Assembly (NCBI GenBank): GCA_051985455.1 | Contig: JBPYEI010000048.1 | Location: forward strand, 19,340-83,339 | Reading direction: 5' to 3' | DNA: 64,000 bases | Origin: Acidimicrobiales bacterium | GTDB lineage: Bacteria; Actinomycetota; Acidimicrobiia; Acidimicrobiales; AC-9 | Shown here: one piece after another, positions 1-64,000 of the stretch | How positions within the stretch are numbered: position 1 is the stretch's first letter | How the letters are laid out: the number at the start of each line of letters is the position of its first letter | Translations under genes and position numbers: made by a program | The notes under the pieces: model-generated | What the model saw: the letters and a program-made list of their open reading frames with translations, nothing else | Told to the model about the DNA's origin: nothing | Database searches by the model: none

Positions 1-892
1 GCTCGAGCGGCTCTGACAGCGTCAGGTCGTGGGAGACCTGGCGGATGGCCCGCACGGGCGTCGCCAGCGAAAGGTCACGGTCGCCGTACCAGTCGTCCTC
101 GATCATGGCCAGGACGATGGCCGTCACGCCCACCTTCAGGTAGGTGGCCACCTCGGCCAGATTGGCGTCGCCCACGATGACGTGGAGCCGACGGTACTTC
201 TGGGCGTCGGCGTGGGGTTCGTCCCTGGTGTTGACGATGGGCCGCTTGAGGGTCGTCTCCAGGCCGACCTCCTCCTCGAAGAAGTCCGCCCGCTGCGACA
301 GCTGGAAGGGAACCTCGGCCGATCCACCCGCCGACGCCTCGGTGCCCACCTTGCCGGCACCGGTGTAGATCTGGCGGGACACGAAGTGAGGCACCACGTG
401 CTGCACGATCCTGGCGAAGGGCACGGCCCGGTTCATCAGGTAGTTCTCGTGGGTGCCGTACGAGTTGCCCTTGTGGTCGGAGTTGTTCTTGTAGACGACG
501 ATCGCCTCGCCGGCGGGCAGGAGTCGGCCGGCCGCCTCCATTGAACGGGTGAGGATGTGCTCCCCCGCTTTGTCGTACCGGACGAGCTCTTTGGCCGTCA
601 GGCACTCCGGCGTCGAGAACTCAGGGTGGGCGTGATCGACGTAGTACCTGGCCCCGTTGGTCAGGACGGCGTTGACGAGGTGCGTCTCGACCTCGGGAGC
701 GTCCTCGCGGGCGAAGCCGCGGGCGTCGTTCCCGGGGCTCTCGTCCTCGAAGTCCCACCCCACGCGGCGCTGCAGCTCGGCGACGTAGGCGTTGATGAGG
801 ACCGACGAGGCGGCGATGGGGTTGGCCTCGCCAGGGCCGACGGACTGGATGCCGTACTCGGTCTCGATGCCGCACACCTTCGGGATGGCCAC
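1..892 (-). CDS. dop: Pup deamidase/depupylase Dop, N-terminal ~297 codons; the gene runs off the window start
   Basis: Absent from the ORF track because it has no stop in the window. My minus-strand translation from GTG at 892 (in-frame TAG four codons upstream) gives [15 protein letters not shown]...[21 protein letters not shown]...[20 protein letters not shown]. These are Dop-type motifs of the Dop/PafA family. It lies directly downstream of mpa, as in actinobacterial pupylation loci. Confidence 0.85.
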
Positions 893-962
893 GAAGGGAC
901 CCTACCCTGGTGCCGCCGCCCGTGGGACGGTCTGCTGCCTCACCGGTCGCCCCAAGGGGTCG

Positions 963-2735
963 TTAGAGGTACTGGCCGGTCCCCACGCGCTCGATCGAGC
1001 GTCCACCCGTCGCCTCCTTGCCCTCGGAAAGCAGGGTGCGAACGTAGACGATCCGCTCGCCCTTCTTGCCGGAGATCTTGGCCCAGTCGTCGGGGTTGGT
1101 CGTGTTGGGCAGGTCCTCGTGCTCCTTGTACTCCTGCCTGATGGAATCGAGCAGATCGTCGGTACGGATGCCCTCGCCCTGCTGGGCGATGGTTCGCTTG
1201 ATGGCCAGCTTCTTGGCCCGACGGACGATGTTCTCGATCATGGCGCCGGAGGCGAAGTCCTTGAAGTAGAGGATCTCCTTGTCCCCGTTCTGGTAGGTGA
1301 CTTCGAGGAAACGGTTGAGCTCGTCGGACTGGTACATGGTCGCGACCGTCGTCTCGACCATGCGCCGCACCGCCTTGTCGCGGTCCCCACCGCCGAGGGA
1401 TGTGACCTCCTCGGAGTCCAGCGGCAGGTCGGGATAGAGGTAGCGGGAGAAGATCTGGGCGGCCGCTTCCTCGTCGGGCCGCTCGATCTTGATCTTCACG
1501 TCGAGACGACCGGGGCGCAGGATGGCCGGGTCGATGAGGTCCTCACGGTTCGACGCCCCGATGACGATGACGTTGCGCAAGGCCTCCACGCCATCGATCT
1601 CGGCCAGGAGCTGGGGCACGACGGTGGACTCCATGTCGGAGCTGATGCCCGACCCGCGGGTCCGGAACAGGGAGTCCATCTCGTCGAAGAAGACGATGAC
1701 CGGCACCCCCTCCTCCGACTTCTCCCGCGCCCGCTGGAACACCAGCCGGATCTGGCGTTCGGTCTCGCCCACGTACTTGTTGAGCAGCTCGGGCCCCTTG
1801 ATGTTGAGGAAATAGCTCCTGGCCTTGCGGTCGCCGGACTGCTCGGCGACCTTCTTGGCCAGCGAGTTGGCCACCGCCTTGGCGATCAGCGTCTTGCCGC
1901 AGCCGGGCGGGCCGTAGAGCAGCACTCCCTTCGGAGCGGGCAGGCGGTGCTTGACGAACAGCTCCCGGTGCAGGAACGGCAGCTCGACGGCGTCGGTGAT
2001 GGCCTCGATCTGGTCGTCGAGGCCCCCGACGTCGGCATAGGAGATGTCGGGCACCTCCTCGAGGATGAGCTCCTCTACCTCTGGTCGAGGAAGCCGCTCG
2101 AGGAGCAGATCGGTACGCGGGTCGAGGAGCACCGAGTCCCCCGCCCGGAGCTGGATGTCCATGAGGGATTCGGACCGGTCGGCGACCCGCTCCTCGTCGG
2201 CCCGCCCGAGCACGACCACCCGCCGGCCGTCCTCGAGGAGCTCCTTGACCGTGACGACCTCACCCGACAGGTCGGCCTCCCGGGCCAGCACGACGTTCAG
2301 CGACTCGTTGAGGACCACCTCGTCGCCCCGCTTGAGATCCTCGACCACCAGCTCGGGGTGCAGCGAGACGCGCACCTTGCGCCCGCCCGAGAAGACGTCG
2401 ACGGTGCCGTCGTCGTTGCGGGCCAGATAGGTGCCGTAGGCGGAGGGTGGCTGGGTGAGCTTCTCCACCTCCTCCCGCAGGGTGGCGATATGCTCCCTCG
2501 CCTGCTGGAGGGTGAAGGTCAGCTTTTCGTTCTGGGAGACGGCCTGGGCCAGCTGGCCCTTCGTCTCGAGCAACTTCTCTTCGAGGGTGCGCACACGCTT
2601 GGGTGCATCCTGGAGCCGGCGGCGGAGCGTGACGATCTCGTCCTCCAGCACCTTGGCCTGCTCACGGAGCTGGGTCATGTCGCGCTCGTAGGCGGCGAGC
2701 CGACGCTGGGACTCGGAGTCTGCCGTCGGAACCAC
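963..2735 (-). CDS. mpa: Proteasome-associated AAA+ ATPase (Mpa/ARC)
   Basis: 590-aa ORF with a coiled-coil N-terminus, Walker [12 protein letters not shown], an AAA+ core and a C-terminal ...GTGQYL tail (the QYL proteasome-docking motif). Confidence 0.95.
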
Positions 2736-2871
2736 CTCCTCTCACCTCACTTGGCGAACATACACCGGTGTCATGCGCCTCGACACGCACCTACGGCGCT
2801 ATACCCTGGACTTGGGCCTTGTCCCCGATCCCGGTTTGGCCGGCAAATTTCCCCCGCCCTTGCCGTGGAAA

Positions 2872-2900
2872 TTGACACTGCCGGTCTGGATCGTTAGGTT
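2872..2900 (+). promoter_or_regulatory. Candidate SigA-type promoter for the ferredoxin gene
   Basis: TTGACA (2872-2877), a 17-nt spacer, then TAGGTT (2895-2900), about 35 nt upstream of the proposed start. By-eye match only. Confidence 0.4.
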
Positions 2901-2934
2901 CAGGAACGACCGCGACGTCCCGAGAGGCATGCTG

Positions 2935-3171
2935 ATGAAGGTCTGGATCGACCAGGATCTCTGCACCGGCGACGGTCTCTGTGAGGAGATCGCGCCCGCA
3001 GTGTTCACGCTGCTGGACGATGGCTTGGCCTACGTCAAAGAGGACGACAAGGTCCTGAACGACCCTGGCGGCGCCGAGGGAATGGCCACCGTGCCATCCG
3101 ATCTCGAGGACGCCGTGGTCGAAGCGGCCGAGGAGTGTCCGGGCGAGTGCATCTTCGTCGAGAAGGCGTGA
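2935..3171 (+). CDS. Small ferredoxin (single Fe-S cluster type)
   Basis: Tail of the 132-aa ORF: MKVWIDQDLCTGDGLCEEIAP...AAEECPGECIFV, a CxxxxxC...CP cluster motif. ATG 2935 is preferred because GAGAGG lies 7 nt upstream; ATG 2929 is possible. Confidence 0.8.
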   Translation: MKVWIDQDLCTGDGLCEEIAPAVFTLLDDGLAYVKEDDKVLNDPGGAEGMATVPSDLEDAVVEAAEECPGECIFVEKA

Positions 3172-3284
3172 GGCCCACGCCTGACGACCTGCGCGTCGGC
3201 ATTTAGCCGCTACCAGCCCTCGTTCTCCAGCACGCTCCCGCTCCGCCCCGGCGTCGTGTCCGCCTTGTCGGTGGTGGTCGTTGG

Positions 3285-4100
3285 TCACACCGGGTCGTGG
3301 TGCTGTCCCCTATCGGGCTGGGCAGGTTCAGCCACGAGCAGACGGGCGTGGGTGAGAAAGCCTGTGTGACCGACCATGCGGTGGTCGGGACGGACTGATC
3401 TGCCTTCGACGTGCCACGTCCGCTGGAGCACCTCGAGCGTCTCGGCCAGCCCGAAGGCGCTGTCGTTCAACGTCTCGCGCAGCTGCGTCACCTGACCGAT
3501 CGTGGGCAGGTAGGCGACGAGGATCCCCCCCGGGCGCATGGCGGCTTCGGCGTGCGGGACCACGCGCCACGGCTCGGGAAGGTCCAGTACGACACGGTCC
3601 ACGCCGGTCTCGCCGATGCCCTCGTACACGTCTCGCTGCTCGACACGAAACCGCCGGGCCTGGCGCCCGTCGAGTAGCTGGGTCACGTTGGCCTCGGCCC
3701 GGACGGCGAAGTCCGGTCGCAGCTCGTAGCCGATGACCTCGGCACCGGCGCGCAGCAGCGCCATCGACAGGGCTCCCGAGCCGACACCGGCCTCGACGAC
3801 CCGCACCCCCGGAAAGACGTCGGCCGCCATGAGGATCGCTCCGAGGTCCTTCGGGTAGATGACCTGGGCGCCCCGAGGCATCTCCAGCACCAGCTCCGAG
3901 AGCGTCGGACGGAGGGCGACGTAGCGGGCCCCTGTCGTCGATCGCACTGTCGTACCGACGGGGCTGCCGATCAGCAGGGAGTGCTCGACGATCCCTGAAT
4001 GGCTGTGGAACCGGCCCTGGTTCGTCAACGTGACCAGATGGCGGCGGCGTTTCGAGTCGAGGAGCAGGACCCGGTCGCCGACCGCGAATCGGTCGCTCAA
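3285..4100 (-). CDS. trmI: tRNA (adenine58-N1)-methyltransferase TrmI
   Basis: SAM-binding motif VVEAGVGSGALSMALLRAG and the N-terminal FAVGDRVLLLD beta-domain. The mpa-proximal position matches mycobacterial Rv2118c. I propose the TTG at 4100, which overlaps the upstream stop (TTGA). The longest ORF reaches 4256 but its extra N-terminus is Arg/Pro-rich. Confidence 0.85.
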   Translation of the reverse strand: MSDRFAVGDRVLLLDSKRRRHLVTLTNQGRFHSHSGIVEHSLLIGSPVGTTVRSTTGARYVALRPTLSELVLEMPRGAQVIYPKDLGAILMAADVFPGVRVVEAGVGSGALSMALLRAGAEVIGYELRPDFAVRAEANVTQLLDGRQARRFRVEQRDVYEGIGETGVDRVVLDLPEPWRVVPHAEAAMRPGGILVAYLPTIGQVTQLRETLNDSAFGLAETLEVLQRTWHVEGRSVRPDHRMVGHTGFLTHARLLVAEPAQPDRGQHHDPV

Positions 4101-4327
4101 CGGCGTCCCGCCCGCCGCCCCTTGTGCTTGCCCGGGGGTTCCTCGTGCGTGATCGTGAGGCGGGCGCCTGGTGGGAGCGACTCGGAGTACACGACCTCTT
4201 CGCGACGGATGCCCCACCTCAAAATGGCGAAGGCGGTGAGCCAGACGATCGTCCACACCCGGTTTCCACCCAGAACCCCCCGGCGCATGCCGGTGCTCCT
4301 GAGCCTGCGGAGCAGGCGCTCGAACAC
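4097..4327 (-). CDS. Small membrane protein (76 aa, 1 TM), unknown function
   Basis: ORF with one hydrophobic helix, VWTIVWLTAFAILRWGI. Its stop overlaps the trmI start, and it begins 1 nt after the upstream gene ends. Confidence 0.55.
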   Translation of the reverse strand: MFERLLRRLRSTGMRRGVLGGNRVWTIVWLTAFAILRWGIRREEVVYSESLPPGARLTITHEEPPGKHKGRRAGRR

Positions 4328-4328
4328 C

Positions 4329-4547
4329 TCAGACCCGCCTGATCTCGACCACTGTCGACCGACGGCGGCCCTGCCGACGGCCGAGCACGTAGACGACGGT
4401 GATGATGATCACCGCCCCGGCGATGCCGGCAGCCACGAGGCCCGAACGAGCCGACTCGGTGGTCTGCTCGAACTGACCGCGGATCTGTCGGAACTTGGTC
4501 TCGATGTCCTTGGTCGTGACCCGGTCCTCGGCCTGCGCCGCGCTCAT
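4329..4547 (-). CDS. Small membrane-anchored protein (72 aa), unknown function
   Basis: From ATG 4547, with GGAGGA upstream: MSAAQAEDRVTTKDIETKFRQIRGQFEQ... ending in the TM helix GLVAAGIAGAVIIITVVYVLG. The ATGA overlaps the upstream stop. The 247-aa version in the ORF track is Arg/Pro-rich upstream and overlaps the next gene. Confidence 0.6.
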   Translation of the reverse strand: MSAAQAEDRVTTKDIETKFRQIRGQFEQTTESARSGLVAAGIAGAVIIITVVYVLGRRQGRRRSTVVEIRRV

Positions 4548-4891
4548 GTCTCTGCTCCTCCTTTGGCCCGGGCCTTGGCCCGCCCTCGCCCCACGGCCGC
4601 CAACGCCAGGGCGGCCACGGCCAGACCGCTGAGGGCGCAGATGCCGTAGGGGACCCACGTGAGGTTCCCGGTGAACGTCGCGCCCGTCATCTCCTGGAGA
4701 CCCCGCAGCAGCGCGATCTCCAGCAGGGCGAGCCCCGTCACGAGCACCGCCGAGCCCACCAGGCCGAAGAGGACGAAGCGGCCCAGGTCCTTGATCGGGT
4801 CCAGCGTCTCCTGCCGCAGGTACCGCAGCAGGAGGTCCCTGAGCTCGGACACGAGCGCCGGCAGCGGCCGATCTTCGCTGGTCTCGGGCAT
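4544..4891 (-). CDS. Small integral membrane protein (115 aa, 2 TM); possibly a holin-X-like family, uncertain
   Basis: Two hydrophobic helices, FVLFGLVGSAVLVTGLALLEIALL and VPYGICALSGLAVAALALAAV, and a basic C-terminus. It is the first gene of a translationally coupled string ending in trmI. Confidence 0.65.
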   Translation of the reverse strand: MPETSEDRPLPALVSELRDLLLRYLRQETLDPIKDLGRFVLFGLVGSAVLVTGLALLEIALLRGLQEMTGATFTGNLTWVPYGICALSGLAVAALALAAVGRGRAKARAKGGAET

Positions 4892-5126
4892 CCGCTCCTC
4901 CGATGGGCTCAGCCTTACTATCCCGCCAACGGGTCAGCACGCAAGCATTCGGACAGGCTCCCGGCCTCTGCCTGACACTCGCCTGGTGCTGCCGGCCGGG
5001 GCAGTTGTCCGGTTCCACGTTGCGTCGAAAGTGGCCGCCCGGGTACGGCCTCGGCGCCCGGTTTTCGACCATACGTGGAACCGCCAGGAGTTCCCGAGCG
5101 GTGACGTCGGCCGAGGGCGCCAGCCC

Positions 5127-5774
5127 CTATTCGGGGTCGCCGTCGGACAAGCGGTAGGCGAGCAGGTCGCCGGCCGCCGTGGCGAGGTCGGCCAACAGCC
5201 GCAGACGGCTCTGGACGTCCGGCGTCTCCAGCAGATGCTGGTGATCGACAGGGCCGAGTGGGGCGATGGCGCACAACTGCCACGCCGCGATGGCGGGCTC
5301 GTCGTCGAGGGCGACGGTGGCCGGTACCCCTGGGTGGTCGGCCAGCTCGGTCTGGAGGGCGAGCGCACGGCGTACGGCCCGCGAAGCGAGCTCGAGATGC
5401 TCCATGTCCTCCGCCGTCATCGGGGGATCGGCCACGTCCTCGACCAGGGCGACCGGGTACGGGTCGTCCGGCAGCCAGGCGGTCACCCTGATCTGTCGGG
5501 TGCCGGTCGCCAACAGGACCCACCGTCCGTCCGGGAGCTCGGCCGACTCGGCGATGAGCGCTACCGTGCCGATCGGGAAGCGCGTGTCGCCGCCGCCGAC
5601 CTCCGAGCCGCGTTCGATGAGGACGACCCCGAACTCGCCGTTGCCGGCGAGACAGTCACGCATGAGGGCCCGATAGCGCGACTCGAAGACGTGCAGGGGC
5701 AGGCCCATGTGGGGAAAGAGCACGGTACCCAGGGGGAACATCGGCAACGGAAGCGGCTCCCGCCCTGTCGTCAC
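5127..5774 (-). CDS. LON N-terminal (substrate-binding) domain protein
   Basis: MFPLGTVLFPHMGLPLHVFESRYRALM... is the canonical Lon N-domain opening. GTG 5774 overlaps the upstream stop (GTGA); ATG 5741 is an alternative start. Confidence 0.85.
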   Translation of the reverse strand: MTTGREPLPLPMFPLGTVLFPHMGLPLHVFESRYRALMRDCLAGNGEFGVVLIERGSEVGGGDTRFPIGTVALIAESAELPDGRWVLLATGTRQIRVTAWLPDDPYPVALVEDVADPPMTAEDMEHLELASRAVRRALALQTELADHPGVPATVALDDEPAIAAWQLCAIAPLGPVDHQHLLETPDVQSRLRLLADLATAAGDLLAYRLSDGDPE

Positions 5775-6181
5775 GACCGTGGGCTGAGTAGGTAGGTCGA
5801 GGTGGCTCGGGCGACCATCCGACCCTCGTCGTCGGTGACGTCGGCTTCTACGAACGCCGCCCGCGAGCCGCCCGACACGACCCACGCCGTGCACGTCAGG
5901 GTTGATCCCACGCGAGCGGGCTTGAAGAAGCTGATCTTCAACTCGGCGTTGGCGGAGAAGACCTTGCGCTCCCTGGCCCAGGTGAGCGACGCAGCCCCCA
6001 TGGCCGAGTCGGCGAAGGCCGTGACAAACCCGCCCTGGAGCACCCCCGTCGGGTTGGCGAAGCGTTCATCGGCGACCATGCGCCACATGGTCCGCCCGGG
6101 CTCGGACTTTTCCAGGCACACCATCCCGAGGGTGAGGTCACAGTTGGGCGGGACCTGCACCCTCGGATCGGTCGGCGTCAC
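5771..6181 (-). CDS. PaaI-family hotdog thioesterase
   Basis: 136 aa with the GVLQGGFVTAFADSAMG hotdog motif. Confidence 0.85.
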   Translation of the reverse strand: MTPTDPRVQVPPNCDLTLGMVCLEKSEPGRTMWRMVADERFANPTGVLQGGFVTAFADSAMGAASLTWARERKVFSANAELKISFFKPARVGSTLTCTAWVVSGGSRAAFVEADVTDDEGRMVARATSTYLLSPRS

Positions 6182-6422
6182 GGCCAGACGCTATCCGAGT
6201 ATCTGGCCCCGCCTCCCTGACCCCGTCTCTGTGTGCCTGCGGTCGCCGGCCGCGGGGCCGGCTGGTCGTTGGACGCGACCTCCCGGGCCTCCCGGGGTCG
6301 GCGACCGCCTCGGCAACAACATCGGCAACAGTCGGCAACGAGGAGCGAACACCACGGCGAACACCTCGTGTGACCTGCGTCAGCAGTGATTCGGGCGAAG
6401 GTGTACCTGCTACCGTGATTTC

Positions 6423-7232
6423 GTGCCCCCGGTTCTTGTCGCCGTTTTCGTCGGCCTGCTCACCTGCCAGCTGGCCATCCTCGTCACGACCGTCTATCTC
6501 CATCGGACCCTGGCCCACCGGGCCATGACCCTCTCGCCGTTGGCGACCGCCGTCTTCCGCTTGCTCACGTGGATCACGACCGGCATCCGACCGAGGCAGT
6601 GGGTGGCCGTGCACCGCAAGCACCACGCCTTCACCGACGTCGAGGGCGATCCCCACTCCCCCGTCCTCGAGGGCTATGCCGCTGTGCAGTTCGGCAACGT
6701 GGTCATGTACCGCCGTACTGCTCGAGACGATGCCACCGTCGGCCGGTATGCCCGCGACCTCCGCGCCGACGCTTGGGACCGTGTGCTGTTCGACCATGCC
6801 CTGATCGGCCTGGCGCTGGGCTACGGCGTGCTCTGGCTCATCCTGGGATGGAAGCTGGCGCTGGTCGCAGCCGCCGTCCACACCGTCGTCTACCTCCTCC
6901 TGAGCGCCGCCATCAATGCCATCGGTCACACCTGGGGGCGGCAGCCCTACGACAACCTCGCTCGCAACAACCAGTGGTTGGCCTGGATCACGCTCGGCGA
7001 GGGGCTGCACAACAATCATCACGCCGCGCCGACCTCGGCCCGCTTCGCCCTGGGGCGAGGACAGGTCGACCCGGCGTGGTGGGCTGTGCGGGCGCTCGAG
7101 CGCTCGGGCCTGGCCGTCGTTCGTCACGGTGACGTGAAGCTCAAGAGCCCCCGCCGGGAAGAGTCGGACCGCCCGACGGCCGTCCCCGGAGATCGGCCCA
7201 GCGAGGACGAGCAGCGCGAAGCGGTCGGCTGA
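6423..7232 (+). CDS. Membrane fatty-acid (acyl-CoA/acyl-lipid type) desaturase
   Basis: Three histidine boxes, HRTLAH, HRKHH and HNNHH, with N-terminal TM helices. Confidence 0.9.
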   Translation: MPPVLVAVFVGLLTCQLAILVTTVYLHRTLAHRAMTLSPLATAVFRLLTWITTGIRPRQWVAVHRKHHAFTDVEGDPHSPVLEGYAAVQFGNVVMYRRTARDDATVGRYARDLRADAWDRVLFDHALIGLALGYGVLWLILGWKLALVAAAVHTVVYLLLSAAINAIGHTWGRQPYDNLARNNQWLAWITLGEGLHNNHHAAPTSARFALGRGQVDPAWWAVRALERSGLAVVRHGDVKLKSPRREESDRPTAVPGDRPSEDEQREAVG

Positions 7233-7329
7233 CTGGCGCACCGCGAGCTCGGTGACGCGTGGGCCTGTCGACCACGACGGTCCCCTGCCGGCGGAACGCG
7301 GCCCGTTCGCGCCGGTAGGGTAAGGGGCG

Positions 7330-8526
7330 GTGCCATTCGCCTCCGCGATCTCGGAGCATCCCGTCGGTGCCCACGCCACGGGGGAGGTCGCCGGCCAGGT
7401 GCTCGAGAAGCTCGGGACCGAGCCCGACCTCGTCGTGCTGTTCGTCACGCCTCCTCACGCCGGTGCGCTGGAAGACGCGGCAGGCGCGGTGCGAGCCATC
7501 CTCGAGCCGCGGACCTTGATCGGATGTGCGGCGGAGTCGGTCGCCGGGGTCAACCGTGAGGTCGAGGGCGGGCCCGCCGTCTGCTTGTGGGCGGGGCGGT
7601 TCGGTCGGGTCATCCCTGTGGGCCTCGACGTCGTCACCGCCGGCGGTGTCGGGAGCGCCACCGGCGACGTGGGGGGCGACGGACAGTTGTCTGTCACCGG
7701 GTGGCCGGGCGAGCTGCCGTTCGAGCCCGGAGGCCTGTTCCTGGTGGCCGACCCCTTCACGTTCCCCGTGGAGGCGTTCATCGACTGGGTGGCGCAGGCG
7801 CACCCGGGCCTGCCGGTGATCGGAGGGATGGCGTCAGCTGCCCGGGGCCCGGGCGGCAACCGAATTGTGCTGGACGACACCATGCGGGTGGGTGGCGCGG
7901 TCGGCGCCATCCTCGGGCCCGGGGTCGAGCTGGCTGCCGTCGTCTCGCAAGGGTGTCGTCCCGTCGGGCACCCCCTGGCCGTGACGCGCGCCGAGGGCAA
8001 CGTCGTCTACGAGCTCGGGGGGCAGCCGGCACTCGAGCGTCTGGTCGACCTCGCCCGGCGCGAGCTGGCGGAGCGGGACGTTGCCCTCATCAACGCGGGC
8101 GGACTGCATCTCGGTCGCGTCATCGACGAGCACAAGGCCGAGTTCGGCCGGGGCGACTTTCTCGTCCGCAACGTGATCGGCGCCGACCGCTCGGCCGGCG
8201 CCATCGCCGTCAACGATGTGGTCGAGCTCGGGACCACGGTCCAGTTCCATCTCCGCGATGCGGTTGCCGCCGACGAAGACCTGCGAACCATGCTGGACGG
8301 GCGTCACGCCGATGCGGCCTTGATGTTCACCTGCAACGGTCGGGGCACCCGCCTGTTCGGCGCTCCCCACCATGACGCCGGCGCACTGGCGGAGACGGTG
8401 GGTGAGATCCCCATGGCCGGTTTCTTCGCCGCCGGCGAGCTGGGGCCCGTGGGTGGACGAAATTTTCTCCATGGCTTCACGGCATCCATTGCCCTCCTCC
8501 AGGAGGTGGACGGACGGCGGGAGTAG
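7330..8526 (+). CDS. FIST N/C-domain sensory protein
   Basis: 398 aa. The FIST_N-like N-half has DLVVLFVTPPH, and the FIST_C end has GFFAAGELGPVGGRNFLHGFTASI. Confidence 0.8.
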   Translation: MPFASAISEHPVGAHATGEVAGQVLEKLGTEPDLVVLFVTPPHAGALEDAAGAVRAILEPRTLIGCAAESVAGVNREVEGGPAVCLWAGRFGRVIPVGLDVVTAGGVGSATGDVGGDGQLSVTGWPGELPFEPGGLFLVADPFTFPVEAFIDWVAQAHPGLPVIGGMASAARGPGGNRIVLDDTMRVGGAVGAILGPGVELAAVVSQGCRPVGHPLAVTRAEGNVVYELGGQPALERLVDLARRELAERDVALINAGGLHLGRVIDEHKAEFGRGDFLVRNVIGADRSAGAIAVNDVVELGTTVQFHLRDAVAADEDLRTMLDGRHADAALMFTCNGRGTRLFGAPHHDAGALAETVGEIPMAGFFAAGELGPVGGRNFLHGFTASIALLQEVDGRRE

Positions 8527-8637
8527 CAGCCAGCTGGGTAGGGTTGACCCGTGGCCGGCGGGAGCCACGGGATCGGAGGCGGTTCCGGCCCGACGGGAAG
8601 CGGTCAGGTGGCCATCAGGGGGAAGAGAGGACGACCG

Positions 8638-9768
8638 ATGACCAAGCTGCATGAGCTCTTCGAGCAGGAGGGCCAGAGTCCCTGGATCGACAATCTCAAG
8701 CGATCGTTCCTGACCAGCGGCCGGCTGGCCGGGCTGGTCGACCAGGGCGTGCGCGGGGTCACGTCCAACCCGACGATCTTCGCCAAGGCCATCGAGGGGG
8801 GTGACGACTACGACGACCAGTACCGCACGCTGACGGGCAAGATGGCCGTCGACGAGGCCTACTGGGAGCTGGTGATCAACGACATCACCAACGCGCTCGC
8901 CGTGCTGCGGCCACTGTACGACTCGAGTGGTGGCACGGACGGCTTCGTCTCCCTCGAGGTGGCGCCGGCCCTGGCCCACGACACGGACGCCAGCATCGAA
9001 GCGGCGCGCTCACTGCATCGCCGCATCGACTCCCCCAACCTGTTCGTCAAGATCCCGGCCACGGCCGAGGGCGTCCCCGCCATCCGCCAGATGATCAGCG
9101 AGGGCCGCAACATCAACGTCACGCTGATCTTCAGCATCGAGCGCCACGGCGACGTGATCGAGGCCTACCTGTCGGGGCTCGAGGAGCTGGCCACCAAGCC
9201 CGGAGCCGACCTGTCTCGGGTGGCCAGTGTGGCGTCCTTCTTCGTGAGCCGGGTCGACACCGAGGTCGACCGTCGCCTCGAGGCCCTGGCCGACCAGGTA
9301 GGTGGCTCGCGGGCGAAGGCGGCGCTCGCCCTTCGAGGCAAGGCGGCGGTGGCGCAGGCCAAGCTCGCGTATCAGCTCTTCGAGGACCGGTTCTCCGGGC
9401 CGCGTTGGGAGTCGCTGGCGGCCAAGGGCGCCCACGTCCAGCGGCCGCTGTGGGCTTCCACGTCCACCAAGAACCCTCACTACGCCGACCTGGCCTACGT
9501 CAACAGCCTGATCGGCCCGCACACCGTGAACACGATGCCCGACGCCACGCTCGACGACTTTCTCGACCACGGCGTCGTCGCCCGCACCGTCGACGCCACG
9601 GCCAGTCAGGCCCAGAAGGTCCTCGACGACCTCGGTGAGCTCGGCGTCGACATGGCCAACGTCGCCCAGACGCTCGAGGACGAGGGTGTCGCCGCCTTCG
9701 GCAAGTCCTTCGACGAGCTCCTCCAGAGCCTGAGCGACAAGGCGAACGCCCTGACGGGCGGCCAGTAG
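8638..9768 (+). CDS. tal: Transaldolase
   Basis: From ATG 8638: MTKLHELFEQEGQSPWIDNL...GVTSNPTIFAKAI. It heads the actinobacterial tal-zwf-opcA-pgl order. Confidence 0.93.
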   Translation: MTKLHELFEQEGQSPWIDNLKRSFLTSGRLAGLVDQGVRGVTSNPTIFAKAIEGGDDYDDQYRTLTGKMAVDEAYWELVINDITNALAVLRPLYDSSGGTDGFVSLEVAPALAHDTDASIEAARSLHRRIDSPNLFVKIPATAEGVPAIRQMISEGRNINVTLIFSIERHGDVIEAYLSGLEELATKPGADLSRVASVASFFVSRVDTEVDRRLEALADQVGGSRAKAALALRGKAAVAQAKLAYQLFEDRFSGPRWESLAAKGAHVQRPLWASTSTKNPHYADLAYVNSLIGPHTVNTMPDATLDDFLDHGVVARTVDATASQAQKVLDDLGELGVDMANVAQTLEDEGVAAFGKSFDELLQSLSDKANALTGGQ

Positions 9769-9805
9769 ACGACGAGCAGATGACGGCGCTGGCGGAGAGG
9801 AAGGG

Positions 9806-11353
9806 GTGGAAGAGGTGAGCACCGACGTGGCCGAGGTCGGGGCCGACGCGGCCAGCCGGCTGGCGGAGGGTCTGGAAGGCGCACGCCGAGCGCCGCCGCT
9901 CGTCTTGGTCATCTTCGGCGCCTCGGGCGACCTGACCTCGCGCAAGATCCTTCCGGCGCTGGCCCGTCTCGCCCGTCGCCGGGCGCTGGGTACGACCTGC
10001 GCCGTGGTCGGCGTGGCCCGCAGCGACCTCAGTGACGACGACTTCCGCAACCTCGCCCTCCAGGCCGTGCCCGACGGAGGACCCGAGTGGGAGGCCGAGG
10101 TGACGCGGTTTCGCTACGTCTCCGGCGACTACGGGCACCCGGACACGTTCGACAAGCTCAAGCGGGTGATGGGCGAGCTCGACAAGACCGCGGGTACGAG
10201 CGGGAACCGCCTGTACTACCTGGCCACCATCCCCGCCGTCTTCAGCGAGGTCGCCGGCGCTCTGGGTGAGCACGGCCTCAACAAGCCCGCCGACGAGCAT
10301 TCGTTCGTGCGCCTCGTGATCGAGAAACCCTTCGGCCGCGACCTCGCCTCGGCCACCAAGCTCGACGAGGCCATCCACGAGTCCTTCGACGAGGACCAGG
10401 TGTACCGGATCGATCATTACCTGGGGAAGGAGACGGTCCAGAACGTCCTGGCCCTTCGCTTCGCCAACGCCATCTACGAGCCCATCTGGAACCGCCGGTA
10501 CGTGGATCACGTGCAGATCACCGTGGCCGAGGAGCTTGGCGTCGGCCACCGCGGCGGCTTCTACGAGACCGCCGGCGCCCTGCGCGACATCGTGCAGAAC
10601 CACGTCATGCAGGTCCTGGCGCTGACGCTGATGGAGCCTCCGGTGTGGATCGACGGCCAGGGGATCAGGGACGAGAAGGTGAAGGCGCTGCGCGCCGTCG
10701 AGATACCGTCACCGGAGATGGTGGCCACCGACGTCGTCCGAGGGCAGTACGAGGAAGGCTGGATCGGTGCCGAGAAGGTCATCGGGTACCGCCAGGAGGA
10801 GGGCGTGGACCCCACCAGCACGACCGAGACCTACGTCGCCATGCGCCTCAACGTCGACAACTGGCGGTGGGGCGGGGTTCCCGTCTACGTGCGCACCGGC
10901 AAGCGGCTCCCCAAGAGGGTCACCGAGGTGGCCATGCAGTTCCACAAAGTGCCGCACCTGTCCTTCAAAGGCAGCCTGGCCGAGGGGCTCGAGCCCAACG
11001 CCCTGGTGATGCGGATCCAGCCCGACGAGGGCATCACCCTGCGTTTCGGTGCGATGGTGCCCGGACAGACATTTCGGGTACGCACGGTGTCGATGGACTT
11101 CTCGTACGGCGCCGCGTTCATGGAGGAGACTCCGGAGGCGTACGAGCGCCTCCTGCTCGACGCCATGGTAGGCGACCCCACGCTGTTCATCCGCAGCGAC
11201 GAGGTCGACCAGGCCTGGCGCATCGTCGATCCCGTGCTGGAGTCGTGGGCTCGGGGCCAGCCTCCGCTATCGGGCTACGAAGCCGGTACCTGGGGACCGA
11301 AGGAGGCGGACCTGCTCCTCGAGCGCGACGGTAGACGGTGGCGGACTCCCTAG
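9806..11353 (+). CDS. zwf: Glucose-6-phosphate 1-dehydrogenase
   Basis: Motifs IFGASGDLTSRKILPAL and RIDHYLGKE. GTG 9806 follows GGAGAGGAAGG; GTG 9815 is an alternative start. Confidence 0.95.
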   Translation: MEEVSTDVAEVGADAASRLAEGLEGARRAPPLVLVIFGASGDLTSRKILPALARLARRRALGTTCAVVGVARSDLSDDDFRNLALQAVPDGGPEWEAEVTRFRYVSGDYGHPDTFDKLKRVMGELDKTAGTSGNRLYYLATIPAVFSEVAGALGEHGLNKPADEHSFVRLVIEKPFGRDLASATKLDEAIHESFDEDQVYRIDHYLGKETVQNVLALRFANAIYEPIWNRRYVDHVQITVAEELGVGHRGGFYETAGALRDIVQNHVMQVLALTLMEPPVWIDGQGIRDEKVKALRAVEIPSPEMVATDVVRGQYEEGWIGAEKVIGYRQEEGVDPTSTTETYVAMRLNVDNWRWGGVPVYVRTGKRLPKRVTEVAMQFHKVPHLSFKGSLAEGLEPNALVMRIQPDEGITLRFGAMVPGQTFRVRTVSMDFSYGAAFMEETPEAYERLLLDAMVGDPTLFIRSDEVDQAWRIVDPVLESWARGQPPLSGYEAGTWGPKEADLLLERDGRRWRTP

Positions 11354-12393
11354 CGCCACGGCCGGGCGCTGGCGCCCAGACCACCGAGCCGACGCCGATG
11401 GCCTCCTGGTCGGGCCGGGGTGTCACCATCGGCCAGGTCGACGACGCCCTGCTGGACCTGCGCCGGGGAGAGGAGCGGGCAGCCACGCGCGTCAGCACCA
11501 TCAACCTGGTCGTGGTGGCAGAGGGCGACGTCGATGTCCGGCGCGCCCGTGAAGCCATGCGACGGCTGGGCGGCCGCAACCCGGGCCGCACCGTGATCCT
11601 GATCCCGGATCCCGCTGGCAGTGCCAACGTCGACGCCGAGGTGCGCCTGTATCACGCCACCATCGACGCCCGCCCCGTCTGGTGGGAAGAGGTGCTGATC
11701 ATGGTGAGCGGCCCGGCGTGCGACCATCTCGACTCGGTCGTCGAGCCACTGACCCTTGGCGACCTTCCCGTCACCGTGTGGTACGCGTCATCGATCCCGG
11801 AGGCCGCCGAGCCTCTCGTCGGCGCCGCCGATGCGGTCATCGTGGAGTCGCCCGCCGAGTCGTCCAACGGCCGGTCGGCCAGTCGCACGGCCGGCGAGCC
11901 GACGGCAGAGGCCTTCTCGCTCCTGCTCGACGTTTCGCAGCGCCGGCCCGTGATCGACCTGTCGTGGCTCTGTCTGACGCCGTGGCGGCGTCTCGTGGCG
12001 GCGATCTTCGCCGTCGGCCAGCTCCGGGCGTTCGCCGACGACGTGGACCGGGCCGAGGTGGCCGGCGCACCCGGTACGGCCTTCCTGCTGTCGGGCTGGC
12101 TCATGGACCGCCTGGAGCTGCCGGCTTCGTCTGTCACACGCCGATCGGCGGATCGTCCCGCCGTCGAGCTCTCCGCGTCGGGTCCCCGTGGGGCAGGCCG
12201 CTTCAGCGTGGCGAGCGAGGAGGAGGACCTCGTGACGGCGGTAGCGGAGATCGAGGGCGTGGGCCGGCGCCATGACGCGGTCAAGCTGCCAGCCGATCCG
12301 CTGGCCACCGGTCTGACCGCCGCCCTGACCTTGAGCGGTCACGATCTCATCTACGAGCGGGCTGTGGCGGCGGCGTTGGACGCGCATCGATGA
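11338..12393 (+). CDS. opcA: Glucose-6-phosphate dehydrogenase assembly protein OpcA
   Basis: Positioned between zwf and pgl. The sequence VTIGQVDDALLDLRR...TINLVVV is typical of OpcA. The start is either GTG 11338, overlapping zwf, or ATG 11398. Confidence 0.85.
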   Translation: MADSLAPRPGAGAQTTEPTPMASWSGRGVTIGQVDDALLDLRRGEERAATRVSTINLVVVAEGDVDVRRAREAMRRLGGRNPGRTVILIPDPAGSANVDAEVRLYHATIDARPVWWEEVLIMVSGPACDHLDSVVEPLTLGDLPVTVWYASSIPEAAEPLVGAADAVIVESPAESSNGRSASRTAGEPTAEAFSLLLDVSQRRPVIDLSWLCLTPWRRLVAAIFAVGQLRAFADDVDRAEVAGAPGTAFLLSGWLMDRLELPASSVTRRSADRPAVELSASGPRGAGRFSVASEEEDLVTAVAEIEGVGRRHDAVKLPADPLATGLTAALTLSGHDLIYERAVAAALDAHR

Positions 12394-13055
12394 ACGGTGA
12401 GCTCGTGGTGGTCGACGACGTACCGGGTGAGTTCTCCGCCCGGGTGATCGACGCGTTCGCCACACGTCCCGGTGACTCGTTCTCCATCGCCCTGTCGGGC
12501 GGGGACACCGCTCGGCAGTGCTACGAGCGGCTCGCCGTCGACGGGGCCCAGCGCATCGACTGGTGGGCCGTCGACGTCTACTGGGGCGACGAGCGCTGCG
12601 TCCCGCCCGACAGCCCCGACTCGAACCAGCGCCTGGTCCGCGAGGCGCTGCTGGAACGGGTCGGTGCCGCCAACGCTGTCTATCCGATGCGCTGCGAGGA
12701 AGGTCCCGACCCGTACCAGCTGAGGGTCGGCGAGGTGGGAAGGTTCGACATCACGCACCTCGGGCTGGGGCCGGACGGCCACACCGCCTCGCTGTTCCCC
12801 CGTTCTCCCGCCCTGGACGCCGACCCCGGCCGCCTCGTGTGCTTGAACTCCGACCCCAACGCCCGCAACCCCCACCCGCGGATGACCCTCACCTTGTCGG
12901 GTATCGCCCGTTCCCGGCTGGTGCTGTTCACGGTGGCGGGTGCGTCCAAGCGCGAGGCGCTCCAGGCCGTGGTCGACGGGGCCGACCTGCCGGCGGCTCG
13001 GGTCGACGCCGAGCGCGTGATCTGGCTCGTCGACCGGGAGGCGGCGCCCCGATAA
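12390..13055 (+). CDS. pgl: 6-phosphogluconolactonase
   Basis: Motifs SGGDTARQCYERL, WGDERCVP and GLGPDGHTASLFP. ATGA overlap with opcA. Confidence 0.92.
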   Translation: MNGELVVVDDVPGEFSARVIDAFATRPGDSFSIALSGGDTARQCYERLAVDGAQRIDWWAVDVYWGDERCVPPDSPDSNQRLVREALLERVGAANAVYPMRCEEGPDPYQLRVGEVGRFDITHLGLGPDGHTASLFPRSPALDADPGRLVCLNSDPNARNPHPRMTLTLSGIARSRLVLFTVAGASKREALQAVVDGADLPAARVDAERVIWLVDREAAPR

Positions 13056-13061
13056 CGTCCG

Positions 13062-15392
<2,331 letters not shown>

Positions 15393-15402
15393 GCGAGGCC
15401 GA

Positions 15403-16443
15403 GTGGCCGAGCGCGCCAGGCGACGTCGAACCGGCAAGCCAGAGATCGATCACAGCATCGAGGAGCTCCTCAACGCGGCGGGGGCCCATTCCAACCGCGA
15501 TCAGCTGTTCGAGATCCTGGCCACGACGCTGCGCATGGCGAGCAACGGGGCCGACCGTCTCGATCTCAAGATCACCAACGCGGCGGTCAAGGAGATGGCC
15601 GAGGCCTTCGCCGTCTTCGCCCCGTACCGCTCCATCCGCAAGCTGACCATGTTCGGCTCCGCTCGGACGACGCCCGATGATCCGCTCTACGCCCAGGCCC
15701 GGGAGCTGGCTGCCAAGCTGTCGGCCGCCGGCTGGATGCTGGTGACGGGGGCCGGCCCCGGCATCATGGCGGCGGGACTCGAAGGGGCGGGCCCCGACAA
15801 GGCCTTCGGCATCAACATCAGGCTGCCGTTCGAGGACGCCCCCAACGCCTTCATCTCCGGCGATCCCAAGCTGGTCGAGATGAAGTACTTCTTCACCCGC
15901 AAGCTGATGCTGCTCAAGGAGTCCGACGGCTACGCCGTGCTGCCGGGAGGCTTCGGCACCATGGACGAAGCCTTCGAGCTGCTCACCCTGCTCCAGACCG
16001 GAAAGGCGGAGCCCTCGCCGATCGTATTGCTGGACCTGCCGGGTGGCACGTACTGGCAAGCGTGGGAGCGCTTCGTGGGCGACGAGCTCAGTGCTCGAGG
16101 GCTTATCTCTCCCGGAGACACCGCCCTGTACCGCATCACCGACGACGTCGGCCGCGCCGCCGCCGAAGTGCTCGAGTTCTATCGCCGCTACCACTCGCTC
16201 CGCGTCGTGGGCGACCTGACGGTCATCAGGCTGCGGTCCGCTCCCTCGGACGAGCAGCTGGCCGCCTTCAACCGGGAGTTCGCCGACATCTGCGCCCGCG
16301 GCGACATCCACCGCATCGAGGCCCTCCCCCAGGAGCTCGCCGGCCGCGACCACGTCGACCTCCCCCGGATCGCACTCCACTTCGACCGCATCCACTACGC
16401 CCGCCTCCGCCAGCTCATCGACGCGCTGAACGAGGAGGACTGA
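15403..16443 (+). CDS. LOG-family (TIGR00730) protein, long PpnN-like form
   Basis: From GTG 15403. Motifs VTGAGPGIMAAG and PGGFGTMDEAFELLTLLQTGK, flanked by N- and C-terminal extensions as in PpnN-type nucleotide 5'-monophosphate nucleosidases. The upstream part of the 415-aa ORF overlaps fbiC and is rejected. Confidence 0.85.
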   Translation: MAERARRRRTGKPEIDHSIEELLNAAGAHSNRDQLFEILATTLRMASNGADRLDLKITNAAVKEMAEAFAVFAPYRSIRKLTMFGSARTTPDDPLYAQARELAAKLSAAGWMLVTGAGPGIMAAGLEGAGPDKAFGINIRLPFEDAPNAFISGDPKLVEMKYFFTRKLMLLKESDGYAVLPGGFGTMDEAFELLTLLQTGKAEPSPIVLLDLPGGTYWQAWERFVGDELSARGLISPGDTALYRITDDVGRAAAEVLEFYRRYHSLRVVGDLTVIRLRSAPSDEQLAAFNREFADICARGDIHRIEALPQELAGRDHVDLPRIALHFDRIHYARLRQLIDALNEED

Positions 16444-16445
16444 GC

Positions 16446-16646
16446 TCACTCACCGCCGTCGTCGGACCGCAGGAGCGACGCGGCTCGCTCGACCGAGCGG
16501 CGGGCCTGGGTGAGGCGTCGCTCCCCGGCCGGCCGGCGCTGCTCGCCGGCGTCGATGGCGTCGCGCAGCGCTTCCATGGCCAGGTCTGCCAGCTCCTCGG
16601 CGATGGTCTCGAGGCGGCCGCGGATGTCGTCGAGGTCAGCGGTCAT
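16446..16646 (-). CDS. Small helical protein (66 aa), unknown function
   Basis: From ATG 16646: MTADLDDIRGRLETIAEELADLAMEALRDAIDAGEQRRP.... Third-position GC is about 90% by my count. It fills an otherwise noncoding gap and overlaps the glcF 3' end by 11 nt. Confidence 0.5.
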   Translation of the reverse strand: MTADLDDIRGRLETIAEELADLAMEALRDAIDAGEQRRPAGERRLTQARRSVERAASLLRSDDGGE

Positions 16647-17814
16647 CGAGGGACCAGGCGATGAGATCGACCGGATGGCGCACGTCAAGGCCCGCCCCGG
16701 CCAGGTGGACGATGCAACCGGGGTTGGCACTGGCGACGATCGGTGCTCCCGTGGCGGCGATGGCGGCGACCTTGCGATCTCGGATCTCGTTGGCCATGAC
16801 CCGGTGGAGGCCGGCGTAGGCCCCGCCCGCGCCGCAGCACAGCCCGTCGTCGTCGACCTCGACCAGCTCGGCGTAGGGGGCGAGCACCGTGCGGACGTGG
16901 TGGTGAGCGCCCTGGACGTGGCGGAGGTGGCAGGGATCCTGCACCGCGACCGGTCCGGTGACCCGGCGGCTGGCAGGCGGCAGGCGGTCGACGCGCCCCG
17001 CCAGCCACTCGTGGATGTCCTGGACCCGGTCGGCGAAGCGGTGACCTTCCTCGGTGCCGAGCAGCTCGCCGCAGTCCTTGAGGGCCGCGCCGCAGCCGGC
17101 CGAGTCGACCACCACGGGGGCGTCGCCCGGCATGGATGCAGCGACGCGGCGGGCCAGGGCCCGGGCCTCGCTGCGGAGGCCGGCGTGCAGGTGCAGAGCG
17201 CCGCAGCAGTCGGCCCCCCGGCCAGGCAGGGCGACGCCGGCGCCCGTCGCCTCCATCACGCGCAAGGCGGCGGCGTGGGTCGGGCGCATCCAGGCATCCA
17301 TGACGCACCCGGTGAACAGCCAGGCGTCGGTAGGACCGGACGACCCACTCGAGGCAGATGCGGTCCTCGGTCGCAGCCGCCGCCGGTGCACCGGCAGCCA
17401 GGGCAGCCCCAGCCGAGGCGACAGCAGATGCAGGCGCTGCAGGACTGCGCCGGCCGAGGACGCGGACAGCAGCAATCGATGGTGGCCGAGGACCCCATAG
17501 GCCAAGCGGCGCCGCCGCGGCTGATACGTCGTCTCCTCGGCGAGGGTCGCACGCGCTCCCTCCATCAGCCGGCCGAAGGGGACCGACGAGGGGCAGGCGA
17601 CCTCGCACCCACGGCACTGCACGCAAAGATCCATGAACTCGGTGAACTCCGGGCCCGGCGAAGCGTCGGTGTCGTGTGTGGCGCGCATGGCGGCGATCCG
17701 ACCCCGGGGTGACGCCGACTCTTCCCCCGTGACGCGGTAGGTGGGACAGTGCGGAAGGCAGAGTCCACACGACACGCAGGCGGCGAGGTCCTCGTCGGAG
17801 ACGGCGAGCTTCAC
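16636..17814 (-). CDS. glcF: Glycolate oxidase Fe-S subunit (GlcF-like)
   Basis: Two 4Fe-4S motifs, CVSCGLCLPHCP and CVQCRGCEVACP, plus CCG-type Cys-rich domains. GTG 17814 overlaps the glcE stop (GTGA). Confidence 0.88.
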   Translation of the reverse strand: MKLAVSDEDLAACVSCGLCLPHCPTYRVTGEESASPRGRIAAMRATHDTDASPGPEFTEFMDLCVQCRGCEVACPSSVPFGRLMEGARATLAEETTYQPRRRRLAYGVLGHHRLLLSASSAGAVLQRLHLLSPRLGLPWLPVHRRRLRPRTASASSGSSGPTDAWLFTGCVMDAWMRPTHAAALRVMEATGAGVALPGRGADCCGALHLHAGLRSEARALARRVAASMPGDAPVVVDSAGCGAALKDCGELLGTEEGHRFADRVQDIHEWLAGRVDRLPPASRRVTGPVAVQDPCHLRHVQGAHHHVRTVLAPYAELVEVDDDGLCCGAGGAYAGLHRVMANEIRDRKVAAIAATGAPIVASANPGCIVHLAGAGLDVRHPVDLIAWSLDDR

Positions 17815-18752
17815 GCCACCATCCGGCCCGGGTTGAGGCGCCCGGTCGGGTCGAAATGGGTCTTGATCCGTCGCTGGATCGCCGCCGTCGCCGGTTCCAC
17901 GTGACGTAACGCCGGCGCCGTCTCCGCGTGCACGACACCGACACCGATCTCGGCGACGAAGGTGTCGGGCTCGAGCGTGGTGACGACCTCGCGCACGACT
18001 GACGGGCTCACGGACCACCGACCGGCCTTCGGCAGCGGTGGAGGCTGCGGGACCGGCTCGAACCCCTGACCGATGGCGGCAATCTCGGCGTCGACATCCG
18101 CCGGGTGCCCCTCGAGGAGCACCCAGCAGTCGGCGCCGTCCCACAGGACCGATGAGGGCCGGAACAGGTGGCGCTGAAGGCGGTCGGGGTCCTCCACCGC
18201 GCCGCGGAGCCAGATGGACACAGGAGGACGGGGCCGTACGCGCAGGACGACCTCGGCGAGCAACCCGATCGTGCCGAGGGACCCGACCAGGAGCCGGCAG
18301 AGGTCGAACCCGGTGACGTTCTTGACCACAGGTCCGCCGGCGCGGATCAGCCGACCCTCGGCGGATACGAAGCGAGCCTCGAGCAGCGTGTCACGAACCG
18401 CGCCCCAGCCCAGGCGGCGGGGGCCGCTGTGTCCCACCGCCAGGACCCCACCCACCGTGGCGTCTCGTGGGTCGATGGGATCGAGGGCGACGGTCTGTCC
18501 CCCCTCCGCCAAGGCGGCGTCGAGCTCGGCCACGCTCGTGCCGGCGCGGACCCGGACGATCATCTCCGCCGGCTCGTGCCGCACGACCCCGCTCGGGGCC
18601 TGCACCTCTCGAGCTGAGGGGTCGGGATCGCCGCCGACCGTCCACTGGGTGCGACCGCCCACCGCCACGACGGGATCTCGTGTGCCGACCTCGGCCGCGA
18701 AGTCGTGGAGGGGCCCGTCGACTGTCGCTGCCGCTCCGGCTGGCCCCGTCAT
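17811..18752 (-). CDS. glcE: Glycolate oxidase FAD-binding subunit (GlcE-like)
   Basis: FAD-binding PCMH-type sequence located between glcD and glcF. ATG 18752 overlaps the glcD stop (ATGA). Confidence 0.8.
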   Translation of the reverse strand: MTGPAGAAATVDGPLHDFAAEVGTRDPVVAVGGRTQWTVGGDPDPSAREVQAPSGVVRHEPAEMIVRVRAGTSVAELDAALAEGGQTVALDPIDPRDATVGGVLAVGHSGPRRLGWGAVRDTLLEARFVSAEGRLIRAGGPVVKNVTGFDLCRLLVGSLGTIGLLAEVVLRVRPRPPVSIWLRGAVEDPDRLQRHLFRPSSVLWDGADCWVLLEGHPADVDAEIAAIGQGFEPVPQPPPLPKAGRWSVSPSVVREVVTTLEPDTFVAEIGVGVVHAETAPALRHVEPATAAIQRRIKTHFDPTGRLNPGRMVA

Positions 18753-20182
18753 ATCCAGACCCCCGCCGGCACCGACTGCAGGTCGCCGCAGCCGGATCCG
18801 GACGGAAGGACCTTGTGCGGGTTGCAAACCTGCTCGGGATCGAAGGCCAGGCGGAGACGACACTGGGCATCGAGGTCGTCGTCCGAGAAGACGAGGCCCA
18901 TGTGGTCCCGCTTCTCGAGGCCGATGCCGTGCTCTCCTGAGAGCACTCCACCGACGGCGACGCAGGCGGCGAGCATCTCCGTGCCGGCGGCGTGGACGCG
19001 GTCCATCACACCGGGCTCTCTCCGGTCGAACACGAGAAGGGGGTGAAGGTTGCCGTCACCGGCGTGGAAGACGTTCACCACCAGCAGCTCGTGACGCGCC
19101 GCGATCTCATAGACCTCCGAGAGAACCTCCACCAGACGGGTACGCGGGACGACCGTGTCGTGCAGGTAGTAGTCGGGCGCGATGCGAGCGACGGCACCGA
19201 AAGCCGACTTCCGCCCCTTCCACCACAGCGCCCGCTCGGCCTCGTCGGCCGCCACCCGGACGGTGCGGGCTCCGTTCGCCGTGGCCACGTCGGCCACGAC
19301 CTGAGCCGAGGCCGCGACCCCGGCCGGCAGCCCGTCCAGCTCGACGAGCAGCACAGCGGCGGCGCCGCGCGGGAACCCGGCGTGGACGTAGTCCTCCACC
19401 GCCGACGTGATGCGGGCGTCCATCATCTCCAACGCGGCAGGCACGAGGCCGGCGGCGATGATGCCGGTGACCGTCGCCGCCGCTGTCTCGATGGATGCGA
19501 AGTCGACCAGGATCGTGCGCACGGCAGGAGGGTCCGGCGACAGCCGCACGGCGATGCGGACGGCGATGCCCATGGTTCCCTCGCTGCCGATGAAGGCGCC
19601 TCGAAGGTCGTAGCCGGGAGGCTCGGGGTCGAGCCCCCCGAGGAGAGCCAGCGACCCGTCGGGCAGGACGACCTCAACGGCCAGCACGTGGGCGCTGGTC
19701 ACCCCGTAGGCGAGGCAGTGGGGACCGCCCGAGTTGTTGGCGACGTTGCCCCCGACCGAGCACGACTGCTGGCTGGACGGGTCGGGGGCGAAGTGCAGTC
19801 CCAGGTGGGCGACCTCCCTCGACAGGTCGAGGTTGAGCACTCCCGGCTGTACCCAGGCGACCCGCGCCGTGGCGTCGACCTCCAGGACGCGGTCCATCTT
19901 GGTGGTGACGACGACGACCGGCTCTGCTCCGTCGGCGCCGACAGGGACCGCTCCGCCCGCCAAGCCGGTCCCCGACCCGCGCGGCACGATGGCCCGGCCG
20001 TGCCGCCGGGCGATCGTGACGGCCGACTGCACCTCCTCCGTGGTGCGGGGAAAGCACACCACGCCCGGCTGGCCTTCGAGGAGCGAGGCGTCGCGCCGGT
20101 AAAGCGTCAGCTCCAAGGGACCGCTGCGGACGCGGTCGGGTGCCATCGCCCCCGACAGCTCGGCCACCAACGCATCCGTCAC
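18749..20182 (-). CDS. glcD: FAD-linked oxidase, glycolate oxidase subunit GlcD
   Basis: 477 aa with [15 protein letters not shown] (FAD-binding 4) and a C-terminal FAD-oxidase domain containing SGEHGIG. Confidence 0.9.
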
Positions 20183-20312
20183 CCCACCAGTCTGCCTCCG
20201 CGGTGTTCATGGCGGCTGCGCCGCCCCGGACGGGGCCCCAACGCCGCCGCCGGCCGTGGTTACCGGCGGCGCCGCCCCGGGCGCGCGCCCCCACCGGTTC
20301 GTCCGCTGGGGC

Positions 20313-21953
20313 TCAGTCGGCGGCCGAGCCGGGCGCGGTGTCGCCGGCGGTGACGACGTCGAGGGTGCCGTCGGCGAAGCGCGCCCGAAGGGCCTTCTTG
20401 TCGAACTTGCCGACGCTGGTCTTGGGCACCTCGTCGACGAACGCCCACCGCTCAGGCAGCCAGAACCGGGCGACCCGGTCGGCGAGGTAGCGCCGCAGCT
20501 CGGCGGCGTCGGCGTCGGCGCCCTCGTTGGGCACCACGCACGCCAATGGTCGCTCGTCCCACCGGGAGTCCGGTACCCCGACCACGGCGGCCTCGAGAAC
20601 GGCGGGGTGAGACATGAGCGTGGTTTCCAGCTCCACCGAGGAGATCCACTCCCCTCCCGACTTGACGACGTCCTTGGTGCGGTCCGTGATCTGCATGAAG
20701 CCGCGATCGTCCAGCGTGCCGACGTCACCGGTACGAAGCCAGCCGTCGTGGAACCGCTCGGGCGAGGGATCGCCGTAGTAGGACCCCGTGATCCAGGGGC
20801 CGCGCACCTCGAACTCCCCCACCGAGCTCCCGTCCCGCGGCAGCACCGTGTCGTCGGGCGCAACGACGCGCAGCTCCACGCCGGGCACCACCCGACCGGT
20901 GCGGGCCAGGTAGTCCACCTCCTCGTCGTCGGGTGCGCTTTTCGGCGGGAAGGACAGTGCGCACAGCGGGCTGGTCTCGGTCATCCCCCACCCCTGCACC
21001 ACGCGCACGCCGTAGCTCTGGCGGAACCGTTCGATGAGGCCTCGCGGCACGGCCGATCCTCCCGCCGTGATCAGCCGCAGCGACGACAGGTCGAGCTCGT
21101 GGTCGTCTCCGTACCGGAGGAGGTCGTTCAAGACCGTCGGCACTCCCTCCGAGGTGGTGGGGCGCTCCTCGGCGACGATCCTGGCGAGGGGCTCGGGCTG
21201 GACGAACCGTTGGGGGAAGATGAAGTCGGCGCCCACCAGCCATGCCGCATAGGGCATGCCCCAGGCGTTGGCATGGAACATCGGCACGATGACGAGCACG
21301 CGGTCGTGCTCGTTGACGGCGAGGCTGCCGGCCGAGGTCACCGCCAGGGTGTGGAGGAACGTGGAACGGTGGCTGTACACGACACCCTTCGGGTTCCCCG
21401 TCGTGCCGCTCGTGTAGCACATGGCCGCGGCTTCTCGTTCGTCCAGCTCTGGCCACTCGAATCCGGCATCGACGGCGGCGAGCAGCTGCTCGTAGCGGTG
21501 CGTGTCGCCCAGCGCACTGGCGTCGCCGTCGCCGACCACCACGACGTGCTGCACGGTCTTCAGGTCGTCGATCACCCGAGCCAGCACGGGAGCCAGCGAG
21601 GCGTCGACGATGACGACGCGGTCCTCAGCGTGGTTCACTACGTAGCTCAGCTGGTCGGGGAACAGCCTGACGTTCAGCGTGTGGAGCACGGCGCCCATGC
21701 TGGGCACCGCCAGGTACGCCTCGAGATGCTCCTGCTCGTTCCAGCAGAAGGTGCCGACGCGGTCGCCTCGCTCCACGCCCAGACCACGCAGGGCGGCGGC
21801 GAGACGTTCGGCTCGCTCGGCCACGTCGCCGAAGGTGGCTCGGCGAGCGCCGTCGTCCGCCAAGGTGACCACCTCACTGTCGGCATGGATGAGCTGGCCG
21901 TGCCGAAGTATGGCGCTGATCGTCAGCGGTCTGTCCTGCATCGTGCTCAACAT
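20313..21953 (-). CDS. Long/medium-chain fatty-acid--CoA ligase (AMP-dependent synthetase)
   Basis: From ATG 21953: [19 protein letters not shown].... AMP-binding motif [14 protein letters not shown]. The upstream 140 codons of the 687-aa ORF overlap the divergent PPOX gene and are rejected. Confidence 0.9.
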
Positions 21954-22061
21954 CGGTCCCCACCTCCGAACGACCTGGCGCGGATCGTACAGCGACCGGT
22001 CGTTCGTCACCGGCCGCCTCGCCTGAGGACAGGCCAGACAGAACCGATAGCCTCGCTCGGC

Positions 22062-22472
22062 ATGGACGCCGATGACGCCCGCACCTTCATTCGTTCGCAC
22101 CACCGCGCCGTGCTGGCGACGACACGGAATGACGGTCGCCCGCAGCTGTCGCCCGTGACGACCACCATCGACAGCGGAGGGCGGGCCGTCGTCAGCACGC
22201 GAGCAGGCGCCATGAAGACGGCCAACGTGCGCCGGCGCCCATGGGCCGAGCTGTGCGTCGTGAGCGACCAGTTCTTCGGTCCCTGGGTCCAGGTCGAGGG
22301 CACGGTCGATCTGCTCGAGCTCCCCGCCGCCATGGACGAGCTTGTCGCCTACTACCGATCCATCAGCGGCGAGCACCCTGACTGGGACGACTACCGCCAG
22401 GCCATGGAGCGGGAGCGACGGCTCCTGTTGCGGATCACCATCGAGCGTGCCGGTCCCGACCGGGCCGGGTAG
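22062..22472 (+). CDS. PPOX-class F420-dependent oxidoreductase (pyridoxamine 5'-phosphate oxidase fold)
   Basis: From ATG 22062: MDADDARTFIRSHHRAVLATTRNDGRPQLSPV.... This is the real 3' part of the 738-aa ORF, whose remainder is antisense to the CoA ligase. Confidence 0.85.
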   Translation: MDADDARTFIRSHHRAVLATTRNDGRPQLSPVTTTIDSGGRAVVSTRAGAMKTANVRRRPWAELCVVSDQFFGPWVQVEGTVDLLELPAAMDELVAYYRSISGEHPDWDDYRQAMERERRLLLRITIERAGPDRAG

Positions 22473-22599
22473 CCCCGGCCCTGTCGGCAGACCGTCCCGG
22501 AGGCCGCGGCGCCGCTCGAGGGCGTCACGTCGACCCTGAGCTCCTGCTGGTCGACCGGGCAGAGGCCCCTGCCGTGGTCGTTCCCGGAAGGCGACTCGT

Positions 22600-22911
22600 T
22601 CAGCGCCGGGTCGGCATGGGTCCGGCGAAGGCGGTGACGGGGCCCTTGCGCCGCAGGCGGGCCCGCTCCTTCTCGTCGGTGCCTCCCCAGATGCCGAACT
22701 CCTGCCTCGTCTCGAGCGCGAACCGCAGGCACTCGGACCGCACCTCGCACGCCTCGCAGACCTGCTTGGCCCGCTCCATGCGCTCGAGGGCGATGCCAGT
22801 GGTGCCGCTGGGAAAGAACAGCTCGGGTGGACAGAGGCGGCAGGCGGCTCGGGCTCGCCAGCTGGTGTCGGCCTGGAGGTCGGCGGGGGCGGTCAGCACA
22901 TCATCGATCAC
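22600..22911 (-). CDS. WhiB-family Fe-S transcriptional regulator
   Basis: Four-Cys pattern AACRLC...VCEACEVRSEC followed by GIWGGTDEKER. GTG 22911 sits 11 nt after AGGAGG. The start is uncertain because the ORF is open up to 23178. Confidence 0.85.
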   Translation of the reverse strand: MIDDVLTAPADLQADTSWRARAACRLCPPELFFPSGTTGIALERMERAKQVCEACEVRSECLRFALETRQEFGIWGGTDEKERARLRRKGPVTAFAGPMPTRR

Positions 22912-23176
22912 AGCGGTTCCCGCCTCCTGGAGGTCGATCCCGTCTACCGGCGTCTCCGCTACCCGAGCCCAGGTCGGCCGAAACGTCGAACCGGGCGATC
23001 GAGCAGGTTCCCACGCTCGCCGGGCCGTCGGTTCGTTGTCTCGATCGGCCCGATCGGGTACATAGCCTGAAAAGTCCGGATGGCGGACCGAGCGGCGAGC
23101 CCACCGGTTCCTCTGGCGCCGACGGGGCCGGAGGAACCGTCGAGGCCCGTCCGAGGACCGGGAATCGAGGGATGCC

Positions 23177-24250
23177 ATGAATCCCGTCGAGCGCGGGATG
23201 CGCAGGCTCGACGCGTTCCAGCAGGGCTGGCCGCCGCTGGCCTTCCTCGTCGCCGTGGTCAGGAAGTTCGGCGACGACTCGGCCGGATCGCTGGCCGCCC
23301 TGATCGCCTACTACGGCTTTCTGTCCCTGTTTCCCCTGCTCCTCGTCCTGATCACGGTGGTCGGGCTGGTCTTCGCCAACGATCCCGGCTTCCAGCACCG
23401 CGTGGTGAGCTCGACCCTCTCACAGTTCCCGATCGTCGGAAGCCAACTGGCCGGCCCCCACGGCGTCCATTCCCTTCGGGCGGGCAGCGTGGCCGGCCTG
23501 GTCATCGGGCTGATCGTGCTCGTCTGGGGCTCGCTGGGAGTCACCCAGGCCGCCCAGAAGGCCATGGCCGAGGTGTGGAACATCCCTCAGGTGGACCGCC
23601 CGGGGTTCGTGCCGAGGATGGTCCGAAGCATCGCCTTCGTGGGGGTCCTCGGCCTCAACGCGGTGGTCATCACGGTGGTGGCCGGCTTCGCCTCGTTCGG
23701 AGGTCATTCCGTCGGTTTGCGGGTGGCGGCCGTAGTCGTCGCCCTCAGCGCTGATGTCGGGCTCTACATCGTCGCCTTTCGTGTCCTGACCCCACCATCG
23801 ATCGCTCGCTGGTCGCTCGTGCCGGGCGCCGTGATGGCCGGCGTCGCGTGGGCTGCTCTCCAGTACGTCGGGAGCTACCTGGTCGGCCATCAGCTCCGCC
23901 ACAGCAGTCAGGTCTACGGCTACTTCGCCAGCATCCTCGGCCTCATCGGCTTCCTGTATCTCGCCAGCCAGATCACGCTGTACGCAGCCGAGCTCAACGT
24001 CGTGCGGGCCCGGCGGCTGTACCCGAGGAGCCTCGTGCAGCCGCCGCTCACACCGGCCGACAAGCAGGTCCTCGTCGACATCGCCAAGGTCGGCGAGCGT
24101 CGGCCGGAGCAGCGGGTGGCGGTCGAGTTCGACCACGGCCGAGCCAGCGGCGCCGGTGAGGCTCCCTCTCCCGGCCGGGTGGCCCCGTCCGGCGCCGTCG
24201 ACGGTCGGGCGGAACGAGGTAAGCCGAGCAAACAGGGCAAACAGCCGTGA
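23177..24250 (+). CDS. YihY/BrkB-family membrane protein
   Basis: Motif GSLAALIAYYGFLSLFPLLLVL and six or more hydrophobic helices. Confidence 0.88.
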   Translation: MNPVERGMRRLDAFQQGWPPLAFLVAVVRKFGDDSAGSLAALIAYYGFLSLFPLLLVLITVVGLVFANDPGFQHRVVSSTLSQFPIVGSQLAGPHGVHSLRAGSVAGLVIGLIVLVWGSLGVTQAAQKAMAEVWNIPQVDRPGFVPRMVRSIAFVGVLGLNAVVITVVAGFASFGGHSVGLRVAAVVVALSADVGLYIVAFRVLTPPSIARWSLVPGAVMAGVAWAALQYVGSYLVGHQLRHSSQVYGYFASILGLIGFLYLASQITLYAAELNVVRARRLYPRSLVQPPLTPADKQVLVDIAKVGERRPEQRVAVEFDHGRASGAGEAPSPGRVAPSGAVDGRAERGKPSKQGKQP

Positions 24251-24444
24251 GCCTGATCGGCGGGCGGAGCAGGTGGTCGCTGCCCTTCTCCGAGCCGGCG
24301 GTGTGGTACCCGACCCTGGCCGCGCTGGCCCTGGAGGAGATGGTCGAGGTGCCGATGGCGGCGGCCGTGGTGCTGGGCCGGATACTCGTCGCCAGACGAC
24401 GATCAGGCCGGGAGGCCGACCGGGACCAGACCGGCCAGCGCTGA
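24247..24444 (+). CDS. Small protein (65 aa), unknown function
   Basis: The GTG overlaps the yihY stop (GTGA). Third-position GC is about 90% by my count. It has a hydrophobic core, WYPTLAALALEEMVEVPMAAAVVLGRILV. No family recognised. Confidence 0.45.
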   Translation: MSLIGGRSRWSLPFSEPAVWYPTLAALALEEMVEVPMAAAVVLGRILVARRRSGREADRDQTGQR

Positions 24445-24683
24445 CGAGCACATTTTTTGCGGAATCCGGAAGAGGACGGTTTGGACAACCTACGGCCGGG
24501 TAACACAGATCCAGGCCGCAAACGCCGGCGGTTCGGGGGAAGACCATGGCGGCGCCCTCCCCCCCTGCCCCATGCTCCCCCTTCCGCCGGCGGGCCAATC
24601 TCTTCTGATCTCCCCGGGCGCGGCGTCGGGAAGCAGGATCAGATGGGGGGATCAGATGGGCTGCTCGGCGGAGCCGCTTCTCC

Positions 24684-25388
24684 TCAGGCGCATGCTTCCC
24701 AGGCTCGCATCCGCTCGAGGCCACGGGCCAGCAATCGGGACACCTGCATCTGGCTCACGCCCACTCGCGATCCGATCTCGGCCTGGCTCAGCCCCTCGTG
24801 GAACCGGAGGAGCACCACGCGTCGCTCCGACAGCGGCAGACGGCTCATGAGGTCGCGCACGAGATCGCGACGGTCGACGATGCCGACGCCGGGGTCGACG
24901 GCCCCGACTCGCGTCTCGAGGGCGCGCGTGGCGTCGTCGTCCATCGCCTGGCTCAGCGACGCCGTGCGGTACAGCCGGCCGGCTTCCATGGCCTCGATGA
25001 CGTCGCTTCCACACACGCCCAGGTGCTCGGCCAGCTCCTCGATCGTCGGTGAGCGCCCCAGGGTCTGACTCAGGTGGTCGACGGCGTCACGGGTCTCGAG
25101 GTACAGCTCCTGCACACGACGTGAGACCCGTACCGCCCAGCCACGGTCGCGGAAGTGCTTCTTGAGCGTCCCGATGATCGTCGCCGTGGCGAAGGCGGGA
25201 AAGCTGGTGCCGACGTCGGGGTCGTACCGCGTGGCCGCCTCGACGAGACCCATGGAGGCCACCTGCACCAGGTCCTCGAGAGACTCGCCCCGATGGGAGA
25301 AGCGTCGAGCCAGGTATCGCGCCAGACCCAGGTGCTCCTCCACCAATCGGCCGTTGACGGTCTCGGGATGTCCCCTGGACGTCGACAT
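24684..25388 (-). CDS. Sigma-70 family sigma factor, group 3 (SigB/SigF-like)
   Basis: From ATG 25388. Region 2 is DLVQVASMGLVEAATRYDP...FATATIIGTLKKHFRD, and the region 4 HTH is LSQAEIGSRVGVSQMQVSRLL. Confidence 0.9.
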   Translation of the reverse strand: MSTSRGHPETVNGRLVEEHLGLARYLARRFSHRGESLEDLVQVASMGLVEAATRYDPDVGTSFPAFATATIIGTLKKHFRDRGWAVRVSRRVQELYLETRDAVDHLSQTLGRSPTIEELAEHLGVCGSDVIEAMEAGRLYRTASLSQAMDDDATRALETRVGAVDPGVGIVDRRDLVRDLMSRLPLSERRVVLLRFHEGLSQAEIGSRVGVSQMQVSRLLARGLERMRAWEACA

Positions 25389-25907
25389 GCCGACGGCCGA
25401 AGACTGATCACCGTCCCTCGGTGCTGGGATCGGGGCCCGGCGCGGTTCGCCGTCGTGCTTGCCCACCGGCGCGGAAGGGCGCGAAACCAAGTGCACACGA
25501 CCGCCTGACGTTCGAGACCGCAGTCGGCCGTCGCATTCGGCCATCTGCCAGTCCTGCCCGGTTGCCATCCAGCCCTCCCCCAAGGACGTCGCCTGCACTG
25601 TACGCCGTCAAACTCTGTCCCGACGAGGGCTGCCTCCATTGTACGGGCCCTCGATTCCCCCGGCGATGCTCATTGATGGGATGGTCATTTGGATTCCGCC
25701 CCACCGCAGTCGTCGCCTGCCTCCCACAGGAAATCTCCCTCATTACCCCCTATGGGGGAGGAGTAGAACCCCCATGAAAGGGTGCAGGCCGAACGAGCCT
25801 GCGGGCGTCGCTGCTGCGCGTCGTCTCGGTACGGGAAATGATTCAGAGTGATCAGAATAACATGAAATATGCTATAGAGGAGACGTGCCCGATGGGCGTC
25901 CACCCCG

Positions 25908-26504
25908 ATGATGCGGGCCTTCCTCCTCGTCGCTGCCGTCGTCGCCCTGGCTGTCCTCGGTGCGGGGGTGCTCGCCGGCGCTGTCGCCGGCACGGCGAAG
26001 CCGGGCGGGGCGCTGTTGGGCAACCAGGCCTCGACCGGGCCAACCGGTGGTGTGGCCACCGGTGGTCCATCGTCGGGTCGGGCGCTCGGGTCCATCCCGC
26101 CGACCTGGCTCGACCTGTACCAGCGGGGGGCGGCGACCTGTCCGGGACTGCCGTGGACGGTCCTGGCGGCCATCGGGACCGTCGAGAGCGACAACGGCCA
26201 GTCGGCGGCGGCCGGTGTCCACAGCGGAGCGAACTTCGCCGGCGCCGAGGGGCCGATGCAGTTCGAGCCGCCCACCTTCGCCTCGTTCGGCGTGGTCGGC
26301 CCTGGTGGGGCCGATCCGCCCGACCCCTACGACCCGGTGGACGCCGTGTACTCGGCAGCACACCTCCTGTGCACCGACGGCGGCGGAAACCCGTCGACAG
26401 TCGCCCAGGCGGTGTACGCCTACAACCACTCGTCCGACTACGTGGCCGAGGTCCTGTCACTGGCGTCGTCGTACGGTGCGGCACCAGGGGCACCGCGACC
26501 GTGA
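25908..26504 (+). CDS. Secreted lytic transglycosylase (SLT-like domain)
   Basis: Signal peptide MMRAFLLVAAVVALAVLGAG, a Gly-rich linker, then LPWTVLAAIGTVESDNG...AEGPMQFEPPTF (catalytic Glu and the G-x-MQF motif). Confidence 0.85.
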   Translation: MMRAFLLVAAVVALAVLGAGVLAGAVAGTAKPGGALLGNQASTGPTGGVATGGPSSGRALGSIPPTWLDLYQRGAATCPGLPWTVLAAIGTVESDNGQSAAAGVHSGANFAGAEGPMQFEPPTFASFGVVGPGGADPPDPYDPVDAVYSAAHLLCTDGGGNPSTVAQAVYAYNHSSDYVAEVLSLASSYGAAPGAPRP

Positions 26505-26571
26505 CACACCTGGCCGTCCCCGTGTCGCACTACGATGCCCGTCCTCGGGGACGACGAGCTCGGGGGTGAGC

Positions 26572-27543
26572 ATGGAACACGTCAACACCGTGCGGGGACC
26601 GATCGACATCGGTGCACTCGGTACGACGCTGATGCACGAGCACGTGTTCATCTTGAGCCCGGAGGTCCAGCAGAACTATCGGCTCGACTGGGACGAGGGC
26701 CGACGGATCGACGAGGCCGTCGGCCGCCTCGACGAGCTGAAGGCTCGCGGCGTCGACACGATCGTCGATCTGACGGTCCTGGGACTCGGTCGGTATATCC
26801 CTCGCATCGCTGTCATCGCCGCCCGGACCGAGCTCCAGATCGTGGTGGCCACGGGGGTGTACACCTACAAGGACGTCCCGCTGTACTTCAGCTACCGAGG
26901 TCCCGGGACGCCGCTTGACGGACCGGAGCCCATGATCGACATGTTCGTCCGCGACCTCGAGGTCGGCATCGCCGACACGGGCGTGAAGGCGGGAGTGCTC
27001 AAGTGCGCCACGGACGAGGCAGGGGTGACCCCGGGGGTGGAACGGGTGTTGTTGGCGGTCGCCCAGGCCCATCTGCGGACGGGCGCACCGATCTCGACGC
27101 ACACACACGCGCCGACGCGCCAAGGGCTCGAGCAGCAGCGCATCTTCAGCAAAGAAGGGGTCGACCTGGAGCGCGTCGTCATCGGCCACAGCGGCGATAC
27201 CACCGATCTGAGCTACCTCGAGGAGCTGATCGGCAACGGCTCGTACCTCGGAATGGACCGGTTCGGGATCGACGCCATCTTGTCGTTCGAGGAGCGTGTG
27301 TCGACGGTGGCGATGATGTGCGAGCGGGGACACGCCGACCGCATGGTGCTGTCGCACGACGCGGCGTGTCACAGCGACTGGTTCGACGACGAGATGGTCG
27401 CCGCTGTTCAGCCCAACTGGCGGTACACGCACATCTCCGACGACGTGATCCCGGCCCTGCGGGCCCGCGGGGTGTCGGACGACCATCTCCGCCAGATGCT
27501 CGTCGACAACCCGAAGAAAATCCTCGGTCCTCGAGCCGGCTGA
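26572..27543 (+). CDS. Phosphotriesterase-family protein (PTE-like lactonase/hydrolase)
   Basis: From ATG 26572: MEHVNTVRGPIDIGALGTTLMHEHVFI, a His-x-His metal motif in a TIM-barrel amidohydrolase pattern. The upstream part of the 527-aa ORF overlaps the previous gene and is rejected. Confidence 0.88.
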   Translation: MEHVNTVRGPIDIGALGTTLMHEHVFILSPEVQQNYRLDWDEGRRIDEAVGRLDELKARGVDTIVDLTVLGLGRYIPRIAVIAARTELQIVVATGVYTYKDVPLYFSYRGPGTPLDGPEPMIDMFVRDLEVGIADTGVKAGVLKCATDEAGVTPGVERVLLAVAQAHLRTGAPISTHTHAPTRQGLEQQRIFSKEGVDLERVVIGHSGDTTDLSYLEELIGNGSYLGMDRFGIDAILSFEERVSTVAMMCERGHADRMVLSHDAACHSDWFDDEMVAAVQPNWRYTHISDDVIPALRARGVSDDHLRQMLVDNPKKILGPRAG

Positions 27544-27624
27544 CTGTCTGGTCGCCGTGACCGGCCCACGCTCCGATCTCGTTTGTTACCGTCGAGAACG
27601 AGGACGACAGGGGGAGGCTCCGCC

Positions 27625-28128
27625 GTGAGCAATACGGCGCAGGGGTCCGGATGGTGGCAAGCGTCCGACGGGCGGTGGTACCCGCCCGACGCCAAACCGG
27701 GTGTCCCGCCGCCGCCGGAGGCGGAAAGCGCCGGATGGTCGAGCCCACCGGGGGGATCCGGCTCGGGTTGGGGACCCCCACAACCCCCAGGATCGCCGGC
27801 TCCGGGAGGATGGGCGCAGTTGTCCGCCTCGCAGTACCGGACGTCCACCAACGGCTTCGCCGTCGCAGCCCTCGTTCTGGGCATCATCGGCATACCGGCC
27901 GTCCTGGTGCTGGTCGGCCTGCTCTTCGCCGTGCTGGCGCTGATCTTCGGGTTGGTCGCCCGGTCGCAGATCGCCAAGTCCGGGGGCACCCAGGGAGGGG
28001 GCGGCATGGCGGTGGCCGGCATCGTTCTCGGGGGCATCGGCATCGTCCTCGAGGTCATCGTCATCGTCGTGGCGGCCACGACCGGTGGCTCGGGAGGTTC
28101 GGGAGGGCCCGGCTACTACGGCGGGTGA
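27625..28128 (+). CDS. Membrane protein: W-rich N-motif, Pro-rich linker, DUF4190-like 2-3 TM region
   Basis: GTG 27625 follows GGGGGAGG. N-terminal GSGWWQASDGRWYPP, then TM helices FAVAALVLGIIGIPAVLVLVGLLFAVLALIFGLV and MAVAGIVLGGIGIVLEVIVIVVAA. Confidence 0.75.
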   Translation: MSNTAQGSGWWQASDGRWYPPDAKPGVPPPPEAESAGWSSPPGGSGSGWGPPQPPGSPAPGGWAQLSASQYRTSTNGFAVAALVLGIIGIPAVLVLVGLLFAVLALIFGLVARSQIAKSGGTQGGGGMAVAGIVLGGIGIVLEVIVIVVAATTGGSGGSGGPGYYGG

Positions 28129-28299
28129 TCGCCGGTCCCGGGGTCCGGACCTGTCCGTGTTGCAGGTGGCTCTGCGGGTGACCGCTCCGGGCTGACAAAC
28201 CCCGCGCCGGTTGCCGTTCCCTCACAGGGGCGCTCCCGCCCGACGCCGAACTCCTATTCCAGCGGACGCGGTCGAGGCCGGGGATGGGGGTCGATCGGC

Positions 28300-29502
28300 T
28301 TGGCGGAACACGCGGCGAGCAGCACACGCGCCTGGTGGAGGCGCCATCTCGGGGGGGCGACCCGACGGGTGACCGCGCCCAGGGCAGCCGCAATCGTGGT
28401 CTGCGTGCTCGCCGCCGCCCTCCTCACCGCCGCGGCCGTTCGCGCGGCATCGACCTCGGGAGGGCCACCGTCGTCCCATGGCGTCGCCCCCCAGCGGCTG
28501 GCCGCCACGGCCCCGCCCACCGCGGGAGTACGGCGGGCGAGCGCACCCGCGCCGTCGACGCCATCGACGGCGCCGACGCCGACCGTACCAACGCCTCCGG
28601 TACCGCTGGCCGGATGCCCACCGCCCCCGCCACCGCCCAGCCGGGCGGCGCCCTCGCCCCCGTGGCACCCGTCGACTCTCGTTCCCGAGGCGGCCCTTCC
28701 CGCTCCCCCGCCGCCTGCGGCTCGGTTACGCGCCGCGCCCGCCCTGTCGGGGAAGGGTTTGTGGATCTGGCAGCTGTCGGCCAGTGAGCACGGTGACATC
28801 GGCGCCATCGTGGCCAAGTCGACCGCCGCCGGCCTCCACCAGCTCTGGGTGCGCGTGGGTGACTCCCGCGACGGCTTCTACGCCGCCCCGCAGCTGGCGG
28901 AGCTGGTGCCGGCGGCCCACCGGGCGGGGCTGGCGGTGATCGGGTGGGGCTTTCCCTACCTCTACGACCCGGTGGGCGACGCGACATGGACTCAGCAGGC
29001 CCTGGGCTGGCGCGGGCCCGACGGCAGTCGCCTGGACGGCTTCGCCGCAGACATCGAGACACCCTCGGAGGGGACCGCACTGTCGAGCCAGAGGGCGACC
29101 ACGTACCTCGGGCTGGTCCGGCCGGCGGTCCAGGCGCGGCCGCTCGTGGCGACGGTGTTCCCGCCCACCGACCACAACCTGATGCGCGTTCCCTACCGAC
29201 CCATGGCGCCCTACATCGATGCCTTCGCCCCCATGATGTACTGGGGCTGCACCGAGCCGGGAAGCTACGCACAGCTGGCGATGGATCGCCTCTCCCCCAT
29301 GGCGCCGGTGCACCTCATCGGGCAGGCCTACACCATGGCCGACGAGGGCGGCCGGGAGGTGTCGCCCAGCTCGGGCGAGATCCTGAGGTTCCTCTCCGTG
29401 GCCCGCTCGGACGGGGCACTCGGGGCCTCATTCTGGAGCTGGCAGGAGATGAACGACGATGAGTACGGCGCCGTGGCCTCGTTCAGCTGGGCCGCCCGCT
29501 AA
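28300..29502 (+). CDS. Membrane-anchored protein: Pro-rich linker and a putative TIM-barrel glycoside-hydrolase-like domain
   Basis: N-terminal TM helix AAAIVVCVLAAALLTAAAV and a PPPPPPP linker. The C-domain (GLWIWQL...LWVRVGD...IGWGFPY...GFAADIE) resembles GH25-like or GHL TIM barrels by eye only. TTG start is uncertain. Confidence 0.7.
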   Translation: MAEHAASSTRAWWRRHLGGATRRVTAPRAAAIVVCVLAAALLTAAAVRAASTSGGPPSSHGVAPQRLAATAPPTAGVRRASAPAPSTPSTAPTPTVPTPPVPLAGCPPPPPPPSRAAPSPPWHPSTLVPEAALPAPPPPAARLRAAPALSGKGLWIWQLSASEHGDIGAIVAKSTAAGLHQLWVRVGDSRDGFYAAPQLAELVPAAHRAGLAVIGWGFPYLYDPVGDATWTQQALGWRGPDGSRLDGFAADIETPSEGTALSSQRATTYLGLVRPAVQARPLVATVFPPTDHNLMRVPYRPMAPYIDAFAPMMYWGCTEPGSYAQLAMDRLSPMAPVHLIGQAYTMADEGGREVSPSSGEILRFLSVARSDGALGASFWSWQEMNDDEYGAVASFSWAAR

Positions 29503-29511
29503 CGTGGAGAG

Positions 29512-29607
29512 CACACGGGAGCCTGGTGTGACCAGGCTGAGAGGGTGAGCTGACAGCTCCCGACCGTCGGACCTGATCCGGGTAATGCCGGCGCAGGGAG
29601 TCGTGGT
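29512..29607 (+). promoter_or_regulatory. TPP (THI-box) riboswitch
   Basis: CACGGGAGCC...GGCTGAGAGGG...ACCTGATCCGGGTAATGCCGGCGCAGGGAGTCGTG matches the conserved CUGAGA and ACCUGAUCNGGNUAAUGCCNGCGNAGGGA cores. It lies immediately upstream of thiO. Confidence 0.9.
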
Positions 29608-29630
29608 GGCAACCCTCTCGTCCCAGGACG

Positions 29631-30949
29631 ATGGACGGGAGCGATGATGCGAGCAGCCCCAGCGGCCGGTTCCGGCCCGACGGCGGGATGGTGCGCGACC
29701 CTGTGACGGCTGCTGGCCAGGCCGACCTCCAGGGGGACGGACCGCAGGCGAGCACATCCGCAGGCGGGAGCAGGGACGTGGTCGTCGTCGGCGGCGGGTG
29801 CATCGGGCTGGCCACGGCCTGGAGGGCTGCCGTGGCCGGGTTGCATGTCACCGTCGCCGACCCGCATCCCGGCGCGGGCGCGTCGTGGGCGGCGGCGGGC
29901 ATGCTGGCCCCCGTCACCGAGGTGCACTATGGCGAGGAAGCGCTGCTGCGCCTCAACCTGGCGTCGGCCGAGCGCTATCCGTCGTTCGTCGAGGAGCTCG
30001 AGCTGGATGCCGACGCGGCAGTCGGGTACCGGCGGTGTGGCACCCTGTTCGTGGCGGCCGATAGCGGCGACCGCGTCGTGCTCGAGGAGCTGCATCGCTT
30101 CCAGAGGTCGCTCGGTCTCGAGGCGGAGCTCATCCCTGGTCGAGAGTGCCGCTCGCTCGAGCCGATGCTCGCTCCCGGGATCAGGGGCGGCATCCTCGCT
30201 CCCGCGGATCACCAGGTCGACAGCCGACGCTTGACACCAGCACTGCTCACGGCGGCCACGCGTCGGGGGGTGGCTCTTCGTCGCAGCGCGGTGGCCGAGG
30301 TGGTCGTGGACGGAGGTCGCGCCACAGGTGTGCGACTCGAGGGCGGCGAGATCCTCGGCGCCGACGCCGTCGTGCTGGCGGCCGGGTGCTGGTCGAGCGC
30401 GATACCAGGCCCTCCAGCCGGCGCTCTCCCGGCGGTGCGCCCGGTGAAGGGCCAGGTCCTCCACCTCCGAGGACCAGTCGACCCACCCTTCCTGTCCCGC
30501 AACCTGCGAGGCGTCGCTCGTGGCTCGCACGTCTACCTCGTGCCCCGGCACGACGGGCGCGTCGTGCTCGGCGCCACGGTCGAGGAGAAGGGCTTCGACA
30601 CCGCCGTGACCGCCGAGGCCGCCTACACCCTGCTGCGCGACGCCCGTCAGCTCCTGCCGGGTGTCCTCGAGCTCGAGCTGGCCGAGACACACAGCGGCCT
30701 CCGGCCCGGGTCGATCGACAACGCTCCCCTTCTCGGTCCCTCGGCCGTACCCGGGCTCGTCATCGCCACCGGCCACTACCGCAACGGCGTGCTGCTGACG
30801 CCAGTGACCGCCAACGCGCTGGCGACCTACCTGTCGACCGGGCGCCTCGACGAGCACATCATGCCGTTCTCGCCGGCACGGTTCGTCACAACGGGCACGC
30901 CAAGCACGGCCGGCCCGCGAGGGCGGGCGCACTCCCGGGAGCTGACCCG

Positions 30950-30953
<4 letters not shown>
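29631..30953 (+). CDS. thiO: Glycine oxidase ThiO (FAD-dependent)
   Basis: Dinucleotide fold VVVVGGGCIGLATAW in a DAO-family sequence at the head of thiSGD. ATG 29688 is an alternative start. Confidence 0.85.
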
Positions 30954-32890
<1,937 letters not shown>

Positions 32891-34720
32891 TCGACCTTGC
32901 CGGCCGGGCTCCGGCCCAGACTCGGGACGACGACGAACGATCTCGGCACCTTGAATCGGGCGAGACGCGTGCGCACCCGGTGCCTCAGCTCTTCCTCGTC
33001 GATGGCCATCTCTGCCGATGGCTCCACGACCGCGCAGATCGCTTCACCGAAGCGCTCGTCGGGAACGGCGACGCAGGCGGCGTCGGCCACCGCGGGGTGC
33101 TCCTTGAGGACCTCCTCCACCTCCTCGGGGTAGACCTTCTCGCCGCCCGTGTTGATGCACACCGAGCCGCGACCGAGCAGATGGAGCCCACCCTCCATGT
33201 CGACCTGGGCGTAGTCGCCCGGGATCGAGTAGCGCACGCCGTCGAACGTGCGAAAGTTGCGGACGGTCTTGGCCTCGTCCTTGTAGTAGCCGAGAGGGAT
33301 GAACCCGCTGATGGCCACCATCCCGATGTCGTCGGAGCCCGGGATGACCGCGCGGCCGTCGTCGGTGAACACGAGAACGTGCTCCCCCAGCTGGAAGCGG
33401 GCGGTGTGGCTTGTGCGGTCGCCGGCAGAGATGCTGGAGGCCAGGCCGACTGCCTCGGACGAGCCCAGTGAGTCGTACAGGACCGCCTGTGGCATCAGCT
33501 CGAGCAGGGCCGCCTTGGTCTCCTGGCTCCACATCACGCCCGATGAGGTCATCAGCATGACGCTCGAGGTGTCGTAGCTGGTCCGATTGTCCCGCAGCTC
33601 GGAGATCATCGGTCGGGCGAAGGCGTCCCCGACGATGGCGATCCCGTTCACCCGGTGCCGCTGCACCGCCCGCCACAGCTCGGCGGGATCGAAGCTGCGC
33701 CCTTCCAGCGTCACCACACAGCCCGCTCCGTTCATGGTGACGAAGGAGACGAACTGCCCTGTGCCGTGCATCAGGGGGCAGGCGGGGAGCGTCACGAACC
33801 CCGGTCCGGTGATCCGCGACGAGTAGTCGTCGAGGTCCTTGGCCGGGGGCTCACCGAGCACGGGGTTGCCACCGCCTCCGAGCACGTTGAAGAGGTCGTC
33901 CTGGCGCCACATGACACCTTTCGGCATCCCCGTGGTGCCGCCGGTGTAGAGCAGCAGCAGGTCGTCGCCCGAGCGACCCCACGGGCCGCGAGCTGCATCC
34001 GGTCGTCCACCGGCGGCCACCTCGTCATAAGGCGTCGACCAGTCGGGGATGGGTCCGCCGTCGTCCACCGCGTACCACCGCTTGACTCTCGGCAGGCGGC
34101 TGCGCACCGAGTCCAGCAGCCCAGCGAACGAGGTGTGGAACACCACCGCTTCGGTGTCCGAATTGTCGAAGAGGTAGGTGATCTCCTCGTGACCGTAGCG
34201 GTAGTTGGTGTTGACCGGGACCAGCCCCGCCTTGAAGGCAGCGAGATAGCTCTCGAGGTACTCGGGAGCGTTGTAGAGGTACGCCGCCACCTTGGCTTGC
34301 CGCCCGAGACCGGCCTCGAGCAGGTCGACGGCCAGGCCGTTGGCCCGCCGGTCCACCTCGGCCCAGCTGATCGTGCGTTCCCCCTGGACCTGACAGGGTG
34401 CGTCGGGCACCTTCGTCGCCACGGTCTCGTAGGCGTCGGCGAAGTTCCAGTCGGTCACGGTCGTCCCTCCCAGCACGCTCGACGGTTCCTGTTACGAGCA
34501 ACTGACCCTAATGGCCCGCTGCCTCCGGCGGGAAGAAGGGCGTGGCCCCTTCGCCGGCGGACTCTCGGGGCCAGCGCCGGCCCGGGGCCGCTCCTTGCAC
34601 GTGGAGGTGTGCCCCGGCTCGCCGCCGAAGTACTTTTCGAGATCCGCGCCAGGGGTAGGTATCGCGTGCTGCGATGACCAGCAGCGATTTGCCTCCCGAC
34701 AGCCGAAGGAGCGCCAGACG

Positions 34721-34870
34721 ATGATTCGCTACCTGTTCCGTCGGGTGAACACGGCCTTCCTCGGCAAGCCCACCTGCGACGTGGCGAAGTGCGGCCGTCA
34801 GACGATCGGGTTCTCCGAGCTCTGCCGCGAGCACACCCTGGCGGCCATGGCCGGTCGGCGCTTCGCCTGA
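34721..34870 (+). CDS. Small Cys-rich protein (49 aa), possible zinc-binding
   Basis: AAGGAG lies 9 nt before ATG 34721. Sequence MIRYLFRRVNTAFLGKPTCDVAKCGRQTIGFSELCREHTLAAMAGRRFA has a C-x4-C...C-x2-H pattern. Third-position GC is about 90% by my count. Confidence 0.5.
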   Translation: MIRYLFRRVNTAFLGKPTCDVAKCGRQTIGFSELCREHTLAAMAGRRFA

Positions 34871-34978
34871 GCGTGACCCCGGCGCCCGACGCCGCGGCCC
34901 GGGGAGGGCTGCGGCCTCGAGCCGGTCGGTAGCCTCGATCCCGGAGACCGCGCCCACCGGCGGCCCGGGCCGCACCTC

Positions 34979-35752
34979 ATGCCACTGCTGATCGGGACTT
35001 CGGGATGGCAGTACCGCTCGTGGCGGGAGACCTTCTATCCCTCGGGGGTGCCCCAGGCCCGCTGGCTCGAGCACTACGCGGCCCGGTTCCGGACCGTCGA
35101 GGTCAACAACGCCTTCTACCGTCTGCCCGAGGCGCGAACGTTTGCCGACTGGGCCAGGCGCACCCCTGACGACTTCCTGGTCGCGGTCAAGATGAGCCGC
35201 TACCTCACCCACGTCCGCCGGCTTCGTCAACCGGCCGAGCCGGTGCAGCTGTTCCTCTCCCGGGCCCGTCATCTGGGCGCCAAGCTCGCTCCCGTGCTGC
35301 TCCAGCTGCCACCGACGCTGCGGGCCGACACTCAGTCCCTCGACGCGACCCTCGGTTGCTTTCCGTCCGTAGTCAAAGTCGCGGTCGAGCTGCGGCACGA
35401 GTCGTGGTTCACGGACGAGACGGCCGGTCTGCTCGCCGGCCACGGCGCAGCCCTGTGCTTGGCCGACGGGCCGAAGCTGCGCACACCGTTGTGGCGAACC
35501 GCCGACTGGGGCTACGTCCGCTTCCACGAGGGGCGCGCCACGCCTCACCCTTGCTACGGCCGGGCCGCCCTCTCGACATGGGCGCGCCGGCTGGCCGACA
35601 CGTGGGGCGCGGACGCCGACATCTTCGCCTTCTTCAACAACGACGAACGGGCCTGTGCCGTGCGCGATGCCGCCGTCATGGCGGCAACGGCCCGGCCGAC
35701 CGGACTGCGCCCCACTCGCGTTCCAGAGACCGCCGAGGTCCGCGTCGGCTAA
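34979..35752 (+). CDS. DUF72 (UPF0759/YecE-like) protein
   Basis: Opens MPLLIGTSGWQYRSWRETFYP...VEVNNAFYRLP. Confidence 0.88.
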   Translation: MPLLIGTSGWQYRSWRETFYPSGVPQARWLEHYAARFRTVEVNNAFYRLPEARTFADWARRTPDDFLVAVKMSRYLTHVRRLRQPAEPVQLFLSRARHLGAKLAPVLLQLPPTLRADTQSLDATLGCFPSVVKVAVELRHESWFTDETAGLLAGHGAALCLADGPKLRTPLWRTADWGYVRFHEGRATPHPCYGRAALSTWARRLADTWGADADIFAFFNNDERACAVRDAAVMAATARPTGLRPTRVPETAEVRVG

Positions 35753-35761
35753 ACCTCGAGT

Positions 35762-38641
35762 GTGGACGCTGCCGCCGAGCTCGAAGCGACATTGCGGAAA
35801 GCAGTGAGCGGTGATGTCCGCTTCGACCGCGGCGCTCGGGCGGCGTGGTCGACCGACGCGTCGAACTTCCGCCAGGTCCCGCTCGGCGTCGTCCTCCCCC
35901 GGCATGTCGACGACGTCGTCGCTGCGGTCGCCGTCTGCCGCCAGCACGGTGCCGCCATCACCCTGCGCGGCGGCGGTACGAGCCTGGCCGGCCAGGCCAC
36001 GAACAGCGGGGTGATCATCGACACCTCGAAGTACCTCAACGAGGTCAGCGACCTCGACCCGGCCCAACTGACGGCCCGGGTGCAGCCTGGCGTCGTCCTC
36101 GACTCGCTGCAGCACCAGGCCGGCCCGCACGGCCTGACCTTCGGCCCCGACCCCGCCACCCACGACCGTTGCACGCTCGGCGGGATGATCGGCAACAACT
36201 CGTGCGGGATGCACTCGGTCATCGGCGGGCGGACCTCCGACAACGTCGAGAGCCTGGACGTGCTCCTGTACGACGGCACGCGCATGACCGTCGGGGCGAC
36301 CACGACGGGACAGCTCGACGCGATCATCGCCGCCGGCGGTCGCCAGGGCCAGATCTACCGCGCGCTCCGGGCGCTGCGCGACCGCCACGCCGCTCAGGTA
36401 CGTCAGCGTTTCCCGCCGATCCCCCGACGGGTCTCGGGCTACAACCTCGATGAGCTCCTACCGGAGAAGGACTTCCACGTCGGCCGGGCCCTGGTCGGCA
36501 CCGAGGGCACCTGCGTGACGATCCTCGGCGCCGTGGTGCAGCTGGTCGCCAGTCCTTCGCACCGCGCCGTGGTCGTCATCGGCTATCGGGACATCTGCGA
36601 CGCGGGCGATCACGTGGAAGACATCCTGGGTCACGGCCCGATCGCCCTCGAGGGCATGGACGCCGCCCTCTTTGGGTCCCTGGGCGGGTCCGGCGGTGAC
36701 GCCGAGGCGTCGTCTCTGCTACCCGAAGGCGGCGCCTTCCTCGTGGCGGAGGTGGGCGGGAGCACCGCTGCCGAGGCAGGCGACCGAGCGAGGTCCCTGG
36801 CGGGCTCGTTCGACGGGCCCAGTAGCGCGCGGGCCCGGGTGTTCGAGGACCAGCGGGCCCGGTCGCGAATCTGGGCCGTACGAGAAGCCGCCGTGGGCGC
36901 CATCGCCCGTCTCCCCGGCGGCGACTATTGGCCCGGGTGGGAGGACTCGGCGGTCGCCCCCGGTCGCATCGGGTCGTATCTCGCCGACCTCCGCCGGCTG
37001 TGCGACGACCACGGTTACGGCGTCGTCATCTACGGCCACTTCGGAGAGGGGTGCGTGCACACCCGGATCACCTTCGACCTGGCGTCCTCGGCCGGCGTCG
37101 AGCATTACCGCGACTTCCTCGCCGAGGCGGCCGACCTCGTGGTGAGCCATGGCGGGTCGCTGTCGGGCGAGCACGGAGACGGCCAGCAGCGTGGTGCCCT
37201 GCTCGAGAAGATGTTCGGTCCCGAGCTGGTCGAAGCGTTCCGTGCGTTCAAGGCCATCTGGGACCCCGACGGTCGCATGAACCCTGGGAAGGTCGTGGAC
37301 TCGGGCTCCTACACCGGGCGGCTGCTCGGTCCGACCGACGACCTTCGGCTCGGTCCGGCCTGGAGACCCTGGTCTCCCGCGACCAGGTTCCGTCTCGCCG
37401 CCGACGGCGGCCGCTTCGACCGGGCCCTGCTGCGCTGCGAGGGCATCGGCAAATGCCGGCGCGACGAGGGCGGGGTCATGTGCCCCAGCTACCGGGTGAC
37501 CCGGGAGGAGGAGCACTCCACCCGCGGCCGCGCCCGTCTGCTGTTCGAGATGCTCCGAGGCGACGTGGTGACCGGCGGCTGGCGCTCGCCGGAGGTCTTC
37601 GAGGCCCTGGACCTGTGCCTCTCCTGCAAGGGGTGCAAGAGCGAGTGCCCCGTGGGCGTGGACATGGCCGCGTACAAGTCGGAGTTCCTGTCCCACTACT
37701 ACGAACGACGGCTGCGGCCCCGATCCGCCTACGCCATGGGGCTCATCATGTACGGGGCCCGGGTGGCCGCCTGTGCACCGCGGCTCGCCAACGCGGCGGC
37801 GCGCTCCGGCGGTCTGGCGGCCGCCGTGAAGCGGATGGCAGGGGTCGCTCCCCAACGAACCGTTCCCGGCCTCGCCGCCGAAAGCTTCCGCCGTTGGTTC
37901 GCGCGCCGCCCGAGGCCGGACTGGCAGCCCGGGCGCCGCCCCGTCGTGCTCCTCCCCGACACGTTCAGCAACTACTTCCAGCCCGAGGTCGACCGGGCGA
38001 TGGTCGCCGTACTCGAGGCGGCCGGCTTCGAGGTCCTCGTCCCGCCGGCGATCGTGTGCTGCGGGCGACCGCTGTTCGACTACGGGATGCTGTCCACTGC
38101 CCGGCGCCTCCACGCCCACCTGCTCGACGCCCTCCGACCCATGATCCGGGCGGGCGTGCCGGTCGTGGTCGCCGAGCCCAGCTGCTGCGCCTCGCTCCGG
38201 GACGAGCTGGGCGAGCTGGCGGCTGACGACCCCGACTCCTCCCGCCTCGCCGCACAGACGTACACGCTGGCCGAGCTCCTCCGGAGCCGCGCTCCCGGAT
38301 GGGAGCCTCCCGCTGGTGCCGGACCGGTCCTGATGCACGGGCACTGCCATCAGCGTGCGGTGATGGCCACGGACAGCGAAGCCGCGGTCCTCGATCAGAT
38401 GCATGTGGACTGGCACGCTCCCGACAGCGGGTGCTGCGGGTTGGCGGGGTCCTGGGGCTACGAGACGGACAAGTACGAGCTCTCGATGGCCATCGGCGAG
38501 CGGGTTCTCTTCCCGGCGGTGCGAGGCGCAGACCCCGCCACTGTCGTCCTGGCGGACGGTTTCAGCTGCCGCACGCAGATCGAGCACGGCACGGGCCGGC
38601 GCGCTTTCCACCTCGCCCAGCTGATCGAGCGCTACCTGTGA
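35762..38641 (+). CDS. FAD-binding and Fe-S-binding oxidoreductase (YdiJ-like fusion of an FAD-linked oxidase with a GlcF-like module)
   Basis: 959 aa. PCMH FAD domain (LRGGGTSLAGQA), SGEHGDG, 4Fe-4S motifs (CLSCKGCKSECP) and C-terminal CCG Cys-rich repeats. Confidence 0.88.
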   Translation: MDAAAELEATLRKAVSGDVRFDRGARAAWSTDASNFRQVPLGVVLPRHVDDVVAAVAVCRQHGAAITLRGGGTSLAGQATNSGVIIDTSKYLNEVSDLDPAQLTARVQPGVVLDSLQHQAGPHGLTFGPDPATHDRCTLGGMIGNNSCGMHSVIGGRTSDNVESLDVLLYDGTRMTVGATTTGQLDAIIAAGGRQGQIYRALRALRDRHAAQVRQRFPPIPRRVSGYNLDELLPEKDFHVGRALVGTEGTCVTILGAVVQLVASPSHRAVVVIGYRDICDAGDHVEDILGHGPIALEGMDAALFGSLGGSGGDAEASSLLPEGGAFLVAEVGGSTAAEAGDRARSLAGSFDGPSSARARVFEDQRARSRIWAVREAAVGAIARLPGGDYWPGWEDSAVAPGRIGSYLADLRRLCDDHGYGVVIYGHFGEGCVHTRITFDLASSAGVEHYRDFLAEAADLVVSHGGSLSGEHGDGQQRGALLEKMFGPELVEAFRAFKAIWDPDGRMNPGKVVDSGSYTGRLLGPTDDLRLGPAWRPWSPATRFRLAADGGRFDRALLRCEGIGKCRRDEGGVMCPSYRVTREEEHSTRGRARLLFEMLRGDVVTGGWRSPEVFEALDLCLSCKGCKSECPVGVDMAAYKSEFLSHYYERRLRPRSAYAMGLIMYGARVAACAPRLANAAARSGGLAAAVKRMAGVAPQRTVPGLAAESFRRWFARRPRPDWQPGRRPVVLLPDTFSNYFQPEVDRAMVAVLEAAGFEVLVPPAIVCCGRPLFDYGMLSTARRLHAHLLDALRPMIRAGVPVVVAEPSCCASLRDELGELAADDPDSSRLAAQTYTLAELLRSRAPGWEPPAGAGPVLMHGHCHQRAVMATDSEAAVLDQMHVDWHAPDSGCCGLAGSWGYETDKYELSMAIGERVLFPAVRGADPATVVLADGFSCRTQIEHGTGRRAFHLAQLIERYL

Positions 38642-38660
38642 ACCAGGAGGGGGTAGTCGG

Positions 38661-39491
38661 ATGAGCCGACTGGTGACACCGACCAACGTGGTCGCCGTGC
38701 GGGGCGATCGCCGTCTCGAGCTCCCCGACCGGCTGGCTGCCGAGGAGCCCATGGAGATACGCGTCGGCGGGCCCGGCGACGAGCCCACCGCCCTGAGCGT
38801 CACCATGCGCACGCCCGGTCATGACTTCGAGCTGGCTGTGGGGTTCCTGCACTCGGAGGGCGTTGTCACCTGCGGCGGCGACATCTCATCGGTGCGGTAC
38901 TGCGACGCGGCTATCGGAGAGGAACAGCGCTTCAACGTCGTCAGCGTCCGCCTCGCTCGACCAGCGGCGCTGGAGAGCGTCCAGCGGGCGTTCTCGATCA
39001 CCGCCAGCTGCGGCGTCTGCGGTACGGCGAGCCTCGACCAGCTCCGCCGCCGGTGCGACCAGCTGCCGCCGGGACCCCAAGTGGCCATCTCGACGATCCT
39101 CGAACTGCCCGACGCCTTGCGCAGCGCCCAACGGCTGTTCGACCAGACCGGTGGTCTCCACGCCGCCGGGTTGGCCGACACCGGGGGAACCAACGTGATG
39201 GTGCGCGAGGACGTGGGTCGGCACAACGCCGTGGACAAGCTCGTGGGTCGGAGCCTGCTCGACGGCGCCCTGCCCCTAGGGGACCAGGTTCTCGTGGTCT
39301 CGGGCCGGGTGAGCTTCGAGATCGTGCAGAAGGCCGCCCTTGCCGGGATCCCGGTCGTCGCCGCCGTCTCGGCTCCCTCGAGCCTGGCCGTGACGACCGC
39401 CCGCGACCTCGGCATGACCGTCGTCGGCTTCATCCGCAGACCGTGGGCCAACGTGTACAGCCACCCGGAGCGCCTGGACTTCTGCGGCTGA
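38661..39491 (+). CDS. fdhD: Formate dehydrogenase accessory sulfurtransferase FdhD
   Basis: Motifs RTPGHDFELAVGFLHSEG, SCGVCG and GRHNAVDKLVG. AGGAGG lies upstream of ATG 38661. Confidence 0.9.
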   Translation: MSRLVTPTNVVAVRGDRRLELPDRLAAEEPMEIRVGGPGDEPTALSVTMRTPGHDFELAVGFLHSEGVVTCGGDISSVRYCDAAIGEEQRFNVVSVRLARPAALESVQRAFSITASCGVCGTASLDQLRRRCDQLPPGPQVAISTILELPDALRSAQRLFDQTGGLHAAGLADTGGTNVMVREDVGRHNAVDKLVGRSLLDGALPLGDQVLVVSGRVSFEIVQKAALAGIPVVAAVSAPSSLAVTTARDLGMTVVGFIRRPWANVYSHPERLDFCG

Positions 39492-39581
39492 CGCCACGGC
39501 CGGCGGCGGGGCGGGGGCCCGGGGCAGGGGCCCTGGGATTCCCGTCGTCCCAGGTCGCGGGGATACGATCGCATTCCGGCC

Positions 39582-40343
39582 ATGATCCAGAGCGTCGAAG
39601 GTGTGAGCTACCTGGCTGCGTTCGGCGGGGGCGTCGTCTCGTTCGCGTCCCCGTGCGTGCTGCCCATCGTTCCCGCCTACCTCTCGGTCATCACCGGCCT
39701 CGACGTGGCCGAGGTGCGATCGGGTCCCCGACACCATCTCGGGCGGATCACCCGCGACACGTCGCTGTTCGTGGGCGGCTTCTCGGCCGTCTTCATCCTC
39801 CTCGGCCTGTCGGCGACGGCGGTCGGCCAGGCGCTGTTCCGCAACCATCTCCTGCTCACCCGTCTCTCCGGCATCGCCGTGCTGGCCATGGCCCTCTTCC
39901 TCGTGGGCTCCGTGCTGTTGCGCGCCCCCTGGATGTACGGCGAGGCCCGGTTTCATCCCAGCCCCTCCCGGTTCGGGCCGCTCGCCGCGCCGGTGGCGGG
40001 CGCCGCCTTCGGCTTCGGGTGGACACCGTGCATCGGCCCTATCCTGGCCTCGGTGCTCGCCATCGCCGCCACGCAGGGGCGAGCACTGGAAGGTGCGACC
40101 CTGCTGGCGTGCTACTCGCTCGGCCTCGGCGTGCCGTTCCTCGTCACGGGGCTGGCCTTCGGTCGGCTGGCCGGCGCCTTCGACTGGGTGAGGCGGCACT
40201 TCACCGTGCTCACGTTCTCGTCGGCCGTCGTCCTGGCCGGCTTCGGCGTCCTCCTCGCCCTCGACCGCCTTACCTGGGTGACCACCCAGTTGCAGACGGC
40301 GCTCCAGGCGGTCGGGCTGGGTCGGCTCGTGTCCCTGGGGTGA
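39582..40343 (+). CDS. ccdA: Cytochrome c biogenesis/thiol-disulfide transporter CcdA (DsbD family)
   Basis: VSFASPCVLPIVPAYL and a second Cys in GWTPCIGPIL; six TM helices. Confidence 0.88.
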   Translation: MIQSVEGVSYLAAFGGGVVSFASPCVLPIVPAYLSVITGLDVAEVRSGPRHHLGRITRDTSLFVGGFSAVFILLGLSATAVGQALFRNHLLLTRLSGIAVLAMALFLVGSVLLRAPWMYGEARFHPSPSRFGPLAAPVAGAAFGFGWTPCIGPILASVLAIAATQGRALEGATLLACYSLGLGVPFLVTGLAFGRLAGAFDWVRRHFTVLTFSSAVVLAGFGVLLALDRLTWVTTQLQTALQAVGLGRLVSLG

Positions 40344-40388
40344 GTGCAGCACGGTGCCCACCCGACGCGAGCGCCGTAGTGTGACGGC

Positions 40389-41552
40389 ATGACCGCGCTG
40401 CCCTTCAAGGTGGTCCACGACGCTGACTCCCACGTCATGGAGCCGCCCGACTGGTACGTGCCGTACGCCGACCCGGGTGTGAGGGGACGTCTACGGCCCG
40501 CGTACAACCTGGACGGGGCCGAACGGGAGGAGCTGAACCGGCACCGTGAGCTGCACGCCGATCCCGCCTACCGGGCCCAGGAAGACGAGCAGGTCTGGCT
40601 GCGAAAGAACTGGCGCGCCACCGGATCACTCATCGCCGAGGACCGAACCAGGGCCCTGGATCTGCTCGGCTTCGCCAGCCAGCTCGTCTTCAACACGTTC
40701 GCCAACAAGGAGCTGGTGCGCGTGGAGCACGGCGGCGACGTCGAGTACGCCTACGGTTTGGCCCGCGCCCACAACCGCGCCATGGTCGACTTCTGCTCGG
40801 TCGACCCCCGGCTGCTGCCCGTGGGTTACGTGCCCCTGGTCGACTTCGAGCGGGCGGGCTCGACCGCGGCCGAGGCCATCGATCTCGGCTGCAAGGCGCT
40901 CATGATCCCCTCCGCCTGCCCACCTGGCCACAGCCCGAGCCACGTCTCGCTCGACCCGATCTGGGCCCAGGCCCAGGACGCCCGGCTACCGGTCGTGTTC
41001 CACGTCGGCGGCGGTGGGCGGCTGCTCGACGCCAACTACTTCGAGAACGGGCTGCCACCGGTGCCGGACTTTCACGGCGGTGACGGCAATTTCCGCTCCG
41101 TCGACTACATGGCCATCCCGTACCCGCCGATGCAGACCCTGGCCACCATGATCATCGACGGCGTGCTCGATCGTTTTGCGGAGCTGAAGGTCGGCGTGAT
41201 CGAGCAGGGTGCGTCGTGGGTGCCGGGCTGGATGCGGTCGATGGACTCCGCTGCCACCGCCTTCGTGCGCAACGAAGAGCGGCTCCAGCACCTCACCCTC
41301 AAGCCCAGCGAGTTCGTCCGCAGGCAGGTCAGGGTGACGCCCTACCCGCACGAGGACGCGGGATGGATCATCGAGAACGCCGGCGACGAGGTCTGCCTGT
41401 TCTCGTCCGACTACCCGCACGTCGAGGGCGGGCGCAATCCCTTGGGGCGCTTCGAGGCGTCGCTCGCCGACACTTCGCACGAGGCGAAGGAGCGCTTCTA
41501 CCGCGACAACTTCGCCGACCTGATGGGCCCCCACCTGCCGGCGTCAGGCTGA
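40389..41552 (+). CDS. Amidohydrolase-2 family metal-dependent hydrolase
   Basis: 387 aa: VVHDADSHVME...VVFHVGGG...FSSDYPHVEG, an amidohydrolase_2 pattern. Confidence 0.8.
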   Translation: MTALPFKVVHDADSHVMEPPDWYVPYADPGVRGRLRPAYNLDGAEREELNRHRELHADPAYRAQEDEQVWLRKNWRATGSLIAEDRTRALDLLGFASQLVFNTFANKELVRVEHGGDVEYAYGLARAHNRAMVDFCSVDPRLLPVGYVPLVDFERAGSTAAEAIDLGCKALMIPSACPPGHSPSHVSLDPIWAQAQDARLPVVFHVGGGGRLLDANYFENGLPPVPDFHGGDGNFRSVDYMAIPYPPMQTLATMIIDGVLDRFAELKVGVIEQGASWVPGWMRSMDSAATAFVRNEERLQHLTLKPSEFVRRQVRVTPYPHEDAGWIIENAGDEVCLFSSDYPHVEGGRNPLGRFEASLADTSHEAKERFYRDNFADLMGPHLPASG

Positions 41553-43061
41553 GTCGGGCTCGGGCCGGAGCTGGCGAGCCTCGACCCACCCCGACCATCC
41601 GTCGGCCGAGAGCACGTTGGCCCACTCGCCGCGGTGCTCGACCAGGCGCACGGCAAGGTTGGGGTCGAGGTCGGCCACGTCTCCTGCGTCGGCAACCGGG
41701 ATGGCCCTGGCCTTCATGCCCTCCGGGGGCACCCGATGCGTCGGCTGCCACCCCGCCGGCTTGCTTCGGTCGGGCTCGCTCTCTGAGTCCGTCTCAGCCT
41801 GCGCTTCGTGCCGCGTCGCCGCCACCGGCTCGGTGTCGTCACCAGAGGGTCCCGCTGGAAGGGTCACCCACTGGGTGTGCCCCGGAGGTCCGGCGTGCGC
41901 GAACGACAGGTCCGGCGTCGGTACCGGGCGGGGCGGAAGGGTCGGCCGGGGCGGCGCGTGACGCCGGGCCCGCTTGCCGGGCTCCCGGTGCTGGCGCTCT
42001 CGCCACAGACTGGCCAGGCCGACGGCGCTCGAGACCACGGCGACGGTCAGGAGCAGCCCGACCAGCCACAGGGCCAGGTTCGTCGTCGTCGACGACCGGG
42101 ACGACGGGCGGGCACCGGTGGCCGACTGGTCGGCCAGGGGGGTGATGGGACCCACCTGATCCGTGGTGACCTGGACCTGGCTGCCCGCGGACAGCTGGAA
42201 CGCCTGCAGCGAGGGATTGACCGGCGCCACCTCCACGGAGTCCTGGGTCACCCCGACGGTGCTCGTCTTGCTGGCCGGGTCGTCACCGATGGTGAAGTCG
42301 GTCCCCTTGACCGTGGCGACGACAGACTCGGTCGACGCCACGAAGCTGTACCAACCCTTTTCGGCGGGTGGGAACCAGAAGCGCACGAAGCCCTGGCTGA
42401 CCCGGAGCTGCGGCGTCGGATTGGCGTCGATGGTGATCGTGGTGGCGACGGGAGGAACGGACTTGTGGCCGTGGACGAAGATGCGGGGTGTGGCGCCATA
42501 GATGTCCGTCATCCCACCTTGCAACCACCGGATCGTGACCGGGTTGGGGGTGGACGAACTGTTCGTCGAGCCCGTCGTGCTCAGCTGGTCGCCCTGTTGC
42601 AGGCTCTCCCCCACCTGGGGCTGGCGCTCGCTGCCGTCGGTGCTCCGCACCTTGAGCCCGTCGCCCGTGCTCACGACCACGGCCAGGGCGACGGGACCGC
42701 TCGCCCCCGCCTGGCTCTGCGGCGCCGTCGCGTTGGTCGTGGGCGCCACGGCCTGGGGAACGGAGGTGCTCGTTCCCGGCACGGTCGTCGTGCGCGGCAC
42801 GTTCACGGTGGTGCTCGTCGGCGGTACGCCGGTGGTGGTCGTCGTCGGTGACGGCGTCGTGGTGGGTGGCGGCGTCGTGGTCGTCGTCGGGGCGACCGTG
42901 GTCGAGGTCGTCGACGCCGGCGAAGACGATGGGTCCGCCGCGGCCTCGCTGCTGAGGCCACCCACCATCGCCGACGAGCTGAGCCAACCGCCGAGAACCA
43001 GCGCCATGGTGAGCGCGAGGACGGCAGGTCGCCGTCTCGGGCTGACCCGGCGCACCGACAT
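41544..43061 (-). CDS. Bitopic membrane protein: signal/TM, Thr/Pro-rich region, FecR-like domain, TM, Pro-rich linker, SH3b-like domain
   Basis: N-terminal AVLALTMALVLGGWL and a TTTTPPPTTTPSPTTTTT tract. FecR-like motifs LQQGDQLSTTG and VATVKGTDFTI. Second TM LALWLVGLLLTVAVVSSAVGL. C-terminal EWANVLSADGWSGWVEARQL is SH3_3-like. Confidence 0.75.
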   Translation of the reverse strand: MSVRRVSPRRRPAVLALTMALVLGGWLSSSAMVGGLSSEAAADPSSSPASTTSTTVAPTTTTTPPPTTTPSPTTTTTGVPPTSTTVNVPRTTTVPGTSTSVPQAVAPTTNATAPQSQAGASGPVALAVVVSTGDGLKVRSTDGSERQPQVGESLQQGDQLSTTGSTNSSSTPNPVTIRWLQGGMTDIYGATPRIFVHGHKSVPPVATTITIDANPTPQLRVSQGFVRFWFPPAEKGWYSFVASTESVVATVKGTDFTIGDDPASKTSTVGVTQDSVEVAPVNPSLQAFQLSAGSQVQVTTDQVGPITPLADQSATGARPSSRSSTTTNLALWLVGLLLTVAVVSSAVGLASLWRERQHREPGKRARRHAPPRPTLPPRPVPTPDLSFAHAGPPGHTQWVTLPAGPSGDDTEPVAATRHEAQAETDSESEPDRSKPAGWQPTHRVPPEGMKARAIPVADAGDVADLDPNLAVRLVEHRGEWANVLSADGWSGWVEARQLRPEPDSA

Positions 43062-43237
43062 GGGCTACCCCCTCGTGCGCTCGACGAAGTCTGGACCAGG
43101 CGCGGCCGAGCCGCAACCTGTCGCTTCCTGCGATCGAGCGAGACCGTCGACGGTTTCCACCCGCGCCCGGGAGGTGCGCCTGTCTGGCGTCATGTCGATC
43201 ATTGTGGCGGCTGCGGCAGCGGCGTCGCGAGCAGCTA

Positions 43238-43531
43238 CTACAGCGGACCGGCGAGCAGGTCGAAGGCTTCGGCCAGGTGCTCCGCGTCGTGGGGCTCGGA
43301 CGTCGCCTTCCCGATGGCTTCGAGGACGAGCTCCATGACCGCATCGGGCGCCCGACCTTCCCCTGAGCCGGCGAGGTGCCGGTAGGCCCGCGCCAGCAGC
43401 AGCACGCGCTCGGCCGGGGCGGGGCCGCCCCCGGCGCCGGACAGACCGAGGGCCTCTCGCTCGCCGTTCAGCCCCGTCAGCTGCTGCTGCAACTCGGCCA
43501 GTAGCTGGGCCTGGACCTCACGCGCCGTCAT
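43238..43531 (-). CDS. Hypothetical protein (97 aa)
   Basis: High third-position GC and helical sequence MTAREVQAQLLAELQQQLTGLNGE.... It lies upstream of, and co-oriented with, the FecR-like gene. No family recognised. Confidence 0.55.
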   Translation of the reverse strand: MTAREVQAQLLAELQQQLTGLNGEREALGLSGAGGGPAPAERVLLLARAYRHLAGSGEGRAPDAVMELVLEAIGKATSEPHDAEHLAEAFDLLAGPL

Positions 43532-43680
43532 CTGCCCAGGGTACCGACGCCGTCTCCCCCGTCTTGGGCCGAATTCCCCGTTTCACCTCCCCCATACGGG
43601 GTATCACCATAATCCTCGGCCGATTTGGCGGTCGGGGAGGTGGTGGTTCGACGCCACCGAGGCCAGCTAGGACGGTGACG

Positions 43681-43917
43681 ATGGATGTCCGAACGGTCTC
43701 CGAGCTTTCTGAGCGCATCACACGGCTCGAGGCGCGAGTCGCCGAGGACCGGCGGGTGATCGAGTCACAGCAAGAGGCGATCGGGTTCCAGCAGGCGATG
43801 CTGCGCGAGCTCTCCGACGCCTACGACCTGTTCGAGAGCGCCATGATCGAGATGGCGAACCACACTCCGGAGGTGGGACCCACACCAGGTCGGCCCAACT
43901 TGCGCGTGTTGCGCTAG
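43681..43917 (+). CDS. Hypothetical coiled-coil protein (78 aa)
   Basis: From ATG 43681: MDVRTVSELSERITRLEARVAEDRRVIESQQEAIGFQQAML.... GTG 43675 and TTG 43564 are alternative starts. Confidence 0.5.
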   Translation: MDVRTVSELSERITRLEARVAEDRRVIESQQEAIGFQQAMLRELSDAYDLFESAMIEMANHTPEVGPTPGRPNLRVLR

Positions 43918-43999
43918 GGCGCCACGCGCCACCCGTCTCGGTCTCCTCCCTGCCGCGCGCGAGACTGAGCGCGACAACGCCAGTTCCCCCGGGGGTGGC

Positions 44000-45148
44000 A
44001 TGAGCGCTGAAGGACGACTTCGGTGCTGGGGGCGGCAACGGCGGCGGCGATCGTCCTGGCTATTGCGGGCCATCGTGCTCCTCGCAGGTGTGGTCGCGGC
44101 GCGCGCCATTCGGTCTCGCCGGATCGCGGTCGAACGTCAGCAGGTCTCTCGACCCGATGACGGTGAGCTGCCCGAGGGGAGGGAAGAGGCCCTTCGCCGA
44201 CGGGCCCGGGCCGGACAGCCCGATGCCATGAGCGATCTCGGGGTCGTCCTCGCCGAGCGCGCCCAGCGGCGCGATGCCGAGCAGCTCTTCGAACAGGCGG
44301 CCCGCGTCGGGCACGCCGGAGCCATGTACAACCTCGGAGTCATCCTGGAGGCCAGGGATGCAGGCCAGGCGGAGGACTGGTACCGGCGGGCCGCCGGAGC
44401 CGGCGACGCGGACGCCATGTACAACCTGGCCGCCGGACTCCAGCAGCGCGGCAATCCGTTCGAGGCCGAGCGCTGGTACCGGCAGGCCGCCGCACATGAC
44501 CACACCCGAGCCATGAACAACCTCGGGGTGGTGCTGCAGCAGCGCGGCGAGGCGGGCGAGGCGCGCTCGTGGTTCCGGCGGGCGGCGGAGGCGGGCCAGG
44601 CCGACGCCATGGGCAGCCTGGGGTCGATGTTCGAGGTGCGGGGGCAGATCGGCCTGGCCGAGGAGTGGTACCGGCGCGGTGCACGAGCGAGCAGCGCCGG
44701 TGCAATGACCAATCTCGGTGTGCTGCTCGCGGGCCGGGGGCAGGTCGACGAGGCAGAGGACCTGTACCGGCGGGCGGCCGAGGCAGGGTTGCCGGAGGCC
44801 ATGAACAACCTGGGTGCGCTGGTCGAAGGGCGGGACGCCGCCGGCGCCGAGCAGTGGTACCGGCGGGCGGCCGGCACGGGGCAGCCGGCGGCGATGACGA
44901 ACCTCGCCGCGCTGCTCGCTAGGCGAGGCCAGGTCGAGGAGGCAGCGGCGTGGTACGAGAAGGCAGCCGGCGCCGGCGAGCCTCACGCCATCGACGCGCT
45001 GGCTGCGGCGGGGCGAACACAGGCGGCCCGCGCCAGGCTCGGGACCCACGGCCCGGCACGGGTAAGCGAGCGGGCGCTGGGCCCGACGGACCGGCTCCTC
45101 CGCTCGAGCTCGCCCGCCGCCCCCCAGTACCGCCGGTCGGGGGTCTGA
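44000..45148 (+). CDS. Membrane-anchored TPR/Sel1-like repeat protein
   Basis: N-terminal TM WLLRAIVLLAGVVAARAI, then about 8 tandem units of the form AMxNLGxxLxxRGxxxEAExWYRRAAEAGxxx. Confidence 0.85.
   Translation: MSAEGRLRCWGRQRRRRSSWLLRAIVLLAGVVAARAIRSRRIAVERQQVSRPDDGELPEGREEALRRRARAGQPDAMSDLGVVLAERAQRRDAEQLFEQAARVGHAGAMYNLGVILEARDAGQAEDWYRRAAGAGDADAMYNLAAGLQQRGNPFEAERWYRQAAAHDHTRAMNNLGVVLQQRGEAGEARSWFRRAAEAGQADAMGSLGSMFEVRGQIGLAEEWYRRGARASSAGAMTNLGVLLAGRGQVDEAEDLYRRAAEAGLPEAMNNLGALVEGRDAAGAEQWYRRAAGTGQPAAMTNLAALLARRGQVEEAAAWYEKAAGAGEPHAIDALAAAGRTQAARARLGTHGPARVSERALGPTDRLLRSSSPAAPQYRRSGV
44200..45010 (+). repeat. About 8 tandem coding repeats of ~93-96 nt (31-32 aa) inside the TPR/Sel1-like gene
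   Basis: Recurrence of ...GCCATGxACAACCTxGG...TGGTACCGGCGGGCGGCxG... at a regular period, mirrored in the protein as AMYNLG/AMNNLG/AMTNLG ... WYRRAA. Confidence 0.7.
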
Positions 45149-45197
45149 GCGTCGACCCGCCAATAGTCTGAGGGGCGCTGATCCAGCGACGACGGGG

Positions 45198-46745
45198 GTG
45201 GCCGTGAGCGACACAGCGACCGACGCGGGCGGGTTGTCCTTCACCAGCTCCATCGGGCGCTGGGTGCTCGTGGCGACCGTGCTGGGCTCGGGCGTCGCCT
45301 TCTTGGACGCGACCGTGGTCAACGTGGCCCTTCCCGCCATCGGCCGGGACTTCGGCGTGGGGCTCGCCGACCTGCAGTGGACGGTTACCGGCTACACCCT
45401 CACCCTGTCCGCCTTCCTGTTGTTGGGGGGCGCCCTGGGCGACCGCTACGGGCGACGGCGGGTGTTCGTGATCGGACTCGTCTGGTTCGCCGTGGCCTCG
45501 TTGGCGTGCGGGATCGCTCCGTCGGCCCCCTTGCTCATCGTGTTTCGGGCGGTGCAGGGGATCGGCGGCGCCCTGTTGACTCCGGGCAGCTTGGCCATCA
45601 TCGAGGCCAGCTTCCGGCCCGAGGACCGCGGGCGCGCCATCGGGGCGTGGTCCGGGCTCGGCGGCGTCTTCGGGGCGATCGGTCCGCTGTTGGGGGGCGT
45701 CCTGGTAACGACCGTGTCCTGGCGGCTGGTGTTCCTCATCAATCTCCCGCTGGCGGCCGTCGCCGTCTGGGTCGCACTGCGCCACGTCCCAGAGTCGCGC
45801 CAGGCGGGCGACCACGGTCGGCTCGACATCCAGGGGCCCGCCCTGGCCGTGCTCGGCCTGGGTGGTGTGACATACGCACTGATCGAGGGGCCGGCCCGGG
45901 GCTGGACGTCGGCCGCCACCATTGCGGTCATTGGAGCAGGCGGGGCCCTCCTCCTCGCCTTCTTGATCAACGAGAGCCGGGCCCGCGATCCCCTGCTGCC
46001 GCTGTCGATCTTTCGCTCGCGGATCTTCGCCGGGGCCAACGAGGCCACCTTCGCCATCTACGCCGCCCTGGGTGCGGTGACGTTCCTCGGCGTTCTCCAG
46101 CTCCAGCAGGTGCTGCACTATTCGCCCCTCGCCAGTGGCTTGGCGCTGCTGCCGCTCACGCTCGTCCTCCTGGCCCTGTCGTCGCGCTCCGGCAAGCTGG
46201 CGACCGCGATCGGGCCGAGGATCCCCATGACCGTCGGGCCGGTGGTCGCCGCCATCGGCATGGCGCTGTTCGCCCGGATCGTGGCCGGCGCCAGCTACGC
46301 CACGAGCGTGCTGCCCGCCGCCGTTGTCTTGGGCCTCGGGATGACGCTGACCATTCCGGCCCTCACCACGACCGCCCTCGGTTCCGTCGACTCCGATCGG
46401 GCGGGCATCGCCTCGGCCGTCAACAACGACGTCGCCCGGTTCGCGTCGCTGGCCGCGGTGGCGATCATCCCGGCGCTGGCCGGCATCAGCACCGCCGGCG
46501 CGTCGGTCAATGCCGCCACGTTCTCGTCGGGGTACCAGGTGGCGATGTTCATCTGCGCCGGGCTGTGCGGCTCCGCCGGGCTGATCTCCTTCGTGACCAT
46601 CCGTCAGCCGCGGCGGGCCTGTGCGCCATCGCACGGCTTCAGCTGCCTGTTGACGGGACCGCCCCCCGAGGACCCGGGATGGAAGCCGCGGCCGGTGAAG
46701 CTCGCCGCCTCGGGAGGCGCGGGAAGCGACGATGCGAGCGCGTGA
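45198..46745 (+). CDS. MFS transporter, DHA2 (EmrB/QacA, 14-TM) family
   Basis: Motifs LDATVVNVALPAI and GALGDRYGRRRVF (motif A), with about 14 hydrophobic helices. Confidence 0.9.
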   Translation: MAVSDTATDAGGLSFTSSIGRWVLVATVLGSGVAFLDATVVNVALPAIGRDFGVGLADLQWTVTGYTLTLSAFLLLGGALGDRYGRRRVFVIGLVWFAVASLACGIAPSAPLLIVFRAVQGIGGALLTPGSLAIIEASFRPEDRGRAIGAWSGLGGVFGAIGPLLGGVLVTTVSWRLVFLINLPLAAVAVWVALRHVPESRQAGDHGRLDIQGPALAVLGLGGVTYALIEGPARGWTSAATIAVIGAGGALLLAFLINESRARDPLLPLSIFRSRIFAGANEATFAIYAALGAVTFLGVLQLQQVLHYSPLASGLALLPLTLVLLALSSRSGKLATAIGPRIPMTVGPVVAAIGMALFARIVAGASYATSVLPAAVVLGLGMTLTIPALTTTALGSVDSDRAGIASAVNNDVARFASLAAVAIIPALAGISTAGASVNAATFSSGYQVAMFICAGLCGSAGLISFVTIRQPRRACAPSHGFSCLLTGPPPEDPGWKPRPVKLAASGGAGSDDASA

Positions 46746-46965
46746 CGTCGATCAGCTCGCCGCCAAGCTGGGACGGCCGCCGGCCACCCTCTCGGCGTTG
46801 CGCCACCTGACGCCGGAGCAGGTCGGCCTACTGAGCGACGCCATCGACGAGGCCGTTGCGGGGCGCCGGCGCGTCCTGGACGATGCGTTCTCGGCCGCGC
46901 TTCCCTCGCTCCCCCGTCGGATGCTGCTCGGCCTCCTGCGGTTCGGCGCGGGCGAGACGCCATGA
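46732..46965 (+). CDS. Hypothetical protein (77 aa), paralogous to the N-terminus of the next gene
   Basis: High GC3. It overlaps the MFS 3' end by 14 nt and the next gene by ATGA. QLAAKLGRPPATLSALRHLTPEQVGLLSDAIDE aligns with LDKLGWTLGRDPEALAFLDDVPAEQLRSLRAAVYE of the 395-aa protein. Confidence 0.6.
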   Translation: MRARDVDQLAAKLGRPPATLSALRHLTPEQVGLLSDAIDEAVAGRRRVLDDAFSAALPSLPRRMLLGLLRFGAGETP

Positions 46966-48149
46966 GCAAGCTCGCCATCCGGTCGGAGCTGGACAAGCTC
47001 GGTTGGACGCTCGGCCGCGACCCCGAGGCGCTGGCGTTCCTGGACGATGTCCCCGCCGAGCAGCTGCGCTCCCTGCGCGCCGCAGTCTACGAGCTGCTCT
47101 ACCGAGAGGATCGCGTGCTCTTCGGGCGCATGGCGGCGGCGGCGAGGCGCTTGCCGATCGCAGTCGTGCTCGAGATCGCCCAGCGCTTCGGCCCCCTGCT
47201 GACGGCCCGAGTGGCGACGGAGATGCCCGCGGCGCGTGGCGCCGAGGTTGCCAGCCGGATGTCGACCGGATTCGCAGCCGACGTCTGCGTCGATCTCGAC
47301 CCGCGGCGGACTCGCGACCTGATCACCGACCTGCCGACGAGCTGGACGGTCGAGGTCGCCCTGGAGCTCGCCCGTCGCGGCGACTTCGCAACCATGAGCC
47401 GGTTCGTGGACTTCGTCTCCGACGATGCCGTTCGGGGCGTGGTGGATGCGATCGAGGACGAGGCGGCTCTGCTTCGTGTGGCGTTCTACATGGGCTCCAA
47501 GAACCGCATGGACCATTTCTTCCACATGCTTCCTCCAAAGCGTCTCGAAGGCCTTGTCCTGCGGGTGCAAGACGAGCCCGACGAGCTCCTGCCCGCCTTG
47601 CTGTCGGTGCTGATCCACGTGAGCTACGGCCTCAAGCGGGAGCTGGGCGACATCGCCGCCGCCCAGGACGAGTCGGTGCTGACCGGCTACGTGCGGGCGA
47701 CGCAACGGCAGGACCTGTGGCCCGACATCCTGCCCGTGGTGGCCGCCATGTCCGAGCCGTGCCGGCGCACGGTCGTGAACCTGCCGATCCTGAGCGAGCC
47801 GGCGGTGCAGGAGAAGATCGTGGCCGCCGCCGACGACCACCTGCTGTGGACAGTCGTCCTGCCTCTCGTCGAGATGATGAACGGGGCGACTCGCGCCACC
47901 CTGGCGAGCATCATGGCGGCCAGCGGAGACGCCACGCTGCAGGGTGCCGCCGACGCCGCGCTGATGACAGAGCAGTGGGACACGCTGCTCGACCTGGTCG
48001 CGGTCATGCCGGCCGCCAAGCAGGACGAGCTGGGTGCGATCGTCCGTTCCTACGGCGAGGTGGAGCCCGCTCTCCTTCACCGGGTCGCTCAGGGCGCAAA
48101 CGAAAGAGGTTTCGGCGACCGCTTCGAAGTCCCGGACGTAATCGCCTAG
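46962..48149 (+). CDS. Hypothetical all-helical protein (395 aa)
   Basis: Long ORF with normal composition and high GC3. It has a repetitive helical character (possibly HEAT-like or MgtE-N-like, not established). No family recognised with confidence. Confidence 0.7.
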   Translation: MSKLAIRSELDKLGWTLGRDPEALAFLDDVPAEQLRSLRAAVYELLYREDRVLFGRMAAAARRLPIAVVLEIAQRFGPLLTARVATEMPAARGAEVASRMSTGFAADVCVDLDPRRTRDLITDLPTSWTVEVALELARRGDFATMSRFVDFVSDDAVRGVVDAIEDEAALLRVAFYMGSKNRMDHFFHMLPPKRLEGLVLRVQDEPDELLPALLSVLIHVSYGLKRELGDIAAAQDESVLTGYVRATQRQDLWPDILPVVAAMSEPCRRTVVNLPILSEPAVQEKIVAAADDHLLWTVVLPLVEMMNGATRATLASIMAASGDATLQGAADAALMTEQWDTLLDLVAVMPAAKQDELGAIVRSYGEVEPALLHRVAQGANERGFGDRFEVPDVIA

Positions 48150-48169
48150 GCCGGCACGGGAGGCCGGCC
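48149..48169. terminator. GC-rich hairpin between convergent genes (possible bidirectional, U-tract-less terminator)
   Basis: GGCCGGC-acgggag-GCCGGCC forms a 7-bp stem with a 7-nt loop, exactly between the stops at 48149 (+) and 48198 (-). There is no flanking T-run. Confidence 0.3.
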
Positions 48170-48197
48170 CCGACGAATGGACGCCGGCGCGTAGCGC

Positions 48198-49997
48198 CTA
48201 GGCCGGGAGGGTGTGGCGCACCGGAGACAGCCGCTCCATCGCGTGCTCGTAGCCCAGCTCGACGAGCTGGTCCAGGCGCTTCCAGTCGAAGAGGCCGAAC
48301 TGCTGCGAGGGCATGCGGACGTAGACGTCCGCGCGCTCGGCGGCCACGTCGACCGTGGTGGCACTGCTCAGCATCGCGCTGCGCACGAGGATCTCCGGGA
48401 GGCGCGGGGGCGAGCTCGTGCTGCCGTGGCGCAGCAGCGCCTCCGGGTCGGGCCGACCCAGGCCTGACCCGGGCGCCCGCAGGTAGCCGTCGGTACTCAC
48501 GTTGCAGGCGATGATGGCGCCCCGCTCCAACCGCTGCATATCGCCGGTAGGCAGGTTGTCGAGCACCCCACCGTCGCACAGCAGCTCACCCTCGTACGCG
48601 ATGGGCGGCGCGATCCCGGGGACCGCCATGCTCGTGCCCACCCACAACGCCAGGGGGCCGTGGTCGTGAACGACGGGCGCCCCGGTCGTCAGGTTGGTGG
48701 AGACACAGAAGAAGGTACGGCGCAGCTCCTCGATCTGCTGGTCCCCGAAGATGTCGGCCAGACGGGCAGCGAACTTTCGCCCTCGGATGAGCGACACCCG
48801 CGGCAGCGCGTAATCGTTCAGAAAGTTGTTGTTGACGAAGGTCTCCCGCGCCACGTGGGTCATCTCGACGCTGTCCAGGCCGAGGGCGAGGAGGGCCGAC
48901 ACGAAGGCACCCATGCTCGTTCCACCGGCCACGTCGATGGGCACTCGCAGCTCCTCGAGAGCCCGGATGAGCCCGATGTGGGCGAAGCCGCGGGCCCCAC
49001 CGCCTCCCAGCACCACGCCGACGCCGTGCCCGGCAACCTGGCGCGCCAGTGACGTCAGCTCCCCCTCGTCCCAGGGGTGGACGAAATAGCGGGCGCGCGC
49101 GCCCGTCACATCCGTCCACGCCCGCGTGTACGGCGAAGAGTCGCCTTCGGGCCGGAGGAACACCAGCTCCACCGGCGCCAGCAGCCCCAGCGAGCGAAGC
49201 TCCTGGAGGATCCGTACCGGTCTGGGCCGGGCGCTGGCCTCGGTCAGCACGAGCACACGATCGGCGTTGTGCAGGCAGCGAAGCGCCCAGGTGTCGCGGT
49301 CGCTGTCCGCCGCGTAGACCACGTAGCGATGCCGACCCTCGAGCTCGTTCATCCAGCCCGCCAGCCTGGTGCTGCCCTCGCCGTCCGAGAGCGAGACCTG
49401 TGATGCGCCGGAGCCGAGCGTGGCGTCGGCGTGCGCAGCGGTGATGAGGCGGGCGTCGGGCCATCCGGAGAGCCCCCGGACGAGCGCCTCGGCCAGCGCC
49501 GTGACGGGGAGGTGCGGTGAAGCGGGGATCACCGCCAGCGTCCCGTGGACCTCCGTGGCGCCTTGCACGCGGGCCCGGCCCTGTTCCCGCAGCCGGACGA
49601 CCATCAGACGGGTCAGCGCGCGCTGTACCACCGGGTGGTGGTCGAGGAAGTGAAGGAAGTCCGTCTTCTCGAAGCGGAGGAGGATGCTGTCGCGCACGGC
49701 GCGGATGGTCGAGGTCCTGGGCTCGCCCATCTGCACGCCGACCTCGCCGACAGGCTCCAGGCGACCGGCGTACCCGAGCAGCTCGCCGTCGGCGGTCTCC
49801 TGCAGTCGTCCCCGGACGACGACGTAGCAGTGGGTGGACGGATCGCCTTGTTTGTACAGGCGGGCGCCGCTACGGAGATCCTGTCTCTCAGCCAGCGCCG
49901 AGAGAGCGTCGAGCTCTTCCTTCTCCAGACCCGAGAACAGCGGCACCTCGGCCAGAACCGACCTGAGATCCACCAGCGACGGCAACGACGCCTTCAC
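48198..49997 (-). CDS. Cyclic-nucleotide-binding-domain patatin-like phospholipase (NTE-like)
   Basis: N-terminal cNMP-binding fold (FSGLEKEELDAL...YKQGDPSTHCYVVVRGRL). Patatin motifs GGGGARGFAHIG, GTSMGA and CDGGVLDNLP. GTG 49997 lies 9 nt after the alaS stop. Confidence 0.9.
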   Translation of the reverse strand: MKASLPSLVDLRSVLAEVPLFSGLEKEELDALSALAERQDLRSGARLYKQGDPSTHCYVVVRGRLQETADGELLGYAGRLEPVGEVGVQMGEPRTSTIRAVRDSILLRFEKTDFLHFLDHHPVVQRALTRLMVVRLREQGRARVQGATEVHGTLAVIPASPHLPVTALAEALVRGLSGWPDARLITAAHADATLGSGASQVSLSDGEGSTRLAGWMNELEGRHRYVVYAADSDRDTWALRCLHNADRVLVLTEASARPRPVRILQELRSLGLLAPVELVFLRPEGDSSPYTRAWTDVTGARARYFVHPWDEGELTSLARQVAGHGVGVVLGGGGARGFAHIGLIRALEELRVPIDVAGGTSMGAFVSALLALGLDSVEMTHVARETFVNNNFLNDYALPRVSLIRGRKFAARLADIFGDQQIEELRRTFFCVSTNLTTGAPVVHDHGPLALWVGTSMAVPGIAPPIAYEGELLCDGGVLDNLPTGDMQRLERGAIIACNVSTDGYLRAPGSGLGRPDPEALLRHGSTSSPPRLPEILVRSAMLSSATTVDVAAERADVYVRMPSQQFGLFDWKRLDQLVELGYEHAMERLSPVRHTLPA

Positions 49998-50006
49998 CCA
50001 CCAGCC

Positions 50007-52595
50007 TCATGTCAGCTCGAGGGTGGTGCGCACCAGGTCGAGGGCCTCGTCGATGCGCGCCGGGTCCCTGCCCCCGGCCAGGGCCACCTCGGGGCCCCTG
50101 CCCCCGCCCCCGCCCACCACCTTGGCCGCTCCGGCCAGCAGCTCGGCCGCCACCAGCCCGGCGTCGGGGGCCACGGCGGCGGCCAGCGCCACCCGCTTGC
50201 TGTCGGGCGAGCCGGCGAGGACGACAGCCCGGACGCCGTCCCTGTCCCGGGTGGCCAGGGCCAGCTCCCGCAGCTGGTCGGGGCCGAGGCCGTCCCGGCG
50301 GGCCACCACCAGGCCGTCCCGGGCGGCGCCGGCCAGGGCGGCGGCCTCGGTGCGCAGCCCGGCCGAGCGCAGGGCCTTGAGCTCGTCGCGGCTGGCGGCG
50401 GCCGAGGCCTGGAGGCGCTCGAGCGCCCCGGTCAGCTCGCCCGGAGTGGTCTGCAGGACCCCCGCCGCCTGGTCCAGGGTGTGCTCCTGGTCCCTGATGT
50501 AGCCGAGGGCCCCGGTGCCGGTGAGGGCCTCCAGGCGCCGGGTGCCCGAGCCGATGGAGGCCTCCGAGACGATCTGGATGGGCCCGATCATGCCCAGGGC
50601 GTCCACGTGCGTGCCCCCGCACAGCTCGACCGAGCCGTCGCCGGCCGACACCACCCGGACCTGGTCGCCGTACTTCTCGCCGAAGAAGGCGATGGCCCCC
50701 ATGTCCTGTGCCTCGGCCCAGCTGGTTTCGGTCACCACCACCGCCTCGTCGGCCAGGACCTGGGCGTTGACGAGGTCCTCCACGGCCTCCGACTGCTCAC
50801 GGGTCAGGGGAGCATGATGGCTGAAGTCGAAGCGCAGGCGGTCGGGAGCGACCAGCGAGCCCTGCTGTTTGACGTGGGGGCCGAGGACCTCCCGCAGGGC
50901 CCAGTGCAGCAGGTGGGTGCCGGTGTGGTTGCGCCTGATGGCCGCCCGGCGGGCGGCGTCGATGGCGGCGTCGGCGGCCTGGTCCGGGCTGATGGTGCCC
51001 TCGGTGAGGGTGGCGTGGTGCACGATCAGCCCCGGCAGGCCGTAGGTGGTATCGGTCACCTCGGCCATCCCGGTCTCCGTGGTGATCGTGCCGGTGTCGC
51101 CCACCTGACCCCCCGCCTCGGCGTAGAAGGGGGTGCGGTCCAGGACGATCTCCACCCCGTCGCCGGTCGAGGACTCGAGCACGCCCAGGACGGTGGCGGC
51201 CGAGCGGGCCTCGCCGTAGCCGGTGAAGGCGGTGGGCCCATGCGCCTCGAGCAGGTCCTTGTAGGCGGCGGTGTCGGCCCCCGCCCCCGCCCCCTTCGCC
51301 GCCTGGCGGGCCCGGGCCCGCTGGTCGGCCATGGCCGCCTCGAAGCCGGCGCGGTCCACCTCCACCCCCGCCTCGGCGGCGATCTCTGCGGTGAGCTCGA
51401 TGGGAAAGCCGTAGGTGTCGTGGAGACGGAAGGCCACCGGTCCGGCCAGGGTCCCGCCCGACACCTTGGCCAGCTCCTCCGCCAGCAGACCCTGGCCGGC
51501 GCGCAGGGTGCGCCCGAAGCGCTCCTCTTCTGCCGCCACCACGGCGGCGATGGTCTCGGCGTTGGTCGCCAGCTCGGGGTAGGCGGGGGCCATGGTGGCC
51601 ACCACCGCTTCCACCAGGGCCGGCCCCACCGCCTTGGTGGCCCCCAGCTGGGCCGCCCAGCGCAGGGCCCGGCGGATGATGCGCCGCAGCACGTAGCCCC
51701 GGGCTTCGTTGGCCGGTAGCACCCCGTCGGAGACGAGGAAGACCATGGCCCGGGCGTGGTCGGCCATGATGCGCAGGCCCACGTCGCCGCGCTCGTCGGC
51801 GCCGTAGGTCATGCCGGTGACGGCCTCGGCGGTGGCCACCACGGGGCGCAACACGTCGGTGTCGAACACCGAGTCGGCCCCGGTGAGCACGGGCAGGAGC
51901 CGCTCCAGCCCCGCCCCGGTGTCGATGTTCTTGGTTGGCAGCTCGCTCACGGTGCCGTCGGGGGCTCGGTTGTACTGCATGAAGACCAGGTTCCATAGCT
52001 CGACGTAGCGCTCGTCGGATCCCGCCGCCGGTCCTCCGCCAGCCCCGTACTTCTCGCCTTTGTCGAAGAAGATCTCCGAGTCGGTGCCGAACGGGCCCAC
52101 GTCGCCCATGGCCCACAGGTTGTCCTCGCCCATGGCCTGGACCCGGCCCGGAGGCACGCCCACCTTGTCCACCCAGATTCGCTCGGCGTCGGCGTCGGAC
52201 TCGTGCACGGTGACCCACAGCCGGTCCCCATCCAGCCCCAAGACCTCGGTGAGCAGCTCCCAGGCCATGGTGATGGCCTCGGGCTTGAAGTAGTCGCCCA
52301 GGCTGAAGTTGCCCAGCATCTCGAAGAAGGTGAGGTGGCGCGTGTCTCGGCCCACCACGTCGATGTCGTCGTGCTTGCCCCGCACCCGCACGCAGCGCTG
52401 CACCGAGGTGAGCCGAGGGTAGGGGGGTACCTGCTCGCCCAGGTAGAAGGGCTTGAGAGGCACCATGCCGGCCACGGTGAACATCACCGTCGGGTCGTTT
52501 GCCACCAGCGGGGCCGAGGGCAGGTAGTGATGGCCCCGCTCGACGAAGTAGTCCACGAAGGCCCGACGCAGCTGATTGGCGTTCGTGACGGTCAT
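50007..52595 (-). CDS. alaS: Alanine--tRNA ligase
   Basis: 862 aa: MTVTNANQLRRAFVDYFVERGHHYLPSAPLV..., a class II core, the editing-domain motif HTGTHLLH, and a C-terminal C-Ala domain. Confidence 0.97.
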   Translation of the reverse strand: MTVTNANQLRRAFVDYFVERGHHYLPSAPLVANDPTVMFTVAGMVPLKPFYLGEQVPPYPRLTSVQRCVRVRGKHDDIDVVGRDTRHLTFFEMLGNFSLGDYFKPEAITMAWELLTEVLGLDGDRLWVTVHESDADAERIWVDKVGVPPGRVQAMGEDNLWAMGDVGPFGTDSEIFFDKGEKYGAGGGPAAGSDERYVELWNLVFMQYNRAPDGTVSELPTKNIDTGAGLERLLPVLTGADSVFDTDVLRPVVATAEAVTGMTYGADERGDVGLRIMADHARAMVFLVSDGVLPANEARGYVLRRIIRRALRWAAQLGATKAVGPALVEAVVATMAPAYPELATNAETIAAVVAAEEERFGRTLRAGQGLLAEELAKVSGGTLAGPVAFRLHDTYGFPIELTAEIAAEAGVEVDRAGFEAAMADQRARARQAAKGAGAGADTAAYKDLLEAHGPTAFTGYGEARSAATVLGVLESSTGDGVEIVLDRTPFYAEAGGQVGDTGTITTETGMAEVTDTTYGLPGLIVHHATLTEGTISPDQAADAAIDAARRAAIRRNHTGTHLLHWALREVLGPHVKQQGSLVAPDRLRFDFSHHAPLTREQSEAVEDLVNAQVLADEAVVVTETSWAEAQDMGAIAFFGEKYGDQVRVVSAGDGSVELCGGTHVDALGMIGPIQIVSEASIGSGTRRLEALTGTGALGYIRDQEHTLDQAAGVLQTTPGELTGALERLQASAAASRDELKALRSAGLRTEAAALAGAARDGLVVARRDGLGPDQLRELALATRDRDGVRAVVLAGSPDSKRVALAAAVAPDAGLVAAELLAGAAKVVGGGGGRGPEVALAGGRDPARIDEALDLVRTTLELT

Positions 52596-52654
52596 CTGAC
52601 CAGCAGCCGATTCAGGTTGCCCTCGCAGTACTGAGAATGGAACATGGAATGTAG

Positions 52655-52728
52655 TGGAGACGACGGGATTCGAACCGACGTTTCTCCTGCCGAAACAGGC
52701 GCTCTAACCGGACCTGAGCTACGTCCCC
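52655..52728 (-). tRNA. Atypical tRNA-like gene: Ala-type acceptor stem (G3-U70, A73), non-canonical anticodon arm, weak T stem; isotype undetermined
   Basis: Minus strand: GGGGACG TA GCTC AGGTCCGGTTA GAGC G CCTG TTTCGG CAGG AGAAAC GTCGG TTCGAAT CCCGT CGTCTCC A. The acceptor arm, D arm and T loop are canonical. The anticodon arm forms only 4 bp closing a 6-nt loop. T-stem pairs are G-U, U-G, C-C, G-C, G-C. No CCA is encoded. Confidence 0.6.
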
Positions 52729-52871
52729 AAAGGATTCACTGTACCGCCGCTGCCTTTGATCCCTGGAGCCTCCCCCCTTTTGTCGCTCACCGACGCTCCT
52801 CACGTCGACTGGTGTCGCGGAGTTGGGATGGTACGCCAGTCTTGCCCGACCCGCAACGAGTACCCTGAATC

Positions 52872-54251
52872 GTGGCCCGTCTTCCTGTTCGGTTGGTCGG
52901 TGACGGGGTGGCGGTGCCCTGTGTCGATGGGCAGGAGCGGCCGTACATCTGTCTCGATGGCGCGGCCTCCACGGCCCCGATGCCCGCCGTGGCCGAGCGA
53001 GTGGCGGAGTTCCTGCCCTGGTACGGCAGCATCCACCGCGCCTCGGGATACAAGTCGAGAGTGGCCACGATGGCCTACGAGGATGCCCGTGCCGACGCGT
53101 TGGCGTTCGCCGGCAAGGCGGATACCTCGCACCTGGCCATCATCTGTCGCAACACGACCGACGCCATCAACCTCCTCGCCTACCGTCTGCGCTTGCGTCA
53201 GCAGGACGTCGTGGTCACGACGGTCGTCGAGCATCACGCCAACCTTCTGCCGTGGGGGCGGGTCGCCCGCCGCCGGTTCGTCGAGTGCGGACCCGAGGGC
53301 ACCTTCTCGGTCGGCGAGGTGTGCGCCGCGCTCGACGAGCGGCCGACGCCGCGTCTGCTGGCCGTCACCGGCGCCTCGAATGTCACCGGTTGGTTGCCGC
53401 CGCTCGACCTGATCCTCGATGCTGCCCACCAACGCGGCATCCCCGTCCTGGTGGACGCTGCCCAGCTCGCCCCGCACGTACCTCTGCCCGCCAACGCCGA
53501 CTTCCTGGCCTGGAGCGGCCACAAGATGTACGCGCCTTACGGCGCCGGCGTGCTGACCGGGCCCCGCGCCGTGTTCGACCAGGGCGAGCCGTTCCTGTTC
53601 GGGGGCGGAGCTGTCGACCTCGTCGACCTCGACGAGGTGGAGTGGACCGACCCCCCGGAGCGAGAAGAGGCCGGCTCCCCCAACGTCGTCGGTGCCGTGG
53701 CCATGGCCACGGCCATGCGGGAGCTCTCCGATATCGGCTGGCCCGCCATCCGGGAGCACGAGCAGGCCCTCGCCCAGCAGCTGCGGACCGGGCTGGCCGC
53801 CGTTCCGGGGGTGACGCTGCTGGGGCCGGCACTGCCGACCCCGACCCTCGCCGTGGCGAGCTTCGTCGTCGAGGAGGTCCCCCACGCCCTGGTCGCCGCA
53901 CGGTTGGCGGCGGAGTACGGCATCGGTGTGCGCCACGGATGCTTCTGCGCTCACCCGTACCTCATCCGACTGCTGGGCCTGTCGCACGACGAGCAAGCCC
54001 TCTACCGCCAGCATGTGCGCCAAGGTGATCGGCGTGTCATCCCGGGCGCCGTCAGGGCGAGCGCGACGATCTCGACGACGGCGGAGGAGGTCGAATTGTT
54101 CCTCGACGCCGTCGCCGACATCGCCAGTGGCAAACCCTCAGTGGTGCCCTTCGCCCAGGACGAGCACACCGGCGATTACTGGCCCGCGCTCGACATGCCG
54201 GGGTGGTCGGCCGCCGATCGCATCTTGGGCGCCAGCTGTGGCCGGGGCTGA
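52872..54251 (+). CDS. Class-V aminotransferase-fold PLP enzyme (cysteine desulfurase/selenocysteine lyase-like)
   Basis: 459 aa with VVTTVVEHHANLLPW and the PLP-Lys motif AWSGHKMYAPYGAGVL. It is divergent from the tRNA-like gene and alaS. Confidence 0.85.
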   Translation: MARLPVRLVGDGVAVPCVDGQERPYICLDGAASTAPMPAVAERVAEFLPWYGSIHRASGYKSRVATMAYEDARADALAFAGKADTSHLAIICRNTTDAINLLAYRLRLRQQDVVVTTVVEHHANLLPWGRVARRRFVECGPEGTFSVGEVCAALDERPTPRLLAVTGASNVTGWLPPLDLILDAAHQRGIPVLVDAAQLAPHVPLPANADFLAWSGHKMYAPYGAGVLTGPRAVFDQGEPFLFGGGAVDLVDLDEVEWTDPPEREEAGSPNVVGAVAMATAMRELSDIGWPAIREHEQALAQQLRTGLAAVPGVTLLGPALPTPTLAVASFVVEEVPHALVAARLAAEYGIGVRHGCFCAHPYLIRLLGLSHDEQALYRQHVRQGDRRVIPGAVRASATISTTAEEVELFLDAVADIASGKPSVVPFAQDEHTGDYWPALDMPGWSAADRILGASCGRG

Positions 54252-54402
54252 GGCCCGATTGCGTCCCAAATGGGGGTGCCCTTCCCGGAGGTGAGCAAGA
54301 GGGCGTATCCTGCAACCACCAGAAGACTGCCGCAGGTGGTGCAGCGATGTCGCTGGGGCTTCGGGCTCCGCCTTGTCGGTCGGCGTAAAGGGGGAGGGAC
54401 GC

Positions 54403-55569
54403 ATGAGCGACACCTCGCAAGGTGGCGGTTGGTGGTTGGCCTGGGACGGCAAGTGGTATCCGCCGGAGAGTCGGCCCGTCTCCCCGCCTCCCGCGTCACA
54501 CACGACGCCGAACGGGGATCAGGCGGCACCGCCGGCTGATACCACCGACGGCCGCGGGGGCGTGCAGACGAAGACCAAGCCGGCCAAGTCCAAGGAACGC
54601 GCAACGCAGCGGAGGGCGAAGCCGGAGGTCACGCCGGCTGCCGCGGTCACTCCGCTCATGCAGGCGGCGGTGGCCCGGTGGGGCCGGGAGTCCGCCAGTC
54701 CGTTCCTGCTGGGCGAGGACCGCGTCGTCGTCCGTCTGGCGGGCGCGGCCGTCGCCGGTTACGTGCGTCGGGGACGCTGGGCCGTCCTGGCCACCGACGT
54801 GGCCGCGCCTCCCTGGGCGCGAGAGCGAGTCCTCGACGAGCTGCTGGCGCGCCTGAAGCAGGATCGCCTGCGCCCCGTGTTCACCTGTGTCGCCGAATCC
54901 GAGCCCTACGAGAACCGGGGCATGTACGCCATGCCAATCGCAGAGGATGCCGTGATCCCGCTGAGCGACTTCAACCTCAAGGGCAAGCGGATGTCCAATA
55001 TCCGTCACAGTGTGAGCGCGGCCAAGCGGGCCGGCCTCACGATGGTTCCCTGGTCCAATGACCTGGCCGAGGGCGTGGCCGAGGTCTCCAGGGCCTGGCT
55101 GTCCACCAAGCACGGCGGGGAGATGGGCTTCACCCTCGGTCGCTTCGACCCCGAGGAGATCGCCTCCACCGACTGTCGGGTGGCTTTGAACTCAGAGGGC
55201 AAGCCGGTGGGCTTCGTCACCTGGCACCACCACGACGGTGGGCGCGGCCGGGTGCTCGACATCATGCGTCGATCTCCGGAGGCGCCAAATCCCACGATCG
55301 ACTTCCTCATCGCCGAGAGCCTGGTCGGTTTCGCCGAGGCCGGACTGCGTGAGGGCAGCTTGGCCTGCGTGCCCCTCTCGAGGGGCAAGATGGCCGAGCG
55401 GTTGTACCCGACGCGGTCGCTGCGGCGGTACAAGGACAAGTTCAACCCCACCTGGGAGCCCCGATGGTTGGTCGTGCCGAGCCGAATGCATCTCCCAGGC
55501 GGTCTGGCGGCCGTTGCCCGCAGTTACATCCCGGGGGGCCTGCGACAGGCCATCCGCGGCAGCTCCTGA
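54403..55569 (+). CDS. Soluble DUF2156 protein (MprF/LysX C-terminal aminoacyl-tRNA-dependent transferase domain) with a W-rich N-motif
   Basis: ATG 54403 follows GGGGGAGGG. The N-terminus GGGWWLAWDGKWYPP is followed by a Pro/Lys-rich linker. The domain has KGKRMSNIRHSVSAAKRAGL, GRGRVLDIMRRSPEAPNPTIDFLIAE and LRRYKDKFNPTWEPRWLVVP, the FK-x-KF-x-P-x-W-x-PRY signature of aminoacyl-PG synthase domains. No TM helices. Confidence 0.85.
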   Translation: MSDTSQGGGWWLAWDGKWYPPESRPVSPPPASHTTPNGDQAAPPADTTDGRGGVQTKTKPAKSKERATQRRAKPEVTPAAAVTPLMQAAVARWGRESASPFLLGEDRVVVRLAGAAVAGYVRRGRWAVLATDVAAPPWARERVLDELLARLKQDRLRPVFTCVAESEPYENRGMYAMPIAEDAVIPLSDFNLKGKRMSNIRHSVSAAKRAGLTMVPWSNDLAEGVAEVSRAWLSTKHGGEMGFTLGRFDPEEIASTDCRVALNSEGKPVGFVTWHHHDGGRGRVLDIMRRSPEAPNPTIDFLIAESLVGFAEAGLREGSLACVPLSRGKMAERLYPTRSLRRYKDKFNPTWEPRWLVVPSRMHLPGGLAAVARSYIPGGLRQAIRGSS

Positions 55570-55581
55570 GGGGTCCGCTCG

Positions 55582-57132
55582 ATGTCTGCTCAACCGCCCG
55601 AGGTCGGAGCGGCACCCGGGGCGGCGCCGCCGACGATCGTAGGTTCGCCTACCCCGCAGGTCGGCCCGCCTCGAGCCTCCCGGCGGCGGTTCTGGCCGAC
55701 CGGCTTTCGGTTCCATCCGCCGCTCATCACCGTGATAGCCATCGCCGGCGTCGTCTCCACCGCGGTACGGACGGGGGTGTTCCACCACAACATCGCTCAG
55801 ACCGTCGTCTACCAGTACGGGTACGACGGCCGGCAGATCCAGGCCGGGCACTGGTCAACGCTGTTCACCAGCCAGCTGCTGACCCGCAACAGCTTCATGA
55901 CTGCCTCGATCTGCCTGTCGCTGCTCGTGTTTCTGGGCGCGTACGAGGCGCTGGCAGGCAGCTGGCGTGCGGCAATCGTGCTCGTCGTGTGCAGCGTGGC
56001 CGGACTTCTCATCGTCCAGGTCGCGCTGGGGCTGGGCAACGTGCTCGGGAGCACGTGGGCGGAGAAGGAGGTGGGCGTCCTCGACTTCGGTGCCTCTGCC
56101 ATCACTGCGGGCGCGGGGGGAGCTGTGGTCGCTCTGCTGCGGTGGCGATGGCTCCGCGTGGTTGGGGTCCTCATCATCCTCAGCGGCCTCGTAGTCCACA
56201 ACCAGCTGGCCGACTGGGAGCACCTAGTCGCCTTCAGCTCCGGCTACGGGCTGGGTCTGATCCTCGGGCCCAAGCCGGATGTCGCCAGCGTGGAGACCGG
56301 GGCCCGACAGTGGGGGTCCCCGTTTCTGTGGGCACTGATTGCGCCCGCGGCCGTGATCGGTGTCTTCGGAGCCGGCGCTTTCGTCCCCTCGAACGCGGGG
56401 ACCAACTCCGCCCAGGTGATCGACACGACCTACCCGTCGGCGGCGCTACACGCGAACCGGCGCGTCCTGGTCGTCCTGCCGAAGGGTTACGGGCAATCGA
56501 ACCAGCGCTACCCCGTTGTCCAGCTGCTGCAGGGTACCGGCGGTCTCGACGAGGTGGTCGGCTCTCTGAACGTTCCCCAGCTCTCCACCCAGTCGAAGAC
56601 CCCGTTCATCGCTGTGGCCCCTGACGGGACCGGACCGGTGGTCAGTGAGAGCGACTTCGCCAACACCAGCCGCCAGCCGATGGGCACGGCGACTGGGCCA
56701 GAGCTCCGCCAGTGGGTCGACTCGCACTACGCGACCAACGGGACCTGGTACGTCACAGGGCTCTCCGAGGGCGGCAATGGTGCCGCGTACCTGCCGACCC
56801 TCTCTCCCGGTGCCTACCAGGCGACGTGCCCCATGAGCGCCTTCTTCACCGCCCAGTCCCCTGCCTTCGATGGCCAGTCTGCAGCCGTAAAGCAGGCCGG
56901 ATCGCCGATCCTCCACGTCTCGAAGACGGGCCCGCGCACCTTGCTCATCTCCGGGGCGAGCGATCGGGAGCTGGTCGACGCGGCCCATCAGTACACCGCA
57001 GCGATGAACAAGGTCGGGCAACCGAACAACGGCCTGATCCTCAATCCGGGCGGGCACGAGCTGCCGGTCTGGACGCTGGGGATCAAGCAGTGCCTGGGGT
57101 ACTTCCTCCCGACCTCGGGGTTGGGCAAGTAG
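55582..57132 (+). CDS. Fusion: ~7-TM rhomboid-like membrane domain + C-terminal alpha/beta-hydrolase (esterase) domain
   Basis: The membrane half carries HWSTLFTSQLL, a GASAITAGAGG (GxSx) helix and a WEHLVAFSSGYGLG (H...G) helix. The C-half has RRVLVVLPKGYGQSNQRYPVVQLLQG and a nucleophile elbow GLSEGG (GxSxG). The rhomboid assignment is by eye. Confidence 0.75.
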   Translation: MSAQPPEVGAAPGAAPPTIVGSPTPQVGPPRASRRRFWPTGFRFHPPLITVIAIAGVVSTAVRTGVFHHNIAQTVVYQYGYDGRQIQAGHWSTLFTSQLLTRNSFMTASICLSLLVFLGAYEALAGSWRAAIVLVVCSVAGLLIVQVALGLGNVLGSTWAEKEVGVLDFGASAITAGAGGAVVALLRWRWLRVVGVLIILSGLVVHNQLADWEHLVAFSSGYGLGLILGPKPDVASVETGARQWGSPFLWALIAPAAVIGVFGAGAFVPSNAGTNSAQVIDTTYPSAALHANRRVLVVLPKGYGQSNQRYPVVQLLQGTGGLDEVVGSLNVPQLSTQSKTPFIAVAPDGTGPVVSESDFANTSRQPMGTATGPELRQWVDSHYATNGTWYVTGLSEGGNGAAYLPTLSPGAYQATCPMSAFFTAQSPAFDGQSAAVKQAGSPILHVSKTGPRTLLISGASDRELVDAAHQYTAAMNKVGQPNNGLILNPGGHELPVWTLGIKQCLGYFLPTSGLGK

Positions 57133-57189
57133 CAGACCCCGATCAAGCCTTCCACTCCATAGCGCGTAGGCAGAGACGACGATGCTGGG

Positions 57190-57543
57190 CTACTTGCCGT
57201 ACCCGATGATCCCCCACCAGTCGATGAGGACGACGGGCTCGTCGCCCACGACCCAGCCGTCGTGCGGTGTCGGCAGGGCGACGACGTCGCCGGGATAGCA
57301 GTCGAACTCTGTCCCGTCGGCGAGCAGGATGTGGTGCACGCCGGAGACGTGGTACTGGAAGTGCGGCGCCATGCACCAGTCGGTGCCCGCCTTCGGCTTC
57401 ACGTGCTCGGCCCACCGCCACCCGGGCTCGAACGTGAGGCGACCGATCTCGGCCCCGCCGACGTTGATGACCTCGACCTTTCCCTTCTCGAAGGTACGGA
57501 CCTCATCGGGCTTGTCGAAGGACGCTTGCTCAGCCCCTAGCAC
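57190..57543 (-). CDS. Cupin-domain protein
   Basis: GTG 57543 lies 5 nt after GAGAGGAG. A small beta-barrel sequence: ...GRLTFEPGWRWAEHVKP...HFQYHVSGVHHILLADG.... The ORF-track TTG start at 57588 is possible. Confidence 0.75.
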   Translation of the reverse strand: MLGAEQASFDKPDEVRTFEKGKVEVINVGGAEIGRLTFEPGWRWAEHVKPKAGTDWCMAPHFQYHVSGVHHILLADGTEFDCYPGDVVALPTPHDGWVVGDEPVVLIDWWGIIGYGK

Positions 57544-57614
57544 CGGCGCTCCTCTCTTCTGAAACCGGCCCCCCGTTGGCACCGGCAACCTGCCACAACC
57601 ACCTTAAACCGGGA

Positions 57615-58148
57615 TCACCGATCCTGCCGGGCGCCCGTGCCCGCCGCTTCGTGCTCCCCACCGGCTCGGGCCGCCCTCTCCAGCTGGAGCAGGTAGCGCT
57701 TGCGATCGAGACCGCCTCCGTACCCGACCAGACGGCCGTCGGCGCCGATCACCCGATGGCACGGGACGATGATGGCGATGGGGTTGCGGCCGTTGGCCAG
57801 CCCGACGGCGCGAGCCGCGCCCGGCCGGCCGATGGACGCCGCTACCTCCCCGTAGCTGGCGGTAGCGCCGTAGGGGATGTGACGCAGCGCGTCCCACACC
57901 TCCAGCTGGAAGGACGTTCCTTGCGGCGCCAATGGCAGATCGAAGGAGGTACGAGCTCCCTCGAAATACTCGGCCAGCTGCGCGCGAATGGCGGGGAACG
58001 CGCCGTCGTCTCGGCGATGCCCGTTGGCGGGCAGGGCCGGTCGGCCATCGCTGTCGGGAAGGCGGAGCGCGGCCAGGCGACGGCCGTCGCCGGTCAACAC
58101 CAGATCGCCAACGGGGCTCGAGGTGATCGTCCAGATGGTCTCAGGCAT
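57615..58148 (-). CDS. ogt: Methylated-DNA--protein-cysteine methyltransferase
   Basis: From ATG 58148: MPETIWTITSSPVGDLVL...; active site IIVPCHRVIG. It overlaps the upstream gene by 8 nt. Confidence 0.9.
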   Translation of the reverse strand: MPETIWTITSSPVGDLVLTGDGRRLAALRLPDSDGRPALPANGHRRDDGAFPAIRAQLAEYFEGARTSFDLPLAPQGTSFQLEVWDALRHIPYGATASYGEVAASIGRPGAARAVGLANGRNPIAIIVPCHRVIGADGRLVGYGGGLDRKRYLLQLERAARAGGEHEAAGTGARQDR

Positions 58149-59610
58149 CGGTGTCCTTTCTGCCAGATGAAGGGTGCAGGTTCGCCCAGAGGTGTTGCAG
58201 GGCGTACGAGCGCCAGGGTCGCCATCGCTGGGCGTGCCGTCGCAAGGCGCTGGGCGCCGACGGGAGGCGCAGACGGCGACACGCCCGGCGGGTCCCGGCG
58301 TCGGTCTCCAACAGGACGTCCGGATCGCCGAGCGCCCGCATGGCCACATAGTCCGCCGTCCACGGTCCGATGCCCGGCTGGTCGAGGAGACGACGCCTCG
58401 CCACTTCGCGGTCGGCGCCAGGGTCGAGTGAGAGCGCTCCCGTGTCGAGCGATCGAGCCAGCGCGACCACGGCGCGACCGCGCGCCGCGGGAAGGCCGAG
58501 CGAGGAGGGATCAGCTTCGGCGAGGGTGCCAGGCTCAGGAAACAGGTGGGTGAGGGCTCCATCGGGCGCCGTCAAGGGCTTGCCCAGCCGCGCCACCAGC
58601 GCGGCGGTCAACGTGCGGGCCCCCGATACAGAGATCTGCTGACCGATGACGGCCCGCACGGCGATCTCGGCGCCGTCCACGGCGCGGGCGATGCGCAGTC
58701 CGGGCCGCTGGGCGACGAGCGGAGCGAGCACTGGGTCGGCGGCGAGGACCTCGTCGACGGCCGTCGGATCGGCGTCGAGGTCCAGGAGCCGTCGACAGCG
58801 CTGCACGGCCGGGGCGAGATCGCGCCAGTCGTCCAGCTGGAGCCGGCAGCGGATGTGGTCGCCGCCGTCGCCGAGCACCACGACCCCTGCACCGTGGGGC
58901 AGCCGGAGAGTCCGTCGGTACGTGCCGGCGACGCCCTCTTCGACTCCCGGCACCGCCCTGGCCGCCAGGAACCCGAGAAGTCCAGCCCCGTGGAACGGCT
59001 GTCGAAACGACAGTCTCAGGGACACGCCGCCCGATGGCTCGCGCTGTCGTCTCTTGTGTTGGCGGAGGTGTGTCGGCGTGCTGGCGAAGACGGCCCCGAT
59101 CGTGTCATTGAACTGCCGGATGCTGGCGAACCCGGACGCGAAGGCCACGTGGGCGAAGCCGAGATCGGTCGTCTCGATGAGCAGGCGCGCCGTGTGGGCC
59201 CGCTGGGCTCGGGCCAGCGCCAGAGGCGCGGCGCCCACCTCTGCGACCAGCACACGGTTGAGGTGCCGCTCGCTGTAGCTGAGCCGACCGGCGAGGCCGG
59301 TGACGCCCTCCCTGTCGACGATCCCGTCTGCGATGAGGCGCATCGCCCGGGCCACGAGGTCGGCCCGGCCGTTCCACTCCGGTGAGCCTGGGGTGGCGTC
59401 GGGTCGGCAGCGCTTGCAGGCGCGGAAGCCCGTCAGCTGGGCTGCCGCGGCACTGGCGAAGAAGCGGACGTTCGACCGCTTCGGAGTAAGCGCCGGACAG
59501 CTCGGACGGCAGTAGATCCCGGTCGTGGTGACGGCAGTGAAGAACCAGCCGTCGAAGCGGGCGTCGCGGCTCTTGACGCCTCGATAGCACTGGTCGAACT
59601 CGGGAAGCAC
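58141..59610 (-). CDS. Ada-like regulator fused to AlkA (Zn methylphosphotriester domain, AraC HTH, DNA-3-methyladenine glycosylase II)
   Basis: Contains FFTAVTTTGIYCRPSCP...FRACKRCRP (Ada Zn-Cys4), an AraC-type HTH, then an HhH-GPD glycosylase half. GTG 59610 is proposed. The longer ORF to 59811 overlaps the phospholipase C gene. Confidence 0.85.
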   Translation of the reverse strand: MLPEFDQCYRGVKSRDARFDGWFFTAVTTTGIYCRPSCPALTPKRSNVRFFASAAAAQLTGFRACKRCRPDATPGSPEWNGRADLVARAMRLIADGIVDREGVTGLAGRLSYSERHLNRVLVAEVGAAPLALARAQRAHTARLLIETTDLGFAHVAFASGFASIRQFNDTIGAVFASTPTHLRQHKRRQREPSGGVSLRLSFRQPFHGAGLLGFLAARAVPGVEEGVAGTYRRTLRLPHGAGVVVLGDGGDHIRCRLQLDDWRDLAPAVQRCRRLLDLDADPTAVDEVLAADPVLAPLVAQRPGLRIARAVDGAEIAVRAVIGQQISVSGARTLTAALVARLGKPLTAPDGALTHLFPEPGTLAEADPSSLGLPAARGRAVVALARSLDTGALSLDPGADREVARRRLLDQPGIGPWTADYVAMRALGDPDVLLETDAGTRRACRRLRLPSAPSALRRHAQRWRPWRSYALQHLWANLHPSSGRKDTDA

Positions 59611-59696
59611 CCCTGCAGCGTGACAGGGGCGGCCGTGGCCGGCTAGCGGAAATCGGACATCTAGGCGGACCGGCAAGCTGACCTGCGGGTGCCGCG

Positions 59697-61295
59697 CTAG
59701 GACCGGCGTTTGGCCGTACCCGCCTCCTGGCTGGGCATGTGCTGGTTGGTGGGGATGGCGAGGGGCGGGGCAGCCGACAGCAGCGCCGCCGCGTTCTGGA
59801 AACCAGGGCACGCCGCGGGGAGTGCGTCCGGGGCCGCCGGCAGGGATGGAACCGACGTGTTCGCGTTGCCGAAGCCCAGAGTCGAGGTCATGTCACCGAC
59901 GGTCGCGCGACGCCAGGGCGACACGTTGGGCACCGGGACGCCGAACCGGGCCTCCAGGAAGCGCAGCATCGAGGTGTGATCGAAGGCATCAGAGTTGACA
60001 TAGCCGCCCCGGCTGAAGGGAGATATGACCAGTGCCGGCACACGGAAACCCAGCCCGATGGGTCCCGATATGCCCCCGGCGTCGGCAGGGAGGGTTCCGG
60101 TGACGAACTCGCCCGCGGTGCCGGGAGGGGGCGTGGGTGGGGCCACGTGGTCGAAGAAGCCACCGTTCTCGTCGTAGGTGACGAACAGCACTGTCTTGGA
60201 CCAGACCTCGGGGTTCGACGTGAGCGTGGTCAGCACCTGGCTCACGAACGACATGCCGAGGTCAGGCACGGCCGAGGGATGCTCGGACTCGACGATCGAT
60301 GGAAGGAGCCATGACACCTGGGGCAGCGTGCCCTGGCGGACGTCGGCGGCGAACTGGTCCGGCCAGCTGGGCAGGAACGCCCGGTTGTACAGGTCCGAGC
60401 CGGGCTGCAGGTACTGCTTGAAGTAGAGGAGGACGTTGAACCCGCCAGCGAGCGATAGGGCCGTGATCGGGACGGCCGTGTTCGGCGGCTGGTACACCTT
60501 CCAGGAGACGTTGTGGGCCGACAGCTGCTCCGGCATGGTCGGCCAGTTCACGGTGCCCACCGCTTGGAGCGAGTTGGAGAAGCCGGGAGTAGAGAGGATC
60601 GGGCCGCCGTAGCTGCCGGTCGGGTCGAGCATGCCAGACATGAAGTAGGCCCGGTTCGGCATGGTCGGGCCGAGGACGGAGCAGTAGTAGTTGTCGCAGA
60701 TGGTGAAGTTGTCGGCCAGGGCGTAGTAGAAGGGCAGGTCGCTCCGGTCGAAGTAGCCCATCACGAGGGGTCCCTGGGCGGGGCCGTCGTTGCCCTGCTG
60801 GGTGTGCACGGCGACGAAGTTCGGGTGACCGCCGTTCCAGCTCTGGTGCTGAGGCGCCCAGTCATGGATTGGAATGTCCGAGCTCCCGGCGCACTGCGCC
60901 TGCACGGTGGCGGCGTCGAGGTGGTAGGGCAGCAGCTGGCCGGGGTGCTGCGCGGACCCGCCGGCCGGCCAGGGCTGAGCGAAGGGTCCGAGATTGCTCC
61001 CCTGGTGGTTGTCGAAGCCTTTGACCCCTCGGTAGGTACCGAAGTAGTGGTCGAAGGAGCGGTTCTCCTGCATGACGTACACGACGTGCTGGATCGCCTC
61101 GAGATCTCTGCCCGACGGTCGAACCGCTGCGGCCCGGTTGACAGCTCCGCTCCCGGAGCACGCTGACAAGACCAGGCCCGCGCCGCCGGCGAGGGCGGCG
61201 CCGAGTAGCTGCCGGCGCGTGAGCAGAGGCGCGGGCGCGTCGCCAGCGTCCTCGGTGGGCGCCTCCTCATGGTGGTTGCAGCCCCGCCTGGCCAC
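59697..61295 (-). CDS. Tat-exported phospholipase C / phosphoesterase family protein
   Basis: Twin-arginine signal LLTRRQLLGAALAGGAG..SAC. IQHVVYVMQENRSFDHYFGTYRGVKGF matches the PlcA-D/AcpA phosphoesterase family. Confidence 0.88.
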   Translation of the reverse strand: MARRGCNHHEEAPTEDAGDAPAPLLTRRQLLGAALAGGAGLVLSACSGSGAVNRAAAVRPSGRDLEAIQHVVYVMQENRSFDHYFGTYRGVKGFDNHQGSNLGPFAQPWPAGGSAQHPGQLLPYHLDAATVQAQCAGSSDIPIHDWAPQHQSWNGGHPNFVAVHTQQGNDGPAQGPLVMGYFDRSDLPFYYALADNFTICDNYYCSVLGPTMPNRAYFMSGMLDPTGSYGGPILSTPGFSNSLQAVGTVNWPTMPEQLSAHNVSWKVYQPPNTAVPITALSLAGGFNVLLYFKQYLQPGSDLYNRAFLPSWPDQFAADVRQGTLPQVSWLLPSIVESEHPSAVPDLGMSFVSQVLTTLTSNPEVWSKTVLFVTYDENGGFFDHVAPPTPPPGTAGEFVTGTLPADAGGISGPIGLGFRVPALVISPFSRGGYVNSDAFDHTSMLRFLEARFGVPVPNVSPWRRATVGDMTSTLGFGNANTSVPSLPAAPDALPAACPGFQNAAALLSAAPPLAIPTNQHMPSQEAGTAKRRS

Positions 61296-61436
61296 CGGCG
61301 GATTGTAGAACGGAGTTTCCCCGCCTCGCGTGAACGGAGGGTGTACGTGGCTTGACGCGGGGCGGAACGTTCCCGCGACGAGAGTGGCGAGTACTGTCTC
61401 TGTCTAGACACGGTCGACGAGCCGGGGGGGGATCCG

Positions 61437-61900
61437 GTGAGCGAGGGCCGTACCGAACGACGACAAGGCGGCGCGGTGGTGGACGGTGTCCGACAGACGT
61501 GGGCGCTGCCTGGACACGTTCTCGTGCCGAGGACCGGAGCGGTACTGGCGGCAACCCGGCCCGAGATCGAGCGCCTCTTGGGCGAGCGCGAGTTCTTCTG
61601 GCTGGACCTCACCGACGAGGATGGCGGCGCCCTCGAGGGGGTAGCGGACGTGCTCGGGCTCGACGATCGCCTCGTCTCCCTTGCCCGCCGGTACGACGAG
61701 CGGACGTTGTTCCAGGAGCGAGGCGAGCACATCGTCTTCGTTCTTTTCAGTGTGGCCCGGCGACGCCGTGTCGTGGAGGTGCACGGCATCGTCTCGGACC
61801 GCTTCGTGACCACCCTCCACCGGGAGGCGTGCCCGTTCCTCGCCCCTCTCGTCGATCCCGATCTGGAGGCGCCTGAGCCTGCGTGTGATTGGGGCGCGAT
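61437..61900 (+). pseudogene. CorA-like N-terminal (cytoplasmic) domain remnant
   Basis: EFFWLDLTDEDGGALEGVADVLGLDD...HIVFVLFSV...VSDRFVTTLHRE resembles the soluble N-domain of CorA Mg/Co transporters. No TM or GMN region follows. Coding-like third-position GC decays near 61.9 kb, and the frame then stays open, Arg/Pro-rich, across the next gene. Confidence 0.35.
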
Positions 61901-62019
61901 CTGGGCGCGACCGGCATCCCACCGTCATGATCGAGGCCCGGGCGCGACAATGGCGCAGCTAACGGTCGCCGGCGGGGACCGTCGGGAGGGCCCACTGAGG
62001 CGGCGGCCACAATCTGGAG

Positions 62020-63492
62020 GTGACCCGAGCCGTGACCGAGCCGGGGCCGTCGCCGGCCCCTCGTCAGGTGCGGGCGGCGCAGCTGCTCAAGGTGCCGATG
62101 GTCTGGCTCGGCCCGACGATCCTGGCCTCCGTCCTGATCTTCGTCGTGACCCTCGTCTACTTCGGCTCCCTGGTCGATCCGACCGCGCATCTCCACGGCC
62201 TGCCGGTGTCCGTCGTGAACCAGGACGTGGGGGCGAGCCTCGGTACGCAGCGGATCAACATCGGTCAACAGGTCGAGGCGGGGCTGAAGCAGTCCTCAGC
62301 CGTGTCCAGTCGGCTGACCCTGGACTCGGAGGCGCTGCCGGCGGTCACGTCGGACATGAACAGGGACCAGGTCTACGCGGCCATCGTCATCCCTCCGCGG
62401 TTCACCGAGTCGCTGCTCACGGTCTCGGGCCTCTCGACATCAGCCGCCCGATCGCCGGCGAAGCCGACCATCCAGATGCTGACCAACCCCCGCGCCGGCA
62501 CCCTCGGCGTGAGCCTGGCGATCGGAGTCACCCAACCGGCCCTCCAGGTGGCCTCCCGTCAGATCGGCCAGCGCCTGCTGCCGGTGGCAGCCGCGAGCGG
62601 GACGGCCAACGCCGCCACCAGAGCCCTGCTGGCCGATCCCGTGACCCTGGCCCAGGTCCCCTACAAGCCACTCCCGCCCCAGTCGGGACTGGGGCTGAGC
62701 GCGTTCTACGTCTCCCTCCTGACCATCTTCTGCGGGTTCCTCGGGGCGATCATCGTGAACTCCTCGCTGGATGCCGTCCTCGGCTACGCCACCACCGAGA
62801 TCGGGCCGCGGTGGCGCCAGCGACCACCCCTCCCGGTCAGCAGGTTGCAGACGCTGCTCACGAAATGGGCGGTGGCCACACCCCTGACGCTGGTCCTCAC
62901 CGGCCTGCTTCTCGCGGCGGCCGTCGGTGTCCTCGGCATGGACGCGCCGCACTTCTGGCAGCTGTGGCTGTTCACGTGGTTCGCGGCTGCCTCCGTGGCC
63001 ATCGGCACGCTCGCGCTCTTCGCCGCCCTCGGCACGCTGGGTCAGCTGGTCGCCCTTCTCGTCTTCATCTACCTCTCCCTGGCCTCGTCCGGGGGGACCG
63101 TCCCGCTCGAGGCCCTGTCGGCGTTCTACCGGTTCCTGGCCAACTTCGAGCCGTTGCGGCAGATCCTGGACGGCGTCCGAGCGATCCTCTACTTCGACGG
63201 GCAGTTTGCCGCCGGGTTGACCCGCGGCCTGGTCACGGCCGGGCTGGGCCTCGTCTTCTGGCTGGTGCTCGGAACGGTTGTCACGATCTGGTACGACCGA
63301 CGGGGGCTCTATCGCATCGAGCCCGCGTTGATGGCCTATGTGAACCAAGCGACGCGGCAGTACATCGACCAACGCAACGCCGGTGCTCCGGCCGACGGGG
63401 CCGAGGGCCGGACGCCGACTGCAACCGAGTCACCCCCGACGCCGACCGCAGAGCGCCAGCCCGACGAACCGCGACCGCCGGCAAAGGGGTGA
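62020..63492 (+). CDS. YhgE/Pip-domain (DUF3533/ABC-2-like) membrane protein
   Basis: N-terminal TM VWLGPTILASVLIFVVTLVYFG, then DPTAHLHGLPVSVVNQD, a large extracytoplasmic loop and five C-terminal TM helices. ATG 62098 is an alternative start. Confidence 0.85.
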   Translation: MTRAVTEPGPSPAPRQVRAAQLLKVPMVWLGPTILASVLIFVVTLVYFGSLVDPTAHLHGLPVSVVNQDVGASLGTQRINIGQQVEAGLKQSSAVSSRLTLDSEALPAVTSDMNRDQVYAAIVIPPRFTESLLTVSGLSTSAARSPAKPTIQMLTNPRAGTLGVSLAIGVTQPALQVASRQIGQRLLPVAAASGTANAATRALLADPVTLAQVPYKPLPPQSGLGLSAFYVSLLTIFCGFLGAIIVNSSLDAVLGYATTEIGPRWRQRPPLPVSRLQTLLTKWAVATPLTLVLTGLLLAAAVGVLGMDAPHFWQLWLFTWFAAASVAIGTLALFAALGTLGQLVALLVFIYLSLASSGGTVPLEALSAFYRFLANFEPLRQILDGVRAILYFDGQFAAGLTRGLVTAGLGLVFWLVLGTVVTIWYDRRGLYRIEPALMAYVNQATRQYIDQRNAGAPADGAEGRTPTATESPPTPTAERQPDEPRPPAKG

Positions 63493-63496
63493 CACG

Positions 63497-64000
63497 ATGC
63501 TCTTGTCCTTGACCTTCTTTCTCGCCCGAGCGGGCGGCGGCATCGGTGGCGGCGGCCACAGCAGCAGCGGCGGGGGCGGTTTCAGCGGCGGCAGCCACTT
63601 CAGCAGCGGTGGGACGCACACGTTCGTCGGTGGCGGCGGTGGGGTGAGTAGCGGCACGACCAGCGGAGGAGGTTGGATCGGCGCCCTGTTCATCGTCCCG
63701 GTCATCATCATCGTGCTCGTCCTCGTCTACGCCGCTCACCGCCGGTCCCGGGCGGCAACGCCTCGCTGGCCGTCATACACGGCTCCGGGCTCGCCCACCC
63801 CGGCTGCCAGCTGGCCGGCCCCGAGCCCGCCCGACGAGATGCCTCGATCTCCCGCCGTGGCCAGTGGGCTGGCGGAGGTCAAGGCGCACGATCCGGACTT
63901 CGACGAGGACACCTTCCTCGCCACGGTGGAGCGATGTTTCTTCGCCGTGGAGGAGGCGTGGTCGCAACAGAGGCCAGAGCTGAGCCAACCGGTGATGAGC
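63497..64000 (+). CDS. Tim44-like-domain membrane protein (5' part; runs off the window end)
   Basis: Absent from the ORF track because there is no stop in the window. ATG 63497: MLLSLTFFLARAGGGIGGGGHSSSGGGGFSGG..., TM WIGALFIVPVIIIVLVLVYAA, then DPDFDEDTFLATVERCFFAVEEAWSQQRPE, a Tim44-like opening. Confidence 0.75.
   Translation, partial: MLLSLTFFLARAGGGIGGGGHSSSGGGGFSGGSHFSSGGTHTFVGGGGGVSSGTTSGGGWIGALFIVPVIIIVLVLVYAAHRRSRAATPRWPSYTAPGSPTPAASWPAPSPPDEMPRSPAVASGLAEVKAHDPDFDEDTFLATVERCFFAVEEAWSQQRPELSQPVMS

Follow-up and report, generated by a model that had tools for sequence, protein, structure and literature searches.

A tRNA-Ala-like gene without an anticodon lies upstream of alaS and adjoins a putative lipid-aminoacylation gene pair in a clade of Acidimicrobiales

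Introduction

Enzymes of the aaPGS type read chiefly the acceptor end of the tRNA, and aaPGS/MprF enzymes that occur with AhyD or VirJ hydrolases provide a broad parallel to the locus described here. In Corynebacterium, AlaDAGS shares an operon with PesT, a putative esterase (PMC6103681; PMC10580965). The locus from an Acidimicrobiales bacterium resembles this operon in that a DUF2156/LPG_synthase_C gene is directly followed by an esterase gene (12-nt gap), the host is actinobacterial, and the catalytic motifs are conserved. Unlike AlaDAGS and MprF, however, the synthase has no membrane/flippase domain; the polytopic domain is instead carried by the esterase and is rhomboid-like rather than LPG_synthase_TM, and the two systems are likened by gene order and family.

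AlaRS is the textbook example of a synthetase that ignores the anticodon. Several tRNA-shaped RNAs act outside normal decoding, including a non-proteinogenic tRNA-Gly of S. aureus that serves FemXAB, and tRNA-like processing signals exist in other transcripts, such as mascRNA/MALAT1. Within synthetase-gene leaders, the thrS operator of E. coli resembles the anticodon arm alone and lies across the ribosome binding site. In B. cereus, tRNAOther has been described as a pseudo-tRNA (PMC3399842).

Like tRNAOther, the S. aureus tRNA-Gly and the tRNA-like domain of tmRNA, the element described here appears to be a tRNA-shaped RNA outside normal decoding; unlike all three, it combines a 74-nt cloverleaf and a UUCG tetraloop with a fixed place immediately before alaS. 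It shares with tmRNA the G3:U70 alanine identity and the lack of an anticodon, but it has no mRNA-like part. Like the thrS operator and T-box leaders, it is a candidate cis element in a synthetase-gene leader and is related to the cognate tRNA; however, it mimics the whole tRNA except the anticodon and, unlike T-box leaders, has no T-box or other non-tRNA match in Rfam. Our literature search, which covered tRNA-like elements preceding alaS, tRNAs lacking an anticodon, and tRNA mimics, yielded no account of such an element.

Results

We analysed a 64,000-nucleotide stretch of the genome GCA_051985455.1 (JBPYEI010000048.1:19340-83339), hereafter the window. The original prediction had grouped five of the genes in Table 1 (the tRNA-like gene, alaS and the patatin, DUF2156 and esterase genes) into a possible single alanylation system, and the gene order, distances and strands on which it relied were all confirmed.

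Table 1. Features of the alaS region, in window coordinates
Feature	Position	Strand	Evidence or remarks
NTE-type patatin phospholipase (cNMP_binding + NTE_Ploop + Patatin)	48198..49997	-	9 nt after alaS; domain matches
alaS, full-length alanine-tRNA ligase, 862 aa	50007..52595	-	TIGR00344, 821 bits; tRNA-synt_2c, tRNA_SAD and DHHA1 domains
Spacer between tRNA-like gene and alaS start	52596..52654	-	conserved 24-nt block ACUGCGAGGGCAACCUGAAUCGGC at 52606-52629
Anticodon-less tRNA-Ala-like gene	52655..52728	-	ARAGORN, Rfam, direct reading, cross-lineage alignment
Promoter-like element and ~90-nt leader	52729..52856	-	TTGCGG-17 nt-TACCAT (52856-52828), conserved; by-eye reading
SufS-like class-V PLP enzyme (Aminotran_5)	52872..54251	+	143 nt from tRNA-like gene; PLP-Lys (SGHK) and Cys (HGCFCAHP) motifs
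Putative MprF-type aminoacyl-tRNA transferase, LPG_synthase_C (DUF2156) only	54403..55569	+	starts 151 nt after SufS-like gene
Rhomboid-like 7-helix membrane domain + esterase-D/CE1-like alpha/beta hydrolase	55582..57132	+	12 nt after DUF2156 gene

ARAGORN reported the tRNA-like gene as "tRNA-???" with a two-base anticodon (52654-52728, minus strand); tmRNA identity was rejected, as ARAGORN made no tmRNA call. In a search of the whole window, the Rfam tRNA family (RF00005) matched 52655-52728 on the minus strand with 43.8 bits (gathering score 29; E = 5e-6), and at the gathering and E-value thresholds tRNA was the only family matching the element, with no T-box and no riboswitch. A match to CRISPR-DR20 in Rfam was attributed to chance.

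Read directly, the acceptor stem comprises 7 bp (GGGGACG/CGUCUCC), with G1-C72, G2-C71, G3:U70 and G4-C69, and the discriminator position is A73. The D and T loops are normal, with G18G19 in the D arm and the canonical UUCGAAU in the T loop, and the anticodon arm (CCUGU-UUCG-GCAGG) has a 5-bp stem capped by a UUCG tetraloop instead of an anticodon loop. This 4-nt loop is present in all eight distinct tRNA-like sequences, none of which has the canonical 7-nt loop with an alanine anticodon. The T stem deviates from a regular 5-bp stem in all sequences, as a 2-nt pyrimidine bulge (UC, CC or CU) separates pairs 51-63 and 52-62. CCA is encoded in three loci (L012, L047 and L160). A strict pattern for the element occurs once in the window, versus 0.00 occurrences expected from shuffles. 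Judged by these features, the RNA is unable to decode and retains the alanine identity elements of the AlaRS set, which agrees with the original prediction of a non-canonical tRNA with alanine identity.

The tRNA-like gene was compared among about eight lineages with AlaRS identities of 77-89% to the window's protein. It is 88-97% identical between them, whereas the upstream flank reaches 54-83%, the downstream flank 66-88% and the 5' coding region of alaS 84-96%. Cloverleaf pairing is kept in 98% of cells (eight sequences), versus 41-61% in slid controls; the first four acceptor pairs are invariant, and so are G3:U70 and A73 (8/8 sequences). All stem changes are wobble-compatible, and no fully compensatory double change was found at any pair in the aligned lineage sequences. 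The anticodon-arm stem varies between 5 and 6 bp among lineages, with the UUCG loop retained. The L045 copy has three mismatches, and the L045 assembly also has frameshifts. In all 12 carrying loci, the gene lies on the same strand as alaS and ~60-70 nt upstream of it, and no terminator separates the two. Taken together, the Rfam match and the alignments show a genuine tRNA-like gene that is maintained by selection.

The spacer between the tRNA-like gene and alaS (59 nt in the window) has no terminator and no predicted stable fold (z-scores 0.2 to 2.2). Upstream of the tRNA-like gene, the leader contains a conserved hairpin in which four double changes are compensatory and G.U pairs are frequent on the alaS-sense strand. 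An automatic sigma-70 promoter scan found nothing; from the conserved promoter-like element, we infer a promoter, a transcription start and co-transcription with alaS. Based on sequence alone, the element fits a synthetase leader in its position, its strand, the absence of a terminator and the conserved promoter-like element upstream. Between it and the start codon are 59 nt for which no structure is predicted; it does not overlap the ribosome binding site and, at this distance, is unlikely to act simply by covering that site. An AlaRS-binding operator would also need less than a full tRNA architecture, which counts against such an operator. The RNA is most likely a non-decoding tRNA-Ala paralog that is recognised by AlaRS and co-transcribed with alaS.

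A pattern scan of genomes for similar elements identified 68 matching stretches, and the only relevant ones were L012, L045, L047 and two Microbacteriaceae loci. Most of the 68 were rejected as canonical tRNAs (CPR bacteria, with short variable loops; Opitutae tRNA-Arg-UCG) or as 3' ends of Nitriliruptoraceae tmRNA. The viral contigs yielded canonical tRNA-Arg and one unclear group of phage tRNA-like sequences, neither with alanine identity. The Microbacteriaceae genes are comparable anticodon-less tRNA-Ala-like genes that stand alone rather than beside alaS, a placement that favours a trans-acting RNA; no DUF2156 gene was found within the examined loci (3.8 kb in L015 and 8 kb in L075).

Downstream of alaS, the order alaS-ruvX-mltG-aroE is retained in L164 and alaS-ruvX in L007, and neither locus has a patatin gene there. 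On this basis, alaS is an ordinary housekeeping gene, not a dedicated paralog. The patatin gene, proposed as part of the system, follows alaS in L006, L045, L160 and L163 and is a variable insertion or neighbour outside any conserved unit.

The combination of the tRNA-like gene and alaS with the divergent AT5-DUF2156-esterase cluster extends beyond this genome, as expected from the original prediction, but only within the clade. It occurs in every clade member with both sides visible (L006-8, L012, L047 and L160-162), and it was seen in part in L005 and L164. In L163, which is nested inside the clade and has an AbiEi island in this region, alaS has lost the tRNA-like leader, which shows that alaS can dispense with the element. 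No duplicated tRNA 3' half was found beside alaS in L163, indicating replacement of the leader and not a split caused by a tRNA-site island. As a wider sample, we used ARAGORN to analyse 80 metagenomic alaS loci with ≤61% identity, and we applied the covariance model to the first 21 of them (L080-L100); ARAGORN identified no upstream tRNA-like gene in any of the 80 loci, the covariance model identified none in L080-L100, and none of the 80 loci had a DUF2156 neighbour.

The DUF2156 protein matches PF09924 (1.3e-48) and, in PDB, both P. aeruginosa AlaPGS (4v34, E = 2e-29) and MprF (9j8q, E = 1.4e-29); it retains the aaPGS motifs GF(T/S)LGRF, LD(I/L)MR..P.AP and KDKF.P.WEPR. These matches uphold the proposal that it is a transferase candidate, and we regard it as a credible, putative aminoacyl-tRNA transferase. 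Lys- and Ala-specific structures score equally against it, and the match therefore indicates no amino-acid specificity. The protein has no hydrophobic segment and no PF03706 match, and the N-terminal flippase domain of MprF is absent. In the clade, it carries a specific N-terminal extension of ~55 aa with the motif WWLAWDGKWYPPE followed by Pro-rich and Lys/Arg-rich stretches; this basic extension is missing from relatives without the tRNA-like gene. A relative with 69% identity adjoins a separate LPG_synthase_TM (PF03706) gene, and that gene pair looks like a split MprF.

The esterase protein consists of a membrane domain (approximately residues 44-270, with ~7 hydrophobic helices) and a hydrolase domain (approximately residues 278-516; PF00756 Esterase) with Ser395 in GLSxGG and with His492. 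Whereas profile searches found the anticipated LPG_synthase_C, Esterase, Patatin and cNMP_binding families, the Rhomboid family (PF01694) matched the membrane domain at 17.4 bits (E = 0.005), short of its 22.6-bit cut-off, although the match spans positions 2-141 of the 143-position profile. A family profile of this domain returned no rhomboid from PDB sequences. The best fold matches of the membrane-domain model (pLDDT 73) were to GlpG, and they were weak (probability 0.96-0.97; TM 0.54-0.58 by target; E ~0.5). Ser172 (GAS motif) and His214 (DWEH) are invariant or nearly so. The homologue search with the esterase protein returned only Acidimicrobiales and Jatrophihabitans proteins.

The proposed pairing of DUF2156 with a putative hydrolase also occurs elsewhere. 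A DUF2156 gene followed by an Esterase gene, with no nearby alaS or tRNA-like gene, was found in L003/L004, in L167/L168 and in the P0084 contig (49-60% identity), and 14 contigs are apparently common to the match lists of the two proteins. Judging from this distribution, the DUF2156 and rhomboid-like/esterase genes are an independent conserved gene pair across Acidimicrobiales, and their adjacency to alaS accordingly counts as one evolutionary event. Because the pair is independent, the 80 distant alaS loci lack it and L163 has no leader, what ties the tRNA-like gene to DUF2156 is a single lineage-specific juxtaposition; these genes may nonetheless be functionally linked, as the DUF2156 cluster adjoins in all tRNA-like lineages in which that side is visible. 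The SufS-like gene, which adjoins alaS only in the clade, belongs to the Aminotran_5 family but falls below the SufS family cut-off (TIGR01979, 263.8 bits versus 475); it is probably a bystander rather than a component.

Discussion

The explanation that we tentatively place first, at somewhat less than an even chance, is that two adjoining units, alaS with its tRNA-like leader and a lipid-aminoacylation pair, lie together in one family-level clade of Acidimicrobiales and that the role of the RNA is tied to AlaRS. The first unit would be a housekeeping alaS with a long structured leader holding a tRNA-Ala-derived RNA, which would keep the features read by AlaRS and by tRNA-processing enzymes (the acceptor pairs, A73 and the D-loop/T-loop elbow). 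This RNA would be transcribed with alaS from the conserved upstream promoter and then released by RNase P and 3'-end processing; AlaRS would bind and probably alanylate it. Its main role could be to couple the processing or expression of alaS mRNA to AlaRS occupancy, or to serve as a non-translating ligand. The second unit would combine a cytoplasmic synthase of the MprF type, devoid of a membrane domain, with a rhomboid-like membrane protein that bears a probably extracytoplasmic esterase, analogous to Corynebacterium AlaDAGS-PesT; the SufS-like and patatin genes would be neighbours of both units and not components. The single alanylation system of the original prediction survives in this explanation to the extent that the arrangement recurs within the clade, but the independence of the DUF2156-esterase pair elsewhere, the variable patatin gene and the leaderless L163 speak against one integrated system.

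The RNA might instead be a dedicated donor, charged by AlaRS as a private alanine carrier from which the DUF2156 transferase takes alanine, with the esterase trimming or turning over the product. Strict co-occurrence in the clade, with 143 nt between the tRNA-like gene and the divergent cluster, is consistent with this alternative, as are the retention of processing and charging elements with loss of decoding only, the CCA encoded in three loci, and the basic N-terminal extension gained by the clade's DUF2156 proteins. The T-stem bulge could also weaken EF-Tu binding, and the S. aureus tRNA-Gly and the reading of the acceptor end by aaPGS enzymes are precedents. We nevertheless consider it unlikely, as the genes came to adjoin in a single evolutionary event, pairs of DUF2156 and esterase genes occur elsewhere with no tRNA-like gene nearby, the tRNA-like gene appears to share a transcription unit with alaS and not with DUF2156, the examined Microbacteriaceae loci have no DUF2156, and the transferase matches Lys- and Ala-specific structures equally. 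The full form of the proposal, in which a translation-incompetent, anticodon-less tRNA-Ala paralog is made with and charged by AlaRS and supplies alanine privately to an MprF-type transferase that lacks a membrane domain, seems to us quite unlikely. If the donor function were true, this would be the first case in bacteria of lipid or envelope aminoacylation served by a dedicated tRNA-like carrier, and stand-alone carriers of a related kind may be present in other Actinomycetota, for example Microbacteriaceae.

A further alternative, improbable in our judgement, is that the element has a structural or processing function only, as an RNase P/RNase Z cleavage signal or 5' stabiliser that matures alaS mRNA, with no specific part for AlaRS and no amino acid. 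Its place inside a long leader with no terminator, its intact elbow of the kind recognised by RNase P, and the example of mascRNA/MALAT1 would fit such a function. However, RNase P has no need of the AlaRS identity set that is invariant here (G3:U70, A73 and the first four acceptor pairs), and the location before the cognate synthetase gene would be a coincidence. We consider it very improbable that the element is a decaying tRNA-Ala pseudogene or rearrangement scar among neighbours clustered by chance: its limitation to one clade, the rearrangement-prone region (the patatin insertion and the AbiEi island in L163) and the L045 mismatches could suggest decay, but it is a full-length gene rather than a 3'-half att scar, it is conserved beyond its flanks and about equally to alaS coding sequence, its loop has been precisely swapped for a stable UUCG tetraloop, and its pairing has been kept through the change in stem length.

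Under the two-unit explanation, as under the donor alternative, a tRNA-Ala that discarded its anticodon while keeping an intact acceptor end and elbow would be the natural counterpart of laboratory minihelix experiments. Either role, whether autoregulation of alaS or supply of alanine for non-ribosomal chemistry, would make this a new type of tRNA-like RNA in bacteria. The conserved pairing of a putative MprF-type synthase in soluble form with a rhomboid-like/esterase protein broadens the range of architectures known for lipid aminoacylation, in an uncultured actinobacterial order.

Organization of the alaS locus

The window has a G+C content of 70%, and its proteins match metagenome-assembled genomes (MAGs) labelled Acidimicrobiales. 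The original prediction grouped six features into an alaS-centered module for alanylation of a lipid or another envelope component; using ARAGORN, direct reading and domain searches, we recovered all six with positions and spacings unchanged (see table).

Features of the alaS locus and leader, in window coordinates
Feature	Position	Strand	Placement
cNMP_binding/NTE_Ploop/Patatin protein	48198-49997	-	9 nt after alaS
alaS	50007-52595	-	9 nt to patatin gene
Conserved 24-nt block	52606-52629	-	spacer between tRNA-like gene and alaS
tRNA-like gene	52655-52728	-	59 nt 5' of alaS
Leader hairpin	52729-52830	-	3' of TTGCGG/TACCAT element, 5' of tRNA-like gene
TTGCGG-17 nt-TACCAT	52856-52828		~100 nt upstream of tRNA-like gene
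Aminotran_5 protein	52872-54251	+	143 nt from tRNA-like gene
LPG_synthase_C (DUF2156)-only protein	54403-55569	+	151 nt after Aminotran_5 gene
Protein with ~7 hydrophobic helices and PF00756 esterase domain	55582-57132	+	12 nt after DUF2156 gene

The alaS gene is a housekeeping gene; it encodes a full-length enzyme with an editing domain and, at the C-terminus, DHHA1. At comparison locus L164, ruvX, yceG/mltG and aroE come after it, and at L007 ruvX does; this is the canonical actinobacterial order. In the window and at L006, L045, L160 and L163, alaS is followed by a patatin gene, which is missing from this position at L007 and L164; the patatin gene is a variable insertion, and its proposed membership in the module was not borne out. 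The Aminotran_5 protein is SufS-like, scoring under the family cut-off, and contains the PLP-lysine and cysteine motifs. Its gene adjoins the DUF2156 gene only in the Acidimicrobiales clade to which the window belongs and in none of the examined outgroup contexts, and we treat the protein as a bystander. Elsewhere in the window, a TPP riboswitch (29505-29616, plus strand; RF00059, 61.8 bits) lies directly 5' of an open reading frame at 29631-30953.

A tRNA-Ala look-alike without an anticodon

ARAGORN identified the tRNA-like gene as "tRNA-???" with a two-base anticodon, and the window copy matched the Rfam tRNA model at 43.8 bits (E=5e-6 over the whole window). The sequence is GGGGACG UA GCUC AGGUCCGGUUA GAGC G CCUGU-UUCG-GCAGG AGAA ACG[UC]GG UUCGAAU CCCGU CGUCUCC A. 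Its acceptor end comprises G1-C72, G2-C71, G3:U70, G4-C69 and A73; the T loop is canonical, U8, A14, G18G19 and A21 are retained, and 2 nt bulge from the T stem. In the window, a UUCG tetraloop on a 5-bp stem occupies the position of the anticodon loop, and decoding is impossible for a 4-nt loop. G3:U70 and A73 form the identity set of AlaRS, which charges acceptor minihelices that have no anticodon. Its placement and these identity elements make the tRNA-like RNA an almost certain AlaRS ligand.

The same element occurs at loci L005, L006-L008, L012, L045, L047, L160-L162 and L164, with 91% per-column identity across eight distinct sequences. Its pairwise identity is 88-97%, versus 54-83% for the 100 nt upstream, 66-88% for the spacer and 84-96% for the first 600 nt of alaS. 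Within the cloverleaf, 98.3% of cells are paired, versus 41-61% in controls with slid partners. Copies differ only at the two bulged pyrimidines, at the first pair of the T stem (A-U to G-U) and in the anticodon-arm stem (C-G to U-G, U-A to U-G and G-C to G-U). The last of these is 5 bp long in the window but 6 bp long in the other copies, and UUCG closes it in all of them. No two-sided pair changes were found within the element among the eight sequences, so the case for it is one of strong sequence conservation and structural compatibility rather than covariation. In three lineages, the 3' CCA is gene-encoded. At L012, L045, L161 and L162, alaS or the Aminotran_5, DUF2156 or patatin gene appears as frame-shifted TBLASTN pieces or split gene calls, and these assemblies likely contain indel errors; the three mismatches found in the tRNA-like copy of L045 therefore call for caution.

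The alaS leader

At every carrier locus, the element lies on the alaS strand, ~60-70 nt upstream of the gene. We found no terminator-like site between the two, and the spacer is no more structured than shuffled sequence. The conserved 24-nt block in the spacer, ACUGCGAGGGCAACCUGAAUCGGC, has no predicted structure and lies too far upstream for a Shine-Dalgarno sequence. The conserved TTGCGG/TACCAT element was read by eye; an automatic promoter scan reported nothing at the leader. The leader hairpin, adjoined by a conserved G-rich run (AAAAGGGGGGAGG), shows four double compensatory changes between the window and other lineages, and many of its pairs on the alaS-sense strand are G.U, which would become A.C on the opposite strand. 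From sequence, we infer a single transcription unit consisting of a promoter, structured leader, tRNA-like gene, spacer and alaS.

Phylogenetic extent

AlaRS homologues form a tight clade of at least three sublineages with 75-100% identity to the window protein; all remaining Acidimicrobiales AlaRS have ≤63% identity, leaving a gap below the clade. Apart from canonical tRNAs, the ends of tmRNAs and two loci from Microbacteriaceae, a strict element pattern, scanned over one genome per species (185,579 species), identified only three clade genomes. The tRNA-like gene/alaS arrangement recurs in the clade but is absent from 80 other, metagenomic alaS loci (46-61% identity): ARAGORN found an upstream tRNA or tRNA-like gene at none of the 80, and none had a relative of the Aminotran_5, DUF2156, esterase or patatin protein nearby. 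A covariance model of the element (R1) detected no upstream copy at 21 of these loci (L080-L100) and no copy on loci holding non-clade DUF2156 relatives. The arrangement is also absent from L163, where the tRNA-like gene is missing upstream of alaS. The L163 AlaRS is nested inside the clade (85% identity to those of L160 and L164), and the leader, tRNA-like gene and spacer are all replaced by unrelated genes (3644-4430) ending in an AbiEi_4-like gene; homology restarts at the alaS start codon, and the patatin gene is still 3' of alaS. Expression of alaS is therefore possible without the tRNA-like element.

A separate phage tRNA-like sequence occurs in viral contigs L172 (6608-6659, plus), L177 (9963-10014, minus) and L178 (11392-11443, minus); its anticodon arm, ATCTGT-TCG-ACAGAT, has a seemingly shortened loop, and no clear alanine acceptor stem was found in it.

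The DUF2156 protein and its esterase partner

The DUF2156 protein aligned to P. aeruginosa AlaPGS (4v34, E=2e-29) and MprF (9j8q, E=1.4e-29) with the aaPGS family motifs intact, and no membrane segment was found in it. We identified ~90 related clusters (46-86% identity), and all taxon-bearing source names among them are Acidimicrobiales. An Esterase gene (513-555 aa) directly follows the DUF2156 gene in L003/L004 (51%), L167/L168 (60%) and the P0084 contig (49%), within otherwise unrelated neighborhoods, and 14 contigs, paired by size, are apparently common to the DUF2156 and esterase match lists. The proposed pairing of an aaPGS-like transferase with a hydrolase 12 nt downstream is thus upheld, but the pair also occurs elsewhere without alaS or the tRNA-like gene. 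In L165 (690-2754), the gene for a DUF2156 homologue (69%) precedes a distinct LPG_synthase_TM (PF03706) gene encoding 300 aa, an arrangement that resembles MprF divided between two genes; in L001, L002 and L009 the DUF2156 gene is alone.

About 90 clusters make up the esterase family; their members are roughly 500 aa long and share this two-domain layout. AlphaFold placed an alpha/beta hydrolase C-terminal to seven helices (pLDDT 86.7), and the modeled hydrolase domain matched esterase D and feruloyl esterases (E about 1e-12); Ser395 of the GLSxGG motif and His492 are invariant across the family. The seven helices and basic N-terminus suggest that the esterase domain is probably extracytoplasmic. 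The membrane domain has a sub-threshold Rhomboid match over the full profile length (E=0.005), GlpG gives the best matches to its fold (probability 0.96-0.97, TM 0.54-0.58), and Ser172 is invariant, with His214 almost so; a sequence profile retrieved no rhomboid from the PDB, and we describe the domain as rhomboid-like.

Among described systems, the nearest is the Corynebacterium operon that joins AlaDAGS, whose membrane domain has six helices (PMC10580965), with PesT, a putative esterase; pairing of aaPGS genes with a hydrolase, AhyD or VirJ, is also known more broadly (PMC6103681, PMC10580965). Unlike AlaDAGS, the window synthase has no membrane domain, and the polytopic domain is instead borne by the partner esterase.

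Possible roles of the tRNA-like RNA

Related concepts include non-proteinogenic tRNA-Gly, tmRNA and the thrS operator. Another is B. cereus tRNAOther (PMC3399842). Our literature search turned up no account of tRNA-Ala genes lacking an anticodon or of a tRNA-like element 5' of alaS.

An AlaRS-directed role within the alaS transcription unit, to which we give a slightly less than even chance, is favored by the fixed position of the element, by conservation of the leader architecture and by known cases in which a synthetase gene is controlled via its cognate tRNA (thrS operator, T-box). A role as dedicated alanine donor for the DUF2156 enzyme seems rather unlikely, and the two roles are not mutually exclusive. 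The donor role is favored by the adjacency of the tRNA-like gene and the DUF2156 cluster, seen within one clade only, and by a basic, clade-specific N-terminal extension of the DUF2156 protein that co-emerged with this adjacency; it is weakened by DUF2156-esterase pairs at other loci that have no such RNA nearby. The extension (~55 aa, within residues 1-95; window 54403-54690) contains a conserved WWLAWDGKWYPPE motif, a Pro-rich stretch and a Lys/Arg-rich segment, in that order, and is absent from homologues of ≤69% identity without a tRNA-like neighbor. That the element is purely a processing or stability signal is improbable, and that it is a relic is very improbable.

An intact elbow, the CCA encoded in three lineages and stand-alone genes in Microbacteriaceae point to an RNA that is excised, trans-acting and probably charged. 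The stand-alone tRNA-Ala-like genes, found in the Microbacteriaceae MAG loci L015 (121-193, minus) and L075 (2243-2314, minus), have G3:U70, A73, a 6-bp stem with a UUCG tetraloop as anticodon arm, and imperfect T stems. Both are far from alaS and DUF2156 genes; the L075 gene neighbors genes for an AMP-binding enzyme, a ComB-like protein and MsrB, and the L015 gene neighbors genes for a phosphodiesterase and a response regulator. These genes suggest that anticodon-less tRNA-Ala paralogs form a wider class within Actinomycetota.

Follow-up and report, generated by a model that had tools for sequence, protein, structure and literature searches.

An anticodon-less tRNA-Ala-like RNA upstream of alaS in an Acidimicrobiales genome: a candidate non-decoding alanine carrier

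What might a bacterium do with a tRNA that has the acceptor of an alanine tRNA and no anticodon? This question is raised by a 74-nt element that lies just upstream of alaS in a stretch of Acidimicrobiales DNA of 64,000 nucleotides (the window). A sequence-only reading of the element mentioned three possibilities: a mimic by which alanyl-tRNA synthetase (AlaRS) regulates its own synthesis, a dedicated alanine donor for a transferase of the DUF2156 type encoded nearby and, as the null hypothesis, a decaying tRNA pseudogene. We argue below that the element is most likely a functional derivative of tRNA-Ala in which the anticodon loop has been swapped for a stable UUCG-capped hairpin, and that it most likely carries alanine for the neighbouring MprF-type transferase without taking part in decoding, which would make it a dedicated carrier RNA of a new kind.

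Structure and conservation of the element

The minus-strand sequence of 74 nt is exactly as originally quoted. Infernal aligns it end to end with the tRNA model RF00005 (model positions 1-71) at 43.8 bits, where the gathering score is 29 and E=5e-6 is computed for the 64-kb window; this is a full-length match above threshold, yet it has no normal 7-nt anticodon loop. ARAGORN labels it 'tRNA-??? anticodon (tc)', i.e. with an "anticodon" of two bases. It is the only tRNA-like match that ARAGORN, Rfam and a covariance model of the element's own family find in the window. The main points of the structural reading are borne out: the acceptor has alanine identity, a usable anticodon is missing, the T stem is abnormal and the element is linked to alaS.

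The acceptor stem, GGGGACG/CGUCUCC, contains G3:U70 and is followed by A73. G3:U70 with A73 is the dominant identity signal for AlaRS, which ignores the anticodon. The element has the full alanine identity set (G1-C72, G2-C71, G3-U70, G4-C69 and A73). Its D arm is normal (GCUC/GAGC with an 11-nt loop including GG), and so is its T loop, UUCGAAU. The anticodon arm is replaced by CCUGU-UUCG-GCAGG, a stem of 5 bp with a closing U-G pair and a UUCG tetraloop. When this arm was previously described as 4 bp around a 6-nt loop, the nucleotides were the right ones; it is better read as 5 bp with UUCG. In relatives the stem is 5 or 6 bp long, and UUCG caps it every time.

The T arm is irregular as well. 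The register preferred by Infernal gives a 4-nt variable loop, AGAA, and a T stem ACG[NN]GG/CCCGU with five Watson-Crick pairs and a 2-nt bulge, which is UC in the window (ACG[UC]GG/CCCGU); the alternative register contains G-U, Y-G and a Y-C mismatch. Pairs 49-65, 50-64 and 51-63 are non-canonical in both registers, as had been claimed, but the Infernal register was not part of that claim. A regular 5-bp T stem is missing, and the irregularity is kept in all nine family sequences described below. The same three pairs set the affinity of a tRNA for EF-Tu. The folding energy of the single sequence carries no signal (z = 0.19), so that the case for the element stands on its covariance-model score and its conservation and not on thermodynamics.

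Other RNA classes do not fit. A T-box, YrlA, tmRNA or leader family was sought in an Rfam scan of 52560-52900, which lists tRNA alone with an E-value limit of 10 (a second match of the same clan, overlapping and with a lower score, was suppressed beside it). The element shares with the tRNA-like domain of tmRNA a G3:U70 acceptor, charging by AlaRS (for the element, predicted) and the lack of an anticodon. However, tmRNA acts on the ribosome, interacts with EF-Tu and SmpB, and comprises an mRNA-like ORF as well as pseudoknots. The 74 nt of the element close into a cloverleaf with neither tag ORF nor pseudoknots, and ARAGORN reports no tmRNA. The bacterial Y RNA YrlA (RF02553) is also a noncoding RNA with a tRNA-like module, starting GGGGCCGUAGCUCAG, but it does not form a closed acceptor/T cloverleaf of the element's type and it works with Rsr and PNPase. 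No YrlA match was found in the window element or in the relatives scanned.

A damaged tRNA gene would be expected to look like this, with its anticodon lost and its T stem irregular. Conservation speaks against this explanation. Ten distinct relatives with an AlaRS identity of 75-89% were recovered, and nine of them have the element in the orientation of alaS, 59-73 nt upstream of that gene. The members of this family (family 1) are closed cloverleaves of 74-76 nt and score 39-47 bits on RF00005. Mean pairwise identity of the element over nine sequences is 0.92. Second codon positions of alaS reach the same value, whereas its third codon positions (0.82), the 5' leader (0.78) and the spacer (0.73) fall below it. 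All 22 modelled pairs are formed in each of the nine; acceptor, D and T stems are invariant, as is the alanine identity set, and the GG of the D loop and the T loop, which form the elbow, are retained. Variation in the anticodon arm is confined to its stem of 5 or 6 bp, where G-C, G-U and A-U are exchanged and every substitution preserves its pair. In none of the nine is there a 7-nt loop with a 3-nt anticodon; UUCG takes its place in all of them, and since the members were mostly found through AlaRS, UUCG was not imposed here by a search pattern. The invariance of UUCG, with only the stem below it free to vary, suggests selection for a rigid arm and not for a decoding loop. The element is thus under strong purifying selection, with the very "defects" of the supposed pseudogene retained in nine sequences while alaS third codon positions diverge, and decay is rejected as an explanation, with next to no chance left to it. 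Covariation adds nothing: one compensatory change was seen, which 173 of 500 shuffles matched, and such statistics are uninformative because the stems are invariant.

The 3' end in the window reads A73-CUA, so that CCA is indeed not encoded there; the statement does not extend to the family, as CCA is encoded in four of the nine sequences and CUA or CUG in the rest. This mixture makes the 3' end look like that of a genuine actinobacterial tRNA gene. One relative (L088, AlaRS 75% identical) has alaS and no trace of either element or leader. Another 80 alaS loci, drawn from GTDB genomes and more remote (N-terminal region of AlaRS at most 60% identical), have neither the tRNA-like element (by ARAGORN, the family covariance model and, for the first 14, Rfam) nor the DUF2156 gene.

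The alaS leader and the divergent operon

The gap of 59 nt between element and alaS and their shared orientation had been given correctly, as the coordinates of alaS confirm (Table 1). The gene encodes the catalytic, editing (tRNA_SAD) and C-Ala (DHHA1) domains. In one relative (L089) it is followed by ruvX-mltG-aroE, a housekeeping arrangement. In the window, a gene for a patatin-like protein lies 9 nt downstream of alaS; it is found in some family members, ruvX being in its place in L089, and it is uncertain whether it belongs to the system.

Table 1. Features around the element, with window coordinates
Feature	Coordinates	Strand	Basis
Anticodon-less tRNA-Ala-like RNA	52655..52728	-	RF00005 43.8 bits; ARAGORN tRNA-???; 9-sequence conservation
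alaS, full-length alanyl-tRNA synthetase, 862 aa	50007..52595	-	PF01411 9e-180, PF07973, PF02272
cNMP-binding / NTE-P-loop / patatin-like phospholipase	48198..49997	-	Pfam
Spacer motif ACUGCGAGGGCAACCUGAAUCGGC between tRNA-like and alaS AUG	52606..52629	-	Conserved in alignments
5'-leader hairpin P1, GUCGACG-UGAGGAG-CGUCGGU	52789..52809	-	RNAalifold consensus
Promoter-like TTGCGG-17 nt-TACCAT	52828..52856	-	Invariant columns in 9-sequence alignment; inferred
TACCCT -10-like hexamer	52861..52866	+	Invariant GGGTAC in alignment
SufS-like class V PLP enzyme, cysteine desulfurase family	52872..54251	+	PF00266 3e-75; TIGR01979 264 bits, below model cut-off
Stand-alone DUF2156/LPG_synthase_C protein, 398 aa	54373..55569	+	PF09924 1e-48; bifunc_MprF 1e-42
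Membrane-anchored esterase	55582..57132	+	PF00756 7e-10; ~5 N-terminal hydrophobic helices (hydropathy scan)

About 100 nt upstream of the element, the hexamers TTGCGG and TACCAT are conserved at a distance of 17 nt, and they are presumed to be the promoter of a transcript that carries both the tRNA-like RNA and alaS. Transcription would then start near 52821 and the 5' leader would be about 93 nt long. This putative promoter was read from the alignment; a strict sigma-70 and terminator scan of 52300-53300 reported nothing. The TACAGT hexamer to which promoter function had been attributed is present but unconserved. Between element and alaS, no conserved promoter or terminator was seen in the scan or in the nine-sequence alignment. 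On the other strand, the divergent SufS-like gene starts with GTG, and the TACCCT hexamer precedes this codon by 5 nt, which implies that the mRNA of that gene would be leaderless. The divergent -10 boxes, TACCAT and TACCCT, are about 28 nt apart and face away from one another.

The flanks of the element are conserved too. The pairs of hairpin P1 in the leader are retained in eight or nine of the nine sequences, with two compensatory changes (RNAalifold). P1 is followed by a purine run, AAAAGGGGGGA (~52771-52781), with predicted pairing to the CCUUU directly 5' of the tRNA-like RNA. On the other side of the element, the spacer motif is noncoding, as relatives have either 10 or 14 nt between it and the AUG. 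The alaS AUG has no obvious Shine-Dalgarno sequence nearby. A helix sequestering this AUG is predicted by RNAalifold from the spacer, not from the tRNA-like RNA, with little covariation support.

The SufS-like gene is the first of the divergent operon and is present in every relative whose contig reaches that far. Enzymes of the cysteine desulfurase family convert cysteine into alanine and sulfur. The DUF2156 gene comes next. Its product consists of LPG_synthase_C, the aminoacyl-tRNA-dependent transferase domain of MprF, and it is more similar to the alanyl-phosphatidylglycerol synthase (AlaPGS) of P. aeruginosa (PDB 4v34; 106 bits, 2e-29) than to LysPGS (4v36; 53 bits). A hydropathy scan of this protein found no transmembrane segment and no N-terminal flippase domain; with no membrane domain, it might act on something other than a membrane lipid. 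The esterase gene starts 12 nt further on. SufS-like, DUF2156 and PF00756 esterase genes diverge from the element in all six distinct family contigs that are long enough, but because family members are close relatives this synteny counts as about one observation. Independent support must then come from elsewhere, and it amounts to one further lineage, found on two contigs.

A second lineage and further cases

The two contigs (L110 and L120) carry a 67-nt anticodon-less tRNA-like element with G3:U70 and A73, which scores 46.9 bits on RF00005. This gene stands alone: it has a TAAGGT -10 box to itself, no other gene follows it, and there is no alaS near it. At a distance of 156 nt lies the gene of a 974-aa MprF-like protein (Metallophos-TM-LPG_synthase_C), followed in L110 by a TM-anchored PF00756 esterase of the same family as the esterase of the window. 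An aspartate 4-decarboxylase gene (754 bits) adjoins the element; this enzyme produces L-alanine. We asked if the two families of elements share an ancestor more recent than tRNA-Ala itself. The covariance model of family 1 gives the L110 element 49 bits and ordinary tRNA-Ala genes 51 bits, and common ancestry was rejected. As the L110 element is no closer to the family model than tRNA-Ala is, the two are treated as separate derivations from tRNA-Ala. The neighbourhood of LPG_synthase_C and esterase therefore recurs beside two unrelated lineages of elements.

A homologue that is 58% identical to the L110 MprF-like protein (L185) has a truncated AlaRS of 441 aa as its divergent neighbour, and other homologues are fused to LysRS, so that private parts for aminoacylation have been recruited repeatedly in this enzyme family. 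No tRNA-like element was found at the MprF-like loci L185 and L186. The same is true within 8 kb of four homologues of the window DUF2156 protein from other Acidimicrobiales (L181-L184; 63% and 54% identity). A tRNA-like RNA is then not a general partner of the DUF2156 subfamily, which does not generally need one.

Additional elements were sought in metagenome DNA with a pattern that required TTCGG after the D stem, so that the UUCG cap common to these additional cases is in part imposed by the search. Most of the 89 matches were YrlA, tRNA-Arg(UCG) or tRNA-Ala(GGC) in tRNA arrays. Anticodon-less G3:U70 elements on three contigs (L143, L158 and L179), all of them short, have no recognisable LPG_synthase_C nearby. 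In L158 the element follows a 306-aa ORF at a distance of 5 nt, and the operon also encodes a glycosyltransferase and an amine oxidase. This ORF was considered as a cryptic DUF2156 or Fem enzyme and dismissed, having weak GNAT matches only (E ~0.02) and an hhalign probability of 1%.

What the RNA may do

Several suggestions can be made regarding the function of the element. The one that we prefer, while thinking it about evenly poised between right and wrong, is that of a non-decoding RNA which is charged with alanine, is of no use to the ribosome and feeds the neighbouring MprF-type DUF2156 transferase. The element would be transcribed together with alaS from the conserved promoter and released by the tRNA processing machinery, with RNase P acting at its 5' end and RNase Z or exonucleases, along with CCA addition, at its 3' end. 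AlaRS would charge it with alanine by reading G3:U70, A73 and the elbow, regardless of the anticodon. Once charged it could not decode, since it has no anticodon, and the irregular T stem probably weakens EF-Tu binding as well. If all this is correct, the resulting Ala-RNA would constitute a pool of activated alanine kept from translation. The likeliest consumer would be the LPG_synthase_C transferase encoded with the membrane esterase in the divergent operon, and the alanine would be passed on to a lipid or to another acceptor. Each of these steps (processing, charging, evasion of EF-Tu and use by the transferase) is deduced from sequence features.

An RNA reduced in this way could still suit such an enzyme. 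Not only full tRNA-Ala but also its acceptor-TΨC minihelix is accepted by AlaPGS, and genes of aminoacyl-phosphatidylglycerol synthases often have a hydrolase or esterase gene as their partner (PMC6103681). Only the acceptor helix of Ala-tRNA is required by the MprF-type family. The suggestion of an alanine donor for DUF2156 is strengthened by the second, unrelated G3:U70 element next to LPG_synthase_C and an esterase with no alaS in sight, and is weakened by the four homologues that have no tRNA-like RNA. It also has to be said against a carrier that the family-1 element sits in the alaS leader and that another gene separates it from DUF2156.

That location, together with the conserved flanks, fits a role in the expression of alaS. 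A cis-acting operator would be formed if excess AlaRS bound the tRNA-like RNA in the 5' UTR through G3:U70, A73 and the elbow and thereby lowered translation or stability of alaS mRNA, with uncharged tRNA-Ala competing; this follows the logic of E. coli thrS and would be compatible with a carrier role. Mimics of tRNA in synthetase mRNAs are an established mechanism (PMC9976931). Constant co-orientation 59-73 nt upstream of alaS in family 1, the lack of a recognisable promoter or terminator in between, conserved leader hairpin and spacer motif, the possible AUG-pairing helix and the AUG without an obvious Shine-Dalgarno sequence are all in keeping with it. Nevertheless, the spacing to the AUG is variable (in L081 by a 14-nt insertion), the poorly covarying AUG-sequestering helix is weak evidence, and L088 manages alaS without a leader of this kind. 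A complete L-shape, with 3' ends with and without CCA, exceeds what a binding decoy needs, and the comparable L110/L120 element stands outside any 5' UTR. The idea of an autoregulatory mimic has therefore gained little, and we consider it unlikely. Mimics of the thrS type resemble the element in that synthetase 5' UTRs contain a likeness of the cognate tRNA (PMC9976931). What the known mimics imitate is the anticodon arm, however, and they extend into the ribosome-binding region, whereas here a whole tRNA without anticodon stays clear of the start region at a variable distance.

A more modest role would be that of a processing or stability module, in which the element provides a cleavage signal for RNase P and RNase Z or a protective 5' structure for alaS mRNA, comparable to tRNA-like punctuation or mascRNA, and the released RNA has no function. 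Its place in the alaS leader and intact recognition features for RNase P and the CCA-adding enzyme would suit such a module. It would have no need of an invariant G3:U70/A73 alanine identity, though, and it would account neither for the stand-alone gene of L110/L120 nor for the recurrent LPG_synthase_C-esterase neighbourhood, nor for an alaS that does without the element in L088; we think it very unlikely. Rather improbable, too, is a charged carrier that serves some other consumer, such as a cell-wall transferase of the Fem/MurM type, an enzyme of natural-product synthesis or a PLP enzyme modifying an RNA-bound aminoacyl group. The structural evidence for it is the same as for a carrier serving DUF2156, PLP enzymes flank both families (SufS-like and aspartate 4-decarboxylase, respectively), and in L158 the tRNA-like RNA closely follows an ORF with weak GNAT-type matches. 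But the similarity of the L158 protein to DUF2156 is not significant, and LPG_synthase_C is the only recognisable aminoacyl-tRNA-dependent transferase near either family.

Full-text searches aimed at such an element turned up no published description of a tRNA-like RNA upstream of alaS, nor one of a carrier dedicated to MprF-type enzymes. A carrier feeding the DUF2156 transferase would have parallels in known systems. The tRNA-dependent aminoacylation of lipids and cell-wall precursors competes with EF-Tu for aminoacyl-tRNA. To our knowledge, the weakly EF-Tu-binding tRNA-Gly of staphylococci is the only well-studied solution to this competition. In S. aureus, EF-Tu sequesters the proteogenic Gly-tRNAs from FmhB, while the non-proteogenic tRNA-Gly escape EF-Tu (PMC7826273). 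As would be the case for the element, a tRNA lineage is reserved there for an envelope transferase of the GNAT fold (FmhB/FemA/FemB, making pentaglycine), and changes in the T and D arms cut its use by EF-Tu, which keeps envelope synthesis apart from translation (PMC7826273). The staphylococcal RNAs differ in having a normal anticodon loop and ordinary tRNA genes, whereas the element has no anticodon, is predicted to carry alanine, has an MprF-type (DUF2156) enzyme as candidate consumer and has its gene in the alaS leader. LysX, an MprF homologue fused to LysRS, makes the Lys-tRNA that it uses with its own LysRS domain (PMC10580965), and in AlaDAGS-PesT of Actinobacteria an esterase is encoded in the operon of an MprF homologue (PMC6103681). 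Compared with these systems, the loci described here add alaS or, in L185, a truncated AlaRS, plus an esterase. We know of no dedicated RNA carrier described for LysX or AlaDAGS-PesT, for which use of normal tRNA is reported.

A broader proposal, to which we give somewhat less than an even chance, is that some Actinomycetota encode obligately non-ribosomal carrier RNAs. These would be anticodon-less derivatives of tRNA-Ala that have kept processing and charging by AlaRS and that form private alanine-activation modules with MprF-type transferases, esterases, alanine-producing PLP enzymes and alaS or a truncated AlaRS. Such modules would supply a substrate pool for alanylation of lipids or the envelope beyond the reach of EF-Tu and the ribosome, and the family-1 RNA may in addition couple alaS expression to the pathway. 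If true, this would be the cleanest natural case of a tRNA that has become an amino-acid carrier and nothing else, and would mean that tmRNA is not alone in exploiting the indifference of AlaRS to the anticodon. Synthetic biology would gain a ready-made orthogonal carrier, and MprF-family enzymes, which are antibiotic-resistance factors, would have a previously unknown partner.

A conserved tRNA-like element without an anticodon

The 74-nt sequence upstream of alaS that the sequence-only reading described as tRNA-like was exact when re-read from the window, and the Rfam tRNA model matches it end to end (43.8 bits against a gathering score of 29; E = 5e-6, computed for the whole window). The ARAGORN call is 'tRNA-???', with an anticodon two bases long. 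Neither ARAGORN, Rfam nor a family covariance model finds another tRNA-like sequence in the 64 kb window. From the position of alaS, 59 nt separate the end of the element from the downstream ATG, which is on the same strand, as had been proposed.

The fold was refined from the Infernal alignment (see table). Recognition by AlaRS depends on G3:U70, A73 and the elbow, not on the anticodon. The T stem had been read with a G-U pair, a U-G pair and a C-C mismatch. That register fits the variation in the family, but a bulged one fits equally well, so it is not unique; pairs 49-65, 50-64 and 51-63 are abnormal in either. No CCA is encoded after the element in the window, again as claimed. The folding energy of the single sequence is unremarkable (z = 0.19). 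Because its anticodon loop and T stem fail as those of a canonical tRNA, the element is not one. ARAGORN and Rfam scans led us to reject tmRNA, YrlA and a T-box leader, and position a thrS-type operator.

Features of the window and of retrieved loci (L labels), with the element's fold from the Infernal alignment
Feature	Source	Position	Strand	Remarks
tRNA-like element	window	52655-52728	-	
Acceptor stem	element			7 bp, G3:U70, then A73
D arm	element			normal stem, 11-nt loop with GG pair
Anticodon arm	element			5-bp stem CCUGU/GCAGG, UUCG cap
Variable region	element			4 nt, AGAA
T stem	element			ACG[UC]GG/CCCGU, five Watson-Crick pairs and 2-nt bulge
T loop	element			UUCGAAU, canonical
Promoter-like TTGCGG-17 nt-TACCAT	window	52856-52828	-	invariant in family
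Divergent -10-like boxes	window	52828-52866		back to back, ~28 nt apart, both invariant across family
5'-leader hairpin	window	52809-52789	-	conserved
Motif GAGGGCAACCUGA	window	52629-52606	-	noncoding, conserved; in spacer 52596-52629 between element and AUG
alaS	window	50007-52595	-	full-length; catalytic, editing and C-Ala domains
Patatin-like phospholipase gene	window	48198-49997	-	cNMP-binding/NTE-P-loop/patatin-like
TPP riboswitch	window	29505-29616	+	RF00059, 61.8 bits, full length; unrelated to element
alaS without element	L088	4399-7113	+	AlaRS 75% identical
tRNA-like	L110	3618-3684	-	inside module 1834-8181
MprF-like LPG_synthase_C gene	L185	7001-9883	+	960 aa
Truncated AlaRS gene	L185	5539-6864	-	441 aa, catalytic domain only
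Hybrid tRNA	L095	6459-6531	+	in array of >20 tRNA genes
tRNA-like	L158	146-215	-	70 nt, no anticodon, G3:U70, 6 bp + UUCG, 51 bits
G3:U70 tRNA	L164	2881-2954	-	8-nt anticodon loop; ARAGORN anticodon of four bases, cggc

In a search of 5.8 billion proteins, the AlaRS belongs to a tight clade at 75-89% identity, after which the next sequences fall to 63%; DUF2156 homologues at 83-85% identity carry the source label Acidimicrobiales. We compared the contigs of eight clade AlaRS proteins and two from a DNA-pattern scan, all of metagenome origin. Alignment of the upstream regions places the element 59-73 nt before alaS in nine distinct sequences (window, L081, L082, L086, L087, L089, L090, L091 and L129; L175 equals L129 over the element). 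Acceptor, D and T stems are invariant, G3:U70 and A73 included; the GG of the D loop and the T loop are also preserved, and all 22 modelled pairs form in each sequence. Only three places vary: part of the D loop, the two bulged T-stem pyrimidines (UC, CU or CC) and the anticodon stem, which has 5 or 6 bp with G-C/G-U/A-U exchanges under a constant UUCG cap. Mean pairwise identity of the element (0.92) equals that of alaS second codon positions (0.92) and exceeds that of third positions (0.82), 5' leader (0.78) and spacer (0.73). The element is thus under selection, and this conservation excludes the decaying pseudogene that had served as null hypothesis. With stems that do not vary, covariation statistics carry no information (one compensatory change, matched in 173 of 500 shuffles). 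A73 is followed by CCA in four of the nine sequences and by CUA or CUG in five, a mix typical of actinobacterial tRNA genes dependent on CCA addition.

One close relative lacks the element: at L088, alaS directly follows an AbiEi_4-like gene and has no tRNA-like, leader or spacer motif, which suggests that a rearrangement removed the element. Scanning the AlaRS N-terminus over one genome per GTDB species gave 80 more distant loci, all at most 60% identical (Acidimicrobiales, Solirubrobacterales, Streptomyces and others); no tRNA-like sequence precedes alaS at any of them by ARAGORN or the family covariance model, nor by Rfam on the first 14 loci.

Transcription and neighbouring genes

The entire intergenic region is conserved in the family alignment. 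The sequence TTGCGG-17 nt-TACCAT is likely the promoter of the element transcript, giving a leader of ~93 nt; the TACAGT hexamer proposed earlier as a -10 box is not conserved. In the leader, base pairing is predicted between a purine run and the CCUUU that directly precedes the tRNA-like. Scanning between element and alaS AUG gave no promoter-like or terminator-like site, and co-transcription of alaS with the element is therefore probable. In the spacer motif a Shine-Dalgarno-like GAGGG is followed after 4 nt by CUG, and no Shine-Dalgarno sequence lies near the alaS AUG. This CUG is in frame with the AUG in relatives with a 61-nt spacer; in L081 and the window a 7-codon uORF starts at it, and the UGA of this uORF overlaps the AUG (AUGA).

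Of the two divergent boxes, TACCAT faces the tRNA-like and alaS, and TACCCT a SufS-like gene. TACCCT lies on the opposite strand 5 nt before that gene's GTG, which suggests a leaderless mRNA and a control region common to both operons. The divergent operon runs from the SufS-like gene through DUF2156/LPG_synthase_C to a PF00756 esterase, and every distinct family contig long enough to cover it, six in all, has it; a DUF2156 gene lies within 6 kb of alaS at none of the 80 distant loci. The window DUF2156 protein is stand-alone, with no membrane segment, and the esterase has about five N-terminal helices. The DUF2156 protein has homologues among solved MprF catalytic domains and scores 106 bits with the alanyl-PG synthase of P. 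aeruginosa versus 53 bits with a lysyl-PG synthase. No tRNA-like was found within 8 kb of homologues 63% and 54% identical to it, which speaks against a universal link. On the other side of alaS, the patatin-like gene follows after 9 nt in the window and L081-L086; at L089 ruvX-mltG-aroE, in the usual order, takes its place.

Anticodon-less elements elsewhere

The metagenome DNA pattern GGGGNNGTAGCTCA...AGAGC...TTCGG gave 89 loci, the majority YrlA Y-RNAs (RF02553), archaeal-type tRNA-Arg(UCG) and tRNA-Ala(GGC) in tRNA arrays. Among those searched for alaS (all but nine, L175 being one of the nine) only L129 has it. Further anticodon-less G3:U70 cloverleaves, their UUCG cap imposed by the pattern, occur at L110/L120, L143, L158 and L179; the last three have short or uninformative surroundings. 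The L158 element comes 5 nt after a 306-aa ORF that has weak GNAT-type matches only and whose operon also contains a family-2 glycosyltransferase and an amine oxidase. Several other observations may be mentioned. Many soil-metagenome YrlA genes (L093, L098, L101 with two tandem copies, L132, L133, L160, L171 and about 20 similar) have 5' GGGGCCGUAGCUCAG...AGAGC and a UUCG hairpin in common with the tRNA-Ala-like elements. The L095 tRNA combines an Ala-type acceptor (G3:U70, A73) with arginine anticodon UCG and is possibly mistranslating or recoding. In Pro-Ala-Phe-Glu clusters, tRNA-Ala(GGC) has the anticodon loop UCGGCAG, with C33 replacing the near-universal U33 (pattern-match sites L106, L134-L138, L145-L147, L150, L161, L167).

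The L110/L120 element (67 nt, 46.9 bits, G3:U70, A73, 4-bp arm with UUCG) is nearly identical in two contigs of the same gene arrangement despite diverged flanks. A conserved TAAGGT -10 box of its own and the absence of a downstream gene make it a stand-alone RNA gene. A 974-aa Metallophos-transmembrane-LPG_synthase_C protein starts 156 nt away on the opposite strand, directly followed by a membrane-anchored PF00756 esterase, the pairing seen in the window. On the other side lies an aspartate 4-decarboxylase (754 bits, above the equivalog cut-off), whose reaction product is L-alanine. The window and L110 LPG_synthase_C proteins are too distant for any BLAST link, and ordinary tRNA-Ala genes match the model of the alaS-upstream family at least as well as the L110 element does. 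The association of tRNA-like and LPG_synthase_C is thus independent of shared ancestry of the loci, in effectively two lineages.

The L185 protein is 58% identical to that of L110. Its divergent neighbour, 136 nt away, is the truncated AlaRS; no tRNA-like lies within 7 kb. The pair resembles LysX, the LysRS-MprF fusion, with alanine in place of lysine, and other L110-protein homologues are fused to LysRS in the manner of LysX. Private components for aminoacylation have thus been gained repeatedly in this enzyme family.

Possible functions

Several suggestions can be made regarding what the element does. The one we favour, at about an even chance, is a processed, alanine-charged carrier that is the private donor for the DUF2156 transferase. 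Processing would free the element from the alaS leader transcript, and alanine would be attached to it. Unable to decode and probably a weak EF-Tu binder, it would give its alanine to the transferase, whose product the membrane esterase would turn over or relay. An acceptor-TΨC minihelix serves alanyl-PG synthase as efficiently as the whole tRNA-Ala does, and hydrolases or esterases are common partners of aaPGS genes (PMC6103681).

In the main rival, compatible with a carrier role, the element would be a cis-acting operator of alaS to which AlaRS binds, as the sequence-only reading also proposed. Position upstream of alaS and conserved flanks are what such an operator would have; however, spacing to alaS varies, L088 has alaS without the element, and the second family is stand-alone. 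We consider it unlikely. A carrier serving some consumer other than the DUF2156 enzyme seems rather improbable, a pure processing signal slightly more so, and a pseudogene, given the conservation among the nine sequences, hardly credible.

In its proposed mode of working, the donor for the transferase comes closest to the non-proteogenic tRNA-Gly of staphylococci: in S. aureus EF-Tu sequesters proteogenic Gly-tRNA from FmhB, and non-proteogenic species escape (PMC7826273). With LysX, an MprF homologue with built-in LysRS, it has a common theme. Unlike all described cases, the element lacks any anticodon, would be specific for alanine and is tied by its neighbourhood to an MprF-type enzyme; full-text searches and a 2023 review of tRNA identity and mimics yielded no published description of such an element. 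It would be a dedicated non-translational tRNA, and a highly interesting one should its carrier function be confirmed.
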